The translations under genes and the position numbers were made by a program. A stretch of 64,000 nt of DNA, from the IMG/VR virus record IMGVR_UViG_3300030060_007988. The stretch is one strand, 5' to 3'. Numbering within the stretch: the stretch's first letter is position 1; every line of letters begins with the position of its first letter. Origin of the DNA: a virus. The notes beneath the pieces are model-generated. The model did no database searches. It had not been told where the DNA came from and saw only the letters and a program-made list of their open reading frames with translations. This document shows positions 1-64,000 of this stretch, one piece after another.

Positions 1-1
1 A

Positions 2-1081
2 AATTTAAGAAGTGGGTTTAGATCTTTAAGAGGTACACCAAAACCAACTAAACTTCCACCAACCAAAGTTCCTCTAACAAAATCCGGTAAACCTGACATG
101 AGATTTAAAGTTAACAAAGTACCTCCACCAAAAGGACCAAATGTTAACATTAAAACTCCACCAAAAGGACCAACAAGTGGTTCACCTTTCAAAATGCCAG
201 GGGCTCCACCAGGTGCACCAACTCCAGGGGCTCCACCTAAACCAAGTGGTGGCGGAAATATTTTTTCTCGTGGATTTAATAAAGTAATGAATTTTGGAAG
301 TAATGTTGCATCATCTGTAAAGGCTAAGGTGGCTCCGTATACGCCGTCACAACTATTTAAAAAAATGGGACCTGGCGTATTTAAGTTTCTTAAAGGAATA
401 CCAGTTCTTGCAGCTGCAATAGAAACTATATTTGCTGGAATGCAAATAGGTCAGCTTGTTGCTTCAGGAGCAGAACCTAATTCCATTGCACAAGGAATAG
501 GAAAAATAGTCATGCAAAGTATTGGAGGTTTAGCTGGTGGTGCAATAGCGTCAACAATGACTACAACAATAATGCAAGCTGTTGGATCATTAATTCCTGG
601 AATTGGAAATGTTGGAATGGGACTATTAAATGCAGCTGTAGGTACGGCAGTATACTTGGCAGGTGATGCTGCTGGTAGATGGTTGGCAGGAATGGTTGCT
701 GATAATGTAGATCTAACTGGTGTTGGTAAGTTTGTTACAAAAACATTTGCACCAGATACATACGGAAAAATATTTGGAGATGGAGGTGATACGGCAGATG
801 ACTTTATATGGAGAGGTGGTCCAGGTGGTGGAATACAAAAATTCAATAAAGACGATTTAATAATTGGAGGAACAAAATTAAGAAGTGAAAGTGGAACTGA
901 AACAGCACCAACCAGTGGACCAATGCTAGATGAAGGAACAATAAATAAAATAAATGGAACAATGACAGCAATTGCTTCATGGTTATCGCAACCACTAGGT
1001 CCTAAAGTCGCAATAACAAATGCAAATGGACAAATTCTAGGTGAAATGATATTTAAAGATGATACAGGGCAAGTACAATAA
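2..1081 (+). CDS. Tape-measure-like tail protein, C-terminal part (5'-truncated by window edge)
   Basis: Frame is open from nt 2 (NLRSGFRS...LTKSGKPDMRFK). Pro/Gly-rich repeats, long Gly/Ala hydrophobic helices and a DDFIWR...KFNKDD motif; lies immediately upstream of baseplate genes. Confidence 0.6.
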   Translation, partial: NLRSGFRSLRGTPKPTKLPPTKVPLTKSGKPDMRFKVNKVPPPKGPNVNIKTPPKGPTSGSPFKMPGAPPGAPTPGAPPKPSGGGNIFSRGFNKVMNFGSNVASSVKAKVAPYTPSQLFKKMGPGVFKFLKGIPVLAAAIETIFAGMQIGQLVASGAEPNSIAQGIGKIVMQSIGGLAGGAIASTMTTTIMQAVGSLIPGIGNVGMGLLNAAVGTAVYLAGDAAGRWLAGMVADNVDLTGVGKFVTKTFAPDTYGKIFGDGGDTADDFIWRGGPGGGIQKFNKDDLIIGGTKLRSESGTETAPTSGPMLDEGTINKINGTMTAIASWLSQPLGPKVAITNANGQILGEMIFKDDTGQVQ

Positions 1082-3165
1082 TGGCAATAGTTTCTAACAA
1101 TACAGACTTAAAAACCTTCTTTGAACAACAAGGTACCCAGATGCATAATGTGTCATCACCTCAGTTTGAACAAAAGTTTGATATTGAATCACAATATCGT
1201 GATGTAAATGGTGAATTAGGTGATAGCAATGTAGGTGTTGGGGTTGAAGAGGTAAACTATACAAATACTATCACAAACATTACAACACCTGAATTTGGAA
1301 ACACATATGTAATAGATAGTACTTATGGCGATGTAAATGGTACTTTTATAGATACAACTCCAAAGGAAGGAATACAACTACAAACAACAGATTCACCTGA
1401 AGGATTTGGTAGCTTTGGAACAAATGTAATAGTTCCTGGTCCACCAACATCAACTAAATTTACAAATGGACCTTTTTCAATTGATAGGACATATAGTGAT
1501 GTACATGGTCAACGTGGAGACCAATCAGTTAAAGAAGGAATACAGTTACAAACTATAGAATCAACAGCAGGTATAGGTACTTTTGGTACAAATGTTGCTC
1601 CAAATGGAAACCTATTTAACATAGGTACCCCATACACTGCAATTGAAGTAAACGGAACATTTGGAAGATATACAGATGGGGCTGACTTTTTAATTAGTTC
1701 AAATATTGACACGGTTGGCCAATCTGCATTTGCAACTAATCCGGCCAGTGATATCAACAACTTTGATTTTACAAAATATAGTAACCTAAATAAGTATAGT
1801 GATCAGGTCGAGGTAAATGATGCAGATGAATCTTTAAGTCCACTTGCAAATCTTTCACTAAAAGATGATAAAGCAAAATTAAAAGAACAGTATAAAAAAT
1901 TCAACTTAAGAAAGGATTCGCCACAAAGTGCAAATTTTGGAGGTCCTTTAGCTGAACCGTTTATTCTTAGAGGTATACAGAATCCTAATATACTAAGACC
2001 TCAAACTTATGGTCCTGGATTAGGTGTAGACATAATAGATAACTTCATAACTTATGGCGTTAGAAAAGTAGTTGATTTATTACGTCTAGGAAAATATTAC
2101 TTATCAGCTGAAGGTGTAGCATTCATTTTGAAAAATTTATCATTTGGAAGTATCTTTGCTTCTAAAGGGCCACTTAAGTTATACATATCAGGAAAAACAG
2201 GAATTGGTGTTAAGCATTCATATGCAACAACTGATTTTCTAGGAATGAAAGTTGCAAAAGCAAGTAGGCTTGGAGGAATAAGAGATGTTGATTTTAGAAG
2301 ATACTTAGGACCTGCAGGTGGACCTCCTCTTGGACCACCAATTCCATATGAACCCCAATTTACTAGAAACTGGGAATCAGGAGATCAAGAAGGAAAAAGA
2401 TTAGTTGCAGATAAAGGCTTTGCAAGGCCGTGGTCAGGACTACTTGATGGTGCTGAAGAAGTTGATGGGGATGAAACTCTTTTATCATTTAGAAAAGCAC
2501 TTTTCATGGATAAAATAAATGGTCTTAAAACACAAAAGGCAAAATCAACTGCTGATGAAGGAAATCAATTAATTGCATTCTATTTAACTGGAATTGGTGA
2601 TAGTGGTGATTTAGAAAACTATATGTACTTCAGGGCAACAATTACAGGAATTTCTGATAACTTCTCCCCTAATTGGAATCCAGTTGAATATATAGGAAGA
2701 CCTTCCGGAACAGCCGTATATCAAAACACTCAAAGATCATTATCATTTAGTTTTAAAGTATATGCACAAATGCAAGCTGAAATGGCTGGGATGTGGAATA
2801 AGATTAATAAATTAGCAACATATTGTTATCCAAAGTATGTAGGAGTTGATGGTGATAGAATGCAAGGTCCTATGATGTCTTTAACTATAGGTGACTTATA
2901 TGTAGATCTAAAAGGATATATGACAAGCTTATCGTATTCTTTTCCAGATGATTTATATTGGGATGTAAACCAAGTAAGTGCAACATTAAGCCCAGACAAC
3001 TCACAATATCAACTACCTAGAGCAATTGATGTAACATTACAATTTGTACCTCTAAATCACCAATTAGAAGATAGAGGAAAACAACTTAATTTATATGGCC
3101 CAGCAATAGACACTGATAAGCCATTAATTGCTCAAGGAAATAGAATAAAATATTATGATGATTAG
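1081..3165 (+). CDS. Baseplate/tail-tube-initiator-like structural protein with N-terminal internal repeats
   Basis: C-terminal FRATITGISDNFSPNWNPVEYIGR...RSLSFSFKVYA...LTIGDLY segment is typical of contractile-tail tube-initiator proteins; precedes a LysM baseplate gene. Confidence 0.55.
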   Translation: MAIVSNNTDLKTFFEQQGTQMHNVSSPQFEQKFDIESQYRDVNGELGDSNVGVGVEEVNYTNTITNITTPEFGNTYVIDSTYGDVNGTFIDTTPKEGIQLQTTDSPEGFGSFGTNVIVPGPPTSTKFTNGPFSIDRTYSDVHGQRGDQSVKEGIQLQTIESTAGIGTFGTNVAPNGNLFNIGTPYTAIEVNGTFGRYTDGADFLISSNIDTVGQSAFATNPASDINNFDFTKYSNLNKYSDQVEVNDADESLSPLANLSLKDDKAKLKEQYKKFNLRKDSPQSANFGGPLAEPFILRGIQNPNILRPQTYGPGLGVDIIDNFITYGVRKVVDLLRLGKYYLSAEGVAFILKNLSFGSIFASKGPLKLYISGKTGIGVKHSYATTDFLGMKVAKASRLGGIRDVDFRRYLGPAGGPPLGPPIPYEPQFTRNWESGDQEGKRLVADKGFARPWSGLLDGAEEVDGDETLLSFRKALFMDKINGLKTQKAKSTADEGNQLIAFYLTGIGDSGDLENYMYFRATITGISDNFSPNWNPVEYIGRPSGTAVYQNTQRSLSFSFKVYAQMQAEMAGMWNKINKLATYCYPKYVGVDGDRMQGPMMSLTIGDLYVDLKGYMTSLSYSFPDDLYWDVNQVSATLSPDNSQYQLPRAIDVTLQFVPLNHQLEDRGKQLNLYGPAIDTDKPLIAQGNRIKYYDD
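1190..1600 (+). repeat. Degenerate intragenic repeats (YxDVNG; KEGIQLQT..S..G.G.FGTNV)
   Basis: YRDVNG/YGDVNG/YSDVHG, and KEGIQLQTTDSPEGFGSFGTNV vs KEGIQLQTIESTAGIGTFGTNV. Confidence 0.75.
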
Positions 3166-3176
3166 GAGGTATGTAA

Positions 3177-3482
3177 ATGTCAAGCAGATATTCAAATACA
3201 AAAATTAAAAAGGATGATAAAGGTAAACTTCAATATGGTACAACTATTTATCCAACACTTCCTCCACAATCAAGTGATGTATTTGTTATGACCCAACCTG
3301 GTGATAGATTAGATCTATTAGCAAATCAATATTATGGTGACCAGGATCTTTGGTGGATAATTGCAAATGCAAATGATGATTGCGGAAAAGGATCAACAGC
3401 CGTACCACCTAATAAACAACTAAGAATACCTATGAATCCTACTGCATATAAACAGGCCTTAAAGCAAGCACAAGGAGAATAG
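3177..3482 (+). CDS. LysM-domain baseplate protein (T4 gp53 / P2 gpX-like)
   Basis: GDRLDLLANQYYGDQDLWWIIANAN...LRIP signature; AGGAGG SD upstream. Confidence 0.85.
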   Translation: MSSRYSNTKIKKDDKGKLQYGTTIYPTLPPQSSDVFVMTQPGDRLDLLANQYYGDQDLWWIIANANDDCGKGSTAVPPNKQLRIPMNPTAYKQALKQAQGE

Positions 3483-3485
3483 TTT

Positions 3486-5957
3486 ATGAGAGGGTTATTT
3501 CTAGAACCTATTGACAATGTAATACAGCAAGAGCTTGTTCGTAGGAGAAAAATACTATCGGCTGCAAACAGAAGTAAATCAGCAACAACAGGTACAAGTT
3601 TTGAATGGGAAGAATACTTTGGTAAAACTCCTTGGATAAAAATAGTATCTAATGCAATGATTAAAAAGGCTGATGGAAGTTATGATGATCAAATAAGATT
3701 AAATCATATTCTTCAATCAGGTGTTGTTGATCCAAATGCACTAATACCTGGTACATTGGCACAAACAGCCGACCTATTTAGGCCAGATATGAGAATGACT
3801 CCTCTCCCTGCTCTAACAAGATTAACTGTTGAAACAAAGGGAAAATTAGGATCAATCAAGGAAGCAAAATTTACATTCACAGTTTATCACGAAGATGACC
3901 TTGACCTATATGAACAATTATATATGGTACCTGGGGTAACATTATGTGTTGAATATGGATGGAGTATTTACCAAGGAGTTACTATAGGTCAAGATCCAAG
4001 CTTGGTATCAAAGGATGATTATGCAAAAGCAATAATTGACGGAGTATTTAATTCGGACGGACCAGGTAGATATGATGGTTTATTAGGAATAGTTAAAAAC
4101 TTTAATTATAGTGTACAGCCAGATGGTTCATATGAATGTAGTGTAGAAGCAACAAGTCCTAATTCAATATTAATGGGTCTCACCAATCAGGATAGTGACA
4201 GATATCCTAAGTATGAAATGGTAATGGAAAACCAAGATGGTGAACCAGGACAAGTTAGACCTGTAAGACCAACGTCAATGATATATAGAATTTTAAGAAA
4301 GGGTGGATTAACAAAGGATGATTTAGATGGTACAGGAATATTAAAATATAATATATATGATACAGCTGCCGCTTCACCTAAAGAGGCTACTGGAAAAACA
4401 ATACTTGCCAACGCAGGCATAAAGGCTGACGGGGATTCACTACCCCACTGGATGAAAGTAAAAAGAGGTGATGAAAAATATAAGTACTATCATATAGTTG
4501 AACGTGAAGAAAATAAATATAAAGTAAATGGAACAGATTATGGTGCAGTAACTGGAGAAGAATCTGCCGTTATTGGATTTGAAACTTTATTTTCAGGTGA
4601 ATCAAAATCAACTACATATGTATCATACGGGTTTGTAGAAGACATAATAGTAAATAAATTTATGACACCTTTAGCTGTAAATGATAATGGTGATAATAAA
4701 GGAATAGCCACATTTGCAAGTATAGTTCCAGAATCAGATGGAAGTGGAGGAATAGCTAGCCTAGAAGGTGTTAAAATTGCAAATCCTAAAGGATTAATAT
4801 CATGTGATCCAAAAATATGTATACTACCAGGACAACAAAATATATTCACTAATGACAATGATGCAAAAGCATTAGCTGAAGAAGAATTCAATAAAACATA
4901 TTTGTCTGAAAAACAAAAGAAGGCATATAAAAAGGCCAAACAAAAGGCGCCAAAATTTAAAGATGAAGCACACTATAGGCATATAAATACTCCAGGTGAT
5001 TTTGCAAGATTCCAAGAAAAGGATGTAAAATCTAGACTTCAACAAGATGGAAAAGGTGAAACTCTAAATGCCTTTGATGCAGGTGATAACAAAGGATATC
5101 TTAGAAACATAATGATAAATTTAGATGTTGTAGAGCGTGCACTTCAATCCGTAAGAGACGATGAAAAAGTAAATGCAGTACAGTCATTTTTAATATCAAT
5201 TTTAAACAATGTAAATAGTGCATGCGGAGGTGTATGGGATTTTGTTGTTAGAACAGTTGATGAAGGAATATGGCCAAGATGTACAGTAATGGATGCATCT
5301 GAATCTGAAGATGTAGAGGTTAGTGATGGACCATCTGAACAATTTCAAGATGTTTTTGATTTAGGAGGCCTTTCAAAGTTTACACTATTACAGTCAATGA
5401 CAATGCAATCAAAGATACCTAATGGAATGAAGGCTATGGCGTATTTAGGTGCTGTGTCTAAATTATCCGATGGAGGTCAAGCAAAAAAGACCTTTGGCCA
5501 AAGTGCATATTCAAATAGCGTTGTTGATAGACTAACACAGAGTAGTGATATAGCATCAGACATTGAAGAACAAGAAAAGAGTGTAGAGACAGACCCTCAA
5601 GGAAACCCAACCGGAGATGCAGAGTCAGCAAAGACAAGAATGATTTTGTCACACTGGGTTCATACAGGTGGAGACGAAACTGCAATATCTGATACTAAGG
5701 AAGCATTAAAGGAATATGTGTTACAGGAAGAGTCAACAGGAAATGGTCACTATAAGGCACCAATACTTGCAATGGAAGGAGACTTTACACTTGAGGGTAT
5801 AAGTGGAATATTTATAGGTGCAGCCGTTACATCAAAACATGGACTTCCTAAAAGGAACCAAGATAGGGTTGCATTTCAGGTAATGGGTGTTTCACATAAC
5901 ATTGATGGAAAAACATGGACAACACAACTTAGAGGTATGATGAGAATAGTTTCATAA
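3486..5957 (+). CDS. Baseplate hub-like protein
   Basis: Follows the LysM gene; has VEYGW, GIVKNFNYS and a C-terminal FQVMGVSHNIDGKTWTTQL hub-type strand. Confidence 0.55.
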   Translation: MRGLFLEPIDNVIQQELVRRRKILSAANRSKSATTGTSFEWEEYFGKTPWIKIVSNAMIKKADGSYDDQIRLNHILQSGVVDPNALIPGTLAQTADLFRPDMRMTPLPALTRLTVETKGKLGSIKEAKFTFTVYHEDDLDLYEQLYMVPGVTLCVEYGWSIYQGVTIGQDPSLVSKDDYAKAIIDGVFNSDGPGRYDGLLGIVKNFNYSVQPDGSYECSVEATSPNSILMGLTNQDSDRYPKYEMVMENQDGEPGQVRPVRPTSMIYRILRKGGLTKDDLDGTGILKYNIYDTAAASPKEATGKTILANAGIKADGDSLPHWMKVKRGDEKYKYYHIVEREENKYKVNGTDYGAVTGEESAVIGFETLFSGESKSTTYVSYGFVEDIIVNKFMTPLAVNDNGDNKGIATFASIVPESDGSGGIASLEGVKIANPKGLISCDPKICILPGQQNIFTNDNDAKALAEEEFNKTYLSEKQKKAYKKAKQKAPKFKDEAHYRHINTPGDFARFQEKDVKSRLQQDGKGETLNAFDAGDNKGYLRNIMINLDVVERALQSVRDDEKVNAVQSFLISILNNVNSACGGVWDFVVRTVDEGIWPRCTVMDASESEDVEVSDGPSEQFQDVFDLGGLSKFTLLQSMTMQSKIPNGMKAMAYLGAVSKLSDGGQAKKTFGQSAYSNSVVDRLTQSSDIASDIEEQEKSVETDPQGNPTGDAESAKTRMILSHWVHTGGDETAISDTKEALKEYVLQEESTGNGHYKAPILAMEGDFTLEGISGIFIGAAVTSKHGLPKRNQDRVAFQVMGVSHNIDGKTWTTQLRGMMRIVS

Positions 5958-7204
5958 TGGCAAAGACATCATCAAAATACGGAGCAAATATAATACCACA
6001 ATCACCTGGTAGTTTTCTTACACCTGCATCAAAGCAAGTAAGAATAGGTGTTTCTGGAACATATCCCAATAGGAGATATCCTGATAATAAACCTGTTCCT
6101 GCAAAATTACCTGCAAACTACAATTTACCTCAAGTTCTAAAACAGAGATGTGGTGCTTGCGGATTGTTTCTTTCAGCGGCAGATCCTAGAGATGGAGGAT
6201 ATTGCCTTAAGTGGCAAGCATTGGTTAGACAAAAGTATTGGTGTAAAAGTTGGAAATCAAAAATTACTGATATAAATCAATCTGGAAACTATAAGCATTT
6301 ATATACTGCAGGATTTGAATTTGTTGATGAACAAGGACAGCTATATGAAGGATGGTATCATATACATCCAGACAAAGGTGCAATGGAAGGAAAGGTTCAT
6401 CAACCACAGCCACATAGAAGATTAACTGCATTAACTGTTGATGCAAAAGAATACCTTCTGTCTGTCCAAGGAGAATTATTACAACCAGGATCTGTTCCAC
6501 CTGTTGGACAGTACCTACCTTGGCCAACTTTAAAGGATTTTGAAAAAGGAACAATAAAAAGGGCATTTATTGAAAAAAGAAATGAACCTTTTATATTTGA
6601 AGTCAATCCTAAACTTGCAGGAAAAATCCATACTAAAATGGGACTAAATTTATATAAGTTAATAAAAATAGATTGGTACATATCAGGTCCAACTGAATTT
6701 TTAGAAAAAAAGAATTCTGAAGTTTTAGCCGAAGCTGAAGAAAATACTTTACTTTTAAAAGGAATGCTACAAAATTTAACACAACTATCCGATTTAAGAG
6801 AAACTGCCGCAAGACCAACCGAGGTTTCAAACTTGTATCATCCATCACCTATATCTAAAGGTGCACTAAATGCAGCTGGAAATCCAGTTAATGAAAATGC
6901 AACATTCAATCTTGATATGAAAACAGGTCCTGCATTTACAAAAACATATCAGCCTGCTAAACAACCTATTAATGAACCACCTCCTTCAAAGATAGTAAAT
7001 ATTCCAACAGCACCTTTTACTAGAGGAACATCAGGTAAATCTGGAAAAACAGGAACTCTGGTAGATGTAGCTGGTGTAACTGTATCTGCTAAAAAATCAG
7101 GACTATTACCAAAAGGTGAACCTATTGCAAAAGTATCAGTTGCTAAGAATAGACCTGTAAAAATGGTTAAGGTTTCAAAAGGTGGAGGAGGATCATCATA
7201 TTAG
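5957..7204 (+). CDS. Putative virion protein with HiPIP-like 4-Cys domain and His-rich motif
   Basis: QRCGACGLF...GGYC...V...YWCKSW; YEGWYHIHPDKGAMEGKVHQPQPH; GGGGSSY C-terminus. Confidence 0.5.
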   Translation: MAKTSSKYGANIIPQSPGSFLTPASKQVRIGVSGTYPNRRYPDNKPVPAKLPANYNLPQVLKQRCGACGLFLSAADPRDGGYCLKWQALVRQKYWCKSWKSKITDINQSGNYKHLYTAGFEFVDEQGQLYEGWYHIHPDKGAMEGKVHQPQPHRRLTALTVDAKEYLLSVQGELLQPGSVPPVGQYLPWPTLKDFEKGTIKRAFIEKRNEPFIFEVNPKLAGKIHTKMGLNLYKLIKIDWYISGPTEFLEKKNSEVLAEAEENTLLLKGMLQNLTQLSDLRETAARPTEVSNLYHPSPISKGALNAAGNPVNENATFNLDMKTGPAFTKTYQPAKQPINEPPPSKIVNIPTAPFTRGTSGKSGKTGTLVDVAGVTVSAKKSGLLPKGEPIAKVSVAKNRPVKMVKVSKGGGGSSY

Positions 7205-7237
7205 CGTCACCGCTGTTGTGCTTCCCTTGTTTTTTTA
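7202..7237 (+). terminator. Possible weak intrinsic terminator ending the structural module
   Basis: TAGCG-TCAC-CGCTG hairpin, followed about 15 nt later by a T-run. Confidence 0.3.
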
Positions 7238-7249
7238 TCATTAAAATAT

Positions 7250-7278
7250 TTTTTTATTTCAATTATTTTTGTTATATT
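7250..7278 (+). promoter_or_regulatory. Phage promoter motif TTTTTTAT-N13-GTTATATT, copy 1
   Basis: Exact bipartite motif with 13-nt spacer, upstream of the polA-like gene; 7 copies in the window. Confidence 0.75.
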
Positions 7279-7292
7279 ATAGACAATAAGTT

Positions 7293-8624
7293 ATGTTTAC
7301 AGAAAAAGAAAAATTACCAATTTTATTAGATATAGTTAATAAAGAACCTATAGTTGCATTACCAATAATGTCTGATTATAGCAAACACTATATGAATAGT
7401 GATATTAGTTTTCTATACATATTTACAGTAAAATCAAATAAGGAATTTATTATTTCATATAATCATTATGATATAGAAAGTAACATAACATATTCTAAAG
7501 ACCTACTAAAAAACTGCCCACAAATACATGTTTGGGATAGTAAAATATTTAGAAACCTATATATAAATGATAATGTAATTGATCATGGATTGATTAATTA
7601 TTTAGATATTAACTCCCAGCTAGACGCACAAAATTATGAAACACATACTCATAAATTTTATCAAAATGAATATTGGAAATATGGAAATATAAATAACATA
7701 ATACCAATAATGAAACATCTAGAAACATGTAGGCACATGACTAAATTGATCACCAATAAAATATCAATAGATTTACCAGAATCGTTTACACCATACAATG
7801 ATGATGTTATTAGAGTATATTCTCAAATTGAAAAATCAGGTTTATGTATTAATACTAATGAATTTTTAGAATCATTTGGTAAATATTCAAAAAAACATAT
7901 AAAAAACAATACTGTATTTACTCAATATAATATGTATACAACTACAGGCCGACCAAGTAATAGTCATGGTGGAGTAAACTATGCTGCACTTAATAAAGAT
8001 GATGGTTCACGTAAATGTTTTATTAGTAGACATGAAAATGGACGTTTAGTTGAATTTGATTTTGATTCATATCACTTAAGATTGATAGCAACAATAATAA
8101 ATGAAAAATTACCTGATTCTTCCATTCATAAATACTTTGGAAAAATGTATTTCAATAAAGAAAATCTATCGGCAGCTGAATATGTAAAGTCTAAAGAAAT
8201 ATCATTCAAAATATTGTATGGCGGTGTACCTGATGAATATAAACATATACCATTTTTTTCAAAAATAGATAGATTTATTAATGATTTATATAATGATATG
8301 CTAACATTTGGTTATGTAAAAACAGCATTGCTAAATAGAAAAATGATTGGTAAAAATTATGAATCATTAACCAGAACTAAACTATTTAATTATTACATAC
8401 AGGCAATGGAAACTGAAAGTAATGTAATAATGTTCGATAAAATACTAAACCTATTAAATGGTAAAAACACCAACCTAGTTTTAACCACATATGATTCTTT
8501 ACTTTTTGATTTTGATATTAATGAAGGAAAAAAATTACTAAATGATATAGAGTTATGTTTTGACTATCCTGTTAAAATGTCCGTTGGCAAAAATTATGAT
8601 TCAATGAAAATAGTGAATAAATAA
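7293..8624 (+). CDS. Short family-A DNA polymerase-like protein (no recognisable exonuclease motifs)
   Basis: TTTGRPSN, motif A EFDFDSYHLR, motif B KEISFKILYG, motif C TTYDSLLFD. Confidence 0.8.
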   Translation: MFTEKEKLPILLDIVNKEPIVALPIMSDYSKHYMNSDISFLYIFTVKSNKEFIISYNHYDIESNITYSKDLLKNCPQIHVWDSKIFRNLYINDNVIDHGLINYLDINSQLDAQNYETHTHKFYQNEYWKYGNINNIIPIMKHLETCRHMTKLITNKISIDLPESFTPYNDDVIRVYSQIEKSGLCINTNEFLESFGKYSKKHIKNNTVFTQYNMYTTTGRPSNSHGGVNYAALNKDDGSRKCFISRHENGRLVEFDFDSYHLRLIATIINEKLPDSSIHKYFGKMYFNKENLSAAEYVKSKEISFKILYGGVPDEYKHIPFFSKIDRFINDLYNDMLTFGYVKTALLNRKMIGKNYESLTRTKLFNYYIQAMETESNVIMFDKILNLLNGKNTNLVLTTYDSLLFDFDINEGKKLLNDIELCFDYPVKMSVGKNYDSMKIVNK

Positions 8625-8635
8625 AGTCCGGCTTT

Positions 8636-8643
8636 ATATTTAT
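8636..8643 (+). promoter_or_regulatory. Putative late-promoter-like element ATATTTAT
   Basis: Recurs upstream of genes at 11014, 16394, 22423 (GTATTTAT), 31537, 35653, 57790, 58233 and 58909; short and AT-rich, so partly expected by chance. Confidence 0.45.
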
Positions 8644-8663
8644 TATTTGTAAAGGATAATAAT

Positions 8664-10613
8664 ATGAAGAAAATTGACAGACTAATACGTGAGTGGTTCT
8701 ACTTACATCCTGCAGGATATGCAAATAAGCCATATTCACAAAATGACTTAAAAATACTTGAGTCAGCAATGGTCGCTCTTGACTTCAATTATAATGAAAT
8801 AGAATCAGTACTAAAAAAATTATTTGAAAAAATTGATCCAGATAAAACTATAAAATATAAAGATAGTGATGGTCAATCTAAAGAAATGCCTTTTAGTTCA
8901 GCTGTTAAATTAAAAAAGGATCACCCTGCAAGAATAGAGGCTGAAAAACTCAAATCAAAGGAAACGCCAGGACAAGACTCAGGTCAAGAACCTGTAAAAG
9001 GCGCTAGTTTATTCAAAACGGCAGAACCTGGTTCATCGGCAGCAAAGGATGTTGATAAGAAGAAAAAGTCACAACCTCCATCGCCTGAACAATTAAGTAA
9101 AAATTTAAAACAGACACTTAGTCCTGAGGTAAGAATTACTAACCCTGAGGTACAGGCTGAAATAAAGGCTGATGATAGTGAAGAACAACAAAGGTTAAAT
9201 GAACTTTCTAAATTAAAGAATCAAATTAAAATGGAAGGTGACTTTAAACAAAAATCATCAACATTAGTTGCAATAGGTCATCTATATGGAAAGAGAAGCA
9301 ATTCAGGGTTTGGAAAAAATTTAATTGGAGAAGTTGATAGGGATCAATTAAATTTAAATAAAGACAATCTTATTGAAGGATATGATGATGCAAAACCTGA
9401 GCTTGTTGAAAAATATGTTAGAGGCGTTAGAAAACATAAGGTAACAGAAGATTTTGTAAACAAGTCATATGACTCTTTGCCATCATCGTTAAAATCTGCA
9501 CTTAATGGAAAAGGAAAGGTTGGCGATAGGGAAATAGGTCCTGTTGGTGGCCACTTTCTAGGATATAGAAAAAATGATGGATCCACAACTACTGATTTTA
9601 ATGATTCAGATATTGCTAAAGATAGTGATGGAAATCCAGTAATCATAAGAGGAAATGTTGGTAACACCTCAAGAGGTAAACTTGTTTGGAGAATATATCT
9701 AGAACAAGGAGGAATAGATGCATATACAGGACTTCCTCTAAATTTAGAATCAATGGACCTTGAACATGTTGTAGGCTTTAAAAACTCAGATAAAGGTGAA
9801 CCAACAACTAAAGATTATAGTGATAGGGAACATGAGGCAAATCATGTACTAACATCATCAAAAGCAAATCAAAATAAATCAGACATGTCAATGAAAGAGT
9901 TTTTTGAAAAGCAAGTGGATCCTTTAGCCGATAAAACTCCTGAAGAATTTGGAAAGCTTAAGAAAGGAATAGAAAAAGCAAATCAAATAACACCAAGAAC
10001 TGAACAAACTGCATTAAGATTAATGGATGACCCTGAGTTTAAATTAAAAGGTGGTGGAACAACAAAAGATCCAAATGATCCAAACATACAAACTACAGAC
10101 CTTGGAACCCCAAGAGTAGAAGATGCAAACTTATCTAAAAATATTACGCCAAATGGCTTACAACAGGAATTTGACTATGAAGAAGAAGAGTATGATACAT
10201 TAAGGGCCAGCTTACTAAAGGATATCACAGATCCTGCAGATGTTAAAAAAATAAAAAGATTAAATACTAAAATAGGTAAAAGAACTATAAATGCACTTGG
10301 ATTACCAGCTGGTATACCTGATCCTAGTGGTAGAAGAACAAATGCAATATCAGGCTCTGATAACTTTTATAGGGGATTTTTATTATCTATGGCCGAAGCT
10401 AAACCTAAAGATCGTGGTAAATTTAAAGAATGTTGGAGACTTGCAACTAAAATTGCAAGTTCACAAGAGGTAAGATCACAAGGTAGGACATCACAATCAC
10501 AAAAATTTTTAAAACATTTAAGGGATAATAAATGTATTAGTGAAAGTGTACTAAATGATAAAAGGTACTCAAAATTGTTTAGATATAAAAATGAAAAAGG
10601 TGAAATTATATAA
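8664..10613 (+). CDS. Large protein with an internal HNH endonuclease domain and a putative head-packaging leader
   Basis: IYLEQGGIDAYTGLPL...DLEHVV...NHVLTSSKANQNKSD; N-terminal helical leader ending KKLFE, followed by a low-complexity linker. Confidence 0.7.
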   Translation: MKKIDRLIREWFYLHPAGYANKPYSQNDLKILESAMVALDFNYNEIESVLKKLFEKIDPDKTIKYKDSDGQSKEMPFSSAVKLKKDHPARIEAEKLKSKETPGQDSGQEPVKGASLFKTAEPGSSAAKDVDKKKKSQPPSPEQLSKNLKQTLSPEVRITNPEVQAEIKADDSEEQQRLNELSKLKNQIKMEGDFKQKSSTLVAIGHLYGKRSNSGFGKNLIGEVDRDQLNLNKDNLIEGYDDAKPELVEKYVRGVRKHKVTEDFVNKSYDSLPSSLKSALNGKGKVGDREIGPVGGHFLGYRKNDGSTTTDFNDSDIAKDSDGNPVIIRGNVGNTSRGKLVWRIYLEQGGIDAYTGLPLNLESMDLEHVVGFKNSDKGEPTTKDYSDREHEANHVLTSSKANQNKSDMSMKEFFEKQVDPLADKTPEEFGKLKKGIEKANQITPRTEQTALRLMDDPEFKLKGGGTTKDPNDPNIQTTDLGTPRVEDANLSKNITPNGLQQEFDYEEEEYDTLRASLLKDITDPADVKKIKRLNTKIGKRTINALGLPAGIPDPSGRRTNAISGSDNFYRGFLLSMAEAKPKDRGKFKECWRLATKIASSQEVRSQGRTSQSQKFLKHLRDNKCISESVLNDKRYSKLFRYKNEKGEII

Positions 10614-11014
10614 TGAATACTCAACTACTATGTACATTTACAGCTCAAAATAATTTACAACAAACTGTTGATGTAATAGTTGATACTTATGATGTTTTAT
10701 ATAATAAAATATTTATTCTATGTAATGTTGAAGATAATCGTGAATTGATGTGTACATATAATATCCAAAAAACACAAAATTTTGAAATATTAAATAATAC
10801 CATAAGTTTACACAGAAAAAAACAAACAAATACACTATATACTATTAATGCATTAAATAGATTAATTGAATCCTTAAATAATGGTGTATTAGATACCTCA
10901 TATAAAATAATATGGGAAAATTATAGAAACTGCTTATTAACAACTAATGAATTAGGTCTTAAACAAATAAATACAAATATTCACGAAATAGTGCGCATAA
11001 AGATTAAAGATTGA
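10613..11014 (+). CDS. Hypothetical phage protein
   Basis: Coupled ORF (TAATG overlap); QLLCTF...LHRKKQTNTLYTINALN. Confidence 0.75.
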   Translation: MNTQLLCTFTAQNNLQQTVDVIVDTYDVLYNKIFILCNVEDNRELMCTYNIQKTQNFEILNNTISLHRKKQTNTLYTINALNRLIESLNNGVLDTSYKIIWENYRNCLLTTNELGLKQINTNIHEIVRIKIKD

Positions 11015-11050
11015 TATTTATATCGGATTGGAAAATAAAACATAAATAAT

Positions 11051-11079
11051 TTTTTTATATGACAAATTTTTGTTATATT
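11051..11079 (+). promoter_or_regulatory. Promoter motif TTTTTTAT-N13-GTTATATT, copy 2
   Basis: Exact match. Confidence 0.75.
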
Positions 11080-11110
11080 ATATAAAAAATAAAAAAATAC
11101 AAAATAGCAA

Positions 11111-11455
11111 ATGAAAGACTTATTATTAGCCTTAGCCTTTTATACTATAGGGCATACATTAATCTGGTTTCAAACCAACGGACAATTTCTTTGGAAATGG
11201 TTTGAAAAAAATCCATTTTTACTTTCAATAACTTTAGGAACAATTATATCATATACATTTATACTTGGTACAAAACACATAGTACTGTATTCAGGTGGAT
11301 TGTTATGGCCTGGAAGACTATTAGGATTTGGAATTGGAATAACCGCATTTACAATATTAACGTTAATATATTTTGGTGAAGGACTTTCATCAAAAACTAT
11401 AACATCACTAATATTGGCAATAGGTTTGGTTTGTATACAGATTTTTTGGAAATAA
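11111..11455 (+). CDS. Small 4-TM membrane protein (DMT/SMR-like topology)
   Basis: Four hydrophobic segments and a FGEGLS loop before the last helix. Confidence 0.65.
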   Translation: MKDLLLALAFYTIGHTLIWFQTNGQFLWKWFEKNPFLLSITLGTIISYTFILGTKHIVLYSGGLLWPGRLLGFGIGITAFTILTLIYFGEGLSSKTITSLILAIGLVCIQIFWK

Positions 11456-11456
11456 T

Positions 11457-11485
11457 TTTTTTATATGCGAAAATTTTGTTATATT
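11457..11485 (+). promoter_or_regulatory. Promoter motif TTTTTTAT-N13-GTTATATT, copy 3
   Basis: Exact match; positioned to drive Hc1-SSB-recA-ncRNA. Confidence 0.75.
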
Positions 11486-11515
11486 GAGTATTAATAAATA
11501 ATAAAGGAGAAAAAC

Positions 11516-11689
11516 ATGGATAGTGTTGAAAAAATTCAAGAAGTATTGGATAACATACAACCTGATGTTACCAAGTTTAGCGGAGGTAATAAATCTGCTG
11601 GAACAAGAATTAGAAAAGCAATGCAGGAAATTAAAAAATTGGCTCAAGACGTAAGAGTTGAGGTCCAAGATAAAAAAAATAGTAAATAA
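11516..11689 (+). CDS. Histone H1-like (Hc1 family) small DNA-binding protein, 57 aa (absent from the ORF track)
   Basis: MDSVEKIQEVLDNIQPDVTKFSGGNKSAGTRIRKAMQEIKKLAQDVRVEVQDKKNSK; GNKSAGTRxRK signature; AAGGAG SD. Confidence 0.85.
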   Translation: MDSVEKIQEVLDNIQPDVTKFSGGNKSAGTRIRKAMQEIKKLAQDVRVEVQDKKNSK

Positions 11690-11708
11690 TAATTAAAAGG
11701 AGTAAATA

Positions 11709-12479
11709 ATGGCATTAGATTTAGAAGCTATAAGACAAAAGTTAAATAACTTACAAAGTCAAACTGGAAAACAGGATAACTTATGGAAACCTGAACCAGG
11801 AAAAAATCAAATTAGAATTGTACCATATCAGTATAATAAAGATAACCCGTTTATTGAATTATACTTTCATTATGATTTAGGTAAGAAAAACTACTTATCA
11901 CCTATTACATTTGGTGAAGCTGACCCAGCAGTTGAATTTGCTGAAAAGTTAAAAGCAACTGGAAATCAAGATGATTGGAAAATGGCAAGAAAACTAGAAC
12001 CAAAAATGAGATGTTATGTACCTGTATTAATTAGAGGTAAAGAATCAGAAGGTGTTAAATTTTGGGGATTTGGTAAAACTGTATATCAAGAACTGTTAAG
12101 TTTCATAGCAGACCCAGATTATGGTGACATTACTGATTTAAGATCAGGTAGAGATGTTGTAGTTGAGTATCTTACACCAGAAGAAGCAGGTAATAGTTTT
12201 GGTAAAACAACAATTAGAGTTAAGCCAAATCAAACAGCTGCAACAGAAGATAAAAATGTTGCTGAAAAAGTTGTAAGTGGTCAAAAAGATATAAACGAAA
12301 TCTTTAGAAAAGTTTCATACGATGATTTAAAAGCTGCATTGGAAACTTGGTTAGATCCAGAAAGTGAATCAGGAGAAAGTCCTTCACCAACTGGAAATGG
12401 TCAAACTACACAAGCAGATACAACAGTTAAAAAGACTGATGATATATCGGCAGCATTTGATAATTTGTTTGATAACTAG
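11709..12479 (+). CDS. Single-stranded DNA-binding protein (T4 gp32-like)
   Basis: LWKPEPGKNQIRIVP, VKFWGFGKTVYQEL, DYGDITD..GRD; acidic/aromatic tail AFDNLFDN. Confidence 0.8.
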   Translation: MALDLEAIRQKLNNLQSQTGKQDNLWKPEPGKNQIRIVPYQYNKDNPFIELYFHYDLGKKNYLSPITFGEADPAVEFAEKLKATGNQDDWKMARKLEPKMRCYVPVLIRGKESEGVKFWGFGKTVYQELLSFIADPDYGDITDLRSGRDVVVEYLTPEEAGNSFGKTTIRVKPNQTAATEDKNVAEKVVSGQKDINEIFRKVSYDDLKAALETWLDPESESGESPSPTGNGQTTQADTTVKKTDDISAAFDNLFDN

Positions 12480-12489
12480 GAGGATATAG

Positions 12490-13617
12490 ATGGCAAAGAA
12501 AGTAACAACAAATAGAGATTCTTTAGCAGACATACTTGCTGACAGTTTAAATAAAAAGTTTAAAGACTATAAGGTTGCTTATTTTCTTGACGGTACTGAA
12601 GAAACTCCAACCGACCTAACAGAATGGATAAGCACAGGGTCATCAATGTTAGACATTGCAATTTCAAACAGAAAAAATGGTGGAATACCAGTTGGTAGAA
12701 TTACCGAAATAACTGGTCTGGAAGGAAGTGGTAAAAGTCTTATGGCTGCACATATTCTTGCAAATACACAAAAGCAAGGTGGTATGGCCGTATACATTGA
12801 TACTGAAAATGCTATGAACGAAGAATTTGCTCGAGCAGTAGGTATAGACATTAAAAATATGTTATACATACAATTGGAAACAATAGAGGAAATATTCGAG
12901 GTTATGGAAAACATAGTAACAAAAGTTAGGGAAGGTGATAGTGATAGGCTAGTTACCATAGTAGTTGATTCATTGGCTGGAGCTACAACTAAAGTTGAAA
13001 GCGAAGCTGACTATAGTAAAGACGGATGGGCTACTAGTAAGGCTATCATTTTGTCAAAAGCAATGAGAAAAATTACTCAAATGATTGGAAGACAGAGAAT
13101 ATGTGCTGTATTTACAAATCAGCTTAGACAAAAAATGGGAGTAATGTTTGGTGATCCTTGGACTACTTCTGGAGGAAAGGCAGTTGCTTTTCACTCTAGT
13201 TGTAGATTAAGGTTAAAGCCAATGGGTCAGATAAAGGCCAAGGTAGATGGCCAAGACCAGGTAATAGGAATAAAAACAGTTGCACAAGTTGTAAAAAATA
13301 GAATGGGACCACCATTAAGAAAATCACAATTTGAAATATACTTTGAAAGTGGAATTGATGATTTAGGTGGATGGTTACAGGTTATGAAAGACTACAAACT
13401 TGTAAAACAAGGAGGAAGTTGGTATACATATACTGATAAATCTGGTAAAGACCATAAATTTATGTCAAAGGATTGGAATGATTTACTAACAAACAATCCA
13501 GACCTAAAGCAAGAAATTTATGATTTAATAACTGAAACTGTTATTATGAACTATAAGGTTGATAATTTTGGAATTGATGATATTGAAATTAGCAATGAAC
13601 CGGTACCTGAAAATTAA
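12490..13617 (+). CDS. recA: RecA/UvsX recombinase
   Basis: GGIPVGRITEITGLEGSGKS (Walker A), YIDTENA, IVVDSLA (Walker B), FTNQLRQK, TSGGKA. Confidence 0.95.
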   Translation: MAKKVTTNRDSLADILADSLNKKFKDYKVAYFLDGTEETPTDLTEWISTGSSMLDIAISNRKNGGIPVGRITEITGLEGSGKSLMAAHILANTQKQGGMAVYIDTENAMNEEFARAVGIDIKNMLYIQLETIEEIFEVMENIVTKVREGDSDRLVTIVVDSLAGATTKVESEADYSKDGWATSKAIILSKAMRKITQMIGRQRICAVFTNQLRQKMGVMFGDPWTTSGGKAVAFHSSCRLRLKPMGQIKAKVDGQDQVIGIKTVAQVVKNRMGPPLRKSQFEIYFESGIDDLGGWLQVMKDYKLVKQGGSWYTYTDKSGKDHKFMSKDWNDLLTNNPDLKQEIYDLITETVIMNYKVDNFGIDDIEISNEPVPEN

Positions 13618-13633
13618 TATATCCTTATATGAT

Positions 13634-13921
13634 GGGAAGCAAGTCTTCCCTGAGTCTTACGATAACGGCCACCTTCACGTGGTGTAAGACGTTACGGTCA
13701 AAAGTCCTCACGAGTATAATGACTATTTTGATCAACTAAGAGCCGTAAATTTTAGTAGTATTAGAGGTAACATTGATTGGTCCAGTGACCCCAATTAAAT
13801 GTAAATAATATGACAGAACAAATAGTTTTGATGTAAAGCTGATACCAAGTGTCTTTTAACCGTCACTGTTGAAAGAAATAGAAAATACATCTAAATATTA
13901 GCTTCTAATACTACATTTTTT
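13634..13921 (+). ncRNA. Unassigned highly structured RNA (~290 nt) with a kissing-loop pseudoknot
   Basis: About ten stems, including a 13-bp long-range helix 13755-13767/13902-13914; loop-loop complementarity AGTGAC/GTCACT; several G-U pairs work only on the + strand; ends in a U-tract. Confidence 0.75.
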
Positions 13922-13932
13922 CTCTTAAAAAT

Positions 13933-13961
13933 TTTTTTATCCCAATTGTTTTGGTTATATT
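13933..13961 (+). promoter_or_regulatory. Promoter motif TTTTTTAT-N13-GTTATATT, copy 4
   Basis: Exact match upstream of the exonuclease-helicase genes. Confidence 0.75.
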
Positions 13962-13987
13962 TAATTAAATAAATAGATTAGAAGATT

Positions 13988-15034
13988 ATGAACAAAAAGT
14001 ATTTTTCAATTTTAGAAACACTAAAAGAAAATAAAAACACAGAATCAGGACCAAATGATAGGATATTACTTATTGATGGACTAAATACTTTCATTAGAAG
14101 TTTTGCAGCAAATCCAGTTACAAATGACGATGGAATTCATGTAGGAGGAATAACAGGATTTTTAATGTCAATAGGCTATGCAATTAGAAACATAAAACCA
14201 ACAAGAGTAATTATATGCTGGGATGGAAAAGGTGGTAGCCAAAGGCGTAGAAAATTGTTTCCGGAATATAAAGGAAATAGGCGTGTAAGATCTAGGTTAA
14301 CAAGACATGTTAGTATTGGAACTATGGAAGATGAAAAAGTTGCAATGAAAAACCAATTACTAAGACTTTCACAATATATTGATACATTACCTCTTCACAT
14401 GGTATCAGTGGAGAATATTGAAGCTGATGATTCTATTGCATATATATGCGAGCAATTGTATCCAAAGAGTCAAGTATTTATTATGTCAACTGATAAAGAC
14501 TTTATGCAACTTGTAAGTAATCGTGTAACAGTATGGTCACCAACAAAAAAGAAGTACTACTTTGCAGATACAATTAAAGAAGAATATGGAATCCATCCAA
14601 ATAATTTTTTAATGTTTAGAACAATAACAGGTGATGGTTCAGATAATATACCTGGAATACGTGGTGCAGGACTAAAGACATTAATAAATAGAATGCCTAT
14701 AATTGCAGGTAAAGAAAACATAACGGTTGATCAAATTGTTGAATTCTGTAAGAAAAATACAAATATTAAAATATTAAAAACAATTTCAGAGTCGGCTGAT
14801 TTATTAAACTTAAATTATGACTTAATGCAATTAAACAATGTTGATATATCAGGCTCGGCAAAATTAAAAATAAATAATTGTGTAAAGGAAAAAATACCAA
14901 GATTAGTTAAATATGAATTTTTAAAAATGATGATAGAGGATAACATAAACAATGCAATCAAAAACCCAGAGTTTTGGTTAAGAGATACTTTTCTATCGTT
15001 AGATACTTATGCAGGAATGACACATGGCAGATAA
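13988..15034 (+). CDS. rnh: 5'-3' exonuclease/flap endonuclease (T4 RNase H-like)
   Basis: LLIDGLN, WDG, RRKLFPEYKGNR, EADD, STDKDFMQL, GDGSDNIPGIRGAG. Confidence 0.92.
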   Translation: MNKKYFSILETLKENKNTESGPNDRILLIDGLNTFIRSFAANPVTNDDGIHVGGITGFLMSIGYAIRNIKPTRVIICWDGKGGSQRRRKLFPEYKGNRRVRSRLTRHVSIGTMEDEKVAMKNQLLRLSQYIDTLPLHMVSVENIEADDSIAYICEQLYPKSQVFIMSTDKDFMQLVSNRVTVWSPTKKKYYFADTIKEEYGIHPNNFLMFRTITGDGSDNIPGIRGAGLKTLINRMPIIAGKENITVDQIVEFCKKNTNIKILKTISESADLLNLNYDLMQLNNVDISGSAKLKINNCVKEKIPRLVKYEFLKMMIEDNINNAIKNPEFWLRDTFLSLDTYAGMTHGR

Positions 15035-16373
15035 ACTATCAGAATTTGGATATAATTTTCAGATAAAATTAATAGCATCACTATTTACAGATAGGGCATA
15101 CTTACAACAAATATCTGATATTTTAGAACCTAATATGTTTGAAAGCGAAGCTAATTATTTTATAGTTGATACTATTAAAAAATATTTTCAAACATACAAA
15201 TCTCCACCTACTATGGAAGTAATGAAAGTACAGGTTGAAGAAATTGATAATGATGTACTAAAGACAACTGTAGTAGATCATCTAAAGGATTCATACAAAC
15301 AATTAGAATCAGATGACCTTGAATTTGTAAAAGAAAAAACTTTAATGTTTTGTAAAAATCAAAAACTAAAAAAGGCAATCATTAGGTCTGTTGATTTACT
15401 AAAGGACAACGATTTTGAATCAATTAAAACAGTAATTGATGAATCACTAAAGGCAGGTTCAGATAGAGATGTCGGCCATGAATATTTAGAGGAAATAGAT
15501 TTAAGATATGAAGAAAGTGTTAGAAATGTAGTAACTACAGGATGGGAAGTAATTGATGATCTTGCTGATGGTGGTTTAGGTAAAGGTGAACTTGGAGTTA
15601 TGGTCGCCCCTGCAGGTATTGGTAAGTCGTGGGCACTAGTAAATATAGGTGCAAATGCTGTTAAAGCAGGACTAAAAGTTATACATTATACACTAGAATT
15701 AAATGAACACTATGTAGGTCTAAGATATGATAGTGTATTTACAGGTATTGCTGCACAAGATTTAAAATACAATATTGATGATGTAAAGAAAAGGCTTACT
15801 AGTGTAGAAGGAAATCTTATTGTAAAGTATTATCCAACTAAAGGTGCATCTGTGAATTCAATATCTGCACATATTGAAAAATGTATGGTACAAGGATTTA
15901 AACCTGATATGGTAATAGTAGATTATGCAGATCTATTAAGAGGTTCTGGAAAATCTAGAGAACTAAGACATGAACTTGGAAATCTATATGAAGACCTTCG
16001 AGGAATTGCAGGTGAACATGAAATACCAGTTTGGACAGCATCTCAAGCAAATAGGTCAGCTTTGGAGGAAGATGTTATCGGTGCAGAAAAAATAGCAGAG
16101 TCATATGCAAAAATAATGACAGCTGACTTTGTAATATCATTAAGTAGAAAAATTGAAGATAAGATAGCAGGCACAGGAAGATGGCATGTTATTAAAAATA
16201 GATTTGGTCCTGATGGTATTACACTACCAAGTAAAATGAATGCGAGTAATGGTCAAATAGATATCTATGAATCGGATTCAATACAAGGTCAAGAAACCAG
16301 AAAAGATATGAATAATCATTCTGAGTATTTAAGAAAAATGATGGCAAATAAATATAAAGAACTTGATAGTTAA
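15024..16373 (+). CDS. DnaB-like replicative helicase (T4 gp41-like)
   Basis: APAGIGKS (Walker A), YTLE, IVDYADLL (Walker B), WTASQANR, KNRFG. Confidence 0.92.
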   Translation: MADKLSEFGYNFQIKLIASLFTDRAYLQQISDILEPNMFESEANYFIVDTIKKYFQTYKSPPTMEVMKVQVEEIDNDVLKTTVVDHLKDSYKQLESDDLEFVKEKTLMFCKNQKLKKAIIRSVDLLKDNDFESIKTVIDESLKAGSDRDVGHEYLEEIDLRYEESVRNVVTTGWEVIDDLADGGLGKGELGVMVAPAGIGKSWALVNIGANAVKAGLKVIHYTLELNEHYVGLRYDSVFTGIAAQDLKYNIDDVKKRLTSVEGNLIVKYYPTKGASVNSISAHIEKCMVQGFKPDMVIVDYADLLRGSGKSRELRHELGNLYEDLRGIAGEHEIPVWTASQANRSALEEDVIGAEKIAESYAKIMTADFVISLSRKIEDKIAGTGRWHVIKNRFGPDGITLPSKMNASNGQIDIYESDSIQGQETRKDMNNHSEYLRKMMANKYKELDS

Positions 16374-16411
16374 CTTTATATATGTATATTTTGATATTTA
16401 TAGTTACATAC

Positions 16412-16432
16412 AGGACTATAAGTCCTTTTGTT
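16412..16432 (+). terminator. Small hairpin plus T-tract between helicase and nrdB
   Basis: AGGAC-TATAA-GTCCT followed by TTTGTT. Confidence 0.35.
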
Positions 16433-16451
16433 ATCTAATAGGAGTTATTAA

Positions 16452-17447
16452 ATGAATAAATTATTTGAAGAAAGAATCCCATACAAACCGTTTGAATATC
16501 CAGTTTATTATACTGAAGGTTGGCTAAAACAGGCACAAGCATTTTGGTTACATACTGAAATATCAATGCAAGGTGATGTAAAGGATTGGAAAGAAAAATT
16601 AACACCAGCTGAAAAAAATTTAGTGGGAAATATACTTTTAGGATTTGCACAAACCGAATGTGCAGTAAGTGATTACTGGACTGGAATGGTTACAAAGTGG
16701 TTTCCTAAATATGAAATACAACAAATGGCAATGATGTTTGGAAGTCAAGAAACAATACATGCAGTTGCTTACAGCTACTTAAATGAAACATTAGGACTTG
16801 AAGATTTTGAAGCATTTTTACACGAACCTGCAACGGCAGATAAGTTTGAACTACTCATGAATACAAGTGCAGATTACACACATAAGGATTTGGCCAAAGA
16901 TGGAAAGGCAAGGCAGGAGGTTGCAAGAAGTCTAGCAATCTTTAGCGCATTTGCAGAAGGTGTAAGTCTTTATAGTTCTTTTGCTGTTTTATATAGCTTC
17001 CAAATGAGAAACTTTTTAAAAGGGATTGGTCAACAAATGAAATGGAGTGTAAGAGATGAGTCTTTACACAGTAGAATGGGATGTAAATTATTTAATCACA
17101 TGTGTGAAGAATATCCAGAACTACGTGAACAGTCAAAGGATTCAATAGTTGAAGCTGCAAAAATGATTGTTGAATTGGAAGAAAAGTTTATTGACAAAAT
17201 GTTTGAAATGGGAGACTTGGAAAATTTATCTGCATCAGATCTAAAGGAGTTCATTAAGCAAAGAACAAATGATAAATTACGGGAGTTAGGATATGAAGAA
17301 ATATTTATTGTCAATCAAGAACAAGCTGGTAATTTGGATTGGTTCTATCATCTTACTGGTGGGCACACTCACACTGACTTTTTTAGTGTTAGGCCTACTG
17401 ATTATAGCAAGGCTGGTGAAGATGATGATTGGGATGATTTGTTTTAA
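16452..17447 (+). CDS. nrdB: Ribonucleotide reductase class I beta subunit
   Basis: YKPFEYP, AQTE, ETIHAVAY, EGVSLYSSF, RDESLH, DFF...Y tail. Confidence 0.95.
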   Translation: MNKLFEERIPYKPFEYPVYYTEGWLKQAQAFWLHTEISMQGDVKDWKEKLTPAEKNLVGNILLGFAQTECAVSDYWTGMVTKWFPKYEIQQMAMMFGSQETIHAVAYSYLNETLGLEDFEAFLHEPATADKFELLMNTSADYTHKDLAKDGKARQEVARSLAIFSAFAEGVSLYSSFAVLYSFQMRNFLKGIGQQMKWSVRDESLHSRMGCKLFNHMCEEYPELREQSKDSIVEAAKMIVELEEKFIDKMFEMGDLENLSASDLKEFIKQRTNDKLRELGYEEIFIVNQEQAGNLDWFYHLTGGHTHTDFFSVRPTDYSKAGEDDDWDDLF

Positions 17448-17459
17448 GAGGTTATAATT

Positions 17460-19229
17460 ATGAAAAATCATGCAGAACATTTAGGTTGGGAAGTTGATGT
17501 AGATTTTCCAAGTTGGGCAAATAATCAAGTATATGTTGATACAATATCTAGAGGATATTTGTATAATGGTGAAAAACCTAAAGATGCTTATTGGAGGGTA
17601 TGTACCACCGTTGCAAAAAGACTAGGTAAACCAGAATTAGCAACAAAGTTTTTTGATTATATATGGAAAGGTTGGTTATGTTTAGCCAGCCCGGTACTTA
17701 GCAATACAGGATTGGAAAGAGGATTACCAATAAGTTGTTTTGGGATTGATGTTGCCGATAGTATACATGACATTGGTAGAAAGAATCTTGAAATGATGTT
17801 GTTGGCAAAACATGGCGGAGGAGTAGGTATTGGTATAAATCAAATTAGACCTGCAGGAAGTCCAATTACTGGAAATGGAACTACCGACGGTGTTGTTCCT
17901 TTTTGTAAAATCTATGATTCAACAATATTGGCAACAAATCAAGGAAGTGTTAGAAGAGGGGCTGCCAGTGTAAACTTAAATATAGAACATAATGATTTTG
18001 AGGATTGGCTAGAAATTAGGGAACCTAAAGGTGATGTAAATAGACAATCACTTAATCTCCATCAGTGTGCACTCGTTGGTGATAAGTTTATGAGAAAATT
18101 AGAGGCAGGTGACAAAGAATCTAGAAGAAAGTGGGCAAACTTATTGAAGAAGAGAAGACAAACTGGTGAACCATATATTATGTACAGAGGTAATGTTAAT
18201 AAACAAAACCCAGAGGCATATAAGAAAAATGCACTAAAATGTTATATGACTAATATATGTAGTGAAATTGTATTACATACGGATGAGAGCCATAGCTTTG
18301 TGTGTTGTCTTAGTTCATTAAATTTAGCAAAATATGATGAGTGGAAAGACACTGATTTAATTTATACATCTACTTGGTTTCTGGATGGTGTCCTTGAGGA
18401 ATTTATACAAAAGGCAAAATATAGACAAGGATTTGAAAATTCTGTAAGAAGTGCAGAAAAAGGTAGGGCATTAGGTTTAGGAGTATTGGGATGGCATACA
18501 TATTTACAACAAAGAGGTGTTTCGTTTGAAAGTTTAACTGCACAATTTGAAACACGTAGAATATTTGGTCAAATACAAACTGAAACTGAGCAAGCATCTA
18601 GGGATTTGGCAACTGAATATGGTGAACCATTATGGTGTGTAGGTACCGGAATGAGAAATACTCACTTAAGAGCAATTGCGCCTACAGTTTCTAATAGTAA
18701 ATTAGCTGGTGGTGTTAGTTCAGGCATAGAACCAATACCAGCAAATGTATATACTGAACAGAGTGCAAAAGGAACATTTATTAGAAAAAATAAAGAATTA
18801 GAAAAAGTATTAAGAAAGGCAGGAATAAATAATAAAGAAACATGGGATAAAATATTGGCAGATGGTGGAAGCATACAGGACATCAATGAATTGGATAAAT
18901 GGTGTTACTTAAAAGGAAAAGTAACATTATGTGAAAATGTACCTGAAGAAGATGAGCCAATACCGGTTAAAGAGGTTTACAAAACTTTTAAAGAAATTAA
19001 CCAATTAGAATTAGTAAGACAGGCTGGCATTAGACAACAATATGTTGACCAGGCAGTTTCACTAAATCTTGCTTTTCCTAAAGAGGCTACGCCAAAATGG
19101 ATAAACCAAGTTCACCTTGAAGCTTGGAAGCAAGGCGTAAAAACTCTTTACTACGTAAGAACCGAAAGTGTACTTAGAGGTGATATTGCTGCAAATGCTA
19201 TGAAGGAGTGTACTGTTTGTGAGGGGTAA
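17460..19229 (+). CDS. nrdA: Ribonucleotide reductase class I alpha subunit (no ATP cone)
   Basis: PISCF, GGGVG, TNICSEI, APTVS, KTLYY, C-terminal CTVCEG. Confidence 0.95.
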   Translation: MKNHAEHLGWEVDVDFPSWANNQVYVDTISRGYLYNGEKPKDAYWRVCTTVAKRLGKPELATKFFDYIWKGWLCLASPVLSNTGLERGLPISCFGIDVADSIHDIGRKNLEMMLLAKHGGGVGIGINQIRPAGSPITGNGTTDGVVPFCKIYDSTILATNQGSVRRGAASVNLNIEHNDFEDWLEIREPKGDVNRQSLNLHQCALVGDKFMRKLEAGDKESRRKWANLLKKRRQTGEPYIMYRGNVNKQNPEAYKKNALKCYMTNICSEIVLHTDESHSFVCCLSSLNLAKYDEWKDTDLIYTSTWFLDGVLEEFIQKAKYRQGFENSVRSAEKGRALGLGVLGWHTYLQQRGVSFESLTAQFETRRIFGQIQTETEQASRDLATEYGEPLWCVGTGMRNTHLRAIAPTVSNSKLAGGVSSGIEPIPANVYTEQSAKGTFIRKNKELEKVLRKAGINNKETWDKILADGGSIQDINELDKWCYLKGKVTLCENVPEEDEPIPVKEVYKTFKEINQLELVRQAGIRQQYVDQAVSLNLAFPKEATPKWINQVHLEAWKQGVKTLYYVRTESVLRGDIAANAMKECTVCEG

Positions 19230-19234
19230 CCGTC

Positions 19235-19432
19235 ATGAAAAAAGCAGACAAAATAATAGAGCAACAAAGGTTATTAAAAAAAGAATTAGAAAAAATACAA
19301 AAAAAATGTAATCACAATAGTAAAACTATAAAGTTCAATAATGATGAAAATAGGTATATGTGGACATGTGATGAATGTCAAAGCTCATTGAGTTATCCAT
19401 CACCAAATGAAATTGAAGATTATTTAAAATAA
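19235..19432 (+). CDS. Small Zn-ribbon-like protein
   Basis: CNH...WTCDEC. Confidence 0.6.
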   Translation: MKKADKIIEQQRLLKKELEKIQKKCNHNSKTIKFNNDENRYMWTCDECQSSLSYPSPNEIEDYLK

Positions 19433-19439
19433 AGGTTAT

Positions 19440-20372
19440 ATGAAAAACTATTTAATTGGGTCAAATAATTATGCACTACTTGCTTCTTATCTTTTAAGTG
19501 ACATAACAATTATACCAACAAGTAAATTTGAAGCAAACAATGTAGAACCTGAATTCTTACCTAACACTCCGGAAATAATTAATATTGTAAATTCATTAGG
19601 ACTAAAATATAAGGTAAAAATATTAAATGCATTTTTTGATGATAGAGGCAAAATATCAACAGTACCTTCAGATTCATTTAAAAATGTATATGCACTATCA
19701 ACTAGGGGAAAACTTGCAGTTGAAAATAGTTACTTTGAAAAATTTAAAGGTAGCATGGAATATGTTTCAATAAAAAATAAAGGACCATTTGAAAGTTTCT
19801 ACTTACTATTTAAAGAGATTAAGAAAAATATTGTTCTTAAGGATATGATAGATTCTGAAATAGATTCTATTGGTGTTAAAGATAGTAACATAATATTATC
19901 AGATGGAAATATACTTGAATATAAAAGACTAATATGGACTGGTGATATAAAAAATTTAGATAAAAAACTTAATTTATTTACAAAAAAAATATATGTATAT
20001 GTATGTGAATACAATAACGAGGCTGATAAAAAAATGTCAAACTTTTTTAGCTTTGGATATTCAATAGGTAAAACATACTTTAGAACTATTTATTTAAAAG
20101 ACAAAATTGAATATCATTGTATGAAGAGAACATTTAAAGATGAAATTGATGGCAATAAAATAATAAACAGTTTTAATACAGAACAAATAATTGATAATTT
20201 AAGAAAAACAAACATGTATAATGTAGATCTAATAAGTATGTACTCACAGTGGAATTTAGGTTATTCAATTAGTCAAGCATACCGTGATTGTAAAGAATTG
20301 TATGAATATTACAATTTAGATAAAAAAATAGGTGATAATATTTTTAAATCCCAACAAAATTTGTTATATTAG
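19440..20372 (+). CDS. Hypothetical protein, possibly a degenerate FAD-dependent oxidoreductase/mutase fold
   Basis: N-terminal YLIGSNNYALLASYLL resembles a decayed Rossmann motif; DGNILEYKRLIWTG segment. Confidence 0.4.
   Translation: MKNYLIGSNNYALLASYLLSDITIIPTSKFEANNVEPEFLPNTPEIINIVNSLGLKYKVKILNAFFDDRGKISTVPSDSFKNVYALSTRGKLAVENSYFEKFKGSMEYVSIKNKGPFESFYLLFKEIKKNIVLKDMIDSEIDSIGVKDSNIILSDGNILEYKRLIWTGDIKNLDKKLNLFTKKIYVYVCEYNNEADKKMSNFFSFGYSIGKTYFRTIYLKDKIEYHCMKRTFKDEIDGNKIINSFNTEQIIDNLRKTNMYNVDLISMYSQWNLGYSISQAYRDCKELYEYYNLDKKIGDNIFKSQQNLLY
20342..20370 (+). promoter_or_regulatory. Promoter motif copy 5 (TTTTAAAT-N13-GTTATATT) heading the modification operon
   Basis: Same 13-nt spacing; two substitutions in the upstream box. 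Confidence 0.65.
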
Positions 20373-20398
20373 ATAAAATAAATAATAAAGGTTATATT

Positions 20399-21241
20399 AT
20401 GAATATTTACAAAAATCTTAATGAAGCATTCTGGCATGAACTTAATAGTATATCCATAATGGGTAAAAATGTAGAAAGCCGTGGTACAAAACAAAAAGAA
20501 ATACTTTTTAGAAATTTTACCATAGAAGATCCAACAGACTTAGATATAGTTTGGCCAAGTAGAAAATTTAATACAACATATACACTTGCTGAATTTCTTT
20601 GGTATCTGTCAAGAAATCCCAACTCAGTTAACATTGGAAAATTTGCAAGAATTTGGTTAAACATAAAGGATAATGAAGATAATGTAGAATCAAATTATGG
20701 CTGTTATGTATTTGGTAGTCAATGGGACTGGGCAGTAAAAGAATTGATAGATGACAAGGATAGTCGACGTGCAACATTTGTAATTGGTCAACCATATCAC
20801 AAAACAAAAAATCCTAATGATATACCATGTACACAATATCTTCAATTTTTTATACGTGACAATAAACTTCATATGGGAACATACATGAGAAGTAATGATA
20901 TTGTATTTGGTATGTCAAATGATATTTTTATATTTTGTTTGTTTCAACAATTAATGTTTAATGAATTAAAACAACATTACACTGATTTACAAATAGGTAC
21001 ATACCATCACCATGCGGGAAGTTTACATCTATATGAAACTCATTATGATATGGCTGCACAAATATTGGAGGGTGATAGGGCATCTGAGGATTATGAATTC
21101 TCAAGCAATATATTTACTCTTAAACCAAATGTAACATTAGATTACATACAACAAAATAATCTATATTTACCAGCCAAAGATATGACTAAAGAAGAAATTG
21201 GTGAATATGCAAAAACAACTGGTGAAAAATTATTTATATGA
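20399..21241 (+). CDS. dCMP hydroxymethylase-like thymidylate-synthase-family enzyme (T4 gp42-like)
   Basis: DSRRA, catalytic PCT, MRSNDIVFGMSND with Asp at the specificity position (E. coli ThyA N177 / T4 gp42 D179), GSLHLY. Confidence 0.85.
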   Translation: MNIYKNLNEAFWHELNSISIMGKNVESRGTKQKEILFRNFTIEDPTDLDIVWPSRKFNTTYTLAEFLWYLSRNPNSVNIGKFARIWLNIKDNEDNVESNYGCYVFGSQWDWAVKELIDDKDSRRATFVIGQPYHKTKNPNDIPCTQYLQFFIRDNKLHMGTYMRSNDIVFGMSNDIFIFCLFQQLMFNELKQHYTDLQIGTYHHHAGSLHLYETHYDMAAQILEGDRASEDYEFSSNIFTLKPNVTLDYIQQNNLYLPAKDMTKEEIGEYAKTTGEKLFI

Positions 21242-21519
21242 AAAAGAAATCAATACTAAATAAGGCTGATGAAATAATTAATAATCGTTCAGAAGAAAAA
21301 GAAAGAATGTACGGTCCTTTTAGTGAAGGAATGGAAAGGGCTGCAAAAATAGCAAGTGGCATGACAGGTAAAGACTTCCAAGCTGAAGATATGTATGCTG
21401 CATTGGTTGCACTAAAACTATCAAGACATTCATATAATTATCGTGAAGATAATTTATTAGATTGTGTTGCATATTTAGGTGCATTAGATAATTACATAAA
21501 GGAGAATAAGAATGGCTAA
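21238..21519 (+). CDS. DUF6378-like protein
   Basis: IL..A.EII..R....YG, LVALKLSR, DNLLDCVAY. Confidence 0.7.
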   Translation: MKKKSILNKADEIINNRSEEKERMYGPFSEGMERAAKIASGMTGKDFQAEDMYAALVALKLSRHSYNYREDNLLDCVAYLGALDNYIKENKNG

Positions 21520-21979
21520 TTTTGATAATGAATGTAAAGATTTAAATGTAAAAGATTCATATAGTGAATCAACAACTCATTTGCACGATATAATGAGTCA
21601 CCAAAAGTATATGCAAGAATATACTTATAAGTTAGATTTTTCAGAAATGACTATTGCTGAAATTATGAAGTTTTGGCATGCAAACAATCATGCAATTATT
21701 GATGAAATACATGAAATGACAGATGCTCTAGGTGGTATCAAGGATGGCTCAGGTAGTGCAGTTTGGAAATACTGGAAACAGGATCATAAGAAATACGAGA
21801 GTATGAAAATATCAGATCTATCTGAAGGAGATAGAAAAGAGTTATATATGGAATTTGTTGATGTACTACATTTCCTAATGAACTATGCAGCATCAATAGG
21901 ATTGGATGCAAAAACAGTATATAACTATTATTTTGCAAAAGCTGAGGAAAATAAGAAAAGACAACACCGAGGATATTAA
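21512..21979 (+). CDS. dCTPase/dUTPase (T4 gp56-like all-alpha NTP pyrophosphatase)
   Basis: NEC..L, IDEIHE, SAVWKYWK, ELYMEFVDVLHF and RQHRGY parallel T4 gp56 (SAVWKKWK, FELVDIFHF, RQDNGY). Confidence 0.88.
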   Translation: MANFDNECKDLNVKDSYSESTTHLHDIMSHQKYMQEYTYKLDFSEMTIAEIMKFWHANNHAIIDEIHEMTDALGGIKDGSGSAVWKYWKQDHKKYESMKISDLSEGDRKELYMEFVDVLHFLMNYAASIGLDAKTVYNYYFAKAEENKKRQHRGY

Positions 21980-22395
21980 TGGACAAACAAAGTAGATACG
22001 ACATGGCATATATGAAAATGGCTAAAGAATGGAGTCAACTATCATTTGCAAATAGAATGAAGGTTGGTGCAATTATAGTCAAAGACCAGCAAATTATTAG
22101 TGATGGTTTCAATGGTATGCCAAGTGGTATGGATAATTGTTGTGAAGGAGATGATGGACAAACAAAAAAGGAAGTTCTACATGCAGAGGCAAATGCAATT
22201 CTTAAATGTGCAAAACATAGGGGAGGTTGTGCGGGTTCAACTTTATATATTACATTAAGTCCATGCCAAGATTGTGCAAAACTAATTCACCAAGCAGGAA
22301 TTAAAAGAGTTGTTTATAGTGATATCTATAGACATGGAAATGGATTAGAATTCCTAAATAGTTGCGGAATAAAAACTGAAAAAATTAATCTATGA
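21979..22395 (+). CDS. cd: dCMP deaminase
   Basis: VGAIIV, GFNGMPSG, HAEANA, SPCQDC. Confidence 0.93.
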   Translation: MDKQSRYDMAYMKMAKEWSQLSFANRMKVGAIIVKDQQIISDGFNGMPSGMDNCCEGDDGQTKKEVLHAEANAILKCAKHRGGCAGSTLYITLSPCQDCAKLIHQAGIKRVVYSDIYRHGNGLEFLNSCGIKTEKINL

Positions 22396-22446
22396 AAACA
22401 CCTGCTTTGAACTTTTTAACTTGTATTTATATGAGAGGTAAAAAAT

Positions 22447-22722
22447 ATGGTATATGCAAATAAAAAAATAGATTGGAAAATAAATATGGTTACGGTCGGC
22501 AATTGTGATGAATGCAAAAGAGTACATCCATTAGTTTCAAAATTCTGTGCAAAAAATAACATTAAGTTAAACATAATTCCTAATGCGGAATATGATCCAA
22601 AGAAATGGAATTTTGTAAATCAAATATGGCCATTTTTTATTTTGGAAAAAAATGGTGAAAGTGTTTTAAAAATTAATGGATATAGAGGTGAATTTAAAAA
22701 AATTGAAAGGATGATATTATGA
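22447..22722 (+). CDS. Thioredoxin/glutaredoxin-like protein
   Basis: CDEC motif and a cis-Pro-like WPFFIL segment. Confidence 0.65.
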   Translation: MVYANKKIDWKINMVTVGNCDECKRVHPLVSKFCAKNNIKLNIIPNAEYDPKKWNFVNQIWPFFILEKNGESVLKINGYRGEFKKIERMIL

Positions 22723-24014
22723 AAATAGGAATAGGTAAAATGGGGAAATCAATGTTATTTTCTCAAAGTAAATGGGGATTGATTGGTGGCGATGCTGCAC
22801 CATCAATACTTTACACATCACTGGCATCAATAAATCCAAACATTACATTTTACATTGTAGGACGTTCTGACTTTTCAAAATTAACCAATGATGAAAAATC
22901 AAGACTATTTCCAAACAATAATGTTATAGACTGTTGGTCAGAAGCTGATATGAAAAATGCACATAGCAAATTTCATGCACCACTTGAATATGTAAACCAA
23001 CACAACATAAAATTGGATGCATTTGTTATGATGTCAGGAATGTGTAGTAGTGTTAATATGAATGATATGATTTGGAGTGTAAAGAATCCAGGAAAATATT
23101 CAAAGACATTATATCAATTCCATCACTATGCAGGTCCAATAATTCACTTTCTAAACATGACGCAAGTTCCAATGTTTACAATTAGTGAAGATCCTAGACA
23201 CATAAGACTTAATGCAAAAGATTTATTCAATAGGGAAAAATTTTGTTTAAGTCAAGAAAACTCAGTACAGAAAGTAAAGCATATAGTTAATTATGATGAT
23301 CAATCAACTGTTGAGTATGATATACCTGTTAAGTATGGTCAAACTGAAAAGATATTTTTAATTGGTGAAACTAAAAGGAATACACTAAAACTAAAAAAGG
23401 ATATTCCAATAACAATGTTTATGAATAGTCACACAATGAAATCAAAAGAAACCAGAAAACCGTTTATAGATGAATACATACACAGTAACTTTCCAGATTC
23501 AAAGGTTTATGGTAAATGGCCAAAGGAACTACTAGAAAGTGATAATAGATATGAAGCTATTAGAATGGGGGATATCATGGATGAAGTATTAAGAACAAAA
23601 TATACATTAGTGGTATCAATAAAACCAGGGTTTGTAACTTGTAAACCTTGGGAAATGATAAATTTTGGAATCATACCATTTTTACATCCAACATATGACA
23701 CTAACAATCTACTAGGATTTCCAGAATGGCTACATGTAAAAGATGCAAATGATTTTAAAAATAAGGTTGAATTTTTAGAAAACAATCCTGATAGGTATAT
23801 GAAGTTACGTGGATTACTACAAGATATGTTAGAACCAGAATTTTATGATGGAACATATATGAACAATTTAATTATGAGTAATGTATGTAATATGATAGGT
23901 AAAGAATATGAAAATGCTAATCAAGGAACATCAGTAAAAATGTCATCATTTTCAGAAAAAGAAAGTGTACAGAAAAAATTAAAAAAAGATAAAAAACAAA
24001 TGGAGTTATTTTAA
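22719..24014 (+). CDS. DNA glycosyltransferase, T4 beta-glucosyltransferase-like (GT-B fold)
   Basis: MKIGIGKMG vs BGT MKIAIINMG; ISEDPR vs FTDIR (catalytic Asp); FVTCKPWEM...YDT vs FITLRVWET...FDT; C-terminal QMELF. Confidence 0.75.
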   Translation: MKIGIGKMGKSMLFSQSKWGLIGGDAAPSILYTSLASINPNITFYIVGRSDFSKLTNDEKSRLFPNNNVIDCWSEADMKNAHSKFHAPLEYVNQHNIKLDAFVMMSGMCSSVNMNDMIWSVKNPGKYSKTLYQFHHYAGPIIHFLNMTQVPMFTISEDPRHIRLNAKDLFNREKFCLSQENSVQKVKHIVNYDDQSTVEYDIPVKYGQTEKIFLIGETKRNTLKLKKDIPITMFMNSHTMKSKETRKPFIDEYIHSNFPDSKVYGKWPKELLESDNRYEAIRMGDIMDEVLRTKYTLVVSIKPGFVTCKPWEMINFGIIPFLHPTYDTNNLLGFPEWLHVKDANDFKNKVEFLENNPDRYMKLRGLLQDMLEPEFYDGTYMNNLIMSNVCNMIGKEYENANQGTSVKMSSFSEKESVQKKLKKDKKQMELF

Positions 24015-24379
24015 TGAATGATACAAGACCTAAAACAATATTTTGTGACATAGACGGAACATTGGTTGAACATATGAAACCTAGTGAAGCAACTATGCCT
24101 TTTTCATGTATGAAGCCTTTACCAGGTGCAGTTGATAAATTATTAGAATGGGAAAGAAAAGGATATAACATTATACTTACAACTGGTAGAAGAAATTGTG
24201 CAAGAAAACAAACAGAAGAACAATTAGCAAATGCAGGTATAGTTTATGATCAATTGATTATGGGATTTGGTGGTGGAAAGAGATATCTAATCAATGATAG
24301 AAAACCTAATGGTGAAGAAGACTATGCAGTTGCAATAAACATAGAAAGAAATACAGGAATTGGAAATATAGAATTATGA
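24014..24379 (+). CDS. HAD-family phosphatase
   Basis: IFCDIDGTL (DxD), LTTGR, INDR. Confidence 0.85.
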   Translation: MNDTRPKTIFCDIDGTLVEHMKPSEATMPFSCMKPLPGAVDKLLEWERKGYNIILTTGRRNCARKQTEEQLANAGIVYDQLIMGFGGGKRYLINDRKPNGEEDYAVAINIERNTGIGNIEL

Positions 24380-24927
24380 ATTACGCCGAATTAAAAACAA
24401 CAGTGATGTCAGAAATAAATGATGTATTAACATCAGTAGATGAAAAATCGTTAGACATAATGTGTGACATAATACAATCATCAAATAAAATAGTTGTGGC
24501 TGGTGCTGGTAGAATGGGGTATTCAATAAAATGCTTTGGTATGAGATTAGGTCATATGGGATACCAAGCTTGGACTTTAGGAGATTCAACTGTACCTCAA
24601 ATAGGAAAAGGTGATTTATTAATAGTTGCATCAGGAAGTGGTGAAACTGAAACCATCTACAATATAGTTTTAAAAGCAAAACAGAATCGTGCAAAGGTGA
24701 TATTAATAACAACTAAAAAGGAATCAAGAATGGCTTCTTCATCAGACCATTTAGTAATTATGAATGCCGTTTCTGCCTTTACAGGTGATAGAGGAACTAT
24801 TCAGCCTATGAAAACATATGTAGAGCAGTCATTACTTATCTTATTGGATATTATGGCACTAAAACTTATGCAAGAGTCTGGTGAGACAAATTTCACAATG
24901 TCAAAAAGGCATTCACTTTTAGAGTAG
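24376..24927 (+). CDS. SIS-domain sugar-phosphate isomerase (HxlB/PHI-like)
   Basis: VAGAGRMG...FGMRLGHMG...GDLLIVASGSGET...HSLLE. Confidence 0.85.
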   Translation: MNYAELKTTVMSEINDVLTSVDEKSLDIMCDIIQSSNKIVVAGAGRMGYSIKCFGMRLGHMGYQAWTLGDSTVPQIGKGDLLIVASGSGETETIYNIVLKAKQNRAKVILITTKKESRMASSSDHLVIMNAVSAFTGDRGTIQPMKTYVEQSLLILLDIMALKLMQESGETNFTMSKRHSLLE

Positions 24928-24932
24928 AAAAT

Positions 24933-25631
24933 ATGAAAAACAAATTTATGATAGGTGCATCTTTAATATGTGGAAATCAAGCAGATTTAAAAGGTGACGT
25001 TGAATTACTAAAAAAATCAGGTCAAGTTGACTTTTTACATGTTGATACTATGGATGGATTGTTTGTACCTAGATATGGAATGTATCCTGAACAAGTAAAA
25101 CACATTAAAGAAATATGCGACATACCTGTAAATGTACATATGATGGTATCAAATCCTGAACCATTCATTGACTGGTTTGCAGAATCAGGTGCTGATATAA
25201 TTACAATTCATGTGGAACCTAATCAGCAATTAGGAAGAACTATCGCAATGATAAAAAAGGCAGGATGTAAAGTTGGACTTGCATTTAATATACATTCACA
25301 ATATCATATCATTGAAAGTTTTATAGACGATATAAGTTTAGTTATGTTAATGGCAATAAATCCAGGAATACTAGGACAAGGTTGTTGGCCAGGAATCTAC
25401 AATAAGATTGATAGATTTAGAAAGTATTTGGACAACAACGGAAGAAGAGATGTTATAATTGAGATAGACGGAGGTGTAACACCAGAAACAGCTCCTAAAT
25501 TAATAAAGGCAGGTGCAAATATGTTAACTTGTGGAACTGGAACAATATATAGACCTAAAGAGGCACCATTAGATATTAAGATTGGTCAATTTAAAAATAA
25601 AGTAAATAGGGAATTAGAATATGCAGTATAA
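24933..25631 (+). CDS. rpe: Ribulose-phosphate 3-epimerase family (Rpe/AlsE)
   Basis: LHVDTMDGLFVP, VHMMV, IHVE, MAINPG, IEIDGGV. Confidence 0.88.
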   Translation: MKNKFMIGASLICGNQADLKGDVELLKKSGQVDFLHVDTMDGLFVPRYGMYPEQVKHIKEICDIPVNVHMMVSNPEPFIDWFAESGADIITIHVEPNQQLGRTIAMIKKAGCKVGLAFNIHSQYHIIESFIDDISLVMLMAINPGILGQGCWPGIYNKIDRFRKYLDNNGRRDVIIEIDGGVTPETAPKLIKAGANMLTCGTGTIYRPKEAPLDIKIGQFKNKVNRELEYAV

Positions 25632-27249
25632 AGTATTATTAACAACTTCAGGTATAGGTAGTAGATTAGGTGAAATAACCGACTATACAAATAAAGGATT
25701 AGTCAAGGTTGGTAAAAAACCAGCAATATCTTACATTATTGAATCATATCCAAAAACAATGGAATTTGTTGTAACCATAGGATACTTTGCAGACCATGTA
25801 AGACAATTTCTAAACATTGCATATCCTGATAGAAAATTTACGTTTGTGGAAATTGATAACTATTCAGGTGAAGGAAGTAGTTTAGGATATTCTCAATTAT
25901 GTGCAAAGGAACATTTACAATGCCCATTTATATATAATGCATGCGATACTATAGTACTTGATACAATACCTGAACCTGATAGGGATTGGGTAGGTGGATT
26001 CAAACAAAAAGGATCCAGCCAATATGACAGCTATTGTGTTACAAATGGTGATGTTAAAGAGTTTTATACTAAAGGAAATATAGATTCTGATTATGTATAT
26101 ATTGGACTAATAGGTGTTAATGATTATGAAAACTATTGGGAAACAATGGAAAAACTATATAATGAAGATCATAATATGAGATCATTATCAGATCTATATT
26201 GTGTAAAGAATCAACTAAAAGAAGGCAAAAAAATATATCACAAACAATTTATGACATGGTATGACATAGGAAATGTTGAGTCTTTAAATAAAGCAAGGAC
26301 TGATATTCCAGACTCATTTAATATTTTAGATAAGTTAGAAGAATCTATTTATTTATTTGATGACCATGTTATTAAGTTTTTTGCAAATGAAAAAATGTCA
26401 ACACAAAGAGTTGATAGAGCATCTATCCTTGATGGTATGGTACCAAAGATTGTTGCTAAATCCCCAAACTTTTATAGATATGAATATGCCGAAGGTGATT
26501 TATATTCAAAGGTTGCAAATCCAATTACATTTATTAAACTATTAGATTGGGCAAAGGAAAATTTATGGAAAGAAAATGATGTTGTTAGTGAAACAGATTT
26601 TAGAAAAGCATGTATAGATTTTTACTATGAAAAAACAATATCAAGAATAAATAAGTTTTATGATTCAACTCGTAACCTTGATAAAGTAGAAACGATTAAT
26701 GGTTTGCAAACACCAACAATAAATGAAATGCTTAAAGCCATAAATAGTGATTGGTTATGTAAGCCAAAACAAACAGGCTTTCATGGTGACTTTATATTAG
26801 ATAATATAATTTTAGGAGAAGAAGGATTTACTTTACTTGATTGGAGACAAAATTTTGGAGGTCTTATTGAGTGTGGTGATATGTATTATGACTTGGCAAA
26901 ACTTAATCACAACTTAGTAGTTAATCATGAAATAGTAAACAATAATCAATTTAAAGTTACAAAATCAAAAGATAATATTATAGTTGATATACATAGACGT
27001 CAATCTCTAATTGAATGTCAACAGGTTTATCATAAATGGATTGTTGATAACGGATATGATTTAAGTAAAGTAAAAGTTTTAACATCTTTGATTTGGTTAA
27101 ATATGTCCGCACTTCACCATCATCCATTTGATGAATTTTTATATTATTATGGAAAATACACATTATTAAAAACATTAGGAGAATTAGAAAATGAATACGT
27201 TCCAACCTACAAACTTCAGTCCTCTAACAAAGTCTCAAACATACTTTAA
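25621..27249 (+). CDS. Sugar nucleotidyltransferase fused to an APH/choline-kinase-like phosphotransferase
   Basis: N-terminal TTSGIGSRL...NKGL...WYDIG; C-terminal FHGDFILDN...LLDWR...YYDLAKL. Confidence 0.85.
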   Translation: MQYKVLLTTSGIGSRLGEITDYTNKGLVKVGKKPAISYIIESYPKTMEFVVTIGYFADHVRQFLNIAYPDRKFTFVEIDNYSGEGSSLGYSQLCAKEHLQCPFIYNACDTIVLDTIPEPDRDWVGGFKQKGSSQYDSYCVTNGDVKEFYTKGNIDSDYVYIGLIGVNDYENYWETMEKLYNEDHNMRSLSDLYCVKNQLKEGKKIYHKQFMTWYDIGNVESLNKARTDIPDSFNILDKLEESIYLFDDHVIKFFANEKMSTQRVDRASILDGMVPKIVAKSPNFYRYEYAEGDLYSKVANPITFIKLLDWAKENLWKENDVVSETDFRKACIDFYYEKTISRINKFYDSTRNLDKVETINGLQTPTINEMLKAINSDWLCKPKQTGFHGDFILDNIILGEEGFTLLDWRQNFGGLIECGDMYYDLAKLNHNLVVNHEIVNNNQFKVTKSKDNIIVDIHRRQSLIECQQVYHKWIVDNGYDLSKVKVLTSLIWLNMSALHHHPFDEFLYYYGKYTLLKTLGELENEYVPTYKLQSSNKVSNIL

Positions 27250-27553
27250 GACTTGGGGCGAGAATAAGTCTGAATTATTAAAAGATCTATTCACAGACGA
27301 TATATTATTACAAGACTGGGATAATAAAGCAACTGGTATAGATGAAGTATTAGAAGCAAATGCAGCAATATTTGCCGGTGTAACAGATATTAAAGCAGTT
27401 CCTTTAATGATAAGAGTTGTTGATAACATAGCCTATTGTGAACTAGAAGTATTAGTAAAGGCAGAAGGTACTATAAGTAAAATTTTAGTATTGGATATAA
27501 TAACTTTTGATGAGGAAGGAAAAATTAAATCAATAAGAGCATATAAAGGGTAA
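27191..27553 (+). CDS. SnoaL/NTF2-like protein
   Basis: LFTDDILLQDWD...VLDIITFDEEGKIKSIRAY. Confidence 0.75.
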   Translation: MNTFQPTNFSPLTKSQTYFKTWGENKSELLKDLFTDDILLQDWDNKATGIDEVLEANAAIFAGVTDIKAVPLMIRVVDNIAYCELEVLVKAEGTISKILVLDIITFDEEGKIKSIRAYKG

Positions 27554-27555
27554 AC

Positions 27556-28803
27556 ATGAAACACGCAACAATAATTCCTTTAATAGGTGGCATGACACTT
27601 GCAAATAAAAAGATAACTGGTAAAGATCCAGAAGTTATATTATCATACTCACCGTTTAAGGCAAACGATAGTCACATAACTAAATATCTTCCAAAAGTAC
27701 CATATAAAGTATTAGATGATATGGGAGATGATGAAAAAAATATATTAATTGAAAAACTAAAAGGAAAACTTGATTTTGTTTCAACTGTTTGTCCTTGTGC
27801 AGGATTGGCAGGTACAAATACTGCACCTAAAACAAGTAGTAAAGGTCGTGGAGCACATGCAGAACAAAATCAATGGATGTATAAAAGTGCAAAGCTAATT
27901 TTAGAAGATATAAAACCAAAAGTATTTTGGGGAGAAAATGCGCCAGGCCTATTTACTAAAATGGGTGTAGAGGTTGCAGATAATCTTAGAAAAATTGGTG
28001 AAGATGCAGGATATAGCTTTTCAATGATTAAGACAAATACAGAGCTACATGGAATACCTCAGAGAAGAATTAGAACATTTTATTTTTTCTGGGATAGTCC
28101 TTCCCCACCACTCTTTAATTGGGTTAAGAGAGATACTCCAAAACTATTAGACTATCTTGGTGAAATACCAAAAGATGCAACACAATTTGATATGAGAATA
28201 TGGATGGATCCTGTTACTGTTAAATATCCACCATATAAATTTTTATTAGATAAATTAGGTTTGACTCATGAACAAATGGTTAAAAAAGTTGGAAAGGGAA
28301 CTGTATTTAGATATATGCAAGACAATGATTTATTTGATGAGTGCCTAGACTGGCTAAAAGTACACGCACCAAATGATGGTCCTAGTGGAGGAAAACCAGG
28401 AACAAATACTTATATTGATATCATTAATCATATAAAAAATAAATTGGCTGATGGGAAAGGATATTGGGATAGTTCACCGCATTTATTTCACGAATCATTT
28501 AATGCAGTTATTGGAAGAAATATGTTTGATGGTGTACATCCAATTGAAAATAGATATATGAGTGTTAGAGAATATATTCATATGATGGGAATGCCTCATG
28601 ACTTTGAACTTGACAATATTAAAAACATAAATCATATTGCACAAAATGTTCCTGTAGGTACGGCATCAGATATGACCCAACATGTTGTTGATTATATAAA
28701 CGGAAAGTCATCATTATCAGATTCAAAGTTTTTAAAACAAGATAATGTTTCTAGAAAAACTGATGTAATTACAAATGAAAAACAACTTGAACTTTTTTCA
28801 TAA
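27556..28803 (+). CDS. C5-cytosine DNA methyltransferase-like protein with atypical motif I
   Basis: Motif I IPLIGG (normally FxGxGG), IV CPCAG, VI ENAP, VIII PQRRIRTF, X AQNVP; C-terminal QLELFS. Confidence 0.8.
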   Translation: MKHATIIPLIGGMTLANKKITGKDPEVILSYSPFKANDSHITKYLPKVPYKVLDDMGDDEKNILIEKLKGKLDFVSTVCPCAGLAGTNTAPKTSSKGRGAHAEQNQWMYKSAKLILEDIKPKVFWGENAPGLFTKMGVEVADNLRKIGEDAGYSFSMIKTNTELHGIPQRRIRTFYFFWDSPSPPLFNWVKRDTPKLLDYLGEIPKDATQFDMRIWMDPVTVKYPPYKFLLDKLGLTHEQMVKKVGKGTVFRYMQDNDLFDECLDWLKVHAPNDGPSGGKPGTNTYIDIINHIKNKLADGKGYWDSSPHLFHESFNAVIGRNMFDGVHPIENRYMSVREYIHMMGMPHDFELDNIKNINHIAQNVPVGTASDMTQHVVDYINGKSSLSDSKFLKQDNVSRKTDVITNEKQLELFS

Positions 28804-28808
28804 AATAT

Positions 28809-28837
28809 TTTTTTATATCGTGAGAAATGGTTATATT
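28809..28837 (+). promoter_or_regulatory. Promoter motif TTTTTTAT-N13-GTTATATT, copy 6
   Basis: Exact match upstream of the polB unit. Confidence 0.75.
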
Positions 28838-28843
28838 TAATAT

Positions 28844-29071
28844 ATGTCACCGGAAATACAAAAAATAATATATGAAGCAGCCATAAAGGCAGGTGATGAA
28901 CTAAAAGGTAAACTGCCTCCCCACCGCTTTCATCCTAATGGAAGAAACTCATATGCACATGTATTCGAGAGAATAAAAAGTAAAATGGGTAAAAGCTATA
29001 AGGAATGTCAAGACTGGGAGGCAGATAAAATATTGGATTTAATAGAATACTATGTTGAAAATCCATGCTAA
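28844..29071 (+). CDS. Hypothetical protein
   Basis: ORF directly after the promoter; HPNGRNSYAH. Confidence 0.65.
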   Translation: MSPEIQKIIYEAAIKAGDELKGKLPPHRFHPNGRNSYAHVFERIKSKMGKSYKECQDWEADKILDLIEYYVENPC

Positions 29072-29093
29072 CTAATAATAAAATTATTGCTAT

Positions 29094-31580
29094 ATGAAAA
29101 ACAATTTTAAACTATCAAGAATTACAAGTAAATTTGACAAAGGTTATTTTAACATATATCAATTTGGTTATGATGAAAACAATAAATTTGTAACTAAAGT
29201 TGATAAAATAAGAGACTATTTTTACTACTCCGCAAATAACATTGATGATATAATGGAAACACCTAACATGGATTTTGGGGATACACAGTTCTATGATAGC
29301 TTTAATGGTGAAAAAGTAAATAAAGTTTTCTATAATTCCATAAAGATAAAAAATAAAATTGTTAGGGAAAAAGCCCCAAGAACATATCATGGAGATGTAA
29401 GTCCAGAGTTTAAACATATACTCGATAAAGGTTTAGAATGGACTAATAATAGACATATTATTTATTATGATATTGAGACATGGGTAGACTTAGAAAATCC
29501 AACAGACAATAAACCAGAAAATGCCAAACAACCAGTAACATCAATACAGTGTTATTCAACCGATAAGAAACAATACTTTGTATTTGCATGGCACCCAGAA
29601 AAAACAAAAGACCTATCTGAGCCTTCAATGAAAACTGAAGGAAACACAACTTATGTAATGTGTAAAGATGAAGAAGATGTAATTATGGGATTCATAAATT
29701 TACTATCAATTAGTCATTGCGATATTTTAACGGGGTGGTACTGTTCAGGTTATGATATGCCATATATTATTAATAGATGTAAAAAACTAGGACTACCTTA
29801 TGAAGAGATATCTCCAATAAAAGATGTATTTATGAAAAGGCGTGGTGAATATTGGAGAATCAACATACGAGGACTAGATCATGTTGATATGATGGAGGCT
29901 TTACAAGATATGGGTTACAATCTTCCTAATTGGAAATTGGCAACGGCATCGAAGGAAATACTTGGTACAGGTGAAATGGAAAAGTTAACAGAAGTCACTT
30001 GGAGGGATTGGATTGATAACTTTGACGGATTTATTAAGTATGGTATACGTGATGTACAAATACTGAAAGAAATTTCTGAAAAGATACAGATGTTTGAATT
30101 ATACACAACATTACAGCAAATTAGTAATATAGAAATATTAACACATGCATTTTTTAAATCAGTTGTAGTTGATAACTATATACTTAAAGAATTTCATGGC
30201 CAACTTGCGTTTCCAACTAGAAGAACAGGAAAAAGACAAAATTATGCCGGAGCAATAGTGTTCAATCCAACAGAACCCGGCCGCCATAAAGATGTAACTG
30301 TAATGGACTATACTTCACTATATCCTACAAGCATTATGGCATTTAACATTAGTCCAGAAACATTTATATGTTCTAAGCAACAATGTGATTCTGCAGGATT
30401 TAAAATAGATGAAGTCATTGATAAATTAAAATCAGAAAATACTCCTTACATAGATACTGGGGAAGATAGTACTTTATTTGGTGATAGGTATCTTTTTTAT
30501 GGCCATGATGAAAAGGAAGGACTATTACCTTATGTATTAAGAAAGCTTTTTCTAAAAAGAGTTGAAATAAATAAAAACTTATCGGAAGGTAAATATAAAG
30601 GCGATGAAAAAATTGCAATGGAAAAAAGGCAATGGACCTATAAGATTATCCTAAACAGTGCTTATGGTGCAATGGGATTCCCATTCTTTAGATTATACAA
30701 ACCTGAATGTGCAGATGCAATTACATACTTTGCAAGACAGGCATTAAAGTTTGCAACCGTTAAGTTTAATAGTGATCATAAAGTTTTATATGGTGATACT
30801 GATAGTATATTTGTAAAGTCAAATGGAAAGTCTGAAAATGAAATGAAAGGTGCATTGGTTGAATTTAATCATCAATTAAGAAATGAATTCATAGCAAAAT
30901 ACAATACAGGACTACCAGATGAATATATGTTAATGGACCTTAAGTTTGAATATGATTTAGAGTACATATATTTTGGAAACTCAAAAAAGAGATACTATGG
31001 AATAGTAAGGGATACAGGTAAAAAGTATATTAGAGGTATGAATATTATTCGTAAAGATGCACCAACATTTTTAAAAAAGGCATTAAATGTTGTAACTGAA
31101 ATGGCTGTAAGAGACAAACTAACATTGGATCATTTAGTAAAGTTAAGACAGAAAATAACAACTATTGACTATAAGGATATTGGAATATCAAAAAAGTTTA
31201 CCAAAAAGTTTAATCAGTATACAAAAAATAAGCCTCAACATATAAAGGCATCAATGTGGGCCAATGATAAACTAGGAACATCAATTACACATACAGATAC
31301 TCCATATCTATTTTATATAAAAAGTAAATGTGAAGATGATCTTAAACCTAAAGAAAGACAAACTGCAATATGTTTAAACGAAGAAGATTTGCATCTAATA
31401 GATAAGCATAATGAAATATTTGAAATTGATTATGATACATACTATAAGAAGCAAGTAACTGAACAATTGAAAGAATTTAACTTAATACCAAACGTAAAAA
31501 AATTACTAGAAAATGAAAAAAATAACAATGAATTTAATATTTATTCTGGTAAAGAGGTTACAGGATCACATATAAATTAG
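29094..31580 (+). CDS. polB: Family-B DNA polymerase with 3'-5' exonuclease
   Basis: DIET, YDMPY, YGIRD; DYTSLYP, KIILNSAYG, YGDTDS, KKRY. Confidence 0.96.
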   Translation: MKNNFKLSRITSKFDKGYFNIYQFGYDENNKFVTKVDKIRDYFYYSANNIDDIMETPNMDFGDTQFYDSFNGEKVNKVFYNSIKIKNKIVREKAPRTYHGDVSPEFKHILDKGLEWTNNRHIIYYDIETWVDLENPTDNKPENAKQPVTSIQCYSTDKKQYFVFAWHPEKTKDLSEPSMKTEGNTTYVMCKDEEDVIMGFINLLSISHCDILTGWYCSGYDMPYIINRCKKLGLPYEEISPIKDVFMKRRGEYWRINIRGLDHVDMMEALQDMGYNLPNWKLATASKEILGTGEMEKLTEVTWRDWIDNFDGFIKYGIRDVQILKEISEKIQMFELYTTLQQISNIEILTHAFFKSVVVDNYILKEFHGQLAFPTRRTGKRQNYAGAIVFNPTEPGRHKDVTVMDYTSLYPTSIMAFNISPETFICSKQQCDSAGFKIDEVIDKLKSENTPYIDTGEDSTLFGDRYLFYGHDEKEGLLPYVLRKLFLKRVEINKNLSEGKYKGDEKIAMEKRQWTYKIILNSAYGAMGFPFFRLYKPECADAITYFARQALKFATVKFNSDHKVLYGDTDSIFVKSNGKSENEMKGALVEFNHQLRNEFIAKYNTGLPDEYMLMDLKFEYDLEYIYFGNSKKRYYGIVRDTGKKYIRGMNIIRKDAPTFLKKALNVVTEMAVRDKLTLDHLVKLRQKITTIDYKDIGISKKFTKKFNQYTKNKPQHIKASMWANDKLGTSITHTDTPYLFYIKSKCEDDLKPKERQTAICLNEEDLHLIDKHNEIFEIDYDTYYKKQVTEQLKEFNLIPNVKKLLENEKNNNEFNIYSGKEVTGSHIN

Positions 31581-31582
31581 TT

Positions 31583-31879
31583 ATGAAAAATTACTATCAA
31601 CAATATTTAGACAATCATTCAAATCCAAAATGTAGACTATTACATTTTATTGGACAATGGTTTACAATATTTTTTACAATTGGTGTAATTTATTTTCAGT
31701 ACTGGTTATTGGTGCCTTTTATTCCTTTAGTAGTATATCCTTTTGCAATAAGTGGCCATTACTTTTTTGGCAATAAAGGTGAAAAACCATCATTTACTAA
31801 AATGGGATTTTTACAAGCAAAGCTATCCGATTGGAAAATGTTTTTTGATATACTAAGAGGAAAGATAACAATATGGTAA
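31583..31879 (+). CDS. DUF962/Mpo1-like membrane protein
   Basis: YL..HS...CRLLHFIG...GHYFF...KP. Confidence 0.75.
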   Translation: MKNYYQQYLDNHSNPKCRLLHFIGQWFTIFFTIGVIYFQYWLLVPFIPLVVYPFAISGHYFFGNKGEKPSFTKMGFLQAKLSDWKMFFDILRGKITIW

Positions 31880-31899
31880 AATTAATCTAGGAGATAAAA

Positions 31900-33840
<1,941 letters not shown>

Positions 33841-33841
<1 letters not shown>

Positions 33842-34092
33842 TGAATATGAATAAAAATCAAGGGTTAAATCTAAATATAAATCCAAATGAATTGGATGAT
33901 GTTGTTTGTGATAGTTGTGGAAACTCTACATTTATACAGGCAGTACTACTAAAAAGAATTCCAGCATCACTATCGCCAAATGGAAAAAAGACTTTTTTAC
34001 CAATGCCTATATTTGAATGTAGTGAATGTGGAAATGTAAATGATGAATTAATACCTAAAGTAAAAGGAAGTGATGACGAAATTATCAAATAA
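33841..34092 (+). CDS. Zn-ribbon protein
   Basis: CDSCG...CSECG. Confidence 0.7.
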
Positions 34093-34279
34093 GGTAAAAC
34101 ATCCGAACCACTATAATCAAGGAATTGAAATGTGGGACTATGCAATGTCTCATAATCTTGATTTTATGGAAGGTAATATTGTAAAATATGTTACCAGGTG
34201 GCGTCATAAAAATGGAATTGAAGACCTACTCAAAGCCAAACAATACCTTGATAAGCTTGTAGAAAAAAACACTAAATAA
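34073..34279 (+). CDS. DUF3310 protein (T7 gp1.7-related)
   Basis: HPNHY...GNIVKYVTRWRHKNGIEDLLKAKQYL. Confidence 0.85.
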   Translation: MTKLSNKVKHPNHYNQGIEMWDYAMSHNLDFMEGNIVKYVTRWRHKNGIEDLLKAKQYLDKLVEKNTK

Positions 34280-34280
34280 T

Positions 34281-34309
34281 TTTTTTATCCCAATAGAAAT
34301 GGTTATATT
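34281..34309 (+). promoter_or_regulatory. Promoter motif TTTTTTAT-N13-GTTATATT, copy 7
   Basis: Exact match. Confidence 0.75.
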
Positions 34310-34314
34310 TAGTT

Positions 34315-35241
34315 ATGCAACTTAAAACACCTAGAGATTTAGCAATAAAGGCAAGAATGATGGGTAAGAAAACAATTTCTTACAGCCAATTCAATATGTA
34401 TAAAACTTGCCCCCATCAATGGAAACTAAATTATATAGATAAACATAGGGACTTTGAACCTTCTATATATCTAACATTTGGTACCTCCATGCATGAAGTT
34501 ATTCAGCATTATTTAGATGTTATGTACAATGACTCAATAAAGGCAGCTGATAATATTGATCTTCATAAAATGCTTAAAGAAAGAATGGCACATAATTACA
34601 AGGAGACTTGCAATGACTTTGGAGAACACTTTTCTAGTAAGGATGAAATGATGGAGTTTTACTGGGATGGCGTTGAGATTATAGATTATCTAAAAAGAAA
34701 GCGTGGTGGATACTTTAGTAAAAAAAATTGTGAGTTGGTTGGAATTGAAATGCCCATTTTCCATGAAATAGAATCCAATCCAAATATTATGATGACAGGA
34801 TTTATTGATCTTGTTATTAAAGAACATGATAAGATAAAAATAATAGATATAAAAACCAGTACTATGGGGTGGAAACCTGCACAGAAAAAACAAAATGGTG
34901 ACCAACTTAGAATCTATAAAGAATATTTTGCAAAACAATATTATGTTGATGTTAAAGATATAGAAGTTGAATATTTTATTGTTAAAAGAAAATTATATGA
35001 AAATTTAGATTTTCCCCAAAGAAGAATACAACAATATAAGCCTGCTGCCGGTAAACCAAGTTTATCAAAGGTAAATAAAAATTTAAATAAATTTATTAAG
35101 GAAGCATTTACAGCTGATGGAAAACATAACAAGGACGGTATATACCCAGCAATAAAGGGTGAAAAGAATAAAAATTGTAGATGGTGTCCATTTAAAACTA
35201 ATTATGAATTATGTCCTAAGGAAAATAGAGTATTGGTATGA
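34315..35241 (+). CDS. PD-(D/E)XK nuclease, Cas4/RecB-like with a 4-Cys staple
   Basis: SYSQ...CP, FGTSMHE, GFIDLV, IIDIKT, QLRIY, CRWCPF...C. Confidence 0.88.
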   Translation: MQLKTPRDLAIKARMMGKKTISYSQFNMYKTCPHQWKLNYIDKHRDFEPSIYLTFGTSMHEVIQHYLDVMYNDSIKAADNIDLHKMLKERMAHNYKETCNDFGEHFSSKDEMMEFYWDGVEIIDYLKRKRGGYFSKKNCELVGIEMPIFHEIESNPNIMMTGFIDLVIKEHDKIKIIDIKTSTMGWKPAQKKQNGDQLRIYKEYFAKQYYVDVKDIEVEYFIVKRKLYENLDFPQRRIQQYKPAAGKPSLSKVNKNLNKFIKEAFTADGKHNKDGIYPAIKGEKNKNCRWCPFKTNYELCPKENRVLV

Positions 35242-35636
35242 AGATTGGAGTTATAGGAAATTCAAGATATGAAAACAAAAGACGAATAAAAAAAGTCATA
35301 TTTGATCTTAAGAATAGGTTTGGTGATAAATTAATTGTTGCAACACTAGGAAACAGGAATGGTGCAGAAAAATATGTAAAGAAATATGTACTAGAAATGG
35401 GAATGCAATATAAAGAATTTAATCCTGCGCATACGCAAAAAACTTTATACAGTGCAATGAATGAATCATACTACAATAAACCATATCGTCCTAGAAATTT
35501 TTTTCATAGAAATACAATGTTAGTAAAATATATTGACTACATAATTGCATTTATTGATAATGCACCAGAAACTGGGATTGATGATATTTTAAAAAATGCA
35601 AAAAAATTTGAAAAAAAAGTAATGGTAATTGAATAA
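35238..35636 (+). CDS. SLOG/YspA-like nucleotide-binding protein
   Basis: KIGVIG..R, GAE, RN..LV...DYIIAF. Confidence 0.55.
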   Translation: MKIGVIGNSRYENKRRIKKVIFDLKNRFGDKLIVATLGNRNGAEKYVKKYVLEMGMQYKEFNPAHTQKTLYSAMNESYYNKPYRPRNFFHRNTMLVKYIDYIIAFIDNAPETGIDDILKNAKKFEKKVMVIE

Positions 35637-35693
35637 TATTTGTTTCATTTATATATTTATATTCAAATATATAGATATACAAGGATATGAATT

Positions 35694-35882
35694 ATGAAAA
35701 ATGGATTGATGAAATTAACTTCTGTAAAAATCAAAAATGATTTACATCGTAAGTTTAAAATTAAATGTATTGAGGATGATATAACAATTCAAAAAATACT
35801 AAACAGGTCTATACATTTATACTTAAATAATCGTGATTTTAAGCAAAAAATATTAGAAACAACAATTGGAAACAATTTATAG
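35694..35882 (+). CDS. Small ribbon-helix-helix-like protein
   Basis: LTSVKI...LHRKFKIKC......QKILNRSIHLY. Confidence 0.6.
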   Translation: MKNGLMKLTSVKIKNDLHRKFKIKCIEDDITIQKILNRSIHLYLNNRDFKQKILETTIGNNL

Positions 35883-35899
35883 ATTAAGGAATAAAGGTT

Positions 35900-37360
35900 A
35901 TGGATATAAAATTACCAAAATTAAAAAAGATTAATCTCAACAAAGTAAAAAAGAAAAAGATACTTTTAATGTCAGATGACATGAGGGTACATAGCGGTAT
36001 AGGAACAATGTCAAAAGAATGTGTAATTGGTACTGTACATAAATATGACTGGGTACAATTGGCAGGTGCAATAAAACATCCAGAGGAAGGAAAGGTTATT
36101 GATATGTCAGCTGATGTTGCAAAACTATCAGGAGTTGATGATGCATCAGTTAAACTATACCCAATAACAGGATATGGAAGTTCCGATATGTTACGCCAAA
36201 TAATTGATCTTGAAAAACCAGATGCAATACTACATTTTACAGATCCAAGATTTTGGGGATGGTTATATAATATGGAACATGAAGTAAGACAACAAATTCC
36301 AATAATGTATTACAACATCTGGGATGATCTTCCATACCCACATTGGAATGAGAATTTTTATGAATCATGCGATTTACTTATGGCAATATCAAAACAAACA
36401 TATAACATTAATGCAAATGTTTGTCAAAGAAAGCCTAGGACAGATTGGGACTTAACATATGTACCTCATGGAATAGATGAAAAATCGTACTTTCCAATAA
36501 CTCAAGATCATAAAAATTATGAAGATTATATAAAATTTAAAAATCATTCACTCAATAATAAGGAATATGATTTTGTTTTAATGTACAATAGTAGAAACAT
36601 TAGAAGAAAAAGTACCTCAGATTTAATGTTAGCATTTAGATTATTTTGTGATAGCATTCCTAAAGAAAAGGCAGATAAATGTGTAATTATACTACACACG
36701 GATCCTGTTGATGATGCAGGTACTGATTTACCAGCTGTATCTAAAAACATAATGAATGGGCACAATGTTATATTTTCAAATAAAAAACTTGATAGCAAGC
36801 ACTTAAACTATTTATATAATATGGCAGATCTAGGATGTAATATTAGTTCAGCCGAAGGGTTTGGATTAAGCTGTATGGAATCAATAATGTCAGGAACTCC
36901 AGTGTTAGTCAACTGCATAGGAGGTTTACAGGACCAACTAGGACTAACAAAGGACGATGGTACACCTGTTACATTAGAAGATTATAACACTAAGTGGCCA
37001 AGTAATAGTGATGGAAAATATAAAAATCATGGCGAATGGTCGTATGTTGTATGGCCTCAACATAATCTTCAAGGTTCTCCAATGACACCATACATTTATG
37101 ATTCAAATTGTAACATTAGAGATGTGGCATTACAAATAAAAAAGGCATATGAAAATAGAGATAAGTTAAAAAAGCAAGGTTTAGTTGGTAGGGAATGGGC
37201 AATTGAGAATGGATTCACTGCAAAAGGAATGTGTGATTCAATGATTAAATCTATTGAAGGTTGCTTTGAAAATTGGAAACCTAGAAAAAGATTTACATTA
37301 ATTGATACTAATGAACCTAAACCGATATACCCAGATGGTATAATATTGGAGGAGATATAA
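35900..37360 (+). CDS. Glycosyltransferase (GT4-like)
   Basis: YVPHGID, RNIRRK, EGFGLSCMESI..GTP. Confidence 0.88.
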   Translation: MDIKLPKLKKINLNKVKKKKILLMSDDMRVHSGIGTMSKECVIGTVHKYDWVQLAGAIKHPEEGKVIDMSADVAKLSGVDDASVKLYPITGYGSSDMLRQIIDLEKPDAILHFTDPRFWGWLYNMEHEVRQQIPIMYYNIWDDLPYPHWNENFYESCDLLMAISKQTYNINANVCQRKPRTDWDLTYVPHGIDEKSYFPITQDHKNYEDYIKFKNHSLNNKEYDFVLMYNSRNIRRKSTSDLMLAFRLFCDSIPKEKADKCVIILHTDPVDDAGTDLPAVSKNIMNGHNVIFSNKKLDSKHLNYLYNMADLGCNISSAEGFGLSCMESIMSGTPVLVNCIGGLQDQLGLTKDDGTPVTLEDYNTKWPSNSDGKYKNHGEWSYVVWPQHNLQGSPMTPYIYDSNCNIRDVALQIKKAYENRDKLKKQGLVGREWAIENGFTAKGMCDSMIKSIEGCFENWKPRKRFTLIDTNEPKPIYPDGIILEEI

Positions 37361-37363
37361 GTT

Positions 37364-38641
37364 ATGAATAAACCACTTTTAATTATGAGTGCACCAGTTG
37401 CAACCAGGTCAGGGTATGGGGATCACTCAAGGGATTTATTAAGAAGCTTAATTGCAATGGATAAATATGATATAAAGGTTATGAGCCAAAGATGGGGTGA
37501 CTGTCCATTAAATGCACTTAATGATAAAGAAGATCAAGATATAATATCCAGACTATGGTTTGGAAATCAGCTTCCTAAACAACCTGATATATGGATTCAG
37601 GTAACAGTACCTAATGAGTTTCAACCAGTTGGTAAATATAATATTGGTGTTACAGCAGGTATTGAAACAACTCATATATCCCACCAATGGATAGAAGGTT
37701 TAAATAGAATGGACTTAAACATAGTTCCATCTGTGCATTCACGAAATAGTATTCTCAATTCAGTATATGATAAAATGGATGAAAAGACTAAACAGAAAGT
37801 TGGTGAACTTAAATGTGAAAAACCAATTGAAGTTTTATTTGAAGGCCTTGATACTAATGTATTTAAAAAAGTATCTGATGCACCATTATCATTTGTAAAC
37901 GAAATGAAAAATATAAAAGAAGAATTTTGTTTTCTATTCGTTGGTCACTGGCTAAAAGGTGATTATGGTCATGATAGAAAAGATGTTGCTGGTATGATAA
38001 AAACATTCTGTGAAACTTTTAAAGGTCATAAAACTCCAAAGCCTGCACTAATACTAAAATCAAGTCATGCAACGTTTAGTGTAATAGACAGGGAACAAAC
38101 AATAAACAAAATAAATGAGATTAAACAAATGATTGGTGGATCTTTACCAAGTATATATGTACTACATGGTGATATGACTCAAGAAGAAATGAATGCATTA
38201 TATAACCATCCAAAGGTTAAGGCTCATATTAGTTTTACTCATGGTGAAGGATTTGGTAGGCCACTATTAGAAGCAAGTTCTACTCAAAAGCCTGTCATTG
38301 CAAGTAATTGGTCAGGACATATAGATTTTTTAAAACATTCAGTATTACTTCCAGGCCAATTGAATAATGTACATAAATCAGCTGCTTGGAAAGATGTTAT
38401 ATTGAAAGAATCAAAATGGTATTATGTTGATCATGCATATGCAAAAAAAGTTCTAAAAGCAGTATACAAAAAATATAAAAAGTTTTTACCTGCAGCTAGA
38501 ATACAGGCCAAGTATACAAGAGACAACTTTAGTTTAGATAAAATGACAAAGGATTTTCAAAGTATATTGGAGTCATCAGTACCAGCTGTACCGGAACAAG
38601 TTAAATTAACCTTACCTAAATTGAAAAAAGTGGGAGTATAA
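37364..38641 (+). CDS. Glycosyltransferase (GT4-like)
   Basis: SGYG, FLFVGHW, RKD, GEGFGRPLLEA. Confidence 0.88.
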   Translation: MNKPLLIMSAPVATRSGYGDHSRDLLRSLIAMDKYDIKVMSQRWGDCPLNALNDKEDQDIISRLWFGNQLPKQPDIWIQVTVPNEFQPVGKYNIGVTAGIETTHISHQWIEGLNRMDLNIVPSVHSRNSILNSVYDKMDEKTKQKVGELKCEKPIEVLFEGLDTNVFKKVSDAPLSFVNEMKNIKEEFCFLFVGHWLKGDYGHDRKDVAGMIKTFCETFKGHKTPKPALILKSSHATFSVIDREQTINKINEIKQMIGGSLPSIYVLHGDMTQEEMNALYNHPKVKAHISFTHGEGFGRPLLEASSTQKPVIASNWSGHIDFLKHSVLLPGQLNNVHKSAAWKDVILKESKWYYVDHAYAKKVLKAVYKKYKKFLPAARIQAKYTRDNFSLDKMTKDFQSILESSVPAVPEQVKLTLPKLKKVGV

Positions 38642-38642
38642 A

Positions 38643-39122
38643 ATGGATAATAAAACCATTGATAAAGAAACATTAGATATAAGTCCTTTTACAGGAAATA
38701 AAGATGTACTAGTTGAAAATGACCAAACTAATGGTGAAAGTAGATTATGTTTAGTATCAGGATATAATACTAGGCAATTATATAAAATAGACAATCCTGA
38801 TGTTGAAAAGTTTGAATCAACTTCAACGGAGTTAATAAAAAGCCTAAGGTATGAAGATAAGAAATTAGGTCAGTACTGGTATTTAACAACGGTTGTAACT
38901 GATAAGGGAATGATATATCCAGATCACCATGAAGTTGATGGATATGAATGGATATTTGCACCGCTCATAACAATTGATGAAAGTGAAAAGGAAAAATATC
39001 CTATACCAGATAAACCTGGCGAATTCTATGCACAACGTTTAGCAATAGAAGTACAAAGGAAGTTTCATAAAGATAGTTTCATGGCAGCCTGTAGAGAACT
39101 AGGAGCGCTTAGAGCACAATAA
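38643..39122 (+). CDS. Hypothetical protein
   Basis: Coupled ORF in the gene string. Confidence 0.7.
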   Translation: MDNKTIDKETLDISPFTGNKDVLVENDQTNGESRLCLVSGYNTRQLYKIDNPDVEKFESTSTELIKSLRYEDKKLGQYWYLTTVVTDKGMIYPDHHEVDGYEWIFAPLITIDESEKEKYPIPDKPGEFYAQRLAIEVQRKFHKDSFMAACRELGALRAQ

Positions 39123-39715
39123 TGCCTAGAAAATCTGACATAGCAAAAAAGTCAAAGTTTCTCTTTGCTCACTTAAGATTAGGTGGACTTAAGAAATCAA
39201 TAACAGTTAATTCTTTAGAATCTGGTATGATTGTTGAAGCCGTATATACATCTGATTCAAAATCAGGTGGAGGAGACAGATACATGCTTCTTATTTTAAA
39301 CCCTTCTAAGTCAGGAAAAGTACATGCATTATCTTTAGGTGATATTTCTGTAAATTCATTTAATGTATTGGTAAAAGAATTTGGTGTTTCACTAAATGGA
39401 TCCTTTAATGATAAGGGATTTAAGGCAAAAGGGTTACACCTCGAAGAGTCACCTCAAGCCGTGTATAATGATTTAGATTCAAAGTTCAAAAAGAATTCAC
39501 CATTTTCAGGAAGTTATAGAACACTATTTAAGGGAGGATTTAAAAAATTACTTCTATGTGATTATGAATTTGATGAAACAATTGTTAATAGAGATTTACC
39601 AAGATTGGAAATTGAAAAGAAATTAGAATCTTTAAATCCTAAAGATGACCTTGCAAAAAAGTTAACTGAAGAAATGAATCAGTTGCCAGAAAATAAAATA
39701 TTAAGACCTAATTAG
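39122..39715 (+). CDS. Hypothetical protein
   Basis: Coupled ORF (TAATG overlap). Confidence 0.7.
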   Translation: MPRKSDIAKKSKFLFAHLRLGGLKKSITVNSLESGMIVEAVYTSDSKSGGGDRYMLLILNPSKSGKVHALSLGDISVNSFNVLVKEFGVSLNGSFNDKGFKAKGLHLEESPQAVYNDLDSKFKKNSPFSGSYRTLFKGGFKKLLLCDYEFDETIVNRDLPRLEIEKKLESLNPKDDLAKKLTEEMNQLPENKILRPN

Positions 39716-39725
39716 GGAATTAGAC

Positions 39726-40355
39726 ATGAAGATAAGTTATGCAATAACAGCATGTAATGAACATAAAGAAATAGAAAGATTATTAACATTTCTATTTGAA
39801 CATAAGAGGGCTGAAGATCAAGTTGTAGTTCAAGTTGATAAAGATAATGGGACAAAAAAGGTTGTAGATATATGTGAAAAGTTTGAAAACAAACCACTAG
39901 ACGAATATAAACTACATGAATGCTCATTAAATAAAAACTTTGCAGAATATAAAAACTATCTTAATAAAAATTGTGATGGTAATTGGATATTTCAAATTGA
40001 TGCTGATGAAATACCAAATGAATATTTAATTGAAGCATTACCTTTTATATTAGAAGCAAATCAAGATACAGAAGCATTTTGGGTTCCAAGAGTAAATACA
40101 GTTGCAGGCATAACAGATTCTCACGTTGCAAAATGGGGTTGGAAATTAAACGAAGATGGTTGGGTAAACTTTCCAGATTGGCAAATGAGAATATATCAAA
40201 ACAAAGAAGAAATATATTGGATAAAGCCAGTTCATGAACAATTGAAAGGCTATACAAAATTTACTAATCTACCAGCAGAAGAAAAGTTTGCATTATATCA
40301 TCCAAAGGATATTGGAAGACAAGAAAAACAAAATGCATTTTATGAGACAATATAA
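39726..40355 (+). CDS. Glycosyltransferase family 2
   Basis: ISYAITACNE, WIFQIDADE, VHE. Confidence 0.88.
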   Translation: MKISYAITACNEHKEIERLLTFLFEHKRAEDQVVVQVDKDNGTKKVVDICEKFENKPLDEYKLHECSLNKNFAEYKNYLNKNCDGNWIFQIDADEIPNEYLIEALPFILEANQDTEAFWVPRVNTVAGITDSHVAKWGWKLNEDGWVNFPDWQMRIYQNKEEIYWIKPVHEQLKGYTKFTNLPAEEKFALYHPKDIGRQEKQNAFYETI

Positions 40356-41224
40356 TGGCTGAATTTTGGAGACTATATAATAATAAAATATACAGGCTAT
40401 ACGATACTTCTGAATTAGGTTTCCCTGAAGCAGATCCTTCATATATACCTGATGAATATTTAAGTAGCAAAAATTTTGTTCTATTTAGAACCTGTCATGC
40501 AATTGGTGATTGGGCAATCCTATCAGCCATGCCTAGATTACTAAAAAGAAAATATCCTGACTGTAAAGTATACTTACCATCTGAAAAGTTATTGGAATCA
40601 ATATTTGAAATGTATAGACATCAATGGGGATCTTGGAGTAATCCTTTTAGTAATGTTACAAAGGTATTTGAAAACAATCCCTACATAGATGACTATGTTG
40701 ATTCAGTTGAAGGTGATGTTTTTCATGATCACTATAGAATTTATCCAAAGGATAAAAATATTCCTTTAATAAAACAAATGTTAAAGTTTTGGCAATTTGA
40801 AGAAAATGAAATGAATGATTGCCAACCAGAATTATACTTTTCAGAAAAAGAAAAAGAATTAGGTGACAAAATAATAAATGAACATTCATCAGGTAAAATA
40901 GGCACAATACTTTTATCAGATAGATTTGATTATTCACCTAAAAAAATTGAAAAAATACAAAACTTAATTGATGAAAATGATTTTGAATATTTCTATTGGA
41001 CAAGTATACCTAACACTGGGTTGAATTTCAAAAAGGCTTTAGATATGAGACACATTGATATTAGAGTTCAGTGGTATATAAAAACAAAGTCAAATATAAA
41101 TATAGGTAATCAGACAGGTGTTAATGATATGATTGCAAGATACGCACCAACCTATACTATACCTCACGGAGAGGTGGAATCGAGTTTAGGAGGAAATGTT
41201 ATAGAGGATCAAAACTATATATGA
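40355..41224 (+). CDS. GT9 (heptosyltransferase)-like glycosyltransferase
   Basis: AIGD...LKRKYPDCKV, NNPYID, IGNQTG. Confidence 0.65.
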   Translation: MAEFWRLYNNKIYRLYDTSELGFPEADPSYIPDEYLSSKNFVLFRTCHAIGDWAILSAMPRLLKRKYPDCKVYLPSEKLLESIFEMYRHQWGSWSNPFSNVTKVFENNPYIDDYVDSVEGDVFHDHYRIYPKDKNIPLIKQMLKFWQFEENEMNDCQPELYFSEKEKELGDKIINEHSSGKIGTILLSDRFDYSPKKIEKIQNLIDENDFEYFYWTSIPNTGLNFKKALDMRHIDIRVQWYIKTKSNINIGNQTGVNDMIARYAPTYTIPHGEVESSLGGNVIEDQNYI

Positions 41225-41907
41225 AAAAAGTAATATACACAGCAATATTTGGCAACTATGACAACTTACATGAACCTGAAGTTATACCTCCTGGATTTGA
41301 CTTCATATGTTTTACTGATTGTGATTTTGAAAAAGAAGATACTGTTTGGGACATTAGGAAGGTAACCCCAATATATCAAGATTCAACCAGAAATGCAAGA
41401 AAGTATAAAATATTGGCACATAGGTATTTATCTGAATATGATTTTAGTTTGTGGATAGATGGAAATAAAATTATAGTTGGTGATGCAAATAATTACATAA
41501 ACATGTTAGGTGATCTATCCTTTGCAACCTTTGATCACATGAAATGTTTTGACAAAAGAAACTGTGTATATAAAGAAGCACAAGCAATATTTGATTTAGG
41601 AAGTAATGATAGTAACAACTGGAAAGATAGTCCACCAGTTATAGTTAAACAGATGGAAAAATATCAAAGAGAAGACTACCCAGGAAACAATGGTTTAGTA
41701 TTTACTTCGAATTTAGTTAGAATGCATAATGACGAAAAATGTATAAATGCAATGGAAGAATGGTGGACTGAACTTAAGTACGGATCCAAACGTGATCAAC
41801 TTAGCTTTAATTATGTTGCTTGGAAAAATAATTTTAAATTTAACTATCTACCTGGCGATGGTCGTGATGATGGTTATGTTAAGCAGGTTATTGGCCATAA
41901 GAAATGA
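41221..41907 (+). CDS. DUF616/TOD1-MUCI70-type glycosyltransferase
   Basis: YTAIFGNYD, CFTD, KILAH, SLWIDG, RDQLSFNY. Confidence 0.85.
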   Translation: MKKVIYTAIFGNYDNLHEPEVIPPGFDFICFTDCDFEKEDTVWDIRKVTPIYQDSTRNARKYKILAHRYLSEYDFSLWIDGNKIIVGDANNYINMLGDLSFATFDHMKCFDKRNCVYKEAQAIFDLGSNDSNNWKDSPPVIVKQMEKYQREDYPGNNGLVFTSNLVRMHNDEKCINAMEEWWTELKYGSKRDQLSFNYVAWKNNFKFNYLPGDGRDDGYVKQVIGHKK

Positions 41908-42938
41908 AAAAGATTCTTTTTGTGACAACTCAGTATAGAACTGGAGAAAGAATATATCCTGTTTTGCCTTGGCTGTGCAAAAATTTTAGTGTTGATCTAT
42001 TCAGGTCATATCAGATGGACTATAGTCATAAATGGGTTGGTGATATTGATATGAGAAAAATATTTGATCAAAAGTACATCAACTTATTTAAAAAAGTATA
42101 TACACTTTCAGAATTTTCATCTATAAACATATCTGATTATGACATAATATTGACTGATGACAATAGAAGTAGAAATTTATTACCTGAACTTTACAAAAAT
42201 AGAAAAGGAATAATGATAGGTTGTAGTCATGGAAATGCAACTGTGAAACATTATAATCACAATTATGGAAAGGCATTTGATAAATGTTTTGTATTTGGTG
42301 ACAAAGAAAAAGAAGACCATACAATTCCTATTGGTATTCCTGCAAATGATAACTTAAAAAAATATAGAAACATTGAAAAAGAACACATATTAATAATAGT
42401 TAACTTTCTAGGAAATCGTTCTCACCCATTTAAAGTTTCATTTGATAAAAAATTATTTTTCAATTGTAATCTCCATCATTTACAAATGTACTATAAAAAG
42501 AAAATTATTTTAAAATTAAAAAGTAGGGCCGATGAAGGTGGATATGAAAAAAACCTATCCTATTTAAATTCAATAATGCCTAGTGATTTAGATTGGTCAG
42601 TTACAATAGATAGTAAAAATGATAATGAATTAATTGCAAAATCATGTTGTGTAATATCTGCACCGTCAACACTTACATTTAAATCAATACAATTATCAAT
42701 ACCTACAGTGGTAATAAATGATTCTGGACAAATAGGACTATTTAATGATTTTTGTGGTTTAGTTGATATTAATAGTGTTGGCCAATATAGATTAAAAATA
42801 TTTGAAAATTTAATTATGCAAGAGTCAAATGGTAATTTACTTAATGATTTTATTTTAAAAACAATAAAAGGTGGAAGTAATTTTTCTTCAACTAAAATCA
42901 TGATAAAAGAATTGGAAAAAATATCAAATGAAATATAG
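41904..42938 (+). CDS. Putative GT-B glycosyltransferase (ulosonate transferase candidate)
   Basis: SHG, IGIPAND, ISAPSTL...IPTV; adjacent to neuA/neuB. Confidence 0.5.
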   Translation: MKKILFVTTQYRTGERIYPVLPWLCKNFSVDLFRSYQMDYSHKWVGDIDMRKIFDQKYINLFKKVYTLSEFSSINISDYDIILTDDNRSRNLLPELYKNRKGIMIGCSHGNATVKHYNHNYGKAFDKCFVFGDKEKEDHTIPIGIPANDNLKKYRNIEKEHILIIVNFLGNRSHPFKVSFDKKLFFNCNLHHLQMYYKKKIILKLKSRADEGGYEKNLSYLNSIMPSDLDWSVTIDSKNDNELIAKSCCVISAPSTLTFKSIQLSIPTVVINDSGQIGLFNDFCGLVDINSVGQYRLKIFENLIMQESNGNLLNDFILKTIKGGSNFSSTKIMIKELEKISNEI

Positions 42939-43860
42939 AACAATAGCACTCATAACGCCAGTAAGCCATTTAAATGGGATTGATGAACTACTAAAATCAA
43001 AAGGGTTAGTATACTATTTGGAAAATGGTAATAAATATGAAGTTAGAAATTTATTACTTAAAACTAAAGCAAATACTATACTGTGTAATCCTAATCAGCA
43101 AACATATAAAATAGATAGCCAATTATTAGATGGTACCAATGTAAAACTAATAAATACATGTTCTACAGGTATGAATCATATAGATGTAGAATATTGCAAC
43201 AAAAATAATATTGAAATATATTCATTAACTAAAGATATGGATTTAATAAATAATCTACCATCAACATCGGAATTGGCATTTGGTTTAATGATGTCTCTTT
43301 TACGAAAAATACCAGATTGTAAAAATCACGTTAGCAATTATGAATGGGACTATACTCAATTTATGGGAAGACAAGTTAAAGACTTAAATATAGGAATAAT
43401 TGGTTATGGTAGATTGGGTAAAATGATGTCTAATTATTGTAAAGCCTTCGGTGCAAAAGTTACAATATATGATCCATACGTTTTTCCTTCACAACATAAA
43501 TCAAACCTAGTTGAAATGTTTAAACAATGCGATGTAATATCACTTCATGTTCACGTAACAAATGAAACTATTGGAATAATAAACCAAGAATTATTTTCAA
43601 ATATCAAGAAAAATTGTTATATTGTAAATACAAGCAGAGGAGAGATAGTTAATGAAGTTGATGTTGTAAATGCACTCAAAAGTAGAAAGTTAACAGGTTA
43701 TGCAACTGATGTTATTGAAAATGAGTTTGATGATTTACATAAGTCAACAATAATTAAAGCAATGAATGAAGGTGAAAACATAATAGTAACTCCACACATT
43801 GGAGGTATGACTTATGAAGGACAACAAAAAGCATATGAATGGGCAATAAATAAATTATGA
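42928..43860 (+). CDS. D-isomer-specific 2-hydroxyacid dehydrogenase
   Basis: GIIGYGRLG, ISLHV, NTSRGE, TPHIGG. Confidence 0.9.
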   Translation: MKYRTIALITPVSHLNGIDELLKSKGLVYYLENGNKYEVRNLLLKTKANTILCNPNQQTYKIDSQLLDGTNVKLINTCSTGMNHIDVEYCNKNNIEIYSLTKDMDLINNLPSTSELAFGLMMSLLRKIPDCKNHVSNYEWDYTQFMGRQVKDLNIGIIGYGRLGKMMSNYCKAFGAKVTIYDPYVFPSQHKSNLVEMFKQCDVISLHVHVTNETIGIINQELFSNIKKNCYIVNTSRGEIVNEVDVVNALKSRKLTGYATDVIENEFDDLHKSTIIKAMNEGENIIVTPHIGGMTYEGQQKAYEWAINKL

Positions 43861-44396
43861 AAGTATTAGCAATTATACCAGCAAAAACAGATTCAAAAAG
43901 ATTACCAAAAAAGAACTTGCAAAAAATAAACGGTAAAACATTAATTGAACATTCTATTGATTATGCAAAAGAATGTAAATATGTAGATGATATAATTTTA
44001 TCAACTGAATCATCGGATGTTATAAGTATAGCTATTCGAAATAGCATAAGAGGTATTATTAGAGATAAAAGTTTATGTGGAGATACTGAAGTTACTGATG
44101 TATACATTGATGTATTAAATAATATTGATGAAAAATATGACTATGTTGTATGCCTTCAACCAGATCATCCTGATAGAGAACATTCTCTTAAATACTGTTT
44201 AGATTATATGATAGATAATAATTATGATGACATTATAACAATAGAACCTAATTTCAAAAGAAGTGGTTCAGTTAGAATATTTAAGTATGAACATTTATTG
44301 AATGGAAATGTAAGTAAAAGAATTGGTTGCATTAAAGATGGCGCAACTGATATACATTACCAAAAAGATTTAGAAAAAGCAAGAAAAAGATTATGA
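43857..44396 (+). CDS. neuA: Acylneuraminate cytidylyltransferase (short NeuA-like)
   Basis: IIPAKTDSKRLPKKN, LQP, DIH...DL. Confidence 0.85.
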   Translation: MKVLAIIPAKTDSKRLPKKNLQKINGKTLIEHSIDYAKECKYVDDIILSTESSDVISIAIRNSIRGIIRDKSLCGDTEVTDVYIDVLNNIDEKYDYVVCLQPDHPDREHSLKYCLDYMIDNNYDDIITIEPNFKRSGSVRIFKYEHLLNGNVSKRIGCIKDGATDIHYQKDLEKARKRL

Positions 44397-45220
44397 TACA
44401 AGTAATAGCTGAAATAGGATGGAATCATTGTGGTGATATGGAATTGGCAAAGAAAATGATTAAGGCTGCCGCCGATAATGGAGCGACATATGCAAAATTT
44501 CAAACATGGAGTGTAGACAGATTAAAGCCGGGTAGTTGGGACAATGATGGAAGACGCCAAATATATGAAAAGGCTGAACTATCCAAAAAGGATCATATTG
44601 ATTTAATAAACTACTGTAATAAAGTTGGCATTAAATTTTTATCAAGTGTATTTAGTATTGATGATGCAATGTTATTATTTCAATTAGGATGTGAAGAAGT
44701 TAAAATACCAAGCTTTGAATCTAGAAATCATTCACTTATTAAATATTGTGATAAGAATTTCAATACTGTGTTTATGTCTACAGGTACATCAACAATGGAC
44801 GAGATAACAGAGTCTTGTGATTTAATTAGTCAACGTACTAAGCTATATCTTCTTCATTGTGTTTCAACATATCCATGTAAACCTGAAATTGCAAATATTA
44901 GAAAAATTGAATCATTAAAAAGGGCGTGTCATTTACCAACTGTGGCATATGCTGATTGGATAGGATATAGTGATCATATGCAAGGAGTTGAATCAGCTAA
45001 GGTTGCAATAGGATTTGGCGCAACAGTTATTGAAAAACATTTCACTATAGATAACAATTTACCAGGCCGTGATAATAAGTTTGCAATATTACCGCACGAA
45101 TTAAAGGATTTATCTAACTTTATTGAATTAAGAGAAAAAATGATGAAGGATCATGGTGATGATTATCAAGATTGCGAATTAGATTCAAGAAAAAATTATA
45201 CAGGAAGATTTGATGGATAA
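44393..45220 (+). CDS. neuB: N-acetylneuraminate-synthase family (NeuB-like, no C-terminal SAF domain)
   Basis: IAEIGWNHCGD, KFQT, MSTG, LHCVSTYP, GYSDH, IEKHFT. Confidence 0.92.
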   Translation: MIQVIAEIGWNHCGDMELAKKMIKAAADNGATYAKFQTWSVDRLKPGSWDNDGRRQIYEKAELSKKDHIDLINYCNKVGIKFLSSVFSIDDAMLLFQLGCEEVKIPSFESRNHSLIKYCDKNFNTVFMSTGTSTMDEITESCDLISQRTKLYLLHCVSTYPCKPEIANIRKIESLKRACHLPTVAYADWIGYSDHMQGVESAKVAIGFGATVIEKHFTIDNNLPGRDNKFAILPHELKDLSNFIELREKMMKDHGDDYQDCELDSRKNYTGRFDG

Positions 45221-45851
45221 TATAAGTATAGTAATTAGGAATAGAAATGAAAAGGATTATATTGGATTTGCGATACAATCTTGTCTAGACTTTTTTAAAG
45301 ATCCTGAAATAATAATTGTTGATAATGGTACAACTGATGATTCATTAAGAATAGTTGACCTATTTAACTGGTCTAATATTAGAGTAATGAACATAAATAA
45401 TTACTCACCAGGAATTGCATTAAATACAGGGGTAAGACAAACATCAAACCCGCATGTTTTAATAATGTCAGCTCATACACAAATAACTAAACTTAATGCC
45501 GATATAAAAGGCTTATTAAATGAATACAAAGCAGTGTTTGGAAACCAAATACCCATTTATAGAGGTAAGAGAATAAATAAAAGATATATATGGTCTCACT
45601 TTATTAAAGGTGATGTAATGAACATGTTTTCTAAAATTGAAGATAGACATTTTTTACATAATGCATTTTGTTTTTATGATAGGGATTTTTTATTGGAACA
45701 TCCATTTGATGAAACTTTGGCTGGAAAAGAAGACAGGTACTGGGCCGATAATTTGGTAAATGTATTGGGTGAAAAATATTTCTATACATCACAACTTGAA
45801 TCAAATCATTATTGGACACCAAATGGTGCAACATGGAAGGGATTAGGATAA
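45213..45851 (+). CDS. Glycosyltransferase family 2
   Basis: SIVIRNRNE, IVDNGTTD, PFDE....ED. Confidence 0.85.
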   Translation: MDNISIVIRNRNEKDYIGFAIQSCLDFFKDPEIIIVDNGTTDDSLRIVDLFNWSNIRVMNINNYSPGIALNTGVRQTSNPHVLIMSAHTQITKLNADIKGLLNEYKAVFGNQIPIYRGKRINKRYIWSHFIKGDVMNMFSKIEDRHFLHNAFCFYDRDFLLEHPFDETLAGKEDRYWADNLVNVLGEKYFYTSQLESNHYWTPNGATWKGLG

Positions 45852-45852
45852 T

Positions 45853-46647
45853 ATGAAAGTAGCATTATGTTTATATGGATTGGTTGGAAGCACAGCAGGT
45901 AAATCATCTGATAAAAAGGGTGGTACAAAGGAAGTTTTAAATTTATGTTATGATGCATTTAAAAAAATGATAATTGACAAAAACGATACCGATGTTTTTT
46001 TCCATACATGGGACACTGATGTTGAAAATGAATTGGTTGAAAAATATGAACCAAAAAAATATCACTGTGAAAATCAAATTGTTTTTCCTATGGGTAAATG
46101 GGCAAATGATGTATGTACTAAATATGAAGGAAAAGTTAATTTTGATATAAGAAAACGAATTCAGTCACATTATAGTAGATGGTATAGTACACAGGAAGTT
46201 TTGGATTTAAAATCACAACATGAAAATGAAAAAGGTTTCAAATATGACATGGTTATGATATGTAGGTTTGATGTTGTATGGAATAAGCCAGTAATTTTTA
46301 AACAATTTAATAATGAACTTTTCTATATATCAAATACATATAAAAGAAACAAACCTTGGGGTTGGCCTTTTGGAAAGGAGATGGACGAAGTTGATGACCT
46401 GTGGTTCTTTTCAAATAGTGTTAACATGGATAGGTTTGGTATATTATTTGAAATGATTGACCCATATATGGAATCAGGTTGCCCAGATTACAATGGAATA
46501 TCTAATCATATGTTGGCAAAATGGCATTTAGAAAAGTTAGGTTTATTACCAGATAGTATAGGATTTGCTTTTCGCAATGATTGGTTTGGAATGACATTTT
46601 TACATACATCTCCAACGGCTAGACATTTTTATGGAGTTAAGATATGA
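45853..46647 (+). CDS. Hypothetical glycan-related protein
   Basis: MKVALCLYG, DVFFHTW, YD....RFD motif. Confidence 0.6.
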   Translation: MKVALCLYGLVGSTAGKSSDKKGGTKEVLNLCYDAFKKMIIDKNDTDVFFHTWDTDVENELVEKYEPKKYHCENQIVFPMGKWANDVCTKYEGKVNFDIRKRIQSHYSRWYSTQEVLDLKSQHENEKGFKYDMVMICRFDVVWNKPVIFKQFNNELFYISNTYKRNKPWGWPFGKEMDEVDDLWFFSNSVNMDRFGILFEMIDPYMESGCPDYNGISNHMLAKWHLEKLGLLPDSIGFAFRNDWFGMTFLHTSPTARHFYGVKI

Positions 46648-48284
46648 GAATAGTTGGTTTCCAATCTGGTGCACACGATGTAGCTTACTGCATTTTAGAG
46701 AATGGTGTACCAATTATACATGAAGAACTTGAAAGATTAATAAGAATAAAGGAACCTAGAGGTGATGGTTTAAAAATGTACTTTGATAGGGTAGGCGAAG
46801 ATTTACATGTAGATAATTTTGCATTTGGAAATCCAGGATTTGCATATCCAGGTGATAGTGAAAAGGCAAAGAAAATGAGAAAAGATTGTTATAATCAATC
46901 TTCAATTGATGCAATGGACAGGGTACTAGAAAAAAGTGGAGGTAAAATGCATGAAATAGGACATCACCAAAGTCATGCAGCAAATGCATTTTTCTCAAGT
47001 AATTTCAATGATGCTATAATATTCACTATAGATGGTGGTGGAGTTGATTTTGCAATGCCGCATCAACTAAAAGGTGGTAGTCATATTCAAACTGCAACCA
47101 CTGTTTGGTTAGGAAAAGAAAATAAGATACACCCAGTTGATATAATGGATGTAAAGTTAAGAAATATTGGATCACCTTGGAGATTATACACTAGGCAAAT
47201 ATTTGGACTATCATCAGGATATCCTAAAGGTAACCAAGTTGGAACAGTTATGGCATTGGCATGTGTAGGAAATCCTGATAAATATTTTAGTGAATTTCTT
47301 TATGGATTTGAAGCAGGTGGTGGTGGTCATACGCCTTTAACAAAAGGAATATGCGAAAAGTATAGAAAAATTGTACAGAGGTCTGAACAAGATAAGTATG
47401 ATGTAGCGGCTGCAATACAAAAGGCAACGGAAATAGCAACATTTGAATTTATGGATTTTCATATCAAACAAGGAAACTATAAAAACATATGTTTATCTGG
47501 AGGAGTGGCATTAAATTGCTTAATGGTTGGAAAAATGTTGGATTGGTGGCCTGGTGTAAATATTTATGTTGACCCTGTCCCATATGATGGAGGATTGGCT
47601 ATTGGTTGTGCAAGATATTTATGGCATCATATATTAGATAATCCTAGAATAGAGTGGAAAGATAATTCTTCACCATACCTAGGAACAAAGTATGATTTGG
47701 AAGACATAGAGACTGCAATAGATAATCATAATGTAAAGTATAGAAAAGTTACAGATGATGATATTGTAAAAATGTTATGTGATCAAAAAATAGTGTCAGT
47801 ATTTGGTGGAGGTTCAGAATCAGGAAGAAGGGCATTAGGAAATAGAAGTATACTTGCTGACCCAAGATATAAAGAAATGAAAGATACTATTAATGAAAAA
47901 GTAAAACACAGGCAGTGGTTTAGACCATTCGCACCTGCCATATTATCTGAAGAAACTAAAAATTGGTTTGAAAAAGATGTTAATAGTCCGTATATGAGTT
48001 TTGCAATTCCATTCAAAAAAGAAGTAAGGGACAAGGTGCAAGCAGTTGTACATTTTGACGGTACAGGTAGATTGCAGACAGTTAGTAAAAATGATAATAA
48101 ATGGTTTCATGGATTAATATCAAAATTTAAGAAAAAAACAGGAGTACCAGTTTTATTAAACACGAGTTTTAATGATAGAGAACCAATTGTAGAAACGCCG
48201 GAAGATGCAATAAAATGTTTTATGGGTACAGATATTGACGTCTTATACTTTTTTGATGTTGGTTTAATAGTGGAGAAAAAATAA
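46644..48284 (+). CDS. Carbamoyltransferase (NodU/CmcH family)
   Basis: HHQSHAA, IDGGG, SGGVALNC, RALGNRSILADP, KHRQWFRPFAP, LLNTSFN. Confidence 0.93.
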   Translation: MRIVGFQSGAHDVAYCILENGVPIIHEELERLIRIKEPRGDGLKMYFDRVGEDLHVDNFAFGNPGFAYPGDSEKAKKMRKDCYNQSSIDAMDRVLEKSGGKMHEIGHHQSHAANAFFSSNFNDAIIFTIDGGGVDFAMPHQLKGGSHIQTATTVWLGKENKIHPVDIMDVKLRNIGSPWRLYTRQIFGLSSGYPKGNQVGTVMALACVGNPDKYFSEFLYGFEAGGGGHTPLTKGICEKYRKIVQRSEQDKYDVAAAIQKATEIATFEFMDFHIKQGNYKNICLSGGVALNCLMVGKMLDWWPGVNIYVDPVPYDGGLAIGCARYLWHHILDNPRIEWKDNSSPYLGTKYDLEDIETAIDNHNVKYRKVTDDDIVKMLCDQKIVSVFGGGSESGRRALGNRSILADPRYKEMKDTINEKVKHRQWFRPFAPAILSEETKNWFEKDVNSPYMSFAIPFKKEVRDKVQAVVHFDGTGRLQTVSKNDNKWFHGLISKFKKKTGVPVLLNTSFNDREPIVETPEDAIKCFMGTDIDVLYFFDVGLIVEKK

Positions 48285-49051
48285 TGAAAAATATAGTATT
48301 TATACCAAATGTAAAATTTAATGGAAGAGGTGGAAACTACCACTACTCAATAAAGAGTTGGACGCATTGGTGTAAAAAAAATAATTGTGAATTGTTAGTT
48401 TGGGAAGATCCTATTCATGATCCTAACTTTATGACTATTATGTGGCAAAGATATTATTTGTTTGATATACTAAAGGCAAATGAAATAGATTATGATCAAA
48501 TACTTATGGTTGATGCAGATACAATCGTACATCCAGATTGTCCTAATTTCTTTAATGAAACTGAACATAAATATTGTGGAGTAATGAATGATGGATGTTA
48601 TGAATGGGTATTAAGAAGTTTAAATGTTTACAGCAAAAATGTATTTAATGGTGATTGGGTAAATCCTTGGGAATATATAAATGGAGGGTTTCAAATAGTT
48701 AATAAGAAACATAAAGATTTTTTTGATAGTGTTGTAAAATTTTATTTAGATAATCAGAAAAATCTCTATTCAATACAAAAAGCAAACGGATTAGGCACTG
48801 ACCAAACTCCAGTTAACTTTTTAATAAAAAATAGCGATGTTGAATTAAAGATATTACCTCAATGTTATAACTTACACCAAATGGCTACAAAAAATCTATT
48901 ATTTTTACATGAGTCACATTGGTGGGGCGATACACTAGAAAATATGTATAAATCTGGATGGGTATATCACTTTAATGCTATGCCAGGAAATCCTTTAAAT
49001 AGAAACACAAATTATTGGTTAGAGAGATGTTACAATGAACTTTACGGATAA
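48284..49051 (+). CDS. GT-A glycosyltransferase
   Basis: VDAD, YINGGF, DQT..N, YHF. Confidence 0.75.
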   Translation: MKNIVFIPNVKFNGRGGNYHYSIKSWTHWCKKNNCELLVWEDPIHDPNFMTIMWQRYYLFDILKANEIDYDQILMVDADTIVHPDCPNFFNETEHKYCGVMNDGCYEWVLRSLNVYSKNVFNGDWVNPWEYINGGFQIVNKKHKDFFDSVVKFYLDNQKNLYSIQKANGLGTDQTPVNFLIKNSDVELKILPQCYNLHQMATKNLLFLHESHWWGDTLENMYKSGWVYHFNAMPGNPLNRNTNYWLERCYNELYG

Positions 49052-50003
49052 AAAAATTGCATTCTTTACTGAAATGCCTTTTATTGGAAAGGTAGGTAGG
49101 GATCATATACATATGAGAACTGAATTTGCTCAAATGTGTGCAATGGAGGTTGATCATTATTCATATTACAATTTAGAAAGATTATTTACAAAACACACTG
49201 GGTATGATCATGTAATAATGTTGGTTAGTAAAACAACTAAGCTAAGGGATTGGATGGTAGATCATGATCTTATGCATTATGCAAGATATATGGGTAAAAA
49301 GGTTTGGTTTATGCAAGAAGCAACATGTTGGATTCATCAAACAATGAAACTCCACCACCAGATTAATCACTATAATTTATTAAATGAAGTTGATGGAATA
49401 TTGGCTGAAAATTTTACCGACTTTGAATACTATCGTGGTATAGCTCCAGAAAAGCCTGTTCATGTAATTCCAACACTTATGATTGAAAAACCTCTTTTAA
49501 ACGCAAGAAAAGTTGAAAAAGAAGACAAATCAATGATAGGTGGAAACTGTAATAGTTGGTATGGTGGATTTGATTCATATTTAGTTGCAAGTCATTTTAA
49601 AAATAAAATAAGTGTACCTAAAATGAGAAATGTTGAAAATGAAAATCAATTAGATAATCTGGAAATATTACCTCATATAAAATTTAGAGAATGGATATAT
49701 CATTTGGCATCATATAAATATGCTGTTCACTTAATGCCTTCAGTCACTGCAGGTACATTTAGTTTAAACTGTTCATTCTTAGGTATACCTTGTATAGGAT
49801 ATAAACAATCTGATACACAAAGACTATGTCAACCAGATCTATCAGTTGATCATTGGGATTTAGAAAAAGCAATGCATCTTGCAAAACGTCTTAAAGAAGA
49901 TGATAAATTCTATAAGCACTGTAGTGAAACAGCAATAGAAAATTATAACAAACACTTCAATGAAGAAGTATTTATTAAACATATGAGAAAAGTTTTATCA
50001 TGA
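49035..50003 (+). CDS. Putative glycosyltransferase
   Basis: Glycan-cluster context; C-terminal AGTFSLNCSFLGIPCIG GT-B-like segment. Confidence 0.55.
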   Translation: MNFTDKKIAFFTEMPFIGKVGRDHIHMRTEFAQMCAMEVDHYSYYNLERLFTKHTGYDHVIMLVSKTTKLRDWMVDHDLMHYARYMGKKVWFMQEATCWIHQTMKLHHQINHYNLLNEVDGILAENFTDFEYYRGIAPEKPVHVIPTLMIEKPLLNARKVEKEDKSMIGGNCNSWYGGFDSYLVASHFKNKISVPKMRNVENENQLDNLEILPHIKFREWIYHLASYKYAVHLMPSVTAGTFSLNCSFLGIPCIGYKQSDTQRLCQPDLSVDHWDLEKAMHLAKRLKEDDKFYKHCSETAIENYNKHFNEEVFIKHMRKVLS

Positions 50004-51199
50004 AAATAAGTTTTATTCAACCAAGTAGAAACAATCTTAAGTATTTAAAATGGTCTTATGATTCAATTAGAAAAAATCAAGGTGATCACACTGTAGAAAT
50101 TTGTGTGGCTGATGATTTTTCTAATGATGGTACATGGAATTGGTGTCAAGAAACAATGAAGAATGATTCTAATTTTAAAGCAATTAGAAATGAAGGACCA
50201 ACTAGATTAGGACATACAATACTATATGACAGATTAGTTAATGAAGTGGCAAGTCATGACATCTGTATGATATATCATGCCGATATGTATTTATGCCCAG
50301 ATGCATTAGATGCAATCGAAAGATATATAAAACCAAAAGAAATTGTGTCATTAACAAGAATAGAACCACCACTACACCCAGAAGGACCAGAAAAAATATT
50401 AAAAGATTTTGGAATAGAACCTGAAGAATTTAAAGAAGACGACTTATTACATTTTTTATATAGAAATGAAAAATTATTAGGAAGAGTTACTGAAGGTATA
50501 TTTGCTCCATGGGCTTTCTATAAAAAAGATTTTCAGGAGATAGGTGGCCATGATAAAATATTTGCACCTCAATCAAAAGAAGACACTGATATATTTAATA
50601 GGTTTCAATTGAATGGGGTTAAATTTACTCAAACATGGCGAGGTTGTGTTTATCATATGACTTGTAGAGGTAGTAGGTTTGCCGATGGTGCAAAAAGAAA
50701 TCCTGATGGTCAAGTATTTATGAAAAACAGGGAAACAGATGAATGGCTGAAACAAAATCAAAAAGCAACCAGGGAATTTATTAGAAAATGGGGACACTTT
50801 TGTAAACATGATGAATATATGAAACCAATTATTCCACCAAAGTATGATATAGGATTTGTTATTAATAATATCCATGAACAATTAATAGGTGCTTTAGAAC
50901 CTTGGTGCAGTACAATATATACCGATGATAGTTATATTCCAATCGGAGATTATATTGAGAATGAAGATACATCATTTGATATGAATGCTAAATTTAAACC
51001 ACTATCTAGTAAAAAGGAAAATGATATTTTAGTTGAAATAGAAGGAAGATTATTTAACCAAAACGATTTTCAGTATATACAACAACTGTCTGAAATAATC
51101 AATGATAGTGGTGAAATAGGATCTTTTAATTTAGGCAATTTAAAAATAACCATTAATAGTTTAAATACATATGAAAAGGAATTGATAGTCTGTGAATAA
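50000..51199 (+). CDS. Glycosyltransferase family 2
   Basis: ADDFSNDGT, HADM, IGGHD...ED.D. Confidence 0.85.
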   Translation: MKISFIQPSRNNLKYLKWSYDSIRKNQGDHTVEICVADDFSNDGTWNWCQETMKNDSNFKAIRNEGPTRLGHTILYDRLVNEVASHDICMIYHADMYLCPDALDAIERYIKPKEIVSLTRIEPPLHPEGPEKILKDFGIEPEEFKEDDLLHFLYRNEKLLGRVTEGIFAPWAFYKKDFQEIGGHDKIFAPQSKEDTDIFNRFQLNGVKFTQTWRGCVYHMTCRGSRFADGAKRNPDGQVFMKNRETDEWLKQNQKATREFIRKWGHFCKHDEYMKPIIPPKYDIGFVINNIHEQLIGALEPWCSTIYTDDSYIPIGDYIENEDTSFDMNAKFKPLSSKKENDILVEIEGRLFNQNDFQYIQQLSEIINDSGEIGSFNLGNLKITINSLNTYEKELIVCE

Positions 51200-52271
51200 G
51201 TTTATACATATATTAGGTGCTAGACCTCAATTTGTTAAAGCAGGTATAATTGTTAATAAGATGATTGATAAAGGATGGGACTGCAAAATAATTCATACAG
51301 GACAACACTTTGATTCAAATATGTCAGATATCTTCTTTAGTGAAATGAATTTACCAACTCCAGATTACAATTTAGGTATACATTCAATGTCACATGGTGA
51401 AATGACTGGTGAAATGATTATACAAATTGAAAGATTATTGGTTAAAGAAAAACCAGACTTTATAGTTGTTTATGGTGATACAAATTCAACTTTGGCCGGT
51501 GCAATTGCTGCAAAGAAATTAGATATAAAAATTATTCATATTGAAGGCGGAATAAGAAATTATGATTTTAAAATGCCTGAAGAAATAAATAGAATATTGG
51601 TTGATAGAATATCAAACATAGTACTTTGTCCAACAGAACATTCAATGGACAATATGATTATGGAAGCATGTGATAGACATGAACAAAAATGTTATTTTAC
51701 AGGTGATATAATGTATGACTGTTATTTACAATCAAAGAATATTTTTAAATATGATAATGTTCCTAATAATGATTATGCATTAGTAACAATCCATCGCCAA
51801 GAAAATGTTGATGATCACATAGAACAAATTGTTGATTTTCTAAATTCAGTAAATGAAAAAATACAAATTTTATTTCCTATACATCCTAGAACTAGAAATA
51901 AAATAAATAAAGAAAAACTAACTAATAGAGTTAAGTTTAAAACAATAGATCCAGTTGGTTATTTAAATATGCAAGGACTTATAGAAAAAAGTAGTTTTGT
52001 AATTACTGATAGTGGAGGTTTGATTAAAGAGGCATACTATCATAAAAAACCAAGCCTGTGTTTATTGAAAAATCCAGTTTGGCCGGAACTAGAAAAGGCT
52101 TCTATAAATTCATGGATTGGCGATTCAGAATTACTAAATAAATGTGATAGTATAATTTATGGATTGGAATATATGAATAAACATATTGATGCACAACACC
52201 AAAAAAGTCATATTTTTGGAAATGGTACAACATGTGATTTAATAATTAAAAGTATTGAAGAAAATATATAA
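51192..52271 (+). CDS. wecB: UDP-N-acetylglucosamine 2-epimerase, non-hydrolysing (WecB/WbpI-like)
   Basis: GARPQFVK, HTGQH, VYGDTNS, PEEINR, TDSGG; GTG start. Confidence 0.93.
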   Translation: MNKFIHILGARPQFVKAGIIVNKMIDKGWDCKIIHTGQHFDSNMSDIFFSEMNLPTPDYNLGIHSMSHGEMTGEMIIQIERLLVKEKPDFIVVYGDTNSTLAGAIAAKKLDIKIIHIEGGIRNYDFKMPEEINRILVDRISNIVLCPTEHSMDNMIMEACDRHEQKCYFTGDIMYDCYLQSKNIFKYDNVPNNDYALVTIHRQENVDDHIEQIVDFLNSVNEKIQILFPIHPRTRNKINKEKLTNRVKFKTIDPVGYLNMQGLIEKSSFVITDSGGLIKEAYYHKKPSLCLLKNPVWPELEKASINSWIGDSELLNKCDSIIYGLEYMNKHIDAQHQKSHIFGNGTTCDLIIKSIEENI

Positions 52272-53137
52272 TGAAAAAATTTGCATTAATAGGGGCAAGC
52301 GGCTATATAGCACCAAGACATGTTGAGGCAATAAAACATATAGGTGGTGATTTAGTTGCATTACTAGATCCATATGACGGAATAGGATACATAGATAAAT
52401 ATTTTCCTAATGCATCATACTTTAAGGAAACTGAAAGATTTGATAGACATTTAGACAGACTTAGGAGAAAGGGAAATGGGGTGGATTATGTATCAATATG
52501 TTCTCCAAATTATTTACATGATTCTCACATAAGACTAGGACTAAGAAATGGTGCAAATATAATATGTGAAAAACCTATAGTACTAAAACATGAACACATA
52601 CAGTCGCTTTTAAATATACAGAATGAAACAGGAAAAACAATAAATACTATTTTGCAATTAAGACATCATCCAACAATAGTTTCACTAAGAGAAAGATTTA
52701 AGGATACAAAAAATATTCACGACATTACCTTAAAATATATAACGCCAAGAGGGTTGTGGTATAAGTATTCATGGAAAGGTGATATAGATAAATCAGGTGG
52801 TGTAGCATCAAATATTGGTGTACATTTTTTTGATATGCTAATTTGGATTTTTGGAAATGTAAGAAATATTAGAGTATTAAATACTGAGACAAGTTCAAAA
52901 GGTACCCTTATACTTGATAATGCAAATGTAAAATTCAACCTAAGTATAAATCAAGAAGATTTACCTTGGAATGAATGGAAGGCATTTAGGTCTATAACAA
53001 TAAATGGTGAAGAACTTGAATTCTCAGATGGATTTACAGAATTACATAACGTTAGTTATGATAAGATTATTAATGGCAATGGATGGGGTTTAACCGATGT
53101 TGAAAAAACTATAGAATTAGTCGAGAAATTAATATGA
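52271..53137 (+). CDS. Gfo/Idh/MocA oxidoreductase (WbpB/WlbA-like)
   Basis: FALIGASGYIAPRH, ICSPNYLHD, CEKP, NIGVHFFD. Confidence 0.88.
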   Translation: MKKFALIGASGYIAPRHVEAIKHIGGDLVALLDPYDGIGYIDKYFPNASYFKETERFDRHLDRLRRKGNGVDYVSICSPNYLHDSHIRLGLRNGANIICEKPIVLKHEHIQSLLNIQNETGKTINTILQLRHHPTIVSLRERFKDTKNIHDITLKYITPRGLWYKYSWKGDIDKSGGVASNIGVHFFDMLIWIFGNVRNIRVLNTETSSKGTLILDNANVKFNLSINQEDLPWNEWKAFRSITINGEELEFSDGFTELHNVSYDKIINGNGWGLTDVEKTIELVEKLI

Positions 53138-54108
53138 AAGACAATATAATAATATATGTATCATCAAAAAATAACTATGATATGTTAGAACATGAAGTAC
53201 TTAAAAATATAAAACTTAGTGGATTTGAGTTTATTAATGTTGATGACAATTCATATGATATTGAAAAGGAAAATGGTATTGATCTATGTAAAGAAAAAAA
53301 CATAACATTTTTAGAAAATGAAGGCATAGGTGTACAGTGGGCAACTCAAACTTTAATTAATTTCATAAATAAAAATAGGCCTAATTGCAAATGGATATTA
53401 TGTTTTCAGCATGATAATTATCCTATAACTCCAAACTTTTTTGAAAGAATAAGTAATCTTACTAATACTGGAAAAATTGACGAGTTTGGCTTATTAGGAT
53501 TCAATGTACTTGACAGGGGCAAATATTGTAAGAACCATTATGAAAAGTGGAAAGACGGAGAATATGTACCAGGAATGTTAGGTCTTTGTCATTTAAGTGT
53601 AAAAAGTGAAAGTAAAAGATGGATATCACCTAGTCACAACTATGACCTATGTGTAGATAATTGGGATAACTGGAAAAATCCGTTTATAGTTGAAATGCCT
53701 ATGTGGGCAGCTGTTGGAATAAATGTTAAAAAGTGGAATGATAATATAGAACCTTGTAATGATTATAGGTTTCATCTTTGGTTACCAGATATTGCAATGA
53801 AATTTAATTCATTAAATATTCCAACAATTATTCTTCCTAAATTATATTGTATGAATGATCAGGACTTAAAGGAAAAATATGACATACCTAGTAAGTCAGT
53901 TACCTCAGGATTTAAACATTATTTTGGTGATGTAAGTTCAAAGGATTCTCAAAAAATATTTAATTCAAGATGGGGTTGGAAATATAACGATGCAAAAAAT
54001 ACTTTTGGTAAAGTTGAAAAAAAATATAGTAATACTTTATTAAGTGATTATTTCAATAATGATCCATATAAAGGTGCTTTAAAAACATACGACTTTGGAG
54101 AATACTAA
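53134..54108 (+). CDS. GT2-like glycosyltransferase
   Basis: INVDDNS, FQHD. Confidence 0.65.
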   Translation: MKDNIIIYVSSKNNYDMLEHEVLKNIKLSGFEFINVDDNSYDIEKENGIDLCKEKNITFLENEGIGVQWATQTLINFINKNRPNCKWILCFQHDNYPITPNFFERISNLTNTGKIDEFGLLGFNVLDRGKYCKNHYEKWKDGEYVPGMLGLCHLSVKSESKRWISPSHNYDLCVDNWDNWKNPFIVEMPMWAAVGINVKKWNDNIEPCNDYRFHLWLPDIAMKFNSLNIPTIILPKLYCMNDQDLKEKYDIPSKSVTSGFKHYFGDVSSKDSQKIFNSRWGWKYNDAKNTFGKVEKKYSNTLLSDYFNNDPYKGALKTYDFGEY

Positions 54109-55067
54109 TGAATATAATGGTAACAGGTGCAGCAGGACTTATAGGTTCGCATTTAGTTGATAAACTATTGGTTGATGGCCATAATGTAATTGGTTTAGAT
54201 AACCTATCATTTGGAACAGCTGACAATTTAAAATTTGCAAGAAAATTTAAAAATTTTATATTTCATAAAAATCAATCTAAAAATTATTCTAATATTGATT
54301 TTGTGTTTCACTTAGCATCTGGTAAAAAGGCATATCCTAATAGTTCAAAAAATATTATGAGTCAAGAAATGTCATGTTCTGATGTGCTAAAAAATAATTC
54401 ACAAATGATTATGGATATATCAAAATATTGTATGCAGAGAAACATTCCTATGATATTTACTTCAACATCAGATGTATATGGAGATCATCATGATTTTAAA
54501 GAAAGTAGTTCAGTACAAATAGGACCAACAAATATTGAGAGGTACAGTTATTCAATGACTAAATTATTTGAAGAACAATATCTTTTAAATTTATATAATG
54601 AAAATAAAATAAATGTATGCATTCCAAGAATATTTGGATGCTTTAGTGAAAGGTCAAAAAAAGGTTGGTCTGCAGGACATATTCCAATTTTTATTAATAA
54701 TGCATTAAATAATAAAGACATTGTAATTCATGGTGACGGAAAGCAAACACGTACAATGGTTTATGTAAGTGATATTGTTGAAGGACTAATTAAAATAATG
54801 GAAAACTTTGAAAAAGTAAATGGTGAAATAATCAATCTAGGTGGTGAAGAGGAAATGAGTATATATGATCATGCAAAAATGATATTGGAAATCACAAACT
54901 CAAATTCAGATATAAAATTTGTTGATGAAAAGTCTATTCATGGAAAGTACAAGGACATAAGAAGAAGAAAACCTAACTTAACAAAAATAAAAAATTTATT
55001 AGGATTTAAACAAAAATCCAATTTTAAAGAATCTCTAATAAAAGTAATAGATGATTGGAAAAATTAA
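54108..55067 (+). CDS. NAD-dependent epimerase/dehydratase
   Basis: TGAAGLIGSH, STSDVYG, YSMTK, GDGKQTR. Confidence 0.92.
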   Translation: MNIMVTGAAGLIGSHLVDKLLVDGHNVIGLDNLSFGTADNLKFARKFKNFIFHKNQSKNYSNIDFVFHLASGKKAYPNSSKNIMSQEMSCSDVLKNNSQMIMDISKYCMQRNIPMIFTSTSDVYGDHHDFKESSSVQIGPTNIERYSYSMTKLFEEQYLLNLYNENKINVCIPRIFGCFSERSKKGWSAGHIPIFINNALNNKDIVIHGDGKQTRTMVYVSDIVEGLIKIMENFEKVNGEIINLGGEEEMSIYDHAKMILEITNSNSDIKFVDEKSIHGKYKDIRRRKPNLTKIKNLLGFKQKSNFKESLIKVIDDWKN

Positions 55068-55068
55068 A

Positions 55069-55980
55069 ATGAAAAAATTACAAAGAGCAATAGTAACTGG
55101 TGGGGCTGGATTTATAGGATCACATTTAGTTGATAAATTAATTGATATGGGAGTAAGAGTTACTATTATTGATGACTTTTCAACAGGTAAACGTGAAAAC
55201 ATCAACCCAGCCGCATATTGTTGGGAACAGGATTTATCAACAGTCGAGGTAAGTACTCTAACTGAATATATGAAAAATGTAGATGTAGTATTTCATATGG
55301 CAGCACTGGCAAGAGTTCAGCCATCAATAGAAAATCCTGTAGACTATCATAATGTAAATGTTACAGGTACGCATAACTTATTAGTTGCTGCAAGGGATGG
55401 AGGAGTAAAAAGATTTATATATAGTTCATCAAGTTCAATATATGGCGATGCAAAAGTTCCAACATTAGAAGAACATCCAAAAAATCCAATGTCACCTTAT
55501 GCACTACATAAATTAATTGGAGAACAATACTGTAAATTGTTTAATACATTATATAATATTGATACAATATCATTAAGATACTTTAATGTATATGGTGACA
55601 GAATGTCATTGGATGGTGCATATAGATTGGCCATTCCAATATTTGCAACTCAAATCAAAGAAGGTAAACCTTGTACTATTAATAATGATGGTAATCAAAA
55701 AAGAGACTTTACTTATGTAGGTGACGTTGTTGAAGCAAATATATTGGCAGCAATGGATGAAGATATTAAAGGAGAAGTATTTAATATTGGTAATGGAAAT
55801 AACTATTCAGTTAATGAACTAGTTGATATGATGGGTGGAGAAAAAAGTTATGGTAATAAAGTTATCGAACCATTTGAAACTTTAGCCGATAATTCAAAAG
55901 CTTATTTTGATTTTGGTTGGAGTCCAAAAGGAAATTTAAAAAAATGGATAAAAAATTATATGGAGAAATTAAGGTTATGA
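55069..55980 (+). CDS. NAD-dependent epimerase/dehydratase
   Basis: TGGAGFIGSH, SSSSIYG, PYALHK, RYFNVYG, RDFTYV. Confidence 0.93.
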   Translation: MKKLQRAIVTGGAGFIGSHLVDKLIDMGVRVTIIDDFSTGKRENINPAAYCWEQDLSTVEVSTLTEYMKNVDVVFHMAALARVQPSIENPVDYHNVNVTGTHNLLVAARDGGVKRFIYSSSSSIYGDAKVPTLEEHPKNPMSPYALHKLIGEQYCKLFNTLYNIDTISLRYFNVYGDRMSLDGAYRLAIPIFATQIKEGKPCTINNDGNQKRDFTYVGDVVEANILAAMDEDIKGEVFNIGNGNNYSVNELVDMMGGEKSYGNKVIEPFETLADNSKAYFDFGWSPKGNLKKWIKNYMEKLRL

Positions 55981-56183
55981 AAAAATCAAAAAGAGGAAGA
56001 CCACCAAAAAAAGTAAAAAAATGGAATCCTATGTATACTAAAATTATGGTTAGAAAAATCTTGCAAGAAAAGCTTAGGGAAAATGATCATGATATAGCGG
56101 AGTTGGTTGACATAAGATCTAAATTTATAGACTCAGTATTGGAGGAACTTGATAAAACCGTTAAGGGAGAAAATGAACAATGA
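55977..56183 (+). CDS. Small basic protein with an AT-hook-like motif
   Basis: KRGRPPKK; ATGA overlap at 55977. Confidence 0.55.
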   Translation: MKKSKRGRPPKKVKKWNPMYTKIMVRKILQEKLRENDHDIAELVDIRSKFIDSVLEELDKTVKGENEQ

Positions 56184-57055
56184 AAAAAATAGGAATAGTT
56201 GGTAGAGGATTTGTTGGCTCAGCAGTTGAATATGGATTTTCACCACAAACAGGATGTGATGCACAAGTTATGATTTATGATAAAGATCCGTCAAAGAGTA
56301 TACATTCTTTGGAAGAAACTGTAAATAATTCAGACTTTATATTTATATCTGTACCAACACCTTCAAATCCAGATGGCAGTATGAATGTTGATATACTACA
56401 TTCTGCACTTTCTGAAATAGAAAAAATAAATAAAAGAAAAGGAAATATATTTTTAATAAGATCAACTGTTACCCCTGGAACTACAACTTGGTTAGCAAGA
56501 AATTTTACAAAACTTAATATAGTTTTTAATCCTGAGTTTTTAACAGAAAGATCTGCTAGATTTGACTTCATAAATCAATCAAGAATAATTCTTGGAGGTA
56601 GAAAAAGAAACACGGCAAGAGTTTCAGAACTATTTAGATGGAGATTTGGTGATTCAATGTCAATAATTGAAACAAACTTTGAAACAGCAGAAATGATAAA
56701 GTACATGAATAATTGTTATTTTGCAACAAAGGTATCCTTTATGAATGAAATGAAAATGGTTGCTGATGAGTGTAGTGTAGACTGGGACATGGCTGTTGAA
56801 GGATTTGTTCGTGATGGAAGAATAGGTCATAGTCACTTAGCAGTTCCAGGTCCTGATGGTAGAAAAGGATTTGGTGGAAGTTGCTTTCCAAAGGATGTAC
56901 AAGCAATGATACATTTTGGTGAAGAACTAGGATTAGGTATGCATACACTAAATGGTACTTGGAAAACTAATTTAACTGTAAGACCTGAAAAAGATTGGGA
57001 ACAACTAAAAGGTAGGGCAGTTGTAGAAAATAAAGGAGAAGAAAATGATTCATGA
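56180..57055 (+). CDS. ugd: UDP-glucose/GDP-mannose dehydrogenase family (lacks the C-terminal UDP-binding domain)
   Basis: GRGFVG, VPTP, RSTV.PG, NPEFL, GFGGSCFPKD. Confidence 0.88.
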   Translation: MKKIGIVGRGFVGSAVEYGFSPQTGCDAQVMIYDKDPSKSIHSLEETVNNSDFIFISVPTPSNPDGSMNVDILHSALSEIEKINKRKGNIFLIRSTVTPGTTTWLARNFTKLNIVFNPEFLTERSARFDFINQSRIILGGRKRNTARVSELFRWRFGDSMSIIETNFETAEMIKYMNNCYFATKVSFMNEMKMVADECSVDWDMAVEGFVRDGRIGHSHLAVPGPDGRKGFGGSCFPKDVQAMIHFGEELGLGMHTLNGTWKTNLTVRPEKDWEQLKGRAVVENKGEENDS

Positions 57056-57434
57056 AACAGCAAATGTTTTTGATTCTGCAATACTTGGTGAAAACGTAAA
57101 GGTTGGAGCATTTGCAGAAATAGGAAGAAACGTTGAAATAGGGGATGGTTCAAACATATCTGCAGGAGTTTACATTCCTGAAAATGTTGTGATTGGTAAG
57201 AATGTATTTATAGGACCTCATGCAGTATTTACAAATGATAAAAAACCACCATCAAATGGCGAATGGAGAAACACTGAAAAGACTTATGTAAATGATGGTG
57301 CGTCTATAGGTGCAAATTCAACAATACTTCCTTCAGTTACAATTGGAAAGAATTCATTAATAGGTGCAGGTTCAGTTGTCACTAAAAATGTTCCAGATAA
57401 TACAACAGCTTATGGAAATCCAGCAAAATGGTAG
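57045..57434 (+). CDS. Hexapeptide-repeat acetyltransferase (WbpD-like)
   Basis: FIGP..VFTND, IGANSTI, GAGSVVTK, GNPA. Confidence 0.9.
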   Translation: MIHETANVFDSAILGENVKVGAFAEIGRNVEIGDGSNISAGVYIPENVVIGKNVFIGPHAVFTNDKKPPSNGEWRNTEKTYVNDGASIGANSTILPSVTIGKNSLIGAGSVVTKNVPDNTTAYGNPAKW

Positions 57435-57655
57435 AATACTATTTAATATATAATAACGAAGATGAACCTATAACTATAGGTACTGATAATGGCTTTGGCG
57501 TTTTCTGGACAGATCAAGGAATGACAGCATTAATGAACATGGTTGATAAACATCCTGAAGAATTAGTGAATGTAATAATAAAAACAGATAAAGGAAAAAA
57601 ATTTGGAATAACAGAATTCCTAGAGAAAATAAAAAATTTAAAGGTTAGAACATAA
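57428..57655 (+). CDS. Hypothetical protein
   Basis: Coupled ORF. Confidence 0.65.
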   Translation: MVEYYLIYNNEDEPITIGTDNGFGVFWTDQGMTALMNMVDKHPEELVNVIIKTDKGKKFGITEFLEKIKNLKVRT

Positions 57656-57780
57656 TGACTCCAAAATTAGATTTGAAAAAAGTTTTTGAAATAGACGATG
57701 ATATTATCCTAAAAAAACAAAAAATAAAAAAAAGAAAGGATAAAACTGAAAAACAACAGAAAAAAAACAATAATAAGTAA
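57655..57780 (+). CDS. Small Lys-rich hypothetical protein, 41 aa (absent from the ORF track)
   Basis: TAATG-coupled start; MTPKLDLKKVFEIDDDIILKKQKIKKRK... Confidence 0.5.
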   Translation: MTPKLDLKKVFEIDDDIILKKQKIKKRKDKTEKQQKKNNNK

Positions 57781-57800
57781 TATATACATATATTTATATA

Positions 57801-58058
57801 GTGTCAGCAAAGAAAAATAAAATAAAGTACGGAAACTATTTATGTAACGTTGGATACTTTGATATTCGACAAAAAATAGTACTCTCTAAAAAAATAAAAA
57901 AGTCCGGAAAACTAGTTTCAACTAAGGGCTCAGTTGACATCTTTGTATATCATGGCAAACACCAGGTTGCTGGACCGTTTAAGGATAAAGCTTTGGCGAT
58001 TGAAAAAGCAAATAAACTATTAAGTGAAAATTTTAAATATGATAAACATAGAAAGTAA
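57801..58058 (+). CDS. Hypothetical basic protein
   Basis: GTG start just after ATATTTAT. Confidence 0.55.
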   Translation: MSAKKNKIKYGNYLCNVGYFDIRQKIVLSKKIKKSGKLVSTKGSVDIFVYHGKHQVAGPFKDKALAIEKANKLLSENFKYDKHRK

Positions 58059-58227
58059 TCTTATAGGAAAAAAGGTTAAAGCAACTGAAACTATTACAAC
58101 TCATAATGGTGCAATATATGCTGGTACTATTCTAAAAGTAAATGATATTAGGTCAGAAAAATTAATGGTTGAATGTCCTATGGGAAAGATACATTGGCTA
58201 TCTAAAAATCATATAACTCTTATGTAA
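58039..58227 (+). CDS. Small SH3-like hypothetical protein
   Basis: Beta-rich pattern GKKVKA...G....V...GKIHW. Confidence 0.5.
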   Translation: MINIESNLIGKKVKATETITTHNGAIYAGTILKVNDIRSEKLMVECPMGKIHWLSKNHITLM

Positions 58228-58275
58228 GATTGATATTTATTTAATAATTAAAAATCAAACTTTAGGAGTTTATAT

Positions 58276-58878
58276 ATGTACACAAAAGAAAAAATTGAAG
58301 CCGCTGTTAAATCTAAAGGATATGCTTGGTTTGAAACAGGCGACTATAATCTTAACATAGTAGGTGTTAGAAATTCTGAAACTGGCACTGAAGTAACAAA
58401 CAAATTTGACGATAAAATTACGCTATCATTTATGTGTGATGGACAATGGGAATTTTATTGCTATGATTGCACAACAGATCCTGGAAGATACTGGGTTGAA
58501 AACATTATGAGAAAAGAAGGTGTAGCTGTCTTAAAGGAAGGACAATACAGAGGAAGCCATATTATTAGATTGCATCAAGGTAGATATGAAGCATTAGGTC
58601 AAGATAGAAATGTAACAGTTTACAGGGATAATAATAAAGATGGTAAATATGACCTAGATCCAAACAATACTCAAACAGGACTATTTGGAATCAATATTCA
58701 CAGGGCTACTAAATGGGGTGGTAAAAAATCTAGCCAAGTAGATAAGTGGAGTGCAGGATGTCAAGTAATAGCAGCTAATGATGATTGGCATGAATTTATG
58801 GATATATGTAGAGTTGCTAGGGATAAGTGGGGTAACAGATTTACATATACTCTACTAGAAAGTAAAGATATAATATAA
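58276..58878 (+). CDS. Putative endolysin, L,D-transpeptidase (YkuD)-like
   Basis: GINIH...WSAGCQV (His plus SxGC); LNIVGVR; AGGAG SD. Confidence 0.7.
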   Translation: MYTKEKIEAAVKSKGYAWFETGDYNLNIVGVRNSETGTEVTNKFDDKITLSFMCDGQWEFYCYDCTTDPGRYWVENIMRKEGVAVLKEGQYRGSHIIRLHQGRYEALGQDRNVTVYRDNNKDGKYDLDPNNTQTGLFGINIHRATKWGGKKSSQVDKWSAGCQVIAANDDWHEFMDICRVARDKWGNRFTYTLLESKDII

Positions 58879-58965
58879 GTAAATTTCATTTTTTGAAGCC
58901 ACTATATTATATTTATATTAATAGATATATAGTGAAAAAAGCTTATAACATAGGAAAAGAAAATT

Positions 58966-60201
58966 ATGAAAAAATCCCAACTAAGAAAACTGATAAAGTC
59001 TACAATTTCTGAAGTTTTATCAGAAGCAAGAATCAAAAAAGGAAGTATTGTAATTGCCAAAACAGGTGTACACAAAGGTGATAAACATGAAGTAATACAT
59101 GATTTTGGAAATGGAAAATTCAATGTTACACCTCTTTCATTTAGAAACAAATATCGTATGGGAGCTGCCGGTGCAGATGCTAAGGACTTAATACTTGTTA
59201 AAGAAACTAGAGAACAGGTACTTAATGAAAAGTTTGCGTCACGATTAGTACAAGACATGTTTAATAAAATGACTAGGTCTAGGGGATTTGGTAGTAGAGG
59301 GGACAAAAAGTTTTTTAATGCAGCATCAAAAGCATACGGAGTTGAATGGGATAAATTATCTGATGACATGATATCAGGTCCTACTGCAAGGATGAAAAGA
59401 CAAGGCCTTGAGTTTATACTATCAAAGACAAACCAAACAGTAAAAGGTACTGGGAAGTATGATTATGAACGTGCTATTCAAGCAGGACAACTATTAGGGG
59501 TTGCAATGAATGGTAAAGCAGTATACTTTGGAAAGAGTGGATTGAAAACAGGTGCACCTAGTAGCCGTGATTATCCTGAATATGTAGGACTTAATGTAAT
59601 GGGATTTAAAAATGCAGATAGCATTATCAAAAGACTTAGTCCTAATGTTGAAGTATACCAAGTGGACATTAGTAAAGCTGGTGGTGCTAGAGAAAAACAA
59701 CAAGCTAGGAAAGATGCAAGAAGAGGAGCAACTGCACTTCTGAGCTTTAATGCAATTAAAAGGGAAAACCAAGCAAGATATGAAAAGGCACTAAGAGATA
59801 GGTTGGCAAATTCAAGTCCTGTTGATCAGGCCTATAAAATGGTTGAGGCCGCTCAAAAAATGGCAGTTGCAGTTTCAAATAAAGATATTGAAATGTTGAA
59901 AAAAGGAATGGTCAGGGATAGTTGGTCTAGCAGTGGTGGTCAAATCAATAATGCATACAATCAAATGTTTACATCAATGCAAAGATTACTAAGTTTTGAA
60001 AATCAAGCAATCAAGGCAGCCGATAAAGATAAGGCAATGAAATTGAAAAATGGTGAAAAACCTGCATGGAGTGAAGAAAAGTATTATTTAGATCAAATGA
60101 TATCCGAAGCACGTAATATACAAAGAGTGTTTAAGGAACTAAAAGCTGATTTATCTAAACTTAGTAAAGATAAAGACTATGTATCAATAAATCCAAGATA
60201 G
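58966..60201 (+). CDS. Hypothetical protein, probable internal head protein
   Basis: Leader MKKSQLRKLIKSTISEVLSE; internal VLNE. Confidence 0.6.
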   Translation: MKKSQLRKLIKSTISEVLSEARIKKGSIVIAKTGVHKGDKHEVIHDFGNGKFNVTPLSFRNKYRMGAAGADAKDLILVKETREQVLNEKFASRLVQDMFNKMTRSRGFGSRGDKKFFNAASKAYGVEWDKLSDDMISGPTARMKRQGLEFILSKTNQTVKGTGKYDYERAIQAGQLLGVAMNGKAVYFGKSGLKTGAPSSRDYPEYVGLNVMGFKNADSIIKRLSPNVEVYQVDISKAGGAREKQQARKDARRGATALLSFNAIKRENQARYEKALRDRLANSSPVDQAYKMVEAAQKMAVAVSNKDIEMLKKGMVRDSWSSSGGQINNAYNQMFTSMQRLLSFENQAIKAADKDKAMKLKNGEKPAWSEEKYYLDQMISEARNIQRVFKELKADLSKLSKDKDYVSINPR

Positions 60202-60210
60202 GAGATCCAA

Positions 60211-60510
60211 ATGAAACTAAAAAAATTAATCAATGAACATCATATCTTAGGAGATCTTCCATCATCAAAATTGAAAAAAATGAAGTGGAATCCAGTAACT
60301 GAAGAAGAAAAACTAGATGAAGCTCCAATGGATAAATCATTTGCAAAAGATTTTGAAAAAAGTACAAATGCATTTATTAATCATGTTCAATCAGAAATGA
60401 AAAATTCAGATAGTGGAGCCGACAGATTGGTGTTTAAAAAAATGTTACAAAATCTTCGAACAGTACAAGGCTACCCACAATTAATGACAAGACTGGTAGG
60501 AAGTAAATAA
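60211..60510 (+). CDS. Hypothetical protein, probable internal head protein
   Basis: Leader MKLKKLINE; LDE. Confidence 0.6.
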   Translation: MKLKKLINEHHILGDLPSSKLKKMKWNPVTEEEKLDEAPMDKSFAKDFEKSTNAFINHVQSEMKNSDSGADRLVFKKMLQNLRTVQGYPQLMTRLVGSK

Positions 60511-60767
60511 TGCAAACATTTAATGATTCAGAATGGAGAAGAAAAATTCGTGAAACATCAATGACACGAGGATTTACAGCAGCTGTTGAAAAATTAAAAA
60601 AGGTTCAACTTCAACAGCAGGAGCTTAGAAAAGATTTTGTGAAAGAACAAGATCCTAAAAAGAAAGAACAATTAAAAAACAAATTAGTGAAATTGCATAA
60701 AGATGTACAAAAGGCTGAGGCTGAATTCAATAAAGCAGTTTTAAACGAACCAATAGACTTAGAATAA
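60510..60767 (+). CDS. Hypothetical coiled-coil protein
   Basis: Coupled ORF; RKIRE leader. Confidence 0.6.
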   Translation: MQTFNDSEWRRKIRETSMTRGFTAAVEKLKKVQLQQQELRKDFVKEQDPKKKEQLKNKLVKLHKDVQKAEAEFNKAVLNEPIDLE

Positions 60768-60780
60768 AGGATATTAAATT

Positions 60781-61101
60781 ATGGCAAAACGAGCAAAAAA
60801 AGTAAAAAAAGTTGTTAAGAAAGCGGTTAAAAAGACAGTTAAAAAAGTTTTAGATAAAACAACTGTTGATGAAAAAGTGGTTAAACACGTAAATGAAAAT
60901 AGAAGTTTATACAATTTAATCTTATGTTACATTAAATGTTATGGCGGGTATGTATTGGCATTAGGAGCTGGTTGCACATTCGGCGTTAATATTTGGGTAG
61001 GATTAGGATTGATAGTTGCGGCAGGAGCTTGGGGATGGTGGTCTACATGCGGATGTAAATTATCTAAAGGTGGTAAAAAAGGAAGCTGCTGTAAGGAATA
61101 G
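60781..61101 (+). CDS. Small membrane protein (holin-like candidate)
   Basis: Basic N-terminus, two hydrophobic helices, Cys-rich tail. Confidence 0.5.
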   Translation: MAKRAKKVKKVVKKAVKKTVKKVLDKTTVDEKVVKHVNENRSLYNLILCYIKCYGGYVLALGAGCTFGVNIWVGLGLIVAAGAWGWWSTCGCKLSKGGKKGSCCKE

Positions 61102-61106
61102 CCATT

Positions 61107-61496
61107 ATGGATAAGTATGTTTATAGAGGTAAATTAGAAAGAGTTGTAGATGGTGATACTATTGATGCTCTTATTGATGTTGGCTTCGATATTTGGATCA
61201 AAAAAAGAATTAGATACAAAGGAATCGACTGTTGGGAAAGTAGAACTAGGGACTTAGAAGAAAAAAAGAAAGGCCTAGCTGCTAAAGAAAGAAATAAGGA
61301 ACTACTGAAATCAGTAAGTTCTAAACCAGGACTTTTTAGATTAAAGAGTTATGGTGTTGGAAAATATGGTAGAGTTCTTGGTGAAATATTTATAGAAGAT
61401 ATAGACGGTAAACAATACAATATAAATGAAACTTTAATAAATGAAGGCCATGCATATACATATGAAGGTGGCAAGAAAAAATTATTTAAAGGATAG
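61107..61496 (+). CDS. Thermonuclease (SNase-like)
   Basis: RVVDGDTID, RYKGIDCWE, KYGRVLG, NETLINEGHA. Confidence 0.9.
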   Translation: MDKYVYRGKLERVVDGDTIDALIDVGFDIWIKKRIRYKGIDCWESRTRDLEEKKKGLAAKERNKELLKSVSSKPGLFRLKSYGVGKYGRVLGEIFIEDIDGKQYNINETLINEGHAYTYEGGKKKLFKG

Positions 61497-61502
61497 AATA
61501 TT

Positions 61503-61865
61503 ATGAAAATGAAAAACATACTTGGTGAAAAAGGAAAAGGACTTTGGCATAATATTCATGCAAAGAAAAAGCGTGGTGAAAAATCAGATCCTAGATCTAA
61601 ATCATATAAGGCAGCAGTAAAGGCAGGTGAAAAAATAAGAAGAAGTGAAACAACTAAGGATGGAGTTAATGTACCTGCACCACCAAATGTAACGGGACTT
61701 TTAAATGCTAACATGGATGAATTACTTATGGATATTAATGATCCTAAAACATTAAAGGAGTTGGCAAAGAAACTTTATGAAAGATTAGTTTTCTATAGGG
61801 ACAAACAGGATAGAATCAGAAGATTTGATACTGAAAAGAGTAAAAACGATAAATTAAGGAAGTAG
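61503..61865 (+). CDS. Hypothetical protein
   Basis: Leader MKMKNILGE; GLWHNIHAKKKRGE. Confidence 0.65.
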   Translation: MKMKNILGEKGKGLWHNIHAKKKRGEKSDPRSKSYKAAVKAGEKIRRSETTKDGVNVPAPPNVTGLLNANMDELLMDINDPKTLKELAKKLYERLVFYRDKQDRIRRFDTEKSKNDKLRK

Positions 61866-61897
61866 TTTTTACTATACTAAATAAAGGGGAAAATGTT

Positions 61898-62050
61898 ATG
61901 AAAGTTAATTGGATAAATGGCTTTGATGCCGGAAACAAAAAAGAGAAGTACTATCTTGAATTTAGAGTTGGTACTTTTACTATTTTAGAAATAAAATGGG
62001 AAAAATCTAGATTTAGATTTATGTTATTAAATATGGGATTTGAAATATGA
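61898..62050 (+). CDS. Small hypothetical protein, 50 aa (absent from the ORF track)
   Basis: MKVNWINGFDAGNKKEKYYLEFRVGTFTILEIKWEKSRFRFMLLNMGFEI; ATGA overlap with the next gene. Confidence 0.6.
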   Translation: MKVNWINGFDAGNKKEKYYLEFRVGTFTILEIKWEKSRFRFMLLNMGFEI

Positions 62051-64000
62051 AAAAATTTCTGTTCAGTTTATTACTGTTACCGCTATTTGTAATTTCACAA
62101 GAATTTGTAGGACCAGGTGAATGTGGTGTAGAAGCCTATCTTGAACAATGTGACATGTCATATGAAGGATGTTCTGATTTATGTGCAGAAGATCCTAACT
62201 GTATGTCTTTCATGATTGATATAAATTCACTTTATCAGACAGGTGGTGGTTGTTGTATTTTATATAGTGAGTATGCAACAGAAGAAACAGTATTAGGAGA
62301 AGATTGGTTAGATGGTTGTTGTGAATGTTATAATATGCCAGGATATGAAGAACCAGAACCAGATTATGGTGATGGATCAATTATGGAACCAGTCACTTTT
62401 AGATTAGATCTAAATGATGTCATAGACGAGATACCTAATTATAATGATGCACAAGTATTTATACAAACTAGTGTTGCAAATTGGGTTGATATACCAATGG
62501 AGGATATTGGAGGAAATGGTATATGGAGAAAGAATATTAATATAAGTCATCCAGAAGATGAAAATATAGATGTATTTTATAGATTTAAAGTAACATCTTT
62601 TGGTGATAATGGTTTGCCATATACAATGTGGGAAGGAGGAAGTTATGTAGATACTACTTGCCTGATTGATCCTGGTACTCAAGGTTTAGCTCAAGGTGAT
62701 ATAAGACAAATATTATTTCCGCAAGAGTTAATTGATAATGGTACTTATGTTAATCCAACAGGTGAATATAAATTAACACACTGTTTTAATGAATGTGGTA
62801 ATGAACCATGTGAACCAGAAGTAATAACATATGATTCTTGGATTAATATAGATATTCATACAGATGATTGGCCAGAAGAAACAACATGGGAATTAGTAGA
62901 TTCAAATGAAAATGTAATAGCAGAAGGAGGTCCATATGATCAAGACCAAACTTTATTTACTGAAATGGTAGAATTGAATTCAGGAGAATATTATTATTTT
63001 CTATTTGATTCTTATGGAGATGGTTTATGGACAGGCGGATATGTTGAAATAACAAATACATGTGATACAGTATTATTTTTTCATGAAGGACCATTTACAG
63101 ATTACACAATAGAAGAAGTTCAAGAAAGTTTTGAAACAGGAGATCCAGTTGAATGGCAACAAAATGAATTAATGGAAACATTAACAATTACTCCATGTGC
63201 ATTACCAACAAATGGTTGTACAGATGAAGAAGCAAATAATTATGATGAAACAGCCTTTTATGATGATGGTTCATGTGAATACAATTATGGTTGTAATAAT
63301 GAAAATGCATCTAATTATGATTCATTAGCAGTTATGTTACCTCAAGGACCAATAATTCCAGGTGGTAGTTGTAATTTAACTGTATGGGGCCAAAATTATT
63401 TTGGAGTAGATCCTGATTGGTATTTTAATGGAAATGAAAGTACATTTGCAGTAGGTAATAAATTATATATTGGAGACAATACATTTTGGGTAGATGATGT
63501 AAGTCCAGTGCAAGGAAATTGTAATGCACCAGCTGTATTGGTATATGTAGTAACTACACCAGAAGCTGCTGATGGAAATATAGGAACATTTACTCCAGGA
63601 ACAAATGTTAATGCAGTAGTAGGTGATTATTGGTTTATGGACCCATGTACATTTATTTATGGTTGTACTCAAGAAACTGCCTTAAACTACAATCCTGAAG
63701 CAGGAGTTGATGACGGTTCATGTATTAATATTCCAGGATGTACAGATCCAGCTTCAATAAATTATAATCCAGCAGCAACATTAGATGATGGCACATGTGG
63801 CGGTGGAGATATTTTATGTACAGAAAATAAAACATTATTAACAGTAGAAATAATGGTAGATCAATATCCAGGCGAAACTAGTTGGCAAATATTTGATAAT
63901 GCAGAAAACTTAATAGATGAAGCACCTCAAGGTTTTTATAATGGCCAACCAATGGGAGCTATTGTTGAGAAACAAGTATGTGTTAATGACAATACAGAGA
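62047..64000 (+). CDS. Secreted acidic Cys-rich multidomain protein (3'-truncated; absent from the ORF track)
   Basis: Signal peptide MKKFLFSLLLLPLFVIS/Q; PAN-like Cys module; CBM-like segment; TDDWPEETTW and VDQYPGETSW modules; GCTD..A.NY...DDGSC repeats; no stop codon before 64000. Confidence 0.85.
   Translation, partial: MKKFLFSLLLLPLFVISQEFVGPGECGVEAYLEQCDMSYEGCSDLCAEDPNCMSFMIDINSLYQTGGGCCILYSEYATEETVLGEDWLDGCCECYNMPGYEEPEPDYGDGSIMEPVTFRLDLNDVIDEIPNYNDAQVFIQTSVANWVDIPMEDIGGNGIWRKNINISHPEDENIDVFYRFKVTSFGDNGLPYTMWEGGSYVDTTCLIDPGTQGLAQGDIRQILFPQELIDNGTYVNPTGEYKLTHCFNECGNEPCEPEVITYDSWINIDIHTDDWPEETTWELVDSNENVIAEGGPYDQDQTLFTEMVELNSGEYYYFLFDSYGDGLWTGGYVEITNTCDTVLFFHEGPFTDYTIEEVQESFETGDPVEWQQNELMETLTITPCALPTNGCTDEEANNYDETAFYDDGSCEYNYGCNNENASNYDSLAVMLPQGPIIPGGSCNLTVWGQNYFGVDPDWYFNGNESTFAVGNKLYIGDNTFWVDDVSPVQGNCNAPAVLVYVVTTPEAADGNIGTFTPGTNVNAVVGDYWFMDPCTFIYGCTQETALNYNPEAGVDDGSCINIPGCTDPASINYNPAATLDDGTCGGGDILCTENKTLLTVEIMVDQYPGETSWQIFDNAENLIDEAPQGFYNGQPMGAIVEKQVCVNDNTE
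63214..63800 (+). repeat. GC[T/N]xxxAxNYxxxAxxDDG[S/T]C peptide repeats
   Basis: GCTDEEANNYDETAFYDDGSC, GCNNENASNYD (interrupted), GCTQETALNYNPEAGVDDGSC, GCTDPASINYNPAATLDDGTC. Confidence 0.85.

Follow-up and report, generated by a model that had tools for sequence, protein, structure and literature searches.

What kind of RNA, if any, is encoded in the long spacer that follows recA in this marine phage? The window, i.e. the whole analysed stretch of 64,000 nucleotides from IMG/VR virus record IMGVR_UViG_3300030060_007988, contains between recA and the downstream exonuclease gene the 370-nt gap pointed out in a sequence-only reading (recA stop at 13617, next start at 13988). That reading took it for one plus-strand RNA of about 290 nt that contains a kissing loop and could be assigned to no known class. 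The spacer sits within a replication/recombination gene block. The best cultured RecA match, from Microcystis phage Mel-JY01, has only 53% identity, and the phage therefore has no close cultured relative; among 50,697 phage records, blastn found nothing similar to the spacer. Over the whole window, neither tRNA or tmRNA genes (ARAGORN) nor Rfam matches at the gathering level were found.

The plus-strand fold of 13618-13987 has an energy of -80.4 kcal/mol (z = -3.06) that was equalled by none of 100 shuffled sequences, while the minus strand gave z = -1.95, with three of 100 shuffles equal. All helices named in the sequence-only reading are present at their positions. Its strand argument also holds, as many helices retain conserved G-U pairs, each of which the opposite strand would turn into an A-C mismatch, and the covariation described below likewise speaks for a structured plus-strand RNA. 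A location inside the replication and recombination genes could fit a conserved DNA element (an origin of replication, for instance, or a site for packaging or recombination), but we consider this extremely improbable: besides the many G-U pairs and the better fold of the plus strand, covariation in a pseudoknot and in a loop-loop contact is meaningless in duplex DNA.

Comparison with relatives revealed that the spacer RNA is two independent modules, which occur separately and in either order, and not the single 290-nt RNA initially proposed. The features of the 5' half are as follows.

13634..13650, plus strand: hairpin GGGAAG/CTTCCC with loop CAAGU (sequence and MFE fold)
13654..13746, plus strand: HDV-like self-cleaving ribozyme, predicted cut 5' of G13654 (covariation, model R1, weak RF02682 match)
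13654-60 with 13684-90, plus strand: ribozyme P1
13665-70 with 13740 and 13742-46, plus strand: ribozyme P2, A13741 bulged
13671-73 with 13681-83, plus strand: ribozyme P3, ACC/GGU
13674-80, plus strand: ribozyme L3, UUCACGU
C13676-G13691, plus strand: candidate pair for ribozyme P1.1
13696-13706 with 13721-33, plus strand: ribozyme P4
13707-20, plus strand: ribozyme L4
13734-39, plus strand: ribozyme J4/2, AACUAA
13736, plus strand: candidate catalytic cytosine, at the head of a C-N-A-A stretch running into P2

By its sequence and fold, the 5' half is an HDV-like ribozyme that is predicted to cleave itself. In an alignment of 36 distinct homologues from marine viral contigs (A4), the nested double pseudoknot of P1, P1.1, P2, P3 and P4 was paired in 98.8% of cells, a value reached in none of 500 shuffles (shuffled mean for the whole structure 91.8%; slid alignments at most 44%). 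All the defining helices were 96-100% paired over the 36 sequences, and compensatory changes were found in 16 of 28 pairs, with P1, P2, P3 and P4 all represented. P1 (A4 columns 3-9 with 34-40), already drawn as GTCTTAC/GTAAGAC, was 99.6% paired, with four of seven pairs compensatory and G1 invariant; its closing pair is G.U in 33 of the 36 sequences and G-C in three, the window having G-C in place of the G1.U wobble usual for the class. P2, the pseudoknot helix that crosses P1, has seven pairs (96% paired, four compensatory), and in loci L003 and L004 it is wholly swapped for CAACA/UGUUG. P3 was paired in all sequences and changes from ACC/GGU to GCC/GGC in the same two loci; the helix GCCAC/GTGGT of the sequence-only reading was a shifted register of it. 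P4, about 11 bp with a 14-nt loop, is conserved and covaries, the previously noted CAAAA/TTTTG and GTC/GAC being its parts.

L3 reads UUCNCGU in 36/36 sequences, and G1, this loop, G41 and the J4/2 cytosine are the same throughout. C13736 and A13739 are likewise invariant (36/36), J4/2 reading C-(U/C)-A-A ahead of P2, and C13736 is the candidate counterpart of C75 of HDV. The P1.1 bases C13676 and G13691 are pairable in every sequence and both invariant; as P1.1 consists of this one C-G pair, the second position being U-U, it is beyond the reach of covariation, and none was seen.

RF02682 (HDV ribozyme) was the sole Rfam family giving a signal over the 5' half. Its match to 13654-13750 of the window scored 18.3 bits and that in L030 25.1 bits, where the threshold is 44; Infernal aligned ACUAAGA of the window to J4/2 GCUAAGA of this F. 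prausnitzii ribozyme model. None of the Rfam HDV-type models reached the gathering level (18-25 bits vs 44); such models cover a narrow range, and pseudoknots do not enter their scores. A strong Rfam hit, which the sequence-only reading had named as a result that would remove novelty, is thus formally lacking (RF02682, 18.3 vs 44), the novelty of the 5' half being removed by its match, in structure and covariation, to the HDV-like fold. Our own model R1 found the ribozyme with 103.6 bits (E = 4e-24) as one copy in the window; a second match on the minus strand (28777-28861, 12 bits, E = 0.87) was at the chance level and was discarded. Each phage record searched has one copy, located between co-directional genes in several different neighbourhoods.

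The ribozyme had been missed because one strand of P2 was given a wrong partner: GCCGU, assigned to TTACGGT in a helix TTACGGT/GCCGTAA, pairs with ACGGC and forms P2. The original drawing, in which the 5' domain of one integrated RNA of about 290 nt consists of three nested hairpins including this helix, has in its favour that all its helices exist in the window, the 7-bp match among them, and that columns 45 and 99 change together there. However, TTACGGT/GCCGTAA was paired in 72% of cells, not above shuffled controls, with covariation limited to that single compensatory cell; it competes with P2 and P4, and the covariation of its 3' strand is with ACGGC, in P2. Together with the separation and reversed order of the domains in relatives, this makes the integrated reading most improbable, and indeed it is already largely refuted.

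The same 7-bp helix (13692-98 with 13742-48) could still form as an alternative structure in the window ribozyme, and would then block P2 and P4. It is strongest in the window, another form (GUUAA/UUAAC) being found in L003 and L004. Given this helix and the G1-C closing pair, the window ribozyme might be slow or regulated. We regard it as decidedly unlikely that it is a crippled or conditionally active relic, with the spacer transcribed as one uncut 3' UTR: the G1-C pair, shared by three sequences of the 36, and the alternative helix would agree with this, but the other core positions are all intact, the copy scores 103.6 bits, and the A-U to C-G change in P2 of the window is compensated. HDV-type ribozymes also tolerate G1-C.

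The nested double pseudoknot is common to the window ribozyme and the HDV-like class (HDV genomic and antigenomic, CPEB3 and drz ribozymes; RF00094, RF00622, RF02682), as are the 7-bp P1 starting from G1, the 3-bp P3, the 7-nt L3, the presence of P4, the C-N-A-A stretch of J4/2 leading into P2, and a predicted cut at the 5' edge; a single C-G pair could form P1.1. L3 UUCACGU and the G-U following P1 are those of the human CPEB3 ribozyme. Unlike the catalogued members, the window family belongs to marine dsDNA phages, scores below every Rfam threshold (18-25 vs 44 bits), has a long P4 with a conserved CNCAC loop and an A bulge in P2, and lies between cistrons, right behind an mRNA hairpin.

Theta ribozymes, the minimal HDV-like ribozymes of gut Caudoviricetes, mostly phages of Bacteroidota, have a short or absent P4 and were found with a search motif made by shortening L4 (Kienbeck et al., 2024, PMC10879173). 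Their cut abuts the tRNA 3' end, and they are therefore considered to process the 3' trailer (PMC10879173). Like them, the window family is phage-encoded and HDV-like, occupies non-coding spacers in sense orientation and sometimes lies beside tRNA genes. A true theta-type example, L137, was recovered with the same L3 search pattern: a minimal HDV-like ribozyme with G1 directly after the 3' end of tRNA-Thr, in agreement with the published arrangement (PMC10879173). In contrast to the minimal P4/L4 of theta, P4 of the window has about 11 bp and a 14-nt loop. Whereas the theta cut is no more than 5 nt away from the 3' end of a tRNA, the window has no tRNA, the cut site of its family follows an mRNA hairpin or module 2, and in relatives that have a tRNA it comes 2-5 nt after the ribozyme (tRNA-Ala in L030-32 and L142, tRNA-Gln in L098), so that the ribozyme joins the tRNA 5' leader.

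The hairpin at 13634-50 lies outside the ribozyme, 3 nt short of the predicted cut (13653/13654). It had been counted as part of the structured RNA; it belongs upstream, on the recA mRNA side, and is predicted to be the 3'-terminal structure of the cleaved message. In about 22 of 31 homologous ribozyme loci, a hairpin, unrelated in sequence, stops 0-4 nt short of G1. The P(-1) hairpin of genomic HDV, which has the same placement, reportedly sequesters the sequence 5' of the cut and prevents misfolding of the ribozyme. Unlike P(-1), the hairpins of the window family are long and stable, with up to 18 bp, and they may also serve as a protective 3' end of the upstream mRNA.

The 3' half is occupied by the second module and by signals that bound it.

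13755..13914, plus strand: second RNA, recA-3' kissing-loop RNA (module 2; model R2)
13755-67 with 13902-14, plus strand: module 2 closing helix, 13 bp (sequence only)
13770..13802, plus strand: hairpin H1, core stem 13776-80 with 13791-95, loop 13781-90 UCCAGUGACC
13784..13789, plus strand: 5' strand of the kissing loop, AGUGAC, partner 13862-67
13830..13891, plus strand: conserved core of module 2
13830-35 with 13886-91, plus strand: stem P-y, GAUGUA with UACAUC, 4/6 pairs compensatory
13836-51, plus strand: near-invariant unpaired strand, including GCUGAUACCAA (13838-48)
13852-60 with 13868-76, plus strand: hairpin H2, loop 13861-67 CGUCACU, 2/9 pairs compensatory
13862..13867, plus strand: 3' strand of the kissing loop, GUCACU, within the H2 loop
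13877-85, plus strand: core strand, AAUAGAAAA in the window and ACUAGAAAA in relatives
13916..13921, plus strand: U6 run abutting the 3' side of the closing helix, seen in the sequence
13932..13962, plus strand: phage promoter, TTTTTTTATCCCAA-N8-GGTTATATTTA, outside the RNA and marking its downstream limit

In module 2, 89.7% of cells were paired, a level reached by none of 500 shuffles and by slid alignments at most to 53%, and both hairpins, one inner stem and the kissing loop all covary. The hairpin earlier drawn as ACATTGATTGG/CCAATTAAATGT is borne out by covariation in its core, where all five pairs show compensatory changes (15 sequences); TCTTTTAAC/GTTGAAAGA (H2) and GATGTA/TACATC (P-y) covary too. 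The same is true of the proposed contact between AGTGAC (13784-89) and GTCACT (13862-67), which was found by RNAalifold unprompted. It was 100% paired in the 15 sequences, with one pair changed from A-U to G-C in six of them and another from G-C to A-U in L042; in group B, UAUAGC/GCUAUA replaces GUGAC/GUCAC. Subgroup D keeps the core, and loop-loop complementarity was not found in it. The 13-bp closing helix and the TAATAT/ATATTA helix occur only in this lineage, with identical copies in L001 and L002; in relatives the domain is closed by other means. The pattern GCUGA.ACCAA..GU is invariant in 21 sequences of all subgroups, and the window has A in place of C in the ACUAG of relatives. A third pairing, GCU(G) 13838-41 with (U)AGC 13899-13902, was pairable in 97.8% of cases; its sides hardly vary, it is broken in two relatives, and we treat it as unproven. 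With model R2, the window module scored 109.5 bits (E = 5e-20), one copy being found.

The absence of a known class holds for this 3' domain, which matched no Rfam family, tRNA or tmRNA, while for the 5' half it gave way to the HDV-like ribozyme. Rfam 15 gave no overlapping match to the module 2 strand in the window at E up to 10, and over the region in L006, L013 and L030 only chance-level matches to unrelated families (E > 0.2). A tmRNA- or tRNA-like reading of GGGCUGAU and UAGCUCAUUUGGUAG was rejected (ARAGORN negative, no T-arm, no tag reading frame). An antisense target of the conserved loop was not found within the window (22 matches vs 16.5 expected).

Module 2 was found in 33 of 84 sources (83 loci and the window), once per locus and directly after recA. 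It occurs alone in L005, L006, L025, L026, L028, L029, L035 and L042, upstream of the ribozyme in L030, L031, L112, L116, L120 and L143, and downstream of it in the window, L003 and L004. An intrinsic terminator follows it directly in groups A, B and D; in group C a ribozyme and a tRNA come next, not a terminator. A pattern scan for the core did not recover the family from 185,579 bacterial and archaeal genomes; five pattern matches were dismissed, one in a Bermanella MAG lying inside a 763-aa ORF and four in high-GC Kribbella genomes being presumed chance. Metagenomes searched for the core of groups A and D yielded 15 matches, of which seven were on recA-adjacent contigs and one, L169, is a true copy cut short by the end of its contig, without recA in the sequence; the remaining seven look coding or chance. 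In all three collections the true matches were recA-linked.

Both RNAs are located upstream of the phage promoter at 13932-13962, which precedes the 5'-3' exonuclease, DnaB and RNR genes and has related copies in front of other genes (34280, 20341, 7249 and about 28809). As this repeated promoter begins at 13932, the two RNAs are placed at the 3' end (3' UTR) of the gp32-recA transcription unit. A search of 13300-14200 for GC-rich terminators was negative; relatives have canonical terminator hairpins where the window has its U6 run (13916-13921), the probable end of the transcript. Four marine metatranscriptome runs of one study contain contigs corresponding to 13455-13635, 13695-13864 and 13766-13922, none spanning 13636-13694 and one ending right after the U6 run; being assembled, these contigs are blind to RNA ends and show presence in RNA libraries only, with DNA carry-over possible.

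The two folds, their conservation and independence, and their location ahead of a phage promoter are observed; cleavage, the chemistry of the ends, the transcript end, and the stability and function of module 2 are inferred. On this basis we consider it probable that the gp32-recA 3' end carries two independent plus-strand modules, an HDV-like ribozyme and a second RNA that its cleavage would release. The nested double pseudoknot of module 1 (13654-13746, with full P4) would fold after transcription, and C13736 would promote attack of the 2'-OH of A13653 on the phosphate 5' of G13654. One product would be recA mRNA ending with the 13634-50 hairpin and a 2',3'-cyclic phosphate; the other, an RNA of about 270 nt beginning with 5'-OH G13654, would have module 2 (13755-13914) as its remaining part, a compact junction RNA ending at the closing helix and U6. 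Pairing of hairpin loops on different arms (13784-89/13862-67) would fix the shape of the near-invariant internal loop, GCUGAUACCAA opposite AUAGAAAA. In this reading, module 2 would be a discrete, stable non-coding RNA freed from the recA 3' UTR, its conserved loop binding a protein or a small ligand.

As module 2 is strictly linked to recA, an action in cis on recA mRNA would explain it more readily than a released RNA does. Module 2 might be a 3'-terminal guard of the recA (gp32-recA) message, its tertiary-locked fold stopping 3'-to-5' exonucleases or binding a factor that sets message lifetime. True copies all lie between the recA stop and a 3'-end former, either a terminator hairpin or a ribozyme, and loci without module 2 have a plain hairpin in the same slot before the ribozyme. 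However, in the window, L003 and L004 the ribozyme precedes module 2 on the recA side, and its cleavage would cut module 2 off from recA, yet the window and L003 differ by compensatory changes that preserve the fold; moreover, the highly conserved unpaired nucleotides exceed the needs of a simple roadblock. We consider such a guard unlikely.

The invariant junction nucleotides, the pseudoknot-type contact and the terminator directly downstream in groups A, B and D recall the usual layout of an aptamer with an expression platform. Module 2 could accordingly be a riboswitch-like or antitermination element, sensing a ligand or binding RNA polymerase and governing read-through of the terminator into the exonuclease-DnaB-RNR genes. 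We find this quite unlikely, since inspection by eye revealed no alternative pairing with the terminator stems that is conserved, the downstream genes are served by their own repeated promoter, group C has a ribozyme and a tRNA instead of a terminator, and no Rfam riboswitch matched.

Pistol, hatchet and twister-sister were discovered next to known ribozymes, and nine of 18 group A, group C or window-type copies of module 2 adjoin an HDV-like ribozyme, a tenth lying within about 650 nt. The conserved junction and the loop-loop contact recall the hammerhead, and the strings CUGAUA and GAAA are present. Nevertheless, a new self-cleaving class is very unlikely here: the core has CUGAUAC for the CUGAUGA of the hammerhead, no ribozyme family matched at E up to 10, many copies lie apart from any ribozyme, and nothing points to a cleavage site. 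A hammerhead proper was rejected, as GCUGAUACCAA has A-C at the G8-A9 positions in 21/21 sequences and there was no Rfam hammerhead match.

The released RNA that we favour would resemble T4 rnaC and rnaD (species 1 and 2), phage-encoded stable non-coding RNAs of comparable size (119-139 nt), cut from a longer transcript in a slot shared with tRNA genes. Similarly, the ribozyme-side slot of relatives holds tRNA-Ala instead of or besides module 2. Unlike the T4 RNAs, module 2 is tied to recA and not to a tRNA cluster. It showed no relation to them in sequence or structure: model R2 with filters off gave no match in T4 70908-71171 (rnaC/rnaD), the best score of the locus being at the chance level.

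To our knowledge, few natural roles of HDV-like ribozymes are known in bacteria and phages. The best documented one there is the trimming of tRNA 3' trailers in gut phages, from which the window family clearly differs by its marine phage hosts, its full P4 and the stem-loop at the message end just upstream. In some relatives a tRNA or a further structured RNA follows the ribozyme directly, and the placement of the family points to ribozymes that serve to separate an mRNA from a stable RNA downstream. The kissing-loop RNA, an orphan motif with good support, has unpaired bases that do not vary, and comparable orphan motifs proved to be riboswitches, ribozymes or protein decoys. On a speculative and, in our estimation, unlikely view, module 2 might be the founder of a new functional RNA class in one clade of large uncultured marine phages, the kissing-loop scaffold presenting the invariant internal loop (GCUGAUACCAA / ACUAGAAAA) as a ligand-binding aptamer or a new catalytic core, with the ribozyme setting the RNA ends and the phage-encoded cassette processing a functional RNA and freeing it from the recA 3' UTR. 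Both RNA elements are short and therefore open to direct bench work.

The 370-nt spacer between the recA and exonuclease genes holds two structured RNAs, a predicted HDV-like ribozyme (13654-13746) and a second, kissing-loop RNA (module 2, 13755-13914). The window belongs to an 81-kb IMG/VR contig (L001) of a large uncultured marine phage with relatives of up to 170 kb at 80% estimated completeness. Both RNAs close the gp32-recA unit, whose genes are 10 nt apart, and lie upstream of a promoter-like motif at 13932 (TTTTTTTATCCCAA-N8-GGTTATATTTA). As further copies of this motif precede genes at 34280, 20341, 7249 and about 28809, in the form TTTTTTTAT(C/T)(C/T)CAA-N8-(T/G)GTTATATT(T/A), it probably represents a phage-specific promoter class. 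DnaB-type helicase and RNR small subunit genes are also found in the surroundings.

11709-12479, gp32-like ssDNA-binding protein
12490-13617, RecA
13618-13987, recA-exonuclease spacer (370 nt), holding both RNAs
13988-15034, 5'-3' exonuclease/FEN
13932-13962, 34280-34310, 20341-20371, 7249-7279 and about 28809-28840, promoter-like motif copies, before several + strand genes

All helices drawn in the sequence-only reading are present in the window. The + strand of the spacer folds better than shuffled controls (z = -3.06, 0 of 100 shuffles as good); folding of the - strand is weaker (z = -1.95). No Rfam match at curated thresholds was found in the window, and ARAGORN found neither tRNA nor tmRNA there. 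With permissive Rfam settings, the sole structured-RNA lead was the F. prausnitzii HDV ribozyme family, RF02682 (13654-13750, 18.3 bits, E = 0.63). Four metatranscriptome runs contain the stretch, stored as contigs only.

The ribozyme reading started as a hypothesis from this weak lead, with the following elements:

13654-60 GUCUUAC with 13684-90 GUAAGAC, +, P1
13665-70 ACGGC plus C with G..GCCGU (13740, 13742-46), +, P2
ACC with GGU, +, P3
UUCACGU, +, L3
C13676-G13691, +, P1.1
13696-13706 with 13721-33, +, P4
AACUAA, +, J4/2

Homologues were collected with RecA (80 viral contigs) and with an L3-based DNA pattern, whose 74 stretches include about 40 true members of the family; combined, the searches gave 36 distinct ribozyme sequences, 74-82% identical to the window. 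On their alignment, pairing over the whole structure, pseudoknots included, is 98.8% and 16 of the 28 pairs show compensatory changes, values reached by none of 500 shuffles; with partners slid by 1-3 columns, pairing falls to 33-44%. Covariation is clearest in contigs L003 and L004, where P2 is wholly replaced (CAACA/UGUUG) and P3 is GCC/GGC. In L057 and L060 a C-G pair adjoining the bulged A is replaced by U-A. No variation occurs at G1, in L3, at the G after P1 or at the J4/2 cytosine (C13736). Searched with the family's covariance model, the window yields just one copy (103.6 bits) and 5 phage records (78-171 kb) yield one each; of 78 RecA loci, 16 contain copies. The 5' domain had been described as a structured but unassigned RNA; given this pseudoknot, the first part stands and the second does not, the domain being very probably an HDV-like ribozyme. 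The family is a new subfamily of a known class, in a new context. The start of L4 (13707-13712, (U)CCUCAC) is near-invariant, with CNCAC in 36/36 and the rest of the loop varying freely; no partner for these bases was found, and they might serve a tertiary contact or protein binding.

Another helix drawn here earlier, TTACGGT/GCCGTAA, at best equals shuffles, and its 3' strand is a strand of P2. At 13666, 13695 and 13745 (alignment columns 16, 45 and 99) the A, A and U of relatives have changed together to C, C and G in the window, so that the 3' strand of P2 has two possible partners, its P2 counterpart and 13692-98. L003 and L004 retain another alternative of 5 bp, GUUAA/UUAAC. Judging by these one or two events, TTACGGT/GCCGTAA may be an alternative, possibly conserved inactive conformer.

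The ribozyme has the orientation of the neighbouring genes without exception, and these genes vary (recA and FEN, small ORFs, an Hsp20 homologue, an S21-like protein). A stable hairpin, unrelated in sequence between loci, ends 0-4 nt 5' of G1 in about 22 of 31 loci (GGGAAG/CTTCCC in the window, 3 nt from G1); where module 2 lies upstream, its closing helix takes this place. Contigs L108 (~1840-1870), L109 and L128 have no hairpin there but an AT-rich stretch with a TATAAT-like box ~7 nt upstream of G1, and in these the ribozyme may be the first part of a transcript. Downstream lie module 2 (window, L003, L004), a tRNA, or, in the remaining loci, the next gene's promoter and start.

L030:3250-3324, L031:2751-2825, L032:1918-1992 and L142:13643-13717(-), tRNA-Ala(UGC) after the ribozyme
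L098:9888-9959(-), tRNA-Gln(UUG) after the ribozyme

These tRNAs begin 2-5 nt past the ribozyme 3' end, so the ribozyme would form the tRNA 5' leader. In this the family differs from the published theta ribozymes (PMC10879173), which are minimal and lie on the opposite side, with the cut site abutting the tRNA 3' end. The L3 pattern also matched HDV-like ribozymes of minimal form in viral contigs that are unrelated and carry tRNA arrays.

L137:5583-5660, +, theta-type element, G1 directly after the tRNA-Thr 3' end at 5582
L150:~3513-3600 and L105:~7525-7610, +, minimal HDV-like ribozymes, by eye only

A covariance model and the conserved word GCUGAYACCAA detect module 2 in 33 of 84 sources, one per locus, and its start is always only a few bases from the recA stop. 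Its strict pattern matched only these recA contigs among all viral contigs; the metagenome scan gave only copies next to recA, a single copy truncated by the end of its contig, and chance matches in coding sequence. Module 2 occurs alone (L005, L006, L025, L026, L028, L029, L035, L042), 5' of the ribozyme (L030, L031, L112, L116, L120, L143) or 3' of it (window, L003, L004); it is thus a separate family, and not the 3' domain of a single ~290-nt RNA as first proposed. The strict linkage to recA would suit a 3' guard acting in cis on recA mRNA, but the ribozyme position in the window argues against this rather unlikely role.

On the alignment of 15 sequences, module 2 is 89.7% paired, a level reached by 0 of 500 shuffles, with slid controls at 53% or less. 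Covariation is seen at each of the five core pairs of hairpin H1 and at 4 of 6 pairs of the inner stem (GAUGUA/UACAUC in the window). The loop-loop helix is 100% paired, with A-U replaced by G-C at one pair in 6/15 and G-C by A-U at another in L042; RNAalifold, run on this alignment without hints, returned it as the sole consensus helix, and subgroup B (L009, L012, L052, L054) has UAUAGC/GCUAUA instead of GUGAC/GUCAC. The kissing loop seen earlier is thereby confirmed. Subgroup D keeps the conserved core, and no loop-loop complementarity was found in it. Two unpaired strands, GCUGA.ACCAA..GU and ACUAGAAA, hardly vary in any subgroup. Only the window lineage has TAATAT/ATATTA and this 13-bp closing helix; module 2 is closed by a different 13-bp helix in group C and in other ways in groups A, B and D. 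The window has AAUAG where relatives have a conserved ACUAG in the internal loop; the latter word also occurs in the recA ribosome-binding region (12478-12492, AACUAGGAGGAUAUAGAUG), probably by coincidence.

Module 2, left unassigned in the sequence-only reading, is an uncatalogued motif: no Rfam family matches the window copy or those representing three subgroups. No match was found in 50,697 phage records, and no credible match to the core pattern in 185,579 prokaryote genomes. The hammerhead core is absent, no relation to T4 rnaC/rnaD was found, and no antisense target stands out within the window.

Relatives carry a canonical GC-rich terminator immediately 3' of module 2; the window has none, its closing helix being followed by U6 (13916-21). 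The terminator, present in most relatives, would fit a riboswitch or antitermination element, an improbable reading. In groups D and B (L007:~2575-2600, L012:~4215-4240) the conserved AGCU is joined to the terminator stem by the string UAGCUCAU(U)UGGUAGGG, which resembles a tRNA D-arm (UAGCUCAGUUGGUAGAGC). The likeness may be coincidental or may point to a tRNA gene that once occupied the slot.

It is very unlikely that module 2 represents a new class of ribozyme, and any specific function is far less certain than the release of a discrete RNA, which we consider somewhat favoured. In this preferred reading, the ribozyme cut would separate the upstream message, then ending in a hairpin and a cyclic phosphate, from a downstream RNA of ~270 nt comprising module 2 and the ribozyme, retained at the 5'-OH end. 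Module 2 would then be stable, held by its tertiary contact, and would bind a partner through its invariant loop.

Follow-up and report, generated by a model that had tools for sequence, protein, structure and literature searches.

We analyzed a 64,000-nt stretch of DNA (the window) from an uncultured large phage. Twelve ORFs, all on the + strand and spaced by short gaps or overlaps, span 20399-28803. Motif counts and reading of the sequence identified a promoter-like motif, ATTTTTNNAT-N13-GTTATATT, upstream of the genes (20340..20370, + strand); the next copy (28807..28837, + strand) starts the following transcription unit. The whole window holds seven copies versus 0.02 expected, all of them intergenic and on the + strand, with none between these two. 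A sequence-only reading had described a single gene string bounded by promoter copies at 20342 and 28809. The co-directional string of 12 genes is real, and the promoter copies were found two bases off, at 20340 and 28807. Every gene family named in that reading was confirmed by profile, sequence or structure matches. Its description of the operon as self-contained is not established, as neither the operon nor an 81-kb near-identical record (49% complete) yielded a dNMP kinase for the modified nucleotide. The operon is flanked upstream by the gene for the RNR large subunit and downstream by that for a family-B DNA polymerase, the latter with no more than ∼25% identity to any phage record.

The first gene (20399-21241) encodes a thymidylate-synthase homolog (PF00303, E 1.8e-16), predicted to be a dCMP hydroxymethylase of the gp42 type. 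Its closest solved relatives are MilA (93 bits) and T4 gp42 (67 bits). The motif MRSNDIVFGMSND, together with NDIPC, puts Asp at the equivalents of E. coli ThyA L143, D169 and N177, in line with the Asp-type, cytosine-directed enzyme proposed earlier. At ThyA positions 143/146/169/177, the window synthase and T4 gp42 both have Asp/Cys/Asp/Asp, whereas RB69 gp48, a proven 5-hydroxy-dCMP synthase, has Glu/Cys/Asn/Asp. Asn at the 169 equivalent marks 5-hydroxycytosine synthases, an empirical correlation from one paper (PMC13326640). All 56 synthase homologs found beside the transferase family described below carry the signature of the window protein and T4 gp42. Because the window synthase has this signature and not the RB69-type Asn, the base made is most likely 5-hydroxymethylcytosine, produced by a hydroxymethylase-type, cytosine-directed synthase.

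Two further genes fit cytosine metabolism of the T4 kind: a gp56-like dCTP/dUTP pyrophosphatase (21512-21979; 29% identity to T4 gp56 over 150 aa, E 2e-22; phrog_173) and a dCMP deaminase (21979-22395; PF00383, E 7e-25; phrog_174, E 3e-57). Indirect experimental support for the modification comes from Enterococcus phages VPE25 and VFW, whose cytosine-modified DNA is cut by PvuRts1I (PMC4999554) and whose synthases are 38% identical to that of the window. The related Enterococcus phages 9183 and Planchet have the synthase, the HAD, the kinase fusion and this transferase family. Three smaller genes accompany these. The DUF6378 protein (21238-21519; PF19905, E 1.3e-10) is encoded elsewhere beside the synthase (phage locus L007) or the methyltransferase-like gene (phage locus L008). 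A 91-aa protein with a CDEC motif, recognized from its translation and from Atlas (22447-22722), had no match in Pfam or PHROG and has a thioredoxin fold (Atlas feature score 0.95; structure TM 0.70–0.74 to thioredoxin clusters). A SnoaL-like (NTF2-fold) gene (27191-27553; PF12680 SnoaL_2, E 9e-8) keeps its equivalent position in L007.

The predicted GT-B DNA glycosyltransferase (22719-24014; 431 aa) gave only weak Pfam matches, and we assigned it from a structural model (pLDDT 90.6). The top structural match was T4 BGT (VIA Z 21.3, rmsd 4.2, 312 aligned; Foldseek E 1e-8). The runner-up scored Z 18.4, and other GT-B enzymes scored Z 15–18, with the HY126 GT at Z 16.1. BLASTP detected no significant similarity to T4 BGT (E 0.17), and the family as a whole has no detectable sequence link to it. 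The label T4 BGT-like thus holds by structure but not by sequence. The family comprises at least 65 unnamed homologs, with 34 clusters on viral contigs.

Profile searches for conserved synteny had been suggested as a check, and we analyzed 31 dereplicated loci (clusters) of at least 12 kb that carry the transferase family. The methyltransferase (MTase)-like gene was present in 25, the synthase in 23, the kinase fusion in 22, the HAD in 18 and the deaminase in 16; SIS and Rpe genes occurred in six, always both together. The gene set is conserved over distinct replication backbones (Pol III alpha, Pol A, Pol B and T4-like). The kinase fusion lies within 3 kb of the transferase in 54/54 loci, as do SIS and Rpe in 13/13, and the HAD directly adjoins it in 35/52. 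The MTase-like gene shares its strand with the transferase in 78/78 loci and lies within 3 kb of it in 73 of these. Recurring partners of the transferase family are the gp42-type synthase, the kinase fusion and the HAD, and, as the most constant one, the C5-MTase-like enzyme.

That enzyme is encoded by the last gene of the operon (27556-28803; PF00145, E 5e-14). Its model (pLDDT 90.5) matched M.HaeIII with Z 25.9, and the PC, EN, RxR and QNVP motifs are invariant across 24 family members; as judged from sequence, the catalytic motifs are intact. One could imagine that it makes the handle for glycosylation after replication (5mC or another C5 adduct), as in MT/5mYOX/GT systems or with CmoX, leaving the synthase a side role. 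Its constancy as a partner, with direct adjacency to the transferase in 33 loci, is consistent with such a scheme, as are five clusters that have both genes and no synthase within 10 kb. Other transfer chemistry has also been described for C5-MTase homologs of phages (PMC12783734; 10.1101/2023.12.21.572611). Yet we consider post-replicative synthesis highly improbable. The operon is devoid of a TET/JBP-type oxygenase, and none was matched in the 81-kb near-identical record, in a search whose control was uninformative. 5mC has no hydroxyl for a glycosyltransferase to use. Synthase and MTase-like gene occur together in 20/31 clusters and do not replace one another, and having both a dCTPase and a dCMP deaminase is characteristic of pre-replicative replacement. 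CmoX itself is no close sequence relative (it was not among the phmmer matches), and its fold score (Z 24.2) ties with those of ordinary methylases.

The remaining four genes form a sugar cassette. A small HAD phosphatase with a DIDGT motif (24014-24379; Pfam and NCBIfam HAD) is predicted to take the terminal phosphate off a sugar bisphosphate; it is homologous to the Planchet HAD (E 4e-9) and has no sequence similarity to the HAD of the Afh system. The SIS sugar-phosphate isomerase (24376-24927) scores 169.8 bits against TIGR03127, the 6-phospho-3-hexuloisomerase (HxlB) model (cut-off 160), versus 27.7 bits against KdsD. Among solved structures, B. subtilis YckF gave 108 bits and the B. fragilis arabinose-5-P isomerase 3etn gave 22 bits; identity to RB69 gp55 is 27%, over 118 aa only. 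The isomerase is thus of the HxlB type and not of the KdsD/GutQ arabinose-5-phosphate isomerase type. Next comes a ribulose-phosphate 3-epimerase (Rpe) family enzyme (24933-25631; PF00834, E 1e-53, 182 bits). It falls below the cut-offs of TIGR01163 (177 bits; cut-off 212.6) and the AlsE model (145 bits; cut-off 271) and above that of NF004076 (173 bits; cut-off 165), and also has matches among solved structures. Last is a fusion (25621-27249) of an N-terminal sugar-1-phosphate nucleotidyltransferase to a C-terminal APH/choline-kinase-like anomeric kinase, assigned from profiles and RB69 similarity. It is collinear with RB69 gp53 plus gp52, with marginal similarity (E 0.009 and 4e-5); their nucleotidyltransferase-plus-kinase order is of the AfhE type (PMC13326640).

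Cells have a SIS-Rpe-(nucleotidyltransferase-kinase)-HAD cassette in the same gene order as the phage, with a HAD of another subtype. The order SIS, Rpe, kinase fusion was found in 33 of 37 cellular loci. These are polysaccharide loci with Wzx, Wza, glycosyltransferases and a TylF-type O-methyltransferase, carried by uncultured bacteria (Patescibacteria, Bdellovibrionales, Bacteroidota and Gammaproteobacteria MAGs). Identity between window and cellular proteins is 54% and 50% full-length for the kinase fusion, ∼50% for SIS and 41% for Rpe. The synthase, BGT-like transferase and MTase-like gene were found in 0/78 cellular loci. The phage sugar genes thus appear to be a cellular NDP-sugar route, itself uncharacterised, which the phage has captured, so that phages and bacterial surface-glycan loci would have a sugar-activating cassette in common.

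Such relatives could also mean that the four genes serve the glycan island of the window (35.9–56 kb), or virion or host-surface glycans, with the BGT-like enzyme using host UDP-glucose as in T4. The presence of this large island in the window is in keeping with such a role, and the kinase fusion does occur in non-DNA glycan contexts, in marine virus AG-345-E15 as well as in the cellular loci. Moreover, the phage-record homolog closest to the fusion (46% identity) comes from a sugar island with no visible synthase or BGT-like gene. We nevertheless think this unlikely. The sugar genes sit inside the promoter-bounded operon, between transferase and MTase-like gene; they adjoin the same transferase family in unrelated phage backbones; and the island carries its own cytidylyltransferase and UDP-GlcNAc 2-epimerase. 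These data favor a role in the DNA-modification unit rather than the downstream island, and they support the earlier proposal that a dedicated sugar-activation route implies a non-glucose donor.

Together, sequence, models and analogy suggest, with a probability of roughly 0.7, that the operon hypermodifies cytosine before replication, in the manner of T4, and couples this to a sugar-nucleotide pathway of its own. By homology, the gp56-like pyrophosphatase would convert dCTP to dCMP, which the gp42-type synthase would hydroxymethylate. A kinase outside the known operon genes would then take hydroxymethyl-dCMP to the triphosphate, for the polymerase to build 5-hydroxymethylcytosine into DNA, and the deaminase would supply dUMP for thymidylate. 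In the sugar branch, the Rpe-like epimerase and HxlB-like isomerase may produce an aldose phosphate starting from a central ketose phosphate. The aldose phosphate would be phosphorylated at the anomeric carbon by the kinase part of the fusion and stripped of its distal phosphate by the HAD, and the nucleotidyltransferase part would form the NDP-sugar. We infer these sugar steps from Afh (RB69/HY126), the logic of the NDP-heptose route and the fixed cellular cassette. The aldose-forming step would need a changed specificity, because the textbook 6-phospho-3-hexuloisomerase, which the window isomerase is by the NCBI cut-off, yields no aldose. The BGT-like enzyme would finally transfer the sugar from this donor, rather than from host UDP-glucose, onto the hydroxymethyl group in DNA. 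The MTase-like enzyme would likewise act on DNA, with no assigned step, since hydroxymethylcytosine is predicted to arise before replication from the gp42-type enzyme. Part of this model may be wrong, as it is hard to see what a C5-methyltransferase would act on once the DNA is fully hydroxymethylated.

Which sugar is added is a separate question. The same operon logic could deliver plain D-arabinofuranose, giving arabinosyl-hydroxymethylcytosine: Rpe would make ribulose-5-P from xylulose-5-P, the HxlB-like enzyme would act as arabinose-5-P isomerase, and the fusion and HAD as AfhE and AfhF. The kinase fusion and small HAD are built like those of the characterised arabinose route (PMC13326640), and arabinose is so far the sole phage-made pentose proven on cytosine. 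Reasoning from textbook reactions, the hexuloisomerase reaction is chemically that of arabinose-5-P isomerase on a substrate one hydroxymethyl larger. But the isomerase scores above point away from the arabinose-5-P type, and SIS and Rpe are paired in all six phage clusters that have them and in 33 of 37 cellular loci. Cells usually retain a housekeeping rpe, and Gram-negatives kdsD as well; if the cassette-bearing cells do so, an assumption for these genomes, dedicated SIS and Rpe copies point to another substrate. In addition, relatives from Gram-positive hosts that have no SIS/Rpe (Planchet) have no arabinose-5-P to start from, and the kinase family is therefore not bound to arabinose. We thus regard arabinose as possible but not favoured, putting D-arabinofuranose at ∼25–30%, an allulose-6-P-derived hexose (allose or altrose) at ∼30%, and the rest on other pentoses or an unknown sugar. 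The earlier suggestion of a sugar that is not simply arabinose had been drawn from the epimerase, which by itself is weak evidence because Rpe could supply an arabinose route with ribulose-5-P; the HxlB-type isomerase and the fixed cellular SIS-Rpe-fusion cassette strengthen the suggestion.

For comparison, the T4 glucosyl-hmC system (gp42, gp56, cd, gp1, α-/β-glucosyltransferase) has in common with the window the gp42 signature, a gp56-like dCTPase, the deaminase and the BGT-like fold. Unlike T4, which takes host UDP-glucose, the window operon has its own four-gene NDP-sugar route; it adds C5-MTase-like, SnoaL-like and DUF6378 genes, shows no gp1-type kinase and lies in an unrelated phage backbone. 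Pathway logic like that of the cassette is seen in the NDP-heptose (GmhA, HddA/HldE, GmhB, HddC) and MupP/AmgK/MurU routes, where a SIS isomerase, anomeric phosphorylation, a HAD and a nucleotidyltransferase operate with no mutase. The window differs from these in its APH-like kinase fused to the nucleotidyltransferase, its SIS subfamily and the added epimerase. The heptose analogy has been drawn for the Afh route too (PMC13326640).

That route, the arabinosyl-5-hydroxycytosine system of RB69, DLP3 and HY126 (PMC13326640), also combines a dCMP-acting thymidylate-synthase homolog and glycosylation on DNA with a phage-made NDP-sugar from SIS isomerase, nucleotidyltransferase-kinase fusion and small HAD. 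Yet Afh synthases have Asn169 (hydroxy type) where the window has Asp169 (hydroxymethyl type), their isomerases are KdsD/GutQ-type rather than HxlB-type, there is no counterpart to the added Rpe-family epimerase, and the first Afh transferase is GT4-like rather than BGT-like. A pairing of C5-MTase-family gene and DNA glycosyltransferase, as in the window, is found in metaviromic C5-MT/5mYOX (TET)/GT clusters, for which non-glucose sugars (Hex, HexNAc, HexA) on 5hmC have been demonstrated (PMC8256090; 10.1101/2023.12.21.572611). In contrast to those clusters, no 5mYOX gene was seen in the window and hmC is predicted to be pre-replicative. GT-B enzymes near thymidylate-synthase homologs, APH-type kinases and methyltransferases have also been noted (10.1101/2023.12.21.572611). 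The strategy of capping modified cytosine with sugar has precedents in T4 and RB69.

The transferase and the MTase-like protein have similar ends. The former has a flexible C-terminal tail with QMELF as its last residues, and the tail of the latter reads QLELFS. Among the 77 + strand ORFs, only these two have a Q[LM]ELF C-terminus, which we take to resemble the bacterial clamp-binding motif QL[SD]LF.

Twelve plus-strand ORFs fill positions 20399–28803, with overlaps or gaps of no more than ∼50 bases, and genes for a ribonucleotide reductase and a family-B polymerase lie on either side of the string. The gene families named in the sequence-only reading were mostly borne out, with Pfam, PHROGs and NCBIfam matches for 10 of the 12 ORFs: the thymidylate-synthase homolog, DUF6378, a MazG-type pyrophosphatase (29% identity to T4 gp56, E = 2e-22), dCMP deaminase (PF00383, E = 7e-25), a small HAD phosphatase, the SIS isomerase, an Rpe-family epimerase, a nucleotidyltransferase fused to an APH-like kinase, a SnoaL-like protein and a C5-cytosine methyltransferase homolog. 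The 91-aa protein gave no match in these three profile sets; its CDEC motif and thioredoxin fold (ESM Atlas) agree with its earlier call as a thioredoxin. Promoter copies had also been placed at both ends of the string. The window has seven copies of a two-part motif, ATTTTTNNAT-N13-GTTATATT, versus 0.02 expected, at 7248, 11049, 11455, 13931, 20340, 28807 and 34279. All copies are on the plus strand, intergenic and shortly 5' of a gene start, and the motif is a phage-specific promoter class that divides the replication and modification region into units. Because copies at 20340 and 28807 bound the operon and none lies between them, the gene string is plausibly one transcription unit. When GTTATATT alone was considered as the promoter core, its 14 matches versus 8.8 expected were not significant; only the two-part motif was. 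Matches to sigma-70 and terminator consensus sequences were no more frequent than expected by chance.

The synthase bears on the identity of the modified base. DNA of RB69 and DLP3 contains arabosylated 5-hydroxycytosine rather than hydroxymethylcytosine, and where E. coli ThyA has Asp169, the thymidylate-synthase homologs of these phages have Asn (PMC13326640). Enzymes acting on dCMP are recognized by Asp at ThyA N177, and those with a non-methyl product by an acidic residue at L143 (PMC13326640). In direct alignments, the window synthase shows the motifs NDIPC and MRSNDIVFGMSND. At the equivalents of ThyA 143, 146, 169 and 177 it has Asp, Cys, Asp and Asp, as does T4 gp42, whereas RB69 gp48 has Glu, Cys, Asn and Asp. 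Hence the Asn that marks the arabinosyl-5-hydroxycytosine (Afh) systems is absent, the window reading RSND where RB69 gp48 reads RSQN. The residues and fold expected of a T4-type dCMP hydroxymethylase are present: the thymidylate-synthase fold, Asp at N177, an acidic residue at the L143 position and a retained Asp169. Among solved structures, the CMP hydroxymethylase MilA and T4 gp42 (67 bits for gp42) come closest to the window enzyme. With these gp42-type residues the enzyme is most likely a dCMP hydroxymethylase, the residue rule being an empirical one. What had been described as an Asp-type homolog, with the base type left open, can thus be given a base. The gp56-type dCTPase and dCMP deaminase of the T4 system are both matched in the operon. 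No gp1-type dNMP kinase was found in the operon, nor any PF02223 match in G001, a near-identical 81-kb record that is 49% complete.

The transferase had been described as BGT-like, a description that holds for its fold and fails for family membership. BLASTP against T4 β-glucosyltransferase (BGT) was not significant (E = 0.17), and an HMM of the transferase family did not recover T4 BGT at E = 1e-5, so the link to BGT is one of structure. For a confident model built from 34 homologs (pLDDT 90.6), the four closest solved structures were all T4 BGT (Foldseek E = 1e-8). Superposition on T4 BGT gave a VIA Z of 21.3 (rmsd 4.2, 312 residues), versus 18.4 for the next entry, 16.1 for the HY126 arabinosyltransferase and 15.6 for T4 α-glucosyltransferase (AGT). 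By sequence, the window enzyme falls outside the two T4 transferase families, BGT (GT63) and AGT. It shares with the methyltransferase-like protein a C-terminal Q[LM]ELF (23997–24014 and 28783–28803), an ending seen in only these 2 of the 77 plus-strand ORFs. The tail resembles the bacterial sliding-clamp-binding pentapeptide and would fit action on newly replicated DNA; it is not conserved in homologs from other phages.

The T4 system draws on host UDP-glucose and has no sugar-activation genes, whereas the window operon contains four, for the HAD phosphatase, the SIS isomerase, the Rpe epimerase and the kinase fusion. In the fusion, the nucleotidyltransferase is N-terminal and the kinase C-terminal (Pfam, NCBIfam). 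This matches the AfhE-type architecture (PMC13326640): the protein is collinear with RB69 gp53 plus gp52, with marginal similarity, and its activity is predicted. Its best solved relative is 1jyk, the entry also given for RB69 (PMC13326640). Isomerase, anomeric kinase, HAD phosphatase and nucleotidyltransferase make up both the Afh and the NDP-heptose pathways, and the window route follows the same logic. The window HAD protein gave no alignment with RB69 gp51, and its solved-structure match, 1xpj, reached only E = 0.74. In the Pol A phage L008, an HxlB-like isomerase carries a fused N-terminal KdsC-type HAD phosphatase (10247–11230), which ties phosphatase and isomerase to one pathway.

The isomerase differs from its Afh counterpart, which is of the KdsD/GutQ/3etn type. 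It scores 169.8 bits on TIGR03127 (6-phospho-3-hexuloisomerase, HxlB), above the NCBIfam equivalog cut-off of 160, versus 27.7 bits for KdsD (cut-off 505) and 23.3 for GutQ. Likewise, B. subtilis YckF gave 108 bits and the B. fragilis arabinose-5-phosphate isomerase 3etn gave 22, and homologs at ∼50% identity are annotated at source as hexuloisomerases. The same isomerase is also encoded on a recorded 140-kb contig. Judged by these profiles, the window isomerase is not of the arabinose-5-phosphate type. No gene of the OMPdecase/HPS family, which would supply the HxlA partner of HxlB, was found in the operon or in G001 (the control worked); a host enzyme could serve. A reverse RuMP route, in which the isomerase and a hexulose-phosphate synthase release formaldehyde or ribulose-5-phosphate, was rejected, since no synthase gene was found in either and the fixed link to the kinase fusion would go unexplained. 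Our literature search found no paper tying a hexuloisomerase or 3-epimerase to phage DNA modification or glycan loci.

The same genes occur in cells. A Microgenomates MAG contig (704 kb) and a second cellular contig, each the context of one of the ∼50%-identical isomerase homologs, carry SIS, Rpe, a 522–528-aa protein and a HAD-like gene in polysaccharide loci, both of which also hold Wzx, Wza, glycosyltransferases and a TylF-type O-methyltransferase. The 522–528-aa proteins align with the window fusion over the full length at 54% and 50% identity; for the epimerase the identity is 41%. Across 185,579 species genomes, a scan for the cellular cassette returned 76 loci, mostly in MAGs of Patescibacteria, Bdellovibrionales, Bacteroidota and Gammaproteobacteria, and the order SIS-Rpe-fusion is kept in 33 of the 37 with flanks. 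None of the cassette loci has a synthase, a BGT-like transferase or a methyltransferase-like gene. The recurrence of these three genes, in the same order and at these identities, indicates that the phage cassette is a captured copy of a cellular, predicted NDP-sugar pathway. No description of a SIS-Rpe-fusion pathway turned up in the literature search.

The gene set also recurs across unrelated phage backbones, as a profile search for conserved synteny showed. The transferase has a family of at least 65 unnamed homologs, and we examined neighborhoods in several such backbones. The Pol III-α phage L007 has the same gene string in the same order, SnoaL-like and methyltransferase-like genes included. 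Other backbones are the Pol A phage L008, the T4-like contigs L009 and L010, and another Pol B phage; further carriers are the cultured Pseudoalteromonas phage vB_Psh_XG4 and Enterococcus Denvervirus phages. Scanning IMG/VR with the family alignment gave 80 loci, whose ORFs were then searched with iterated HMMs. The transferases form 34 clusters at 80% identity, 31 of them with at least 12 kb of sequence. Among these 31, the methyltransferase-like gene is present in 25, the synthase in 23, the kinase fusion in 22, HAD in 18, dCMP deaminase in 16, and SIS and Rpe, always together, in 6. All 56 synthases neighboring the transferase bear the gp42 signature, and partner genes are always co-directional with the transferase. 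In 54/54 loci the kinase fusion is no more than 3 kb from the transferase, as are SIS and Rpe in 13/13.

This synteny indicates that the sugar genes belong to the DNA-modification unit, and it argues against the alternative, raised in the sequence-only reading, that they feed the downstream glycan island. The co-directional genes of that island (35900–56000) encode two GT4-type and several GT2-type glycosyltransferases and a TOD1/MUCI70-like protein. A carbamoyltransferase and a 2-hydroxyacid dehydrogenase are encoded there too, and the island's own cytidylyltransferase and UDP-GlcNAc 2-epimerase likewise speak against that supply role for the operon. The island may add to the DNA-linked sugar, or it may serve to decorate virions or the surface of the host. 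Among phage records, the closest homolog of the kinase fusion (46% identity) is in L002 (Marine virus AG-345-E15; 5710–13800), alongside HAD, a cupin mannose-6-phosphate isomerase, an NAD-dependent epimerase/dehydratase and a second APH-like kinase. Neither a synthase nor a BGT-like gene was recognized in that interval, which looks like the same activation module with another front end. Module variants lacking SIS and Rpe can have a second transferase (L010, 12194–13375; the phage locus L011, 4238–5344), located between the kinase fusion or first transferase and the methyltransferase-like gene; the L010 copy belongs to the T4 α-glucosyltransferase family (PF11440).

The methyltransferase-like enzyme is the transferase's most faithful partner over dozens of phage lineages, and no known pathway gives it a role. 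Its model is a complete DNA C5-methyltransferase fold (M.HaeIII, Z = 25.9; HhaI, 25.1; CmoX, 24.2), with two domains and catalytic motifs IV (PC), VI (ENV), VIII (QxRxR) and X (GNxVP-like). Among 24 aligned members, P80, C81, E127, N128, R171, R173 and QNVP 363–366 are invariant or nearly so. As read from the alignment, the family has PLIGG and SYS/GYN where a canonical AdoMet site would show FxGxGG (motif I) and an acidic residue (motif II). The gene occurs together with the synthase in 20 of the 31 clusters; thus it accompanies the synthase and does not replace it. Hydroxymethylated DNA offers no obvious substrate for a classical C5-methylase. Altered transfer chemistry among C5-methyltransferase homologs has precedents in CmoX (PMC12783734) and in MT/5mYOX/GT clusters (10.1101/2023.12.21.572611). 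We set aside a CmoX-type carboxymethyltransferase, since the operon has no CmoA, CmoX is absent among the sequence matches and the fold score ties with those of ordinary methylases. Tet_JBP dioxygenases had no match in the 12 ORFs and flanks, nor in G001, where control genomes also gave no signal. On the viral contig L059, two tandem methyltransferase-like paralogs lie directly 3' of the transferase (10834–13259).

Which sugar is attached? The hexuloisomerase reaction is that of arabinose-5-phosphate isomerase on a substrate one hydroxymethyl group longer. Because the chemistry is the same, and because Rpe could feed in ribulose-5-phosphate, arabinose is possible; we allot it about a quarter of our expectation. 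Cells usually keep a housekeeping rpe and, in Gram-negatives, kdsD. If the cassette-bearing cells do so too, the fixed pair of dedicated epimerase and isomerase probably acts on a substrate other than the housekeeping ones. The dedicated epimerase has a parallel in AlsE of the allose operon, and the epimerase of one relative scores higher on the AlsE model. A hexose derived from allulose-6-phosphate receives about a third, the remainder being left to other sugars. Even arabinose would make an undescribed base, since documented arabinosyl-cytosine sits only on 5-hydroxycytosine. The boldest reading, held at a probability of roughly 0.3, is of an undescribed base: hydroxymethylcytosine O-linked, via the captured cellular pathway, to a rare sugar other than glucose or arabinose, with the methyltransferase-like enzyme performing a second, non-classical reaction on the C5-substituted cytosine. 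Such a sugar could be, for example, allose or altrose made via allulose-6-phosphate, or a xylulose-derived pentofuranose. Candidates for the second reaction are Cys-C6 activation of the hydroxymethyl group for exchange or further derivatization and, by analogy with CmoX, transfer of a non-methyl group.

The general strategy (T4, RB69) and non-glucose sugars on 5hmC from metaviromic clusters are already published, as is a loose association of GT-B enzymes with thymidylate-synthase homologs, APH-type kinases and methyltransferases (10.1101/2023.12.21.572611). We did not find in the literature a hydroxymethyl-type synthase combined with a phage-encoded sugar-nucleotide route; the published pairing of such a route with a dCMP-type synthase was found for 5-hydroxycytosine only. 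Nor did we find a description of the HxlB-type plus Rpe-type front end, of its derivation from a cellular glycan cassette, or of the constant methyltransferase-like partner. The search returned nothing on phage XG4 and, for glycosyl chemistry on Enterococcus phage hmC, nothing beyond PMC4999554. Which restriction, CRISPR and type IV defenses a phage evades or sets off depends on the sugars that coat its cytosine, and such coats are also a source of tools for mapping 5hmC. Since the widespread cassette is found in CPR bacteria, Bdellovibrionales and Bacteroidota, a single identification of the sugar would serve to annotate phage DNA chemistry as well as numerous surface-glycan loci of bacteria. 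The question is directly testable in vB_Psh_XG4, a cultured carrier of a simpler module; this phage and the Enterococcus phages Planchet and 9183, likewise cultured, have the transferase, kinase fusion, HAD and synthase.

No near-identical DNA was found among phage records, and IMG/VR yielded only fragments, 99% identical; the window polymerase is at most ∼25% identical to that of any phage record. Just upstream of the operon, a 310-aa ORF (19440–20372) had no Pfam, PHROG or PDB sequence match. Its language-model features (0.95–0.96) resemble those of FAD-binding oxidoreductases (NAD_binding_8, DAO), and its N-terminal dinucleotide motif appears degenerate. A DAO-family gene likewise lies directly upstream of the cellular cassette in locus L092. 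Elsewhere, the window encodes a gp32-like single-strand-binding protein (11709–12479) and a GroEL-type chaperonin (32192–33841; PF00118, E = 1e-68).

Follow-up and report, generated by a model that had tools for sequence, protein, structure and literature searches.

Among enzymes of the thymidylate-synthase (TS) fold, the choice of base has been traced to a single position. Indeed, the exchanges D179N in T4 gp42 and N177D in TS swap the base preference (Graves 1992, Liu and Santi 1992, Hardy and Nalivaika 1992; as cited in PMC8670742 and PMC6400193), and this Asn/Asp rule has already been applied to bulk metagenome screening (PMC8670742; bioRxiv 10.1101/2024.12.05.627091). Other residues have been linked to the product, each of the following signatures being based on few characterised enzymes:

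— Hydroxymethylation is associated with D145, S94 and Y96 of T4 dCMP hydroxymethylase (dCH, gp42) or, in general form, with an acidic residue (Asp or Glu) at the third position before the catalytic Cys (Cys-3) together with Ser/Thr-x-Tyr, for the addition of water; Glu60 belongs to the same signature (PMC6400193). The T4 D145N variant is inactive and gives no hydroxymethylation, hence the use of Asp at Cys-3 as the mark of a hydroxymethylase (PMC6400193).

— Hydroxylation by flavin-dependent 5-hydroxy-dCMP synthases is marked by D169N in E. coli numbering (PMC13326640). This exchange is sufficient to predict hydroxylases; that every Asp169 enzyme is a hydroxymethylase is not proven (PMC13326640).

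— Methylation is associated with a non-acidic residue at E. coli position 143, the reaction then being completed by hydride transfer instead of hydration, a criterion drawn from one 5mC enzyme and from statements in PMC13326640 and PMC6400193.

Finally, A176 and K133 of MilA mark ribo substrates, Ser/Arg being the deoxy-specific pair (PMC5175136).

In T4, gp42 (PDB 1B5D, 6A9A) is partnered by a gp56-type dCTPase and by a beta-glucosyltransferase (BGT) whose gene, b-gt, adjoins gene 42. MilA, the CMP 5-hydroxymethylase of Streptomyces rimofaciens (PDB 5B6D, 5JNH), serves antibiotic synthesis in a bacterium and not phage DNA. The enzymes of RB69 (gp48), DLP3 (gp80) and HY126 (PDB 9IQC, 9IQU) feed a glycosylated cytosine, and a sugar module with a HAD phosphatase and a nucleotidyltransferase-kinase is adjacent (PMC13326640). 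Phage Xp12, with 5mC DNA, encodes a dCMP methyltransferase next to a dCMP deaminase and a dihydrofolate reductase (DHFR). In the Enterococcus phages VPE25 and VFW, a dUTPase-fold gene and a T4-type b-gt come after the TS homologue, which is of putative function. Experiments show the DNA to be modified at cytosine: that of VPE25, a siphovirus of a Gram-positive host, is resistant to bisulfite and to MspI but sensitive to PvuRts1I, in line with glucosyl-hmC (PMC4999554).

A thymidylate-synthase homologue with cytosine-type residues

The sequence analysed here (64 000 nucleotides, hereafter the window) belongs to an uncultured, AT-rich, marine phage. One of its open reading frames (ORFs), of 280 aa, has the following features:

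20399..21241, + strand: predicted folate-dependent dCMP 5-hydroxymethylase of thymidylate-synthase fold (PF00303, phmmer against PDB, AlphaFold2, Foldseek)
20591..20593, + strand: E65, equivalent to T4 E60 and E. coli E58, predicted to activate methylene-THF (invariant in the alignments)
20690..20698, + strand: S98-N-Y100, equivalent to T4 S94-N-Y96, putative water-positioning Ser and Tyr (VESNYG aligned with INSNYG)
20765..20770, + strand: R123-R124, putative phosphate-binding arginines of the partner subunit (alignments, PMC5175136)
20819..20833, + strand: D141-I-P-C144-T145, catalytic Cys and Asp at Cys-3 (invariance, site table, PMC6400193)
20885..20923, + strand: motif MRSNDIVFGMSND, with R164, S165, D167, G171 and D175 (alignments)
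21074..21241, + strand: C-terminal extension, residues 226-280 (55 residues), absent from T4 gp42 and present in MilA (Foldseek)

The ORF matches PF00303 (E 1.8e-16; 60.5 bits, cut-off 24.3), and its AlphaFold2 model reaches a mean pLDDT of 96, with helices at 247-252 and 264-278 in the C-terminal extension. Foldseek places this model closest to MilA (2e-21, TMq 0.79, 304 columns) and also retrieves T4 dCH (2.5e-18, TMq 0.67, TMt 0.76). The same order is obtained with phmmer against PDB chains (MilA 2e-25, 93 bits; T4 dCH 1.8e-17, 67 bits), MilA thus being the best match among solved proteins in both sequence and structure, whereas true thymidylate synthases score 1.8e-10 or worse and the RB69-type hydroxylase 9iqc reaches 33 bits. 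By blastp, the reference enzymes follow in the order RsoM2USA (2e-46), VPE25 (38% identity, 6e-35, the second-closest homologue from a cultured phage), T4 gp42 (2e-21), Xp12 (1e-14), SPO1 gp29 (6e-14), ThyA (6e-13) and RB69 gp48 (3e-12). The ranking of the protein with cytosine-acting enzymes is therefore supported by these searches. In a quick maximum-likelihood tree, its 25-row clade (SH-aLRT 99) is sister to a 23-row clade containing T4 gp42, RB69 gp48 being placed elsewhere; the positions of T4 gp42 and RB69 gp48 are unsure because both sit on long branches.

An earlier note on this DNA had singled out the motif MRSNDIVFGMSND and its last residue. The position given for the motif is exact on the translation, nucleotides 20885-20923 encoding residues 163-175. 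Within it, R164 and S165 (T4 S169) would bind phosphate and ribose, D167 aligns with E. coli D169 (T4 D171) at the folate site and G171 with E. coli G173. Three independent alignments (phmmer against PDB chains; MAFFT, 261 sequences; L-INS-i, reference enzymes) put D175 in one column with T4 D179 and E. coli N177; they agree with the note that this Asp corresponds to that of T4 gp42 and not to the Asn of ThyA, and the strings it gives for T4 gp42 (RSNDVVFGF-RND) and E. coli ThyA (RSCDVFLGL-PFN) match the fetched sequences exactly. In the MAFFT alignment, Asp is kept in this column by 253 of 255 relatives (118 of 119 close family members, the remaining one having Glu, and 135 of 136 more distant 50%-cluster representatives), so that it cannot be regarded as a chance substitution. 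Asn occupies it in both dUMP enzymes compared, those of E. coli (ThyA) and SPO1 (gp29). These alignments support Asp175 as the counterpart of T4 D179, the residue known to specify cytosine.

The remainder of the active site points in the same direction. D141, at Cys-3, is equivalent to T4 D145, where E. coli ThyA has Leu143 and Xp12 has Asn. Across an alignment of 113 sequences (30-96% identity), D141, C144 (T4 C148) and Y100 are invariant, while S98 is conserved to at least 90%; T145 takes the place of TS His147. At the ribose pocket, the CMP hydroxymethylases (MilA/BcmA) have Ala and Lys, which favour CMP, whereas the window protein has Ser165 and Arg123 (T4 R123') as in deoxy-specific enzymes (PMC5175136), although it shares with MilA the C-terminal extension and Asp at both 177 and 143. 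Its likeness to T4 gp42 covers the fold, the Cys, the Glu, the cytosine Asp, the Asp at Cys-3, the Ser-x-Tyr pair, the folate Asp and the phosphate arginines; altogether 18 of 19 active-site positions are identical, the sole mismatch lying at E. coli position 83 (Ile here, Val in T4). Overall identity is nevertheless only 30%, and of these two proteins only that of the window has the 55-residue extension. The VPE25 enzyme has the same signature residues.

With an active site practically identical to that of T4 dCMP hydroxymethylase, 5-hydroxymethyl-dCMP is the most likely product, and we regard the ORF as probably encoding a folate-dependent dCMP 5-hydroxymethylase of the T4 gp42 type. The earlier note had held that the product could not be read from the sequence. 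This position has to be abandoned, as three published signatures discriminate between the products and all of them indicate hydroxymethyl-dCMP. Its warning that an automated thyA call would be wrong is supported. Indeed, JGI names the homologues ‘thymidylate synthase’, as does PHROGs, and the GenBank/RefSeq product lines of T4 gp42, VPE25 and Xp12 read the same, whereas the NCBIfam thymidylate-synthase equivalogs all stay far under their cut-offs (best 54.5 bits, cut-offs 108-405).

Gene neighbourhood

Downstream of the enzyme gene, the following genes were recognised:

21238..21519, + strand: DUF6378 protein of 93 aa, partner of the enzyme (PF19905, E 1.3e-10)
21512..21979, + strand: gp56-type (MazG-like) dCTPase/dUTPase homologue (blastp: RB69 gp56 6e-25, T4 gp56 4e-21)
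21979..22395, + strand: dCMP deaminase (PF00383 7e-25; PHROG 174 2.9e-57)
22719..24014, + strand: GT-B glycosyltransferase of 431 aa, distant relative of T4 beta-glucosyltransferase (hhalign, Foldseek)
24014..27249, + strand: sugar-activation module (profile and blastp matches; operon order shared with the relative L019)
from 24014, + strand: HAD phosphatase of this module
from 24376, + strand: HxlB-like SIS isomerase (above the NCBIfam HxlB cut-off; KdsD match weak)
from 24933, + strand: Rpe-family epimerase of this module
from 25621, + strand: nucleotidyltransferase-kinase fusion of this module

The start of the DUF6378 gene overlaps the stop of the TS homologue by 4 nt, and DUF6378 occupies the same position in five relatives (L008, L011, L012, L013 and L019; 68-91% identity). 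We found no functional literature on this family, and no DUF6378 partner was detected in the T4 stretches examined or in VPE25. The gp56-type gene, 270 bp downstream of the TS homologue, also matches PHROG 173 (NTP pyrophosphohydrolase, 1.5e-15), and a C5-methyltransferase-like gene lies in the same operon.

The 431-aa GT-B protein was discarded as a close BGT, since it has no blastp match to the BGT of T4 or L011 and no PF09198 match. Its link to BGT appears only in profile-profile and fold comparisons: hhalign aligns its family with the BGT family at a probability of 90% (E 1.5e-6, 239 columns), and its top three Foldseek matches in the PDB are all T4 BGT (1j39, 1nzd and 1qkj, E approx. 1e-8). 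It is probably a DNA glycosyltransferase acting on the hydroxymethyl group. In L011, a syntenic relative, the TS-DUF6378 pair is followed by a true T4 BGT homologue (PF09198; T4 b-gt blastp 2e-38). Both the gp56-type dCTPase and the BGT-like transferase would agree with a T4-type hmC pathway. In L019, the operon order is that of the window, the sugar genes being diverged or swapped. For the sugar module, an RB69-type UDP-arabinose route was set aside as the default, the SIS protein passing the HxlB cut-off with a weak KdsD match and the matches to p052 and p055 being marginal.

Megablast with a 12-kb query yielded no near-identical genome among 50 697 phage records, and the best isolate match of the phage PolB is at most 25.5% identical; there is therefore no cultured relative with known DNA chemistry, VPE25 being the closest phage with tested DNA. 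Two stand-in genomes were compared instead, a near-identical 81-kb record (49% complete) and a 170.8-kb relative (80% complete), and as both are incomplete, the absence of a gene from them is not proof of absence. With this reservation, the TS homologue is the sole TS-family gene in the records searched: searches for ThyX and for a second PF00303 gene were negative in the window (tblastn), in the 81-kb record and in the 170.8-kb relative. The same three sequences gave no T4 gp1-type dNMP kinase (tblastn and genome search), such a kinase or one of the thymidylate-kinase type being required for the phosphorylation of hm-dCMP; the Pfam thymidylate kinase family had no match in the 81-kb record, and RB69 p045 nucleotide kinase had no tblastn match in the window. 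Searches of the window and of the 170-kb relative for a DHFR gave no match, which fits a reaction without THF oxidation.

Proposed reaction and pathway

By homology to T4 dCH, Cys144 would attack C6 of dCMP, while Asp175 would hydrogen-bond and protonate cytosine N3 and N4; owing to this contact, dCMP would be accepted and dUMP would not. 5,10-methylene-THF would be opened by Glu65 and Asp167 and its methylene passed to C5. Instead of a hydride transfer, water placed by Asp141, Ser98 and Tyr100 would add to the exocyclic methylene, yielding 5-hydroxymethyl-dCMP and unoxidised THF. Upstream of this step, the gp56-type pyrophosphatase would destroy dCTP and give back dCMP as substrate. Hydroxymethyl-dCMP would then be raised to the triphosphate by a further kinase and the host NDP kinase, and the phage PolB would put hm-dCTP into DNA in the place of dCTP. 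Lastly, the BGT-like transferase could add to the hydroxymethyl group of the DNA a sugar activated by the adjacent genes. The analysis itself establishes the fold, the active-site residues and their conservation, the homology ranking and the gene context; from these we infer the chemistry and the state of the virion DNA.

Alternative products

Two other cytosine products have to be considered. The enzyme could be a flavin-dependent 5-hydroxy-dCMP synthase like RB69 gp48, DLP3 gp80 and the HY126 enzyme, the sugar being ether-bonded to the 5-hydroxyl. These synthases have the TS fold, and they too combine Asp at E. coli position 177 with an acidic residue at 143 and have MilA as best solved-structure match (PMC13326640, Table 1). 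The HAD phosphatase, the SIS isomerase and the nucleotidyltransferase-kinase of the window recall RB69 gp51, gp55 and gp52:53 of the UDP-arabinose module that accompanies the RB69 and DLP3 synthases (PMC13326640), although the matches are weak (blastp 3e-4 for the p052 kinase, 0.002 for p055), and a flavoprotein-like ORF, a language-model lead only, lies directly upstream. However, the diagnostic D169N is missing: the window protein has Asp167, a column with Asp in 253 of 255 relatives and Asn in none, and it keeps Gly171 where RB69 gp48 has Val (position 173). RB69 gp48 is moreover the weakest of all references (23% identity), 9iqc scores far under MilA and T4 dCH, a true T4-type beta-glucosyltransferase accompanies the enzyme in syntenic relatives, and the SIS protein is HxlB-like and not an arabinose-5-phosphate isomerase. 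A 5-hydroxy-dCMP synthase is accordingly improbable. We judge a dCMP methyltransferase as in Xp12 to be similarly improbable; here, a deaminase would turn part of the 5-methyl-dC nucleotide pool into thymidine nucleotides and so replace thymidylate synthase. The layout is indeed that of Xp12, an Asp-type TS homologue with a dCMP deaminase (here approx. 740 bp downstream), and cytosine-modified metavirome contigs are enriched in this arrangement (bioRxiv 10.1101/2024.12.05.627091); in addition, neither ThyA nor ThyX turned up in the three sequences searched (window, 81-kb record and 170-kb relative), and the operon includes the C5-methyltransferase-like gene. Against this stand the family-invariant Asp at Cys-3, where Xp12 has Asn and ThyA Leu, the Thr after the catalytic Cys, where Xp12 has Pro, and the presence of the Ser-x-Tyr water site. 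Furthermore, similarity to the Xp12 enzyme is low (23%), the DHFR that Xp12 has beside its gene was not found here, a methyl group is no acceptor for a BGT-like transferase with its sugar-activation genes, and the 170-kb relative has the same operon without the deaminase.

The remaining alternatives concern uracil nucleotides or the fate of the product. That hydroxymethyl-dCMP is made, but is not, or not only, a precursor of hmC-DNA seems about as improbable; the deaminase could in this case turn hm-dC nucleotides into hm-dU nucleotides, or the enzyme could depend on the translationally coupled DUF6378 protein for another, undescribed reaction. Some phage deaminases in cis with Asp-type TS homologues do deaminate 5hm-dC nucleotides in vivo (bioRxiv 10.1101/2024.12.05.627091), and DUF6378 is always coupled to the enzyme gene and more conserved than the enzyme. 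By contrast, a T4-like route to hmC would accommodate both the gp56-type dCTPase and the BGT-like transferase, and the 170-kb relative lacks the deaminase in an otherwise identical operon. T4 itself has a dCMP deaminase alongside its hmC pathway. Least probable of all, and to a degree that we consider slight, is an ordinary thymidylate synthase or a dUMP hydroxymethylase of the SPO1 gp29 type using dUMP from the neighbouring deaminase. The fold and all universal catalytic residues are in place (the Cys nucleophile, Glu58, the phosphate Arg and Ser and the His/Tyr at the 3'-OH being common to ThyA, SPO1 gp29 and the window protein), the SPO1 dUMP hydroxymethylase is also accompanied by a dCMP deaminase and an NTP pyrophosphatase, and no other TS-family gene came to light in the records searched. 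Yet the window protein has Asp instead of Asn177; with respect to ThyA, it has Asp for Leu143, Thr for His147 and Ile for Trp83, lacks the TS C-terminal tail and falls under every NCBIfam TS cut-off. The relative L013 additionally carries ThyX, 6 kb from its Asp-type TS homologue, which can therefore not be its dTMP synthase.

A possible modular operon in marine phages

The dCMP 5-hydroxymethylase remains the preferred reading. On comparison of the relatives, some parts of the operon are fixed (enzyme 74% identity, DUF6378 91%, HAD phosphatase 72%, C5-methyltransferase-like gene 53%), whereas others diverge (BGT-like transferase 27%, nucleotidyltransferase-kinase 21.5%) or are swapped, the sugar-phosphate enzymes being an HxlB-like isomerase and Rpe in the window and PMM and a PLP enzyme in one relative, with a plain T4-type BGT in another. 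We tentatively suggest, as a possible reading of the whole that we hold with rather less than even confidence, a modular operon for cytosine hypermodification in which the hydroxymethylase always provides the first step, carried by an abundant lineage of marine phages without any cultured member. The DNA of the window phage would then contain 5-(glycosyl-oxymethyl)cytosine with an undescribed non-glucose sugar, and dCMP hydroxymethylation would require DUF6378 as a new component.

As the enzyme class has long been known, and the Asn/Asp rule with it, the finding in itself adds only a new lineage; the three recent residue signatures (hydroxymethyl, hydroxy and methyl) nevertheless agree on the product when applied to a distant member. 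Of greater interest is what surrounds the enzyme, namely the identity of the sugar, the coupled DUF6378 and the missing hm-dCMP kinase. In any case, the thymidylate synthase annotation should be avoided for this gene and for its homologues, of which marine metagenomes contain hundreds. If these homologues are hydroxymethylases, a widespread lineage of ocean phages would have cytosine-replaced DNA, which would affect sensitivity to restriction and CRISPR as well as recovery in some types of sequencing library preparation, methylation calls by bisulfite or enzymes and the nanopore base-calling of viromes.

Fold, motif and cytosine-determining residue

Translation of window bases 20885-20923 (ATGAGAAGTAATGATATTGTATTTGGTATGTCAAATGAT) gives MRSNDIVFGMSND, confirming that the motif described in the earlier note lies inside the thymidylate-synthase (TS) homologue:

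20399-21241, +: TS homologue, 280 aa, Pfam PF00303
20885-20923, +: motif MRSNDIVFGMSND, residues 163-175 of the TS homologue

This is a genuine thymidylate-synthase fold protein, matching PF00303 at E 1.8e-16 (60.5 bits, cut-off 24.3) and modelled by AlphaFold2, with 113 homologues as input, at a mean pLDDT of 96 and a pTM of 0.94. The strings quoted in the earlier note for T4 gp42 (RSNDVVFGF-RND) and E. coli ThyA (RSCDVFLGL-PFN) are exact in alignments of the fetched sequences, and the proposed equivalence of D175 with T4 D179 and E. coli N177 holds: the three share a column in three independent alignments (phmmer against PDB chains; MAFFT of 261 sequences; L-INS-i of reference enzymes). Asn stands in this column in E. 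coli ThyA and in SPO1 gp29, a dUMP hydroxymethylase, the two references that act on dUMP. Asp occupies it in 118 of 119 close homologues (Glu in the other one) and, further out, in 135 of the 136 representatives of 50%-identity clusters; thus, D175 is a fixed family character and no stray substitution. That the residue at position 177 (E. coli numbering, here and below) sets base specificity is established: PMC8670742 and PMC6400193 summarise the work in which TS N177D and T4 D179N swapped base preference (Graves 1992; Liu and Santi 1992; Hardy and Nalivaika 1992).

The warning that an automated ‘thyA’ call would mislead was justified. Indeed, ‘thymidylate synthase’ is the name used for homologues by JGI and by the matching PHROGs, and GenBank/RefSeq records give the same product name for T4 gp42, VPE25 and Xp12. 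The NCBIfam TS equivalog models all score far under their cut-offs on the window protein.

Active-site signatures and similarity

The product had been said to be unreadable from the sequence, yet three published signatures bear on it. In the ternary complex of T4 gp42 (deoxycytidylate 5-hydroxymethylase, dCH), hydroxymethylation is marked by Asp/Glu at Cys-3 (D145; D145N is inactive) and Ser/Thr-x-Tyr (S94, Y96), residues that position the water attacking the exocyclic methylene (PMC6400193). The window enzyme carries D141-I-P-C144 and S98-N-Y100; in 113 sequences that are 30-96% identical, D141, C144 and Y100 never vary and S98 is kept in at least 90%. The flavin-dependent 5-hydroxy-dCMP synthases (RB69 gp48, DLP3 gp80 and other phage TS homologues) have Asp177 and an acidic residue 143 in common, Asn169 being unique to them (Lee et al. 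2026, PMC13326640). Position 169 is Asp in the window enzyme (D167) and in 253 of 255 relatives, and Asn in none; the fetched RB69 gp48 reads RSQNCAVVM (Asn169, Val173). Finally, MilA, the Streptomyces CMP 5-hydroxymethylase, owes its preference for CMP to Ala176 and Lys133' (PMC5175136), whereas the window enzyme has the Ser165 and Arg123 of deoxy-specific enzymes. At 18 of 19 active-site positions it equals T4 gp42, the exception being Ile for Val at position 83; over the same 19, ThyA and Xp12 each differ from the window enzyme at six and RB69 gp48 at seven.

By blastp, the closest proteins are those of Ralstonia phage RsoM2USA (2e-46), Enterococcus phage VPE25 (6e-35) and T4 gp42 (2e-21), followed by Xp12 (1e-14), SPO1 gp29 (6e-14), ThyA (6e-13) and RB69 gp48 (3e-12). 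MilA (93 bits) and T4 dCH (67 bits) lead among solved structures; 9IQC, 9IQU and 9IR2, identified as the RB69-type enzyme (2.4e-161 to RB69 gp48), score 33 bits. In Foldseek the order agrees (MilA 2e-21, TMq 0.79; T4 dCH 2.5e-18; thymidylate synthases after these). The alignment to MilA reaches further, which reflects a C-terminal extension (residues 226-280 of the window enzyme) common to both and absent from T4 gp42. A quick maximum-likelihood tree puts the window enzyme in a 25-row clade (SH-aLRT 99), sister to a 23-row clade with T4 gp42 and RsoM2USA, with RB69 gp48 and SPO1 gp29 elsewhere; since the branches of T4 gp42, RB69 gp48, SPO1 gp29 and ThyA are all long, the placement of these four is tentative.

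No cultured relative of the window phage was found by nucleotide search of phage records or by comparing PolB with isolates. VPE25 is the closest phage with tested DNA, which withstands bisulfite conversion and MspI digestion and is cleaved by PvuRts1I, a pattern in keeping with glucosyl-hmC (PMC4999554); downstream of its TS homologue lie a dUTPase-fold gene and then a T4-type β-glucosyltransferase (BGT).

The operon

The replication region is AT-rich (30.9% GC), with all genes on the + strand:

upstream of the TS homologue, in order, +: gp32, RecA, 5'-3' exonuclease, DnaB, ribonucleotide reductase small and large subunits, 65-aa ORF, 310-aa ORF
from the TS homologue onward, +: DUF6378, 155-aa MazG-like protein, dCMP deaminase, CxxC protein, 431-aa transferase
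after the transferase, +: HAD phosphatase, SIS isomerase, Rpe-family epimerase, 542-aa nucleotidyltransferase-kinase
24933-25631, +: the Rpe/AlsE-family epimerase, adjoining the SIS protein
operon end onward, +: SnoaL-like protein, C5-methyltransferase-like protein, PolB, Cpn10, Cpn60

Judging from its matches to gp56 dCTPase/dUTPase of RB69 (6e-25) and T4 (4e-21), the MazG-like protein (21512-21979) is a true homologue of that enzyme, which in T-even phages excludes dCTP and returns dCMP. BLAST finds no similarity between the 431-aa transferase and BGT; its family profile matches a T4/VPE25/L011 BGT profile (90% probability, E 1.5e-6, 239 columns), and the best three Foldseek matches of its model (pLDDT 91) are T4 BGT structures.

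The DUF6378 gene (21238-21519) overlaps the TS stop codon by 4 nt (ATGA), and gene coordinates give an equal overlap in five metagenome loci with relatives (L008, L011, L012, L013, L019). Between relatives, DUF6378 is more conserved (68-91% identity) than the enzyme (54-74%), whose obligate partner it may be. Its PHROGs label, ‘phosphofructokinase’, is surely wrong.

Several neighbouring genes deserve mention. The 310-aa ORF (19440-20372), directly 5' of the TS homologue, is found there in relatives too (L008 and L019, 35% identity) and has no Pfam, PHROG or NCBIfam match; language-model features offer, as a lead only, a FAD/NAD_binding_8 amine-oxidase-like flavoprotein. A C5-cytosine-methyltransferase-like gene (27556-28803; PF00145 5e-14, under the NCBIfam dcm cut-off) closes the operon and is kept (53%) beside the transferase in L019. 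A short family-A polymerase-like ORF (7293-8624; PF00476 2.5e-9) occurs alongside the full PolB, downstream of which come an Mpo1-like (DUF962) protein (31583-31879) and the Cpn10/Cpn60 chaperonin pair (31900-33841).

Proposed pathway and its alternatives

Taken together, we consider it likely that the window enzyme works by a T4 dCH-type mechanism, making 5-hydroxymethyl-dCMP (hm-dCMP) for hmC DNA that is later glycosylated. dCMP would be held by Asp175, with Cys144 adding to its C6; methylene-THF, activated by Glu65 and Asp167, would pass its methylene to C5 of dCMP, and water held by Asp141, Ser98 and Tyr100 would add to the exocyclic methylene, yielding hm-dCMP and THF. The gp56-type enzyme would deplete dCTP, PolB would incorporate hm-dCTP and the BGT-like enzyme would glycosylate hmC in DNA. 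The phage genome is expected to be without unmodified cytosine.

A T4 gp1-type dNMP kinase for hm-dCMP was not found in the window, the near-identical 81-kb records G001/G003 or the 170.8-kb record G002, nor was ThyA, ThyX or a second TS-family gene, all of these records being incomplete; DHFR was likewise not found in the available, incomplete records of the lineage. For dTMP the lineage seems dependent on the host, and for hm-dCMP on a kinase so far unrecognised. An adjoining dCMP deaminase and the lack of a dTMP synthase in these records leave some room for an Xp12-like scheme, in which the product would be 5mC. However, the Xp12 enzyme (a TS homologue from a phage with 5mC DNA), fetched as a check on this methylase alternative, carries Asn in place of the Asp before Cys and is encoded beside a DHFR gene. 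The HAD and nucleotidyltransferase-kinase module recalls that of the 5-hydroxycytosine (RB69-like) phages, but the window SIS protein (24376-24927) is HxlB-like, not an arabinose-5-phosphate isomerase: it passes the NCBIfam HxlB (6-phospho-3-hexuloisomerase) cut-off (169.8 versus 160 bits) and matches arabinose-5-phosphate isomerase no better than 1e-6. Together with the Rpe/AlsE-family epimerase that adjoins it, this makes the RB69 Ara5P route an improbable source of the activated sugar.

Relatives and the sugar module

The family is abundant in marine metagenomes, with 646 matches in a word-indexed search, many from Tara samples, and 6243 proteins at E <=1e-3 in an exhaustive one. Synteny with the window is seen in L011 (TS 54% identical), where TS-DUF6378 is directly followed by a bona fide T4-type BGT (PF09198, 2e-38 to T4 BGT), then by a dUTPase-fold gene and PolB. 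L012 reads TS-DUF6378-dUTPase-PolB. In L013, ThyX lies 6 kb upstream of TS-DUF6378-dUTPase, so that the Asp-type homologue there accompanies a genuine dTMP synthase. At the site of the gp56-type homologue, L008, L011, L012, L013 and L019 carry a trimeric dUTPase-fold gene (PF00692), apparently a non-orthologous replacement at the dCTP/dUTP-clearing step. The more distant L009 (10853-14701 of a 160-kb NCBI contig; TS 51% identical) has the Asp-type homologue alone, without a DUF6378 or dUTPase gene, adjoining a 1282-aa intein-containing (LAGLIDADG) gene.

L019, on the 170.8-kb record (approx. 80% complete; TS 74% identical), retains at 9959-16406 the operon order of window 20399-28803: TS-DUF6378-dUTPase-HAD-nucleotidyltransferase/kinase-GT-methyltransferase-like-PolB. 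Replication proteins are 69-90% identical, versus 27% for the transferase and 21.5% for the nucleotidyltransferase-kinase, and the SIS and Rpe genes give way to a PLP enzyme and a phosphomannomutase. The sugar module appears to diversify, and a conserved enzyme and partner with divergent sugar genes fits a constant modified base carrying a variable sugar.

The window also holds approximately 20 kb of glycan-biosynthesis genes:

35900-57055, part 1: two GT4, four GT2, TOD1/MUCI70-like GT, D-2-hydroxyacid dehydrogenase, CMP-sugar cytidylyltransferase, NeuB
35900-57055, part 2: UDP-GlcNAc 2-epimerase, GFO/IDH/MocA oxidoreductase, two SDR epimerase/dehydratases, UDP-glucose dehydrogenase
46644-48284, within this region: carbamoyltransferase, 546 aa

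Metaviromes have already yielded a 5hmC carbamoyltransferase (PMC8670742); the one in the window might act on DNA or on a sugar. On metavirome contigs with modified cytosine, Asp177 TS homologues are enriched, and the Asn/Asp rule already serves in bulk screening (PMC8670742; bioRxiv 10.1101/2024.12.05.627091; PMC13326640). Accordingly, the window enzyme is of a known type, but in a new phage lineage. Textbook knowledge covers both the rule and the dCMP hydroxymethylases of phages; more interesting than the enzyme itself are the sugar, the DUF6378 partner and the methyltransferase-like gene.
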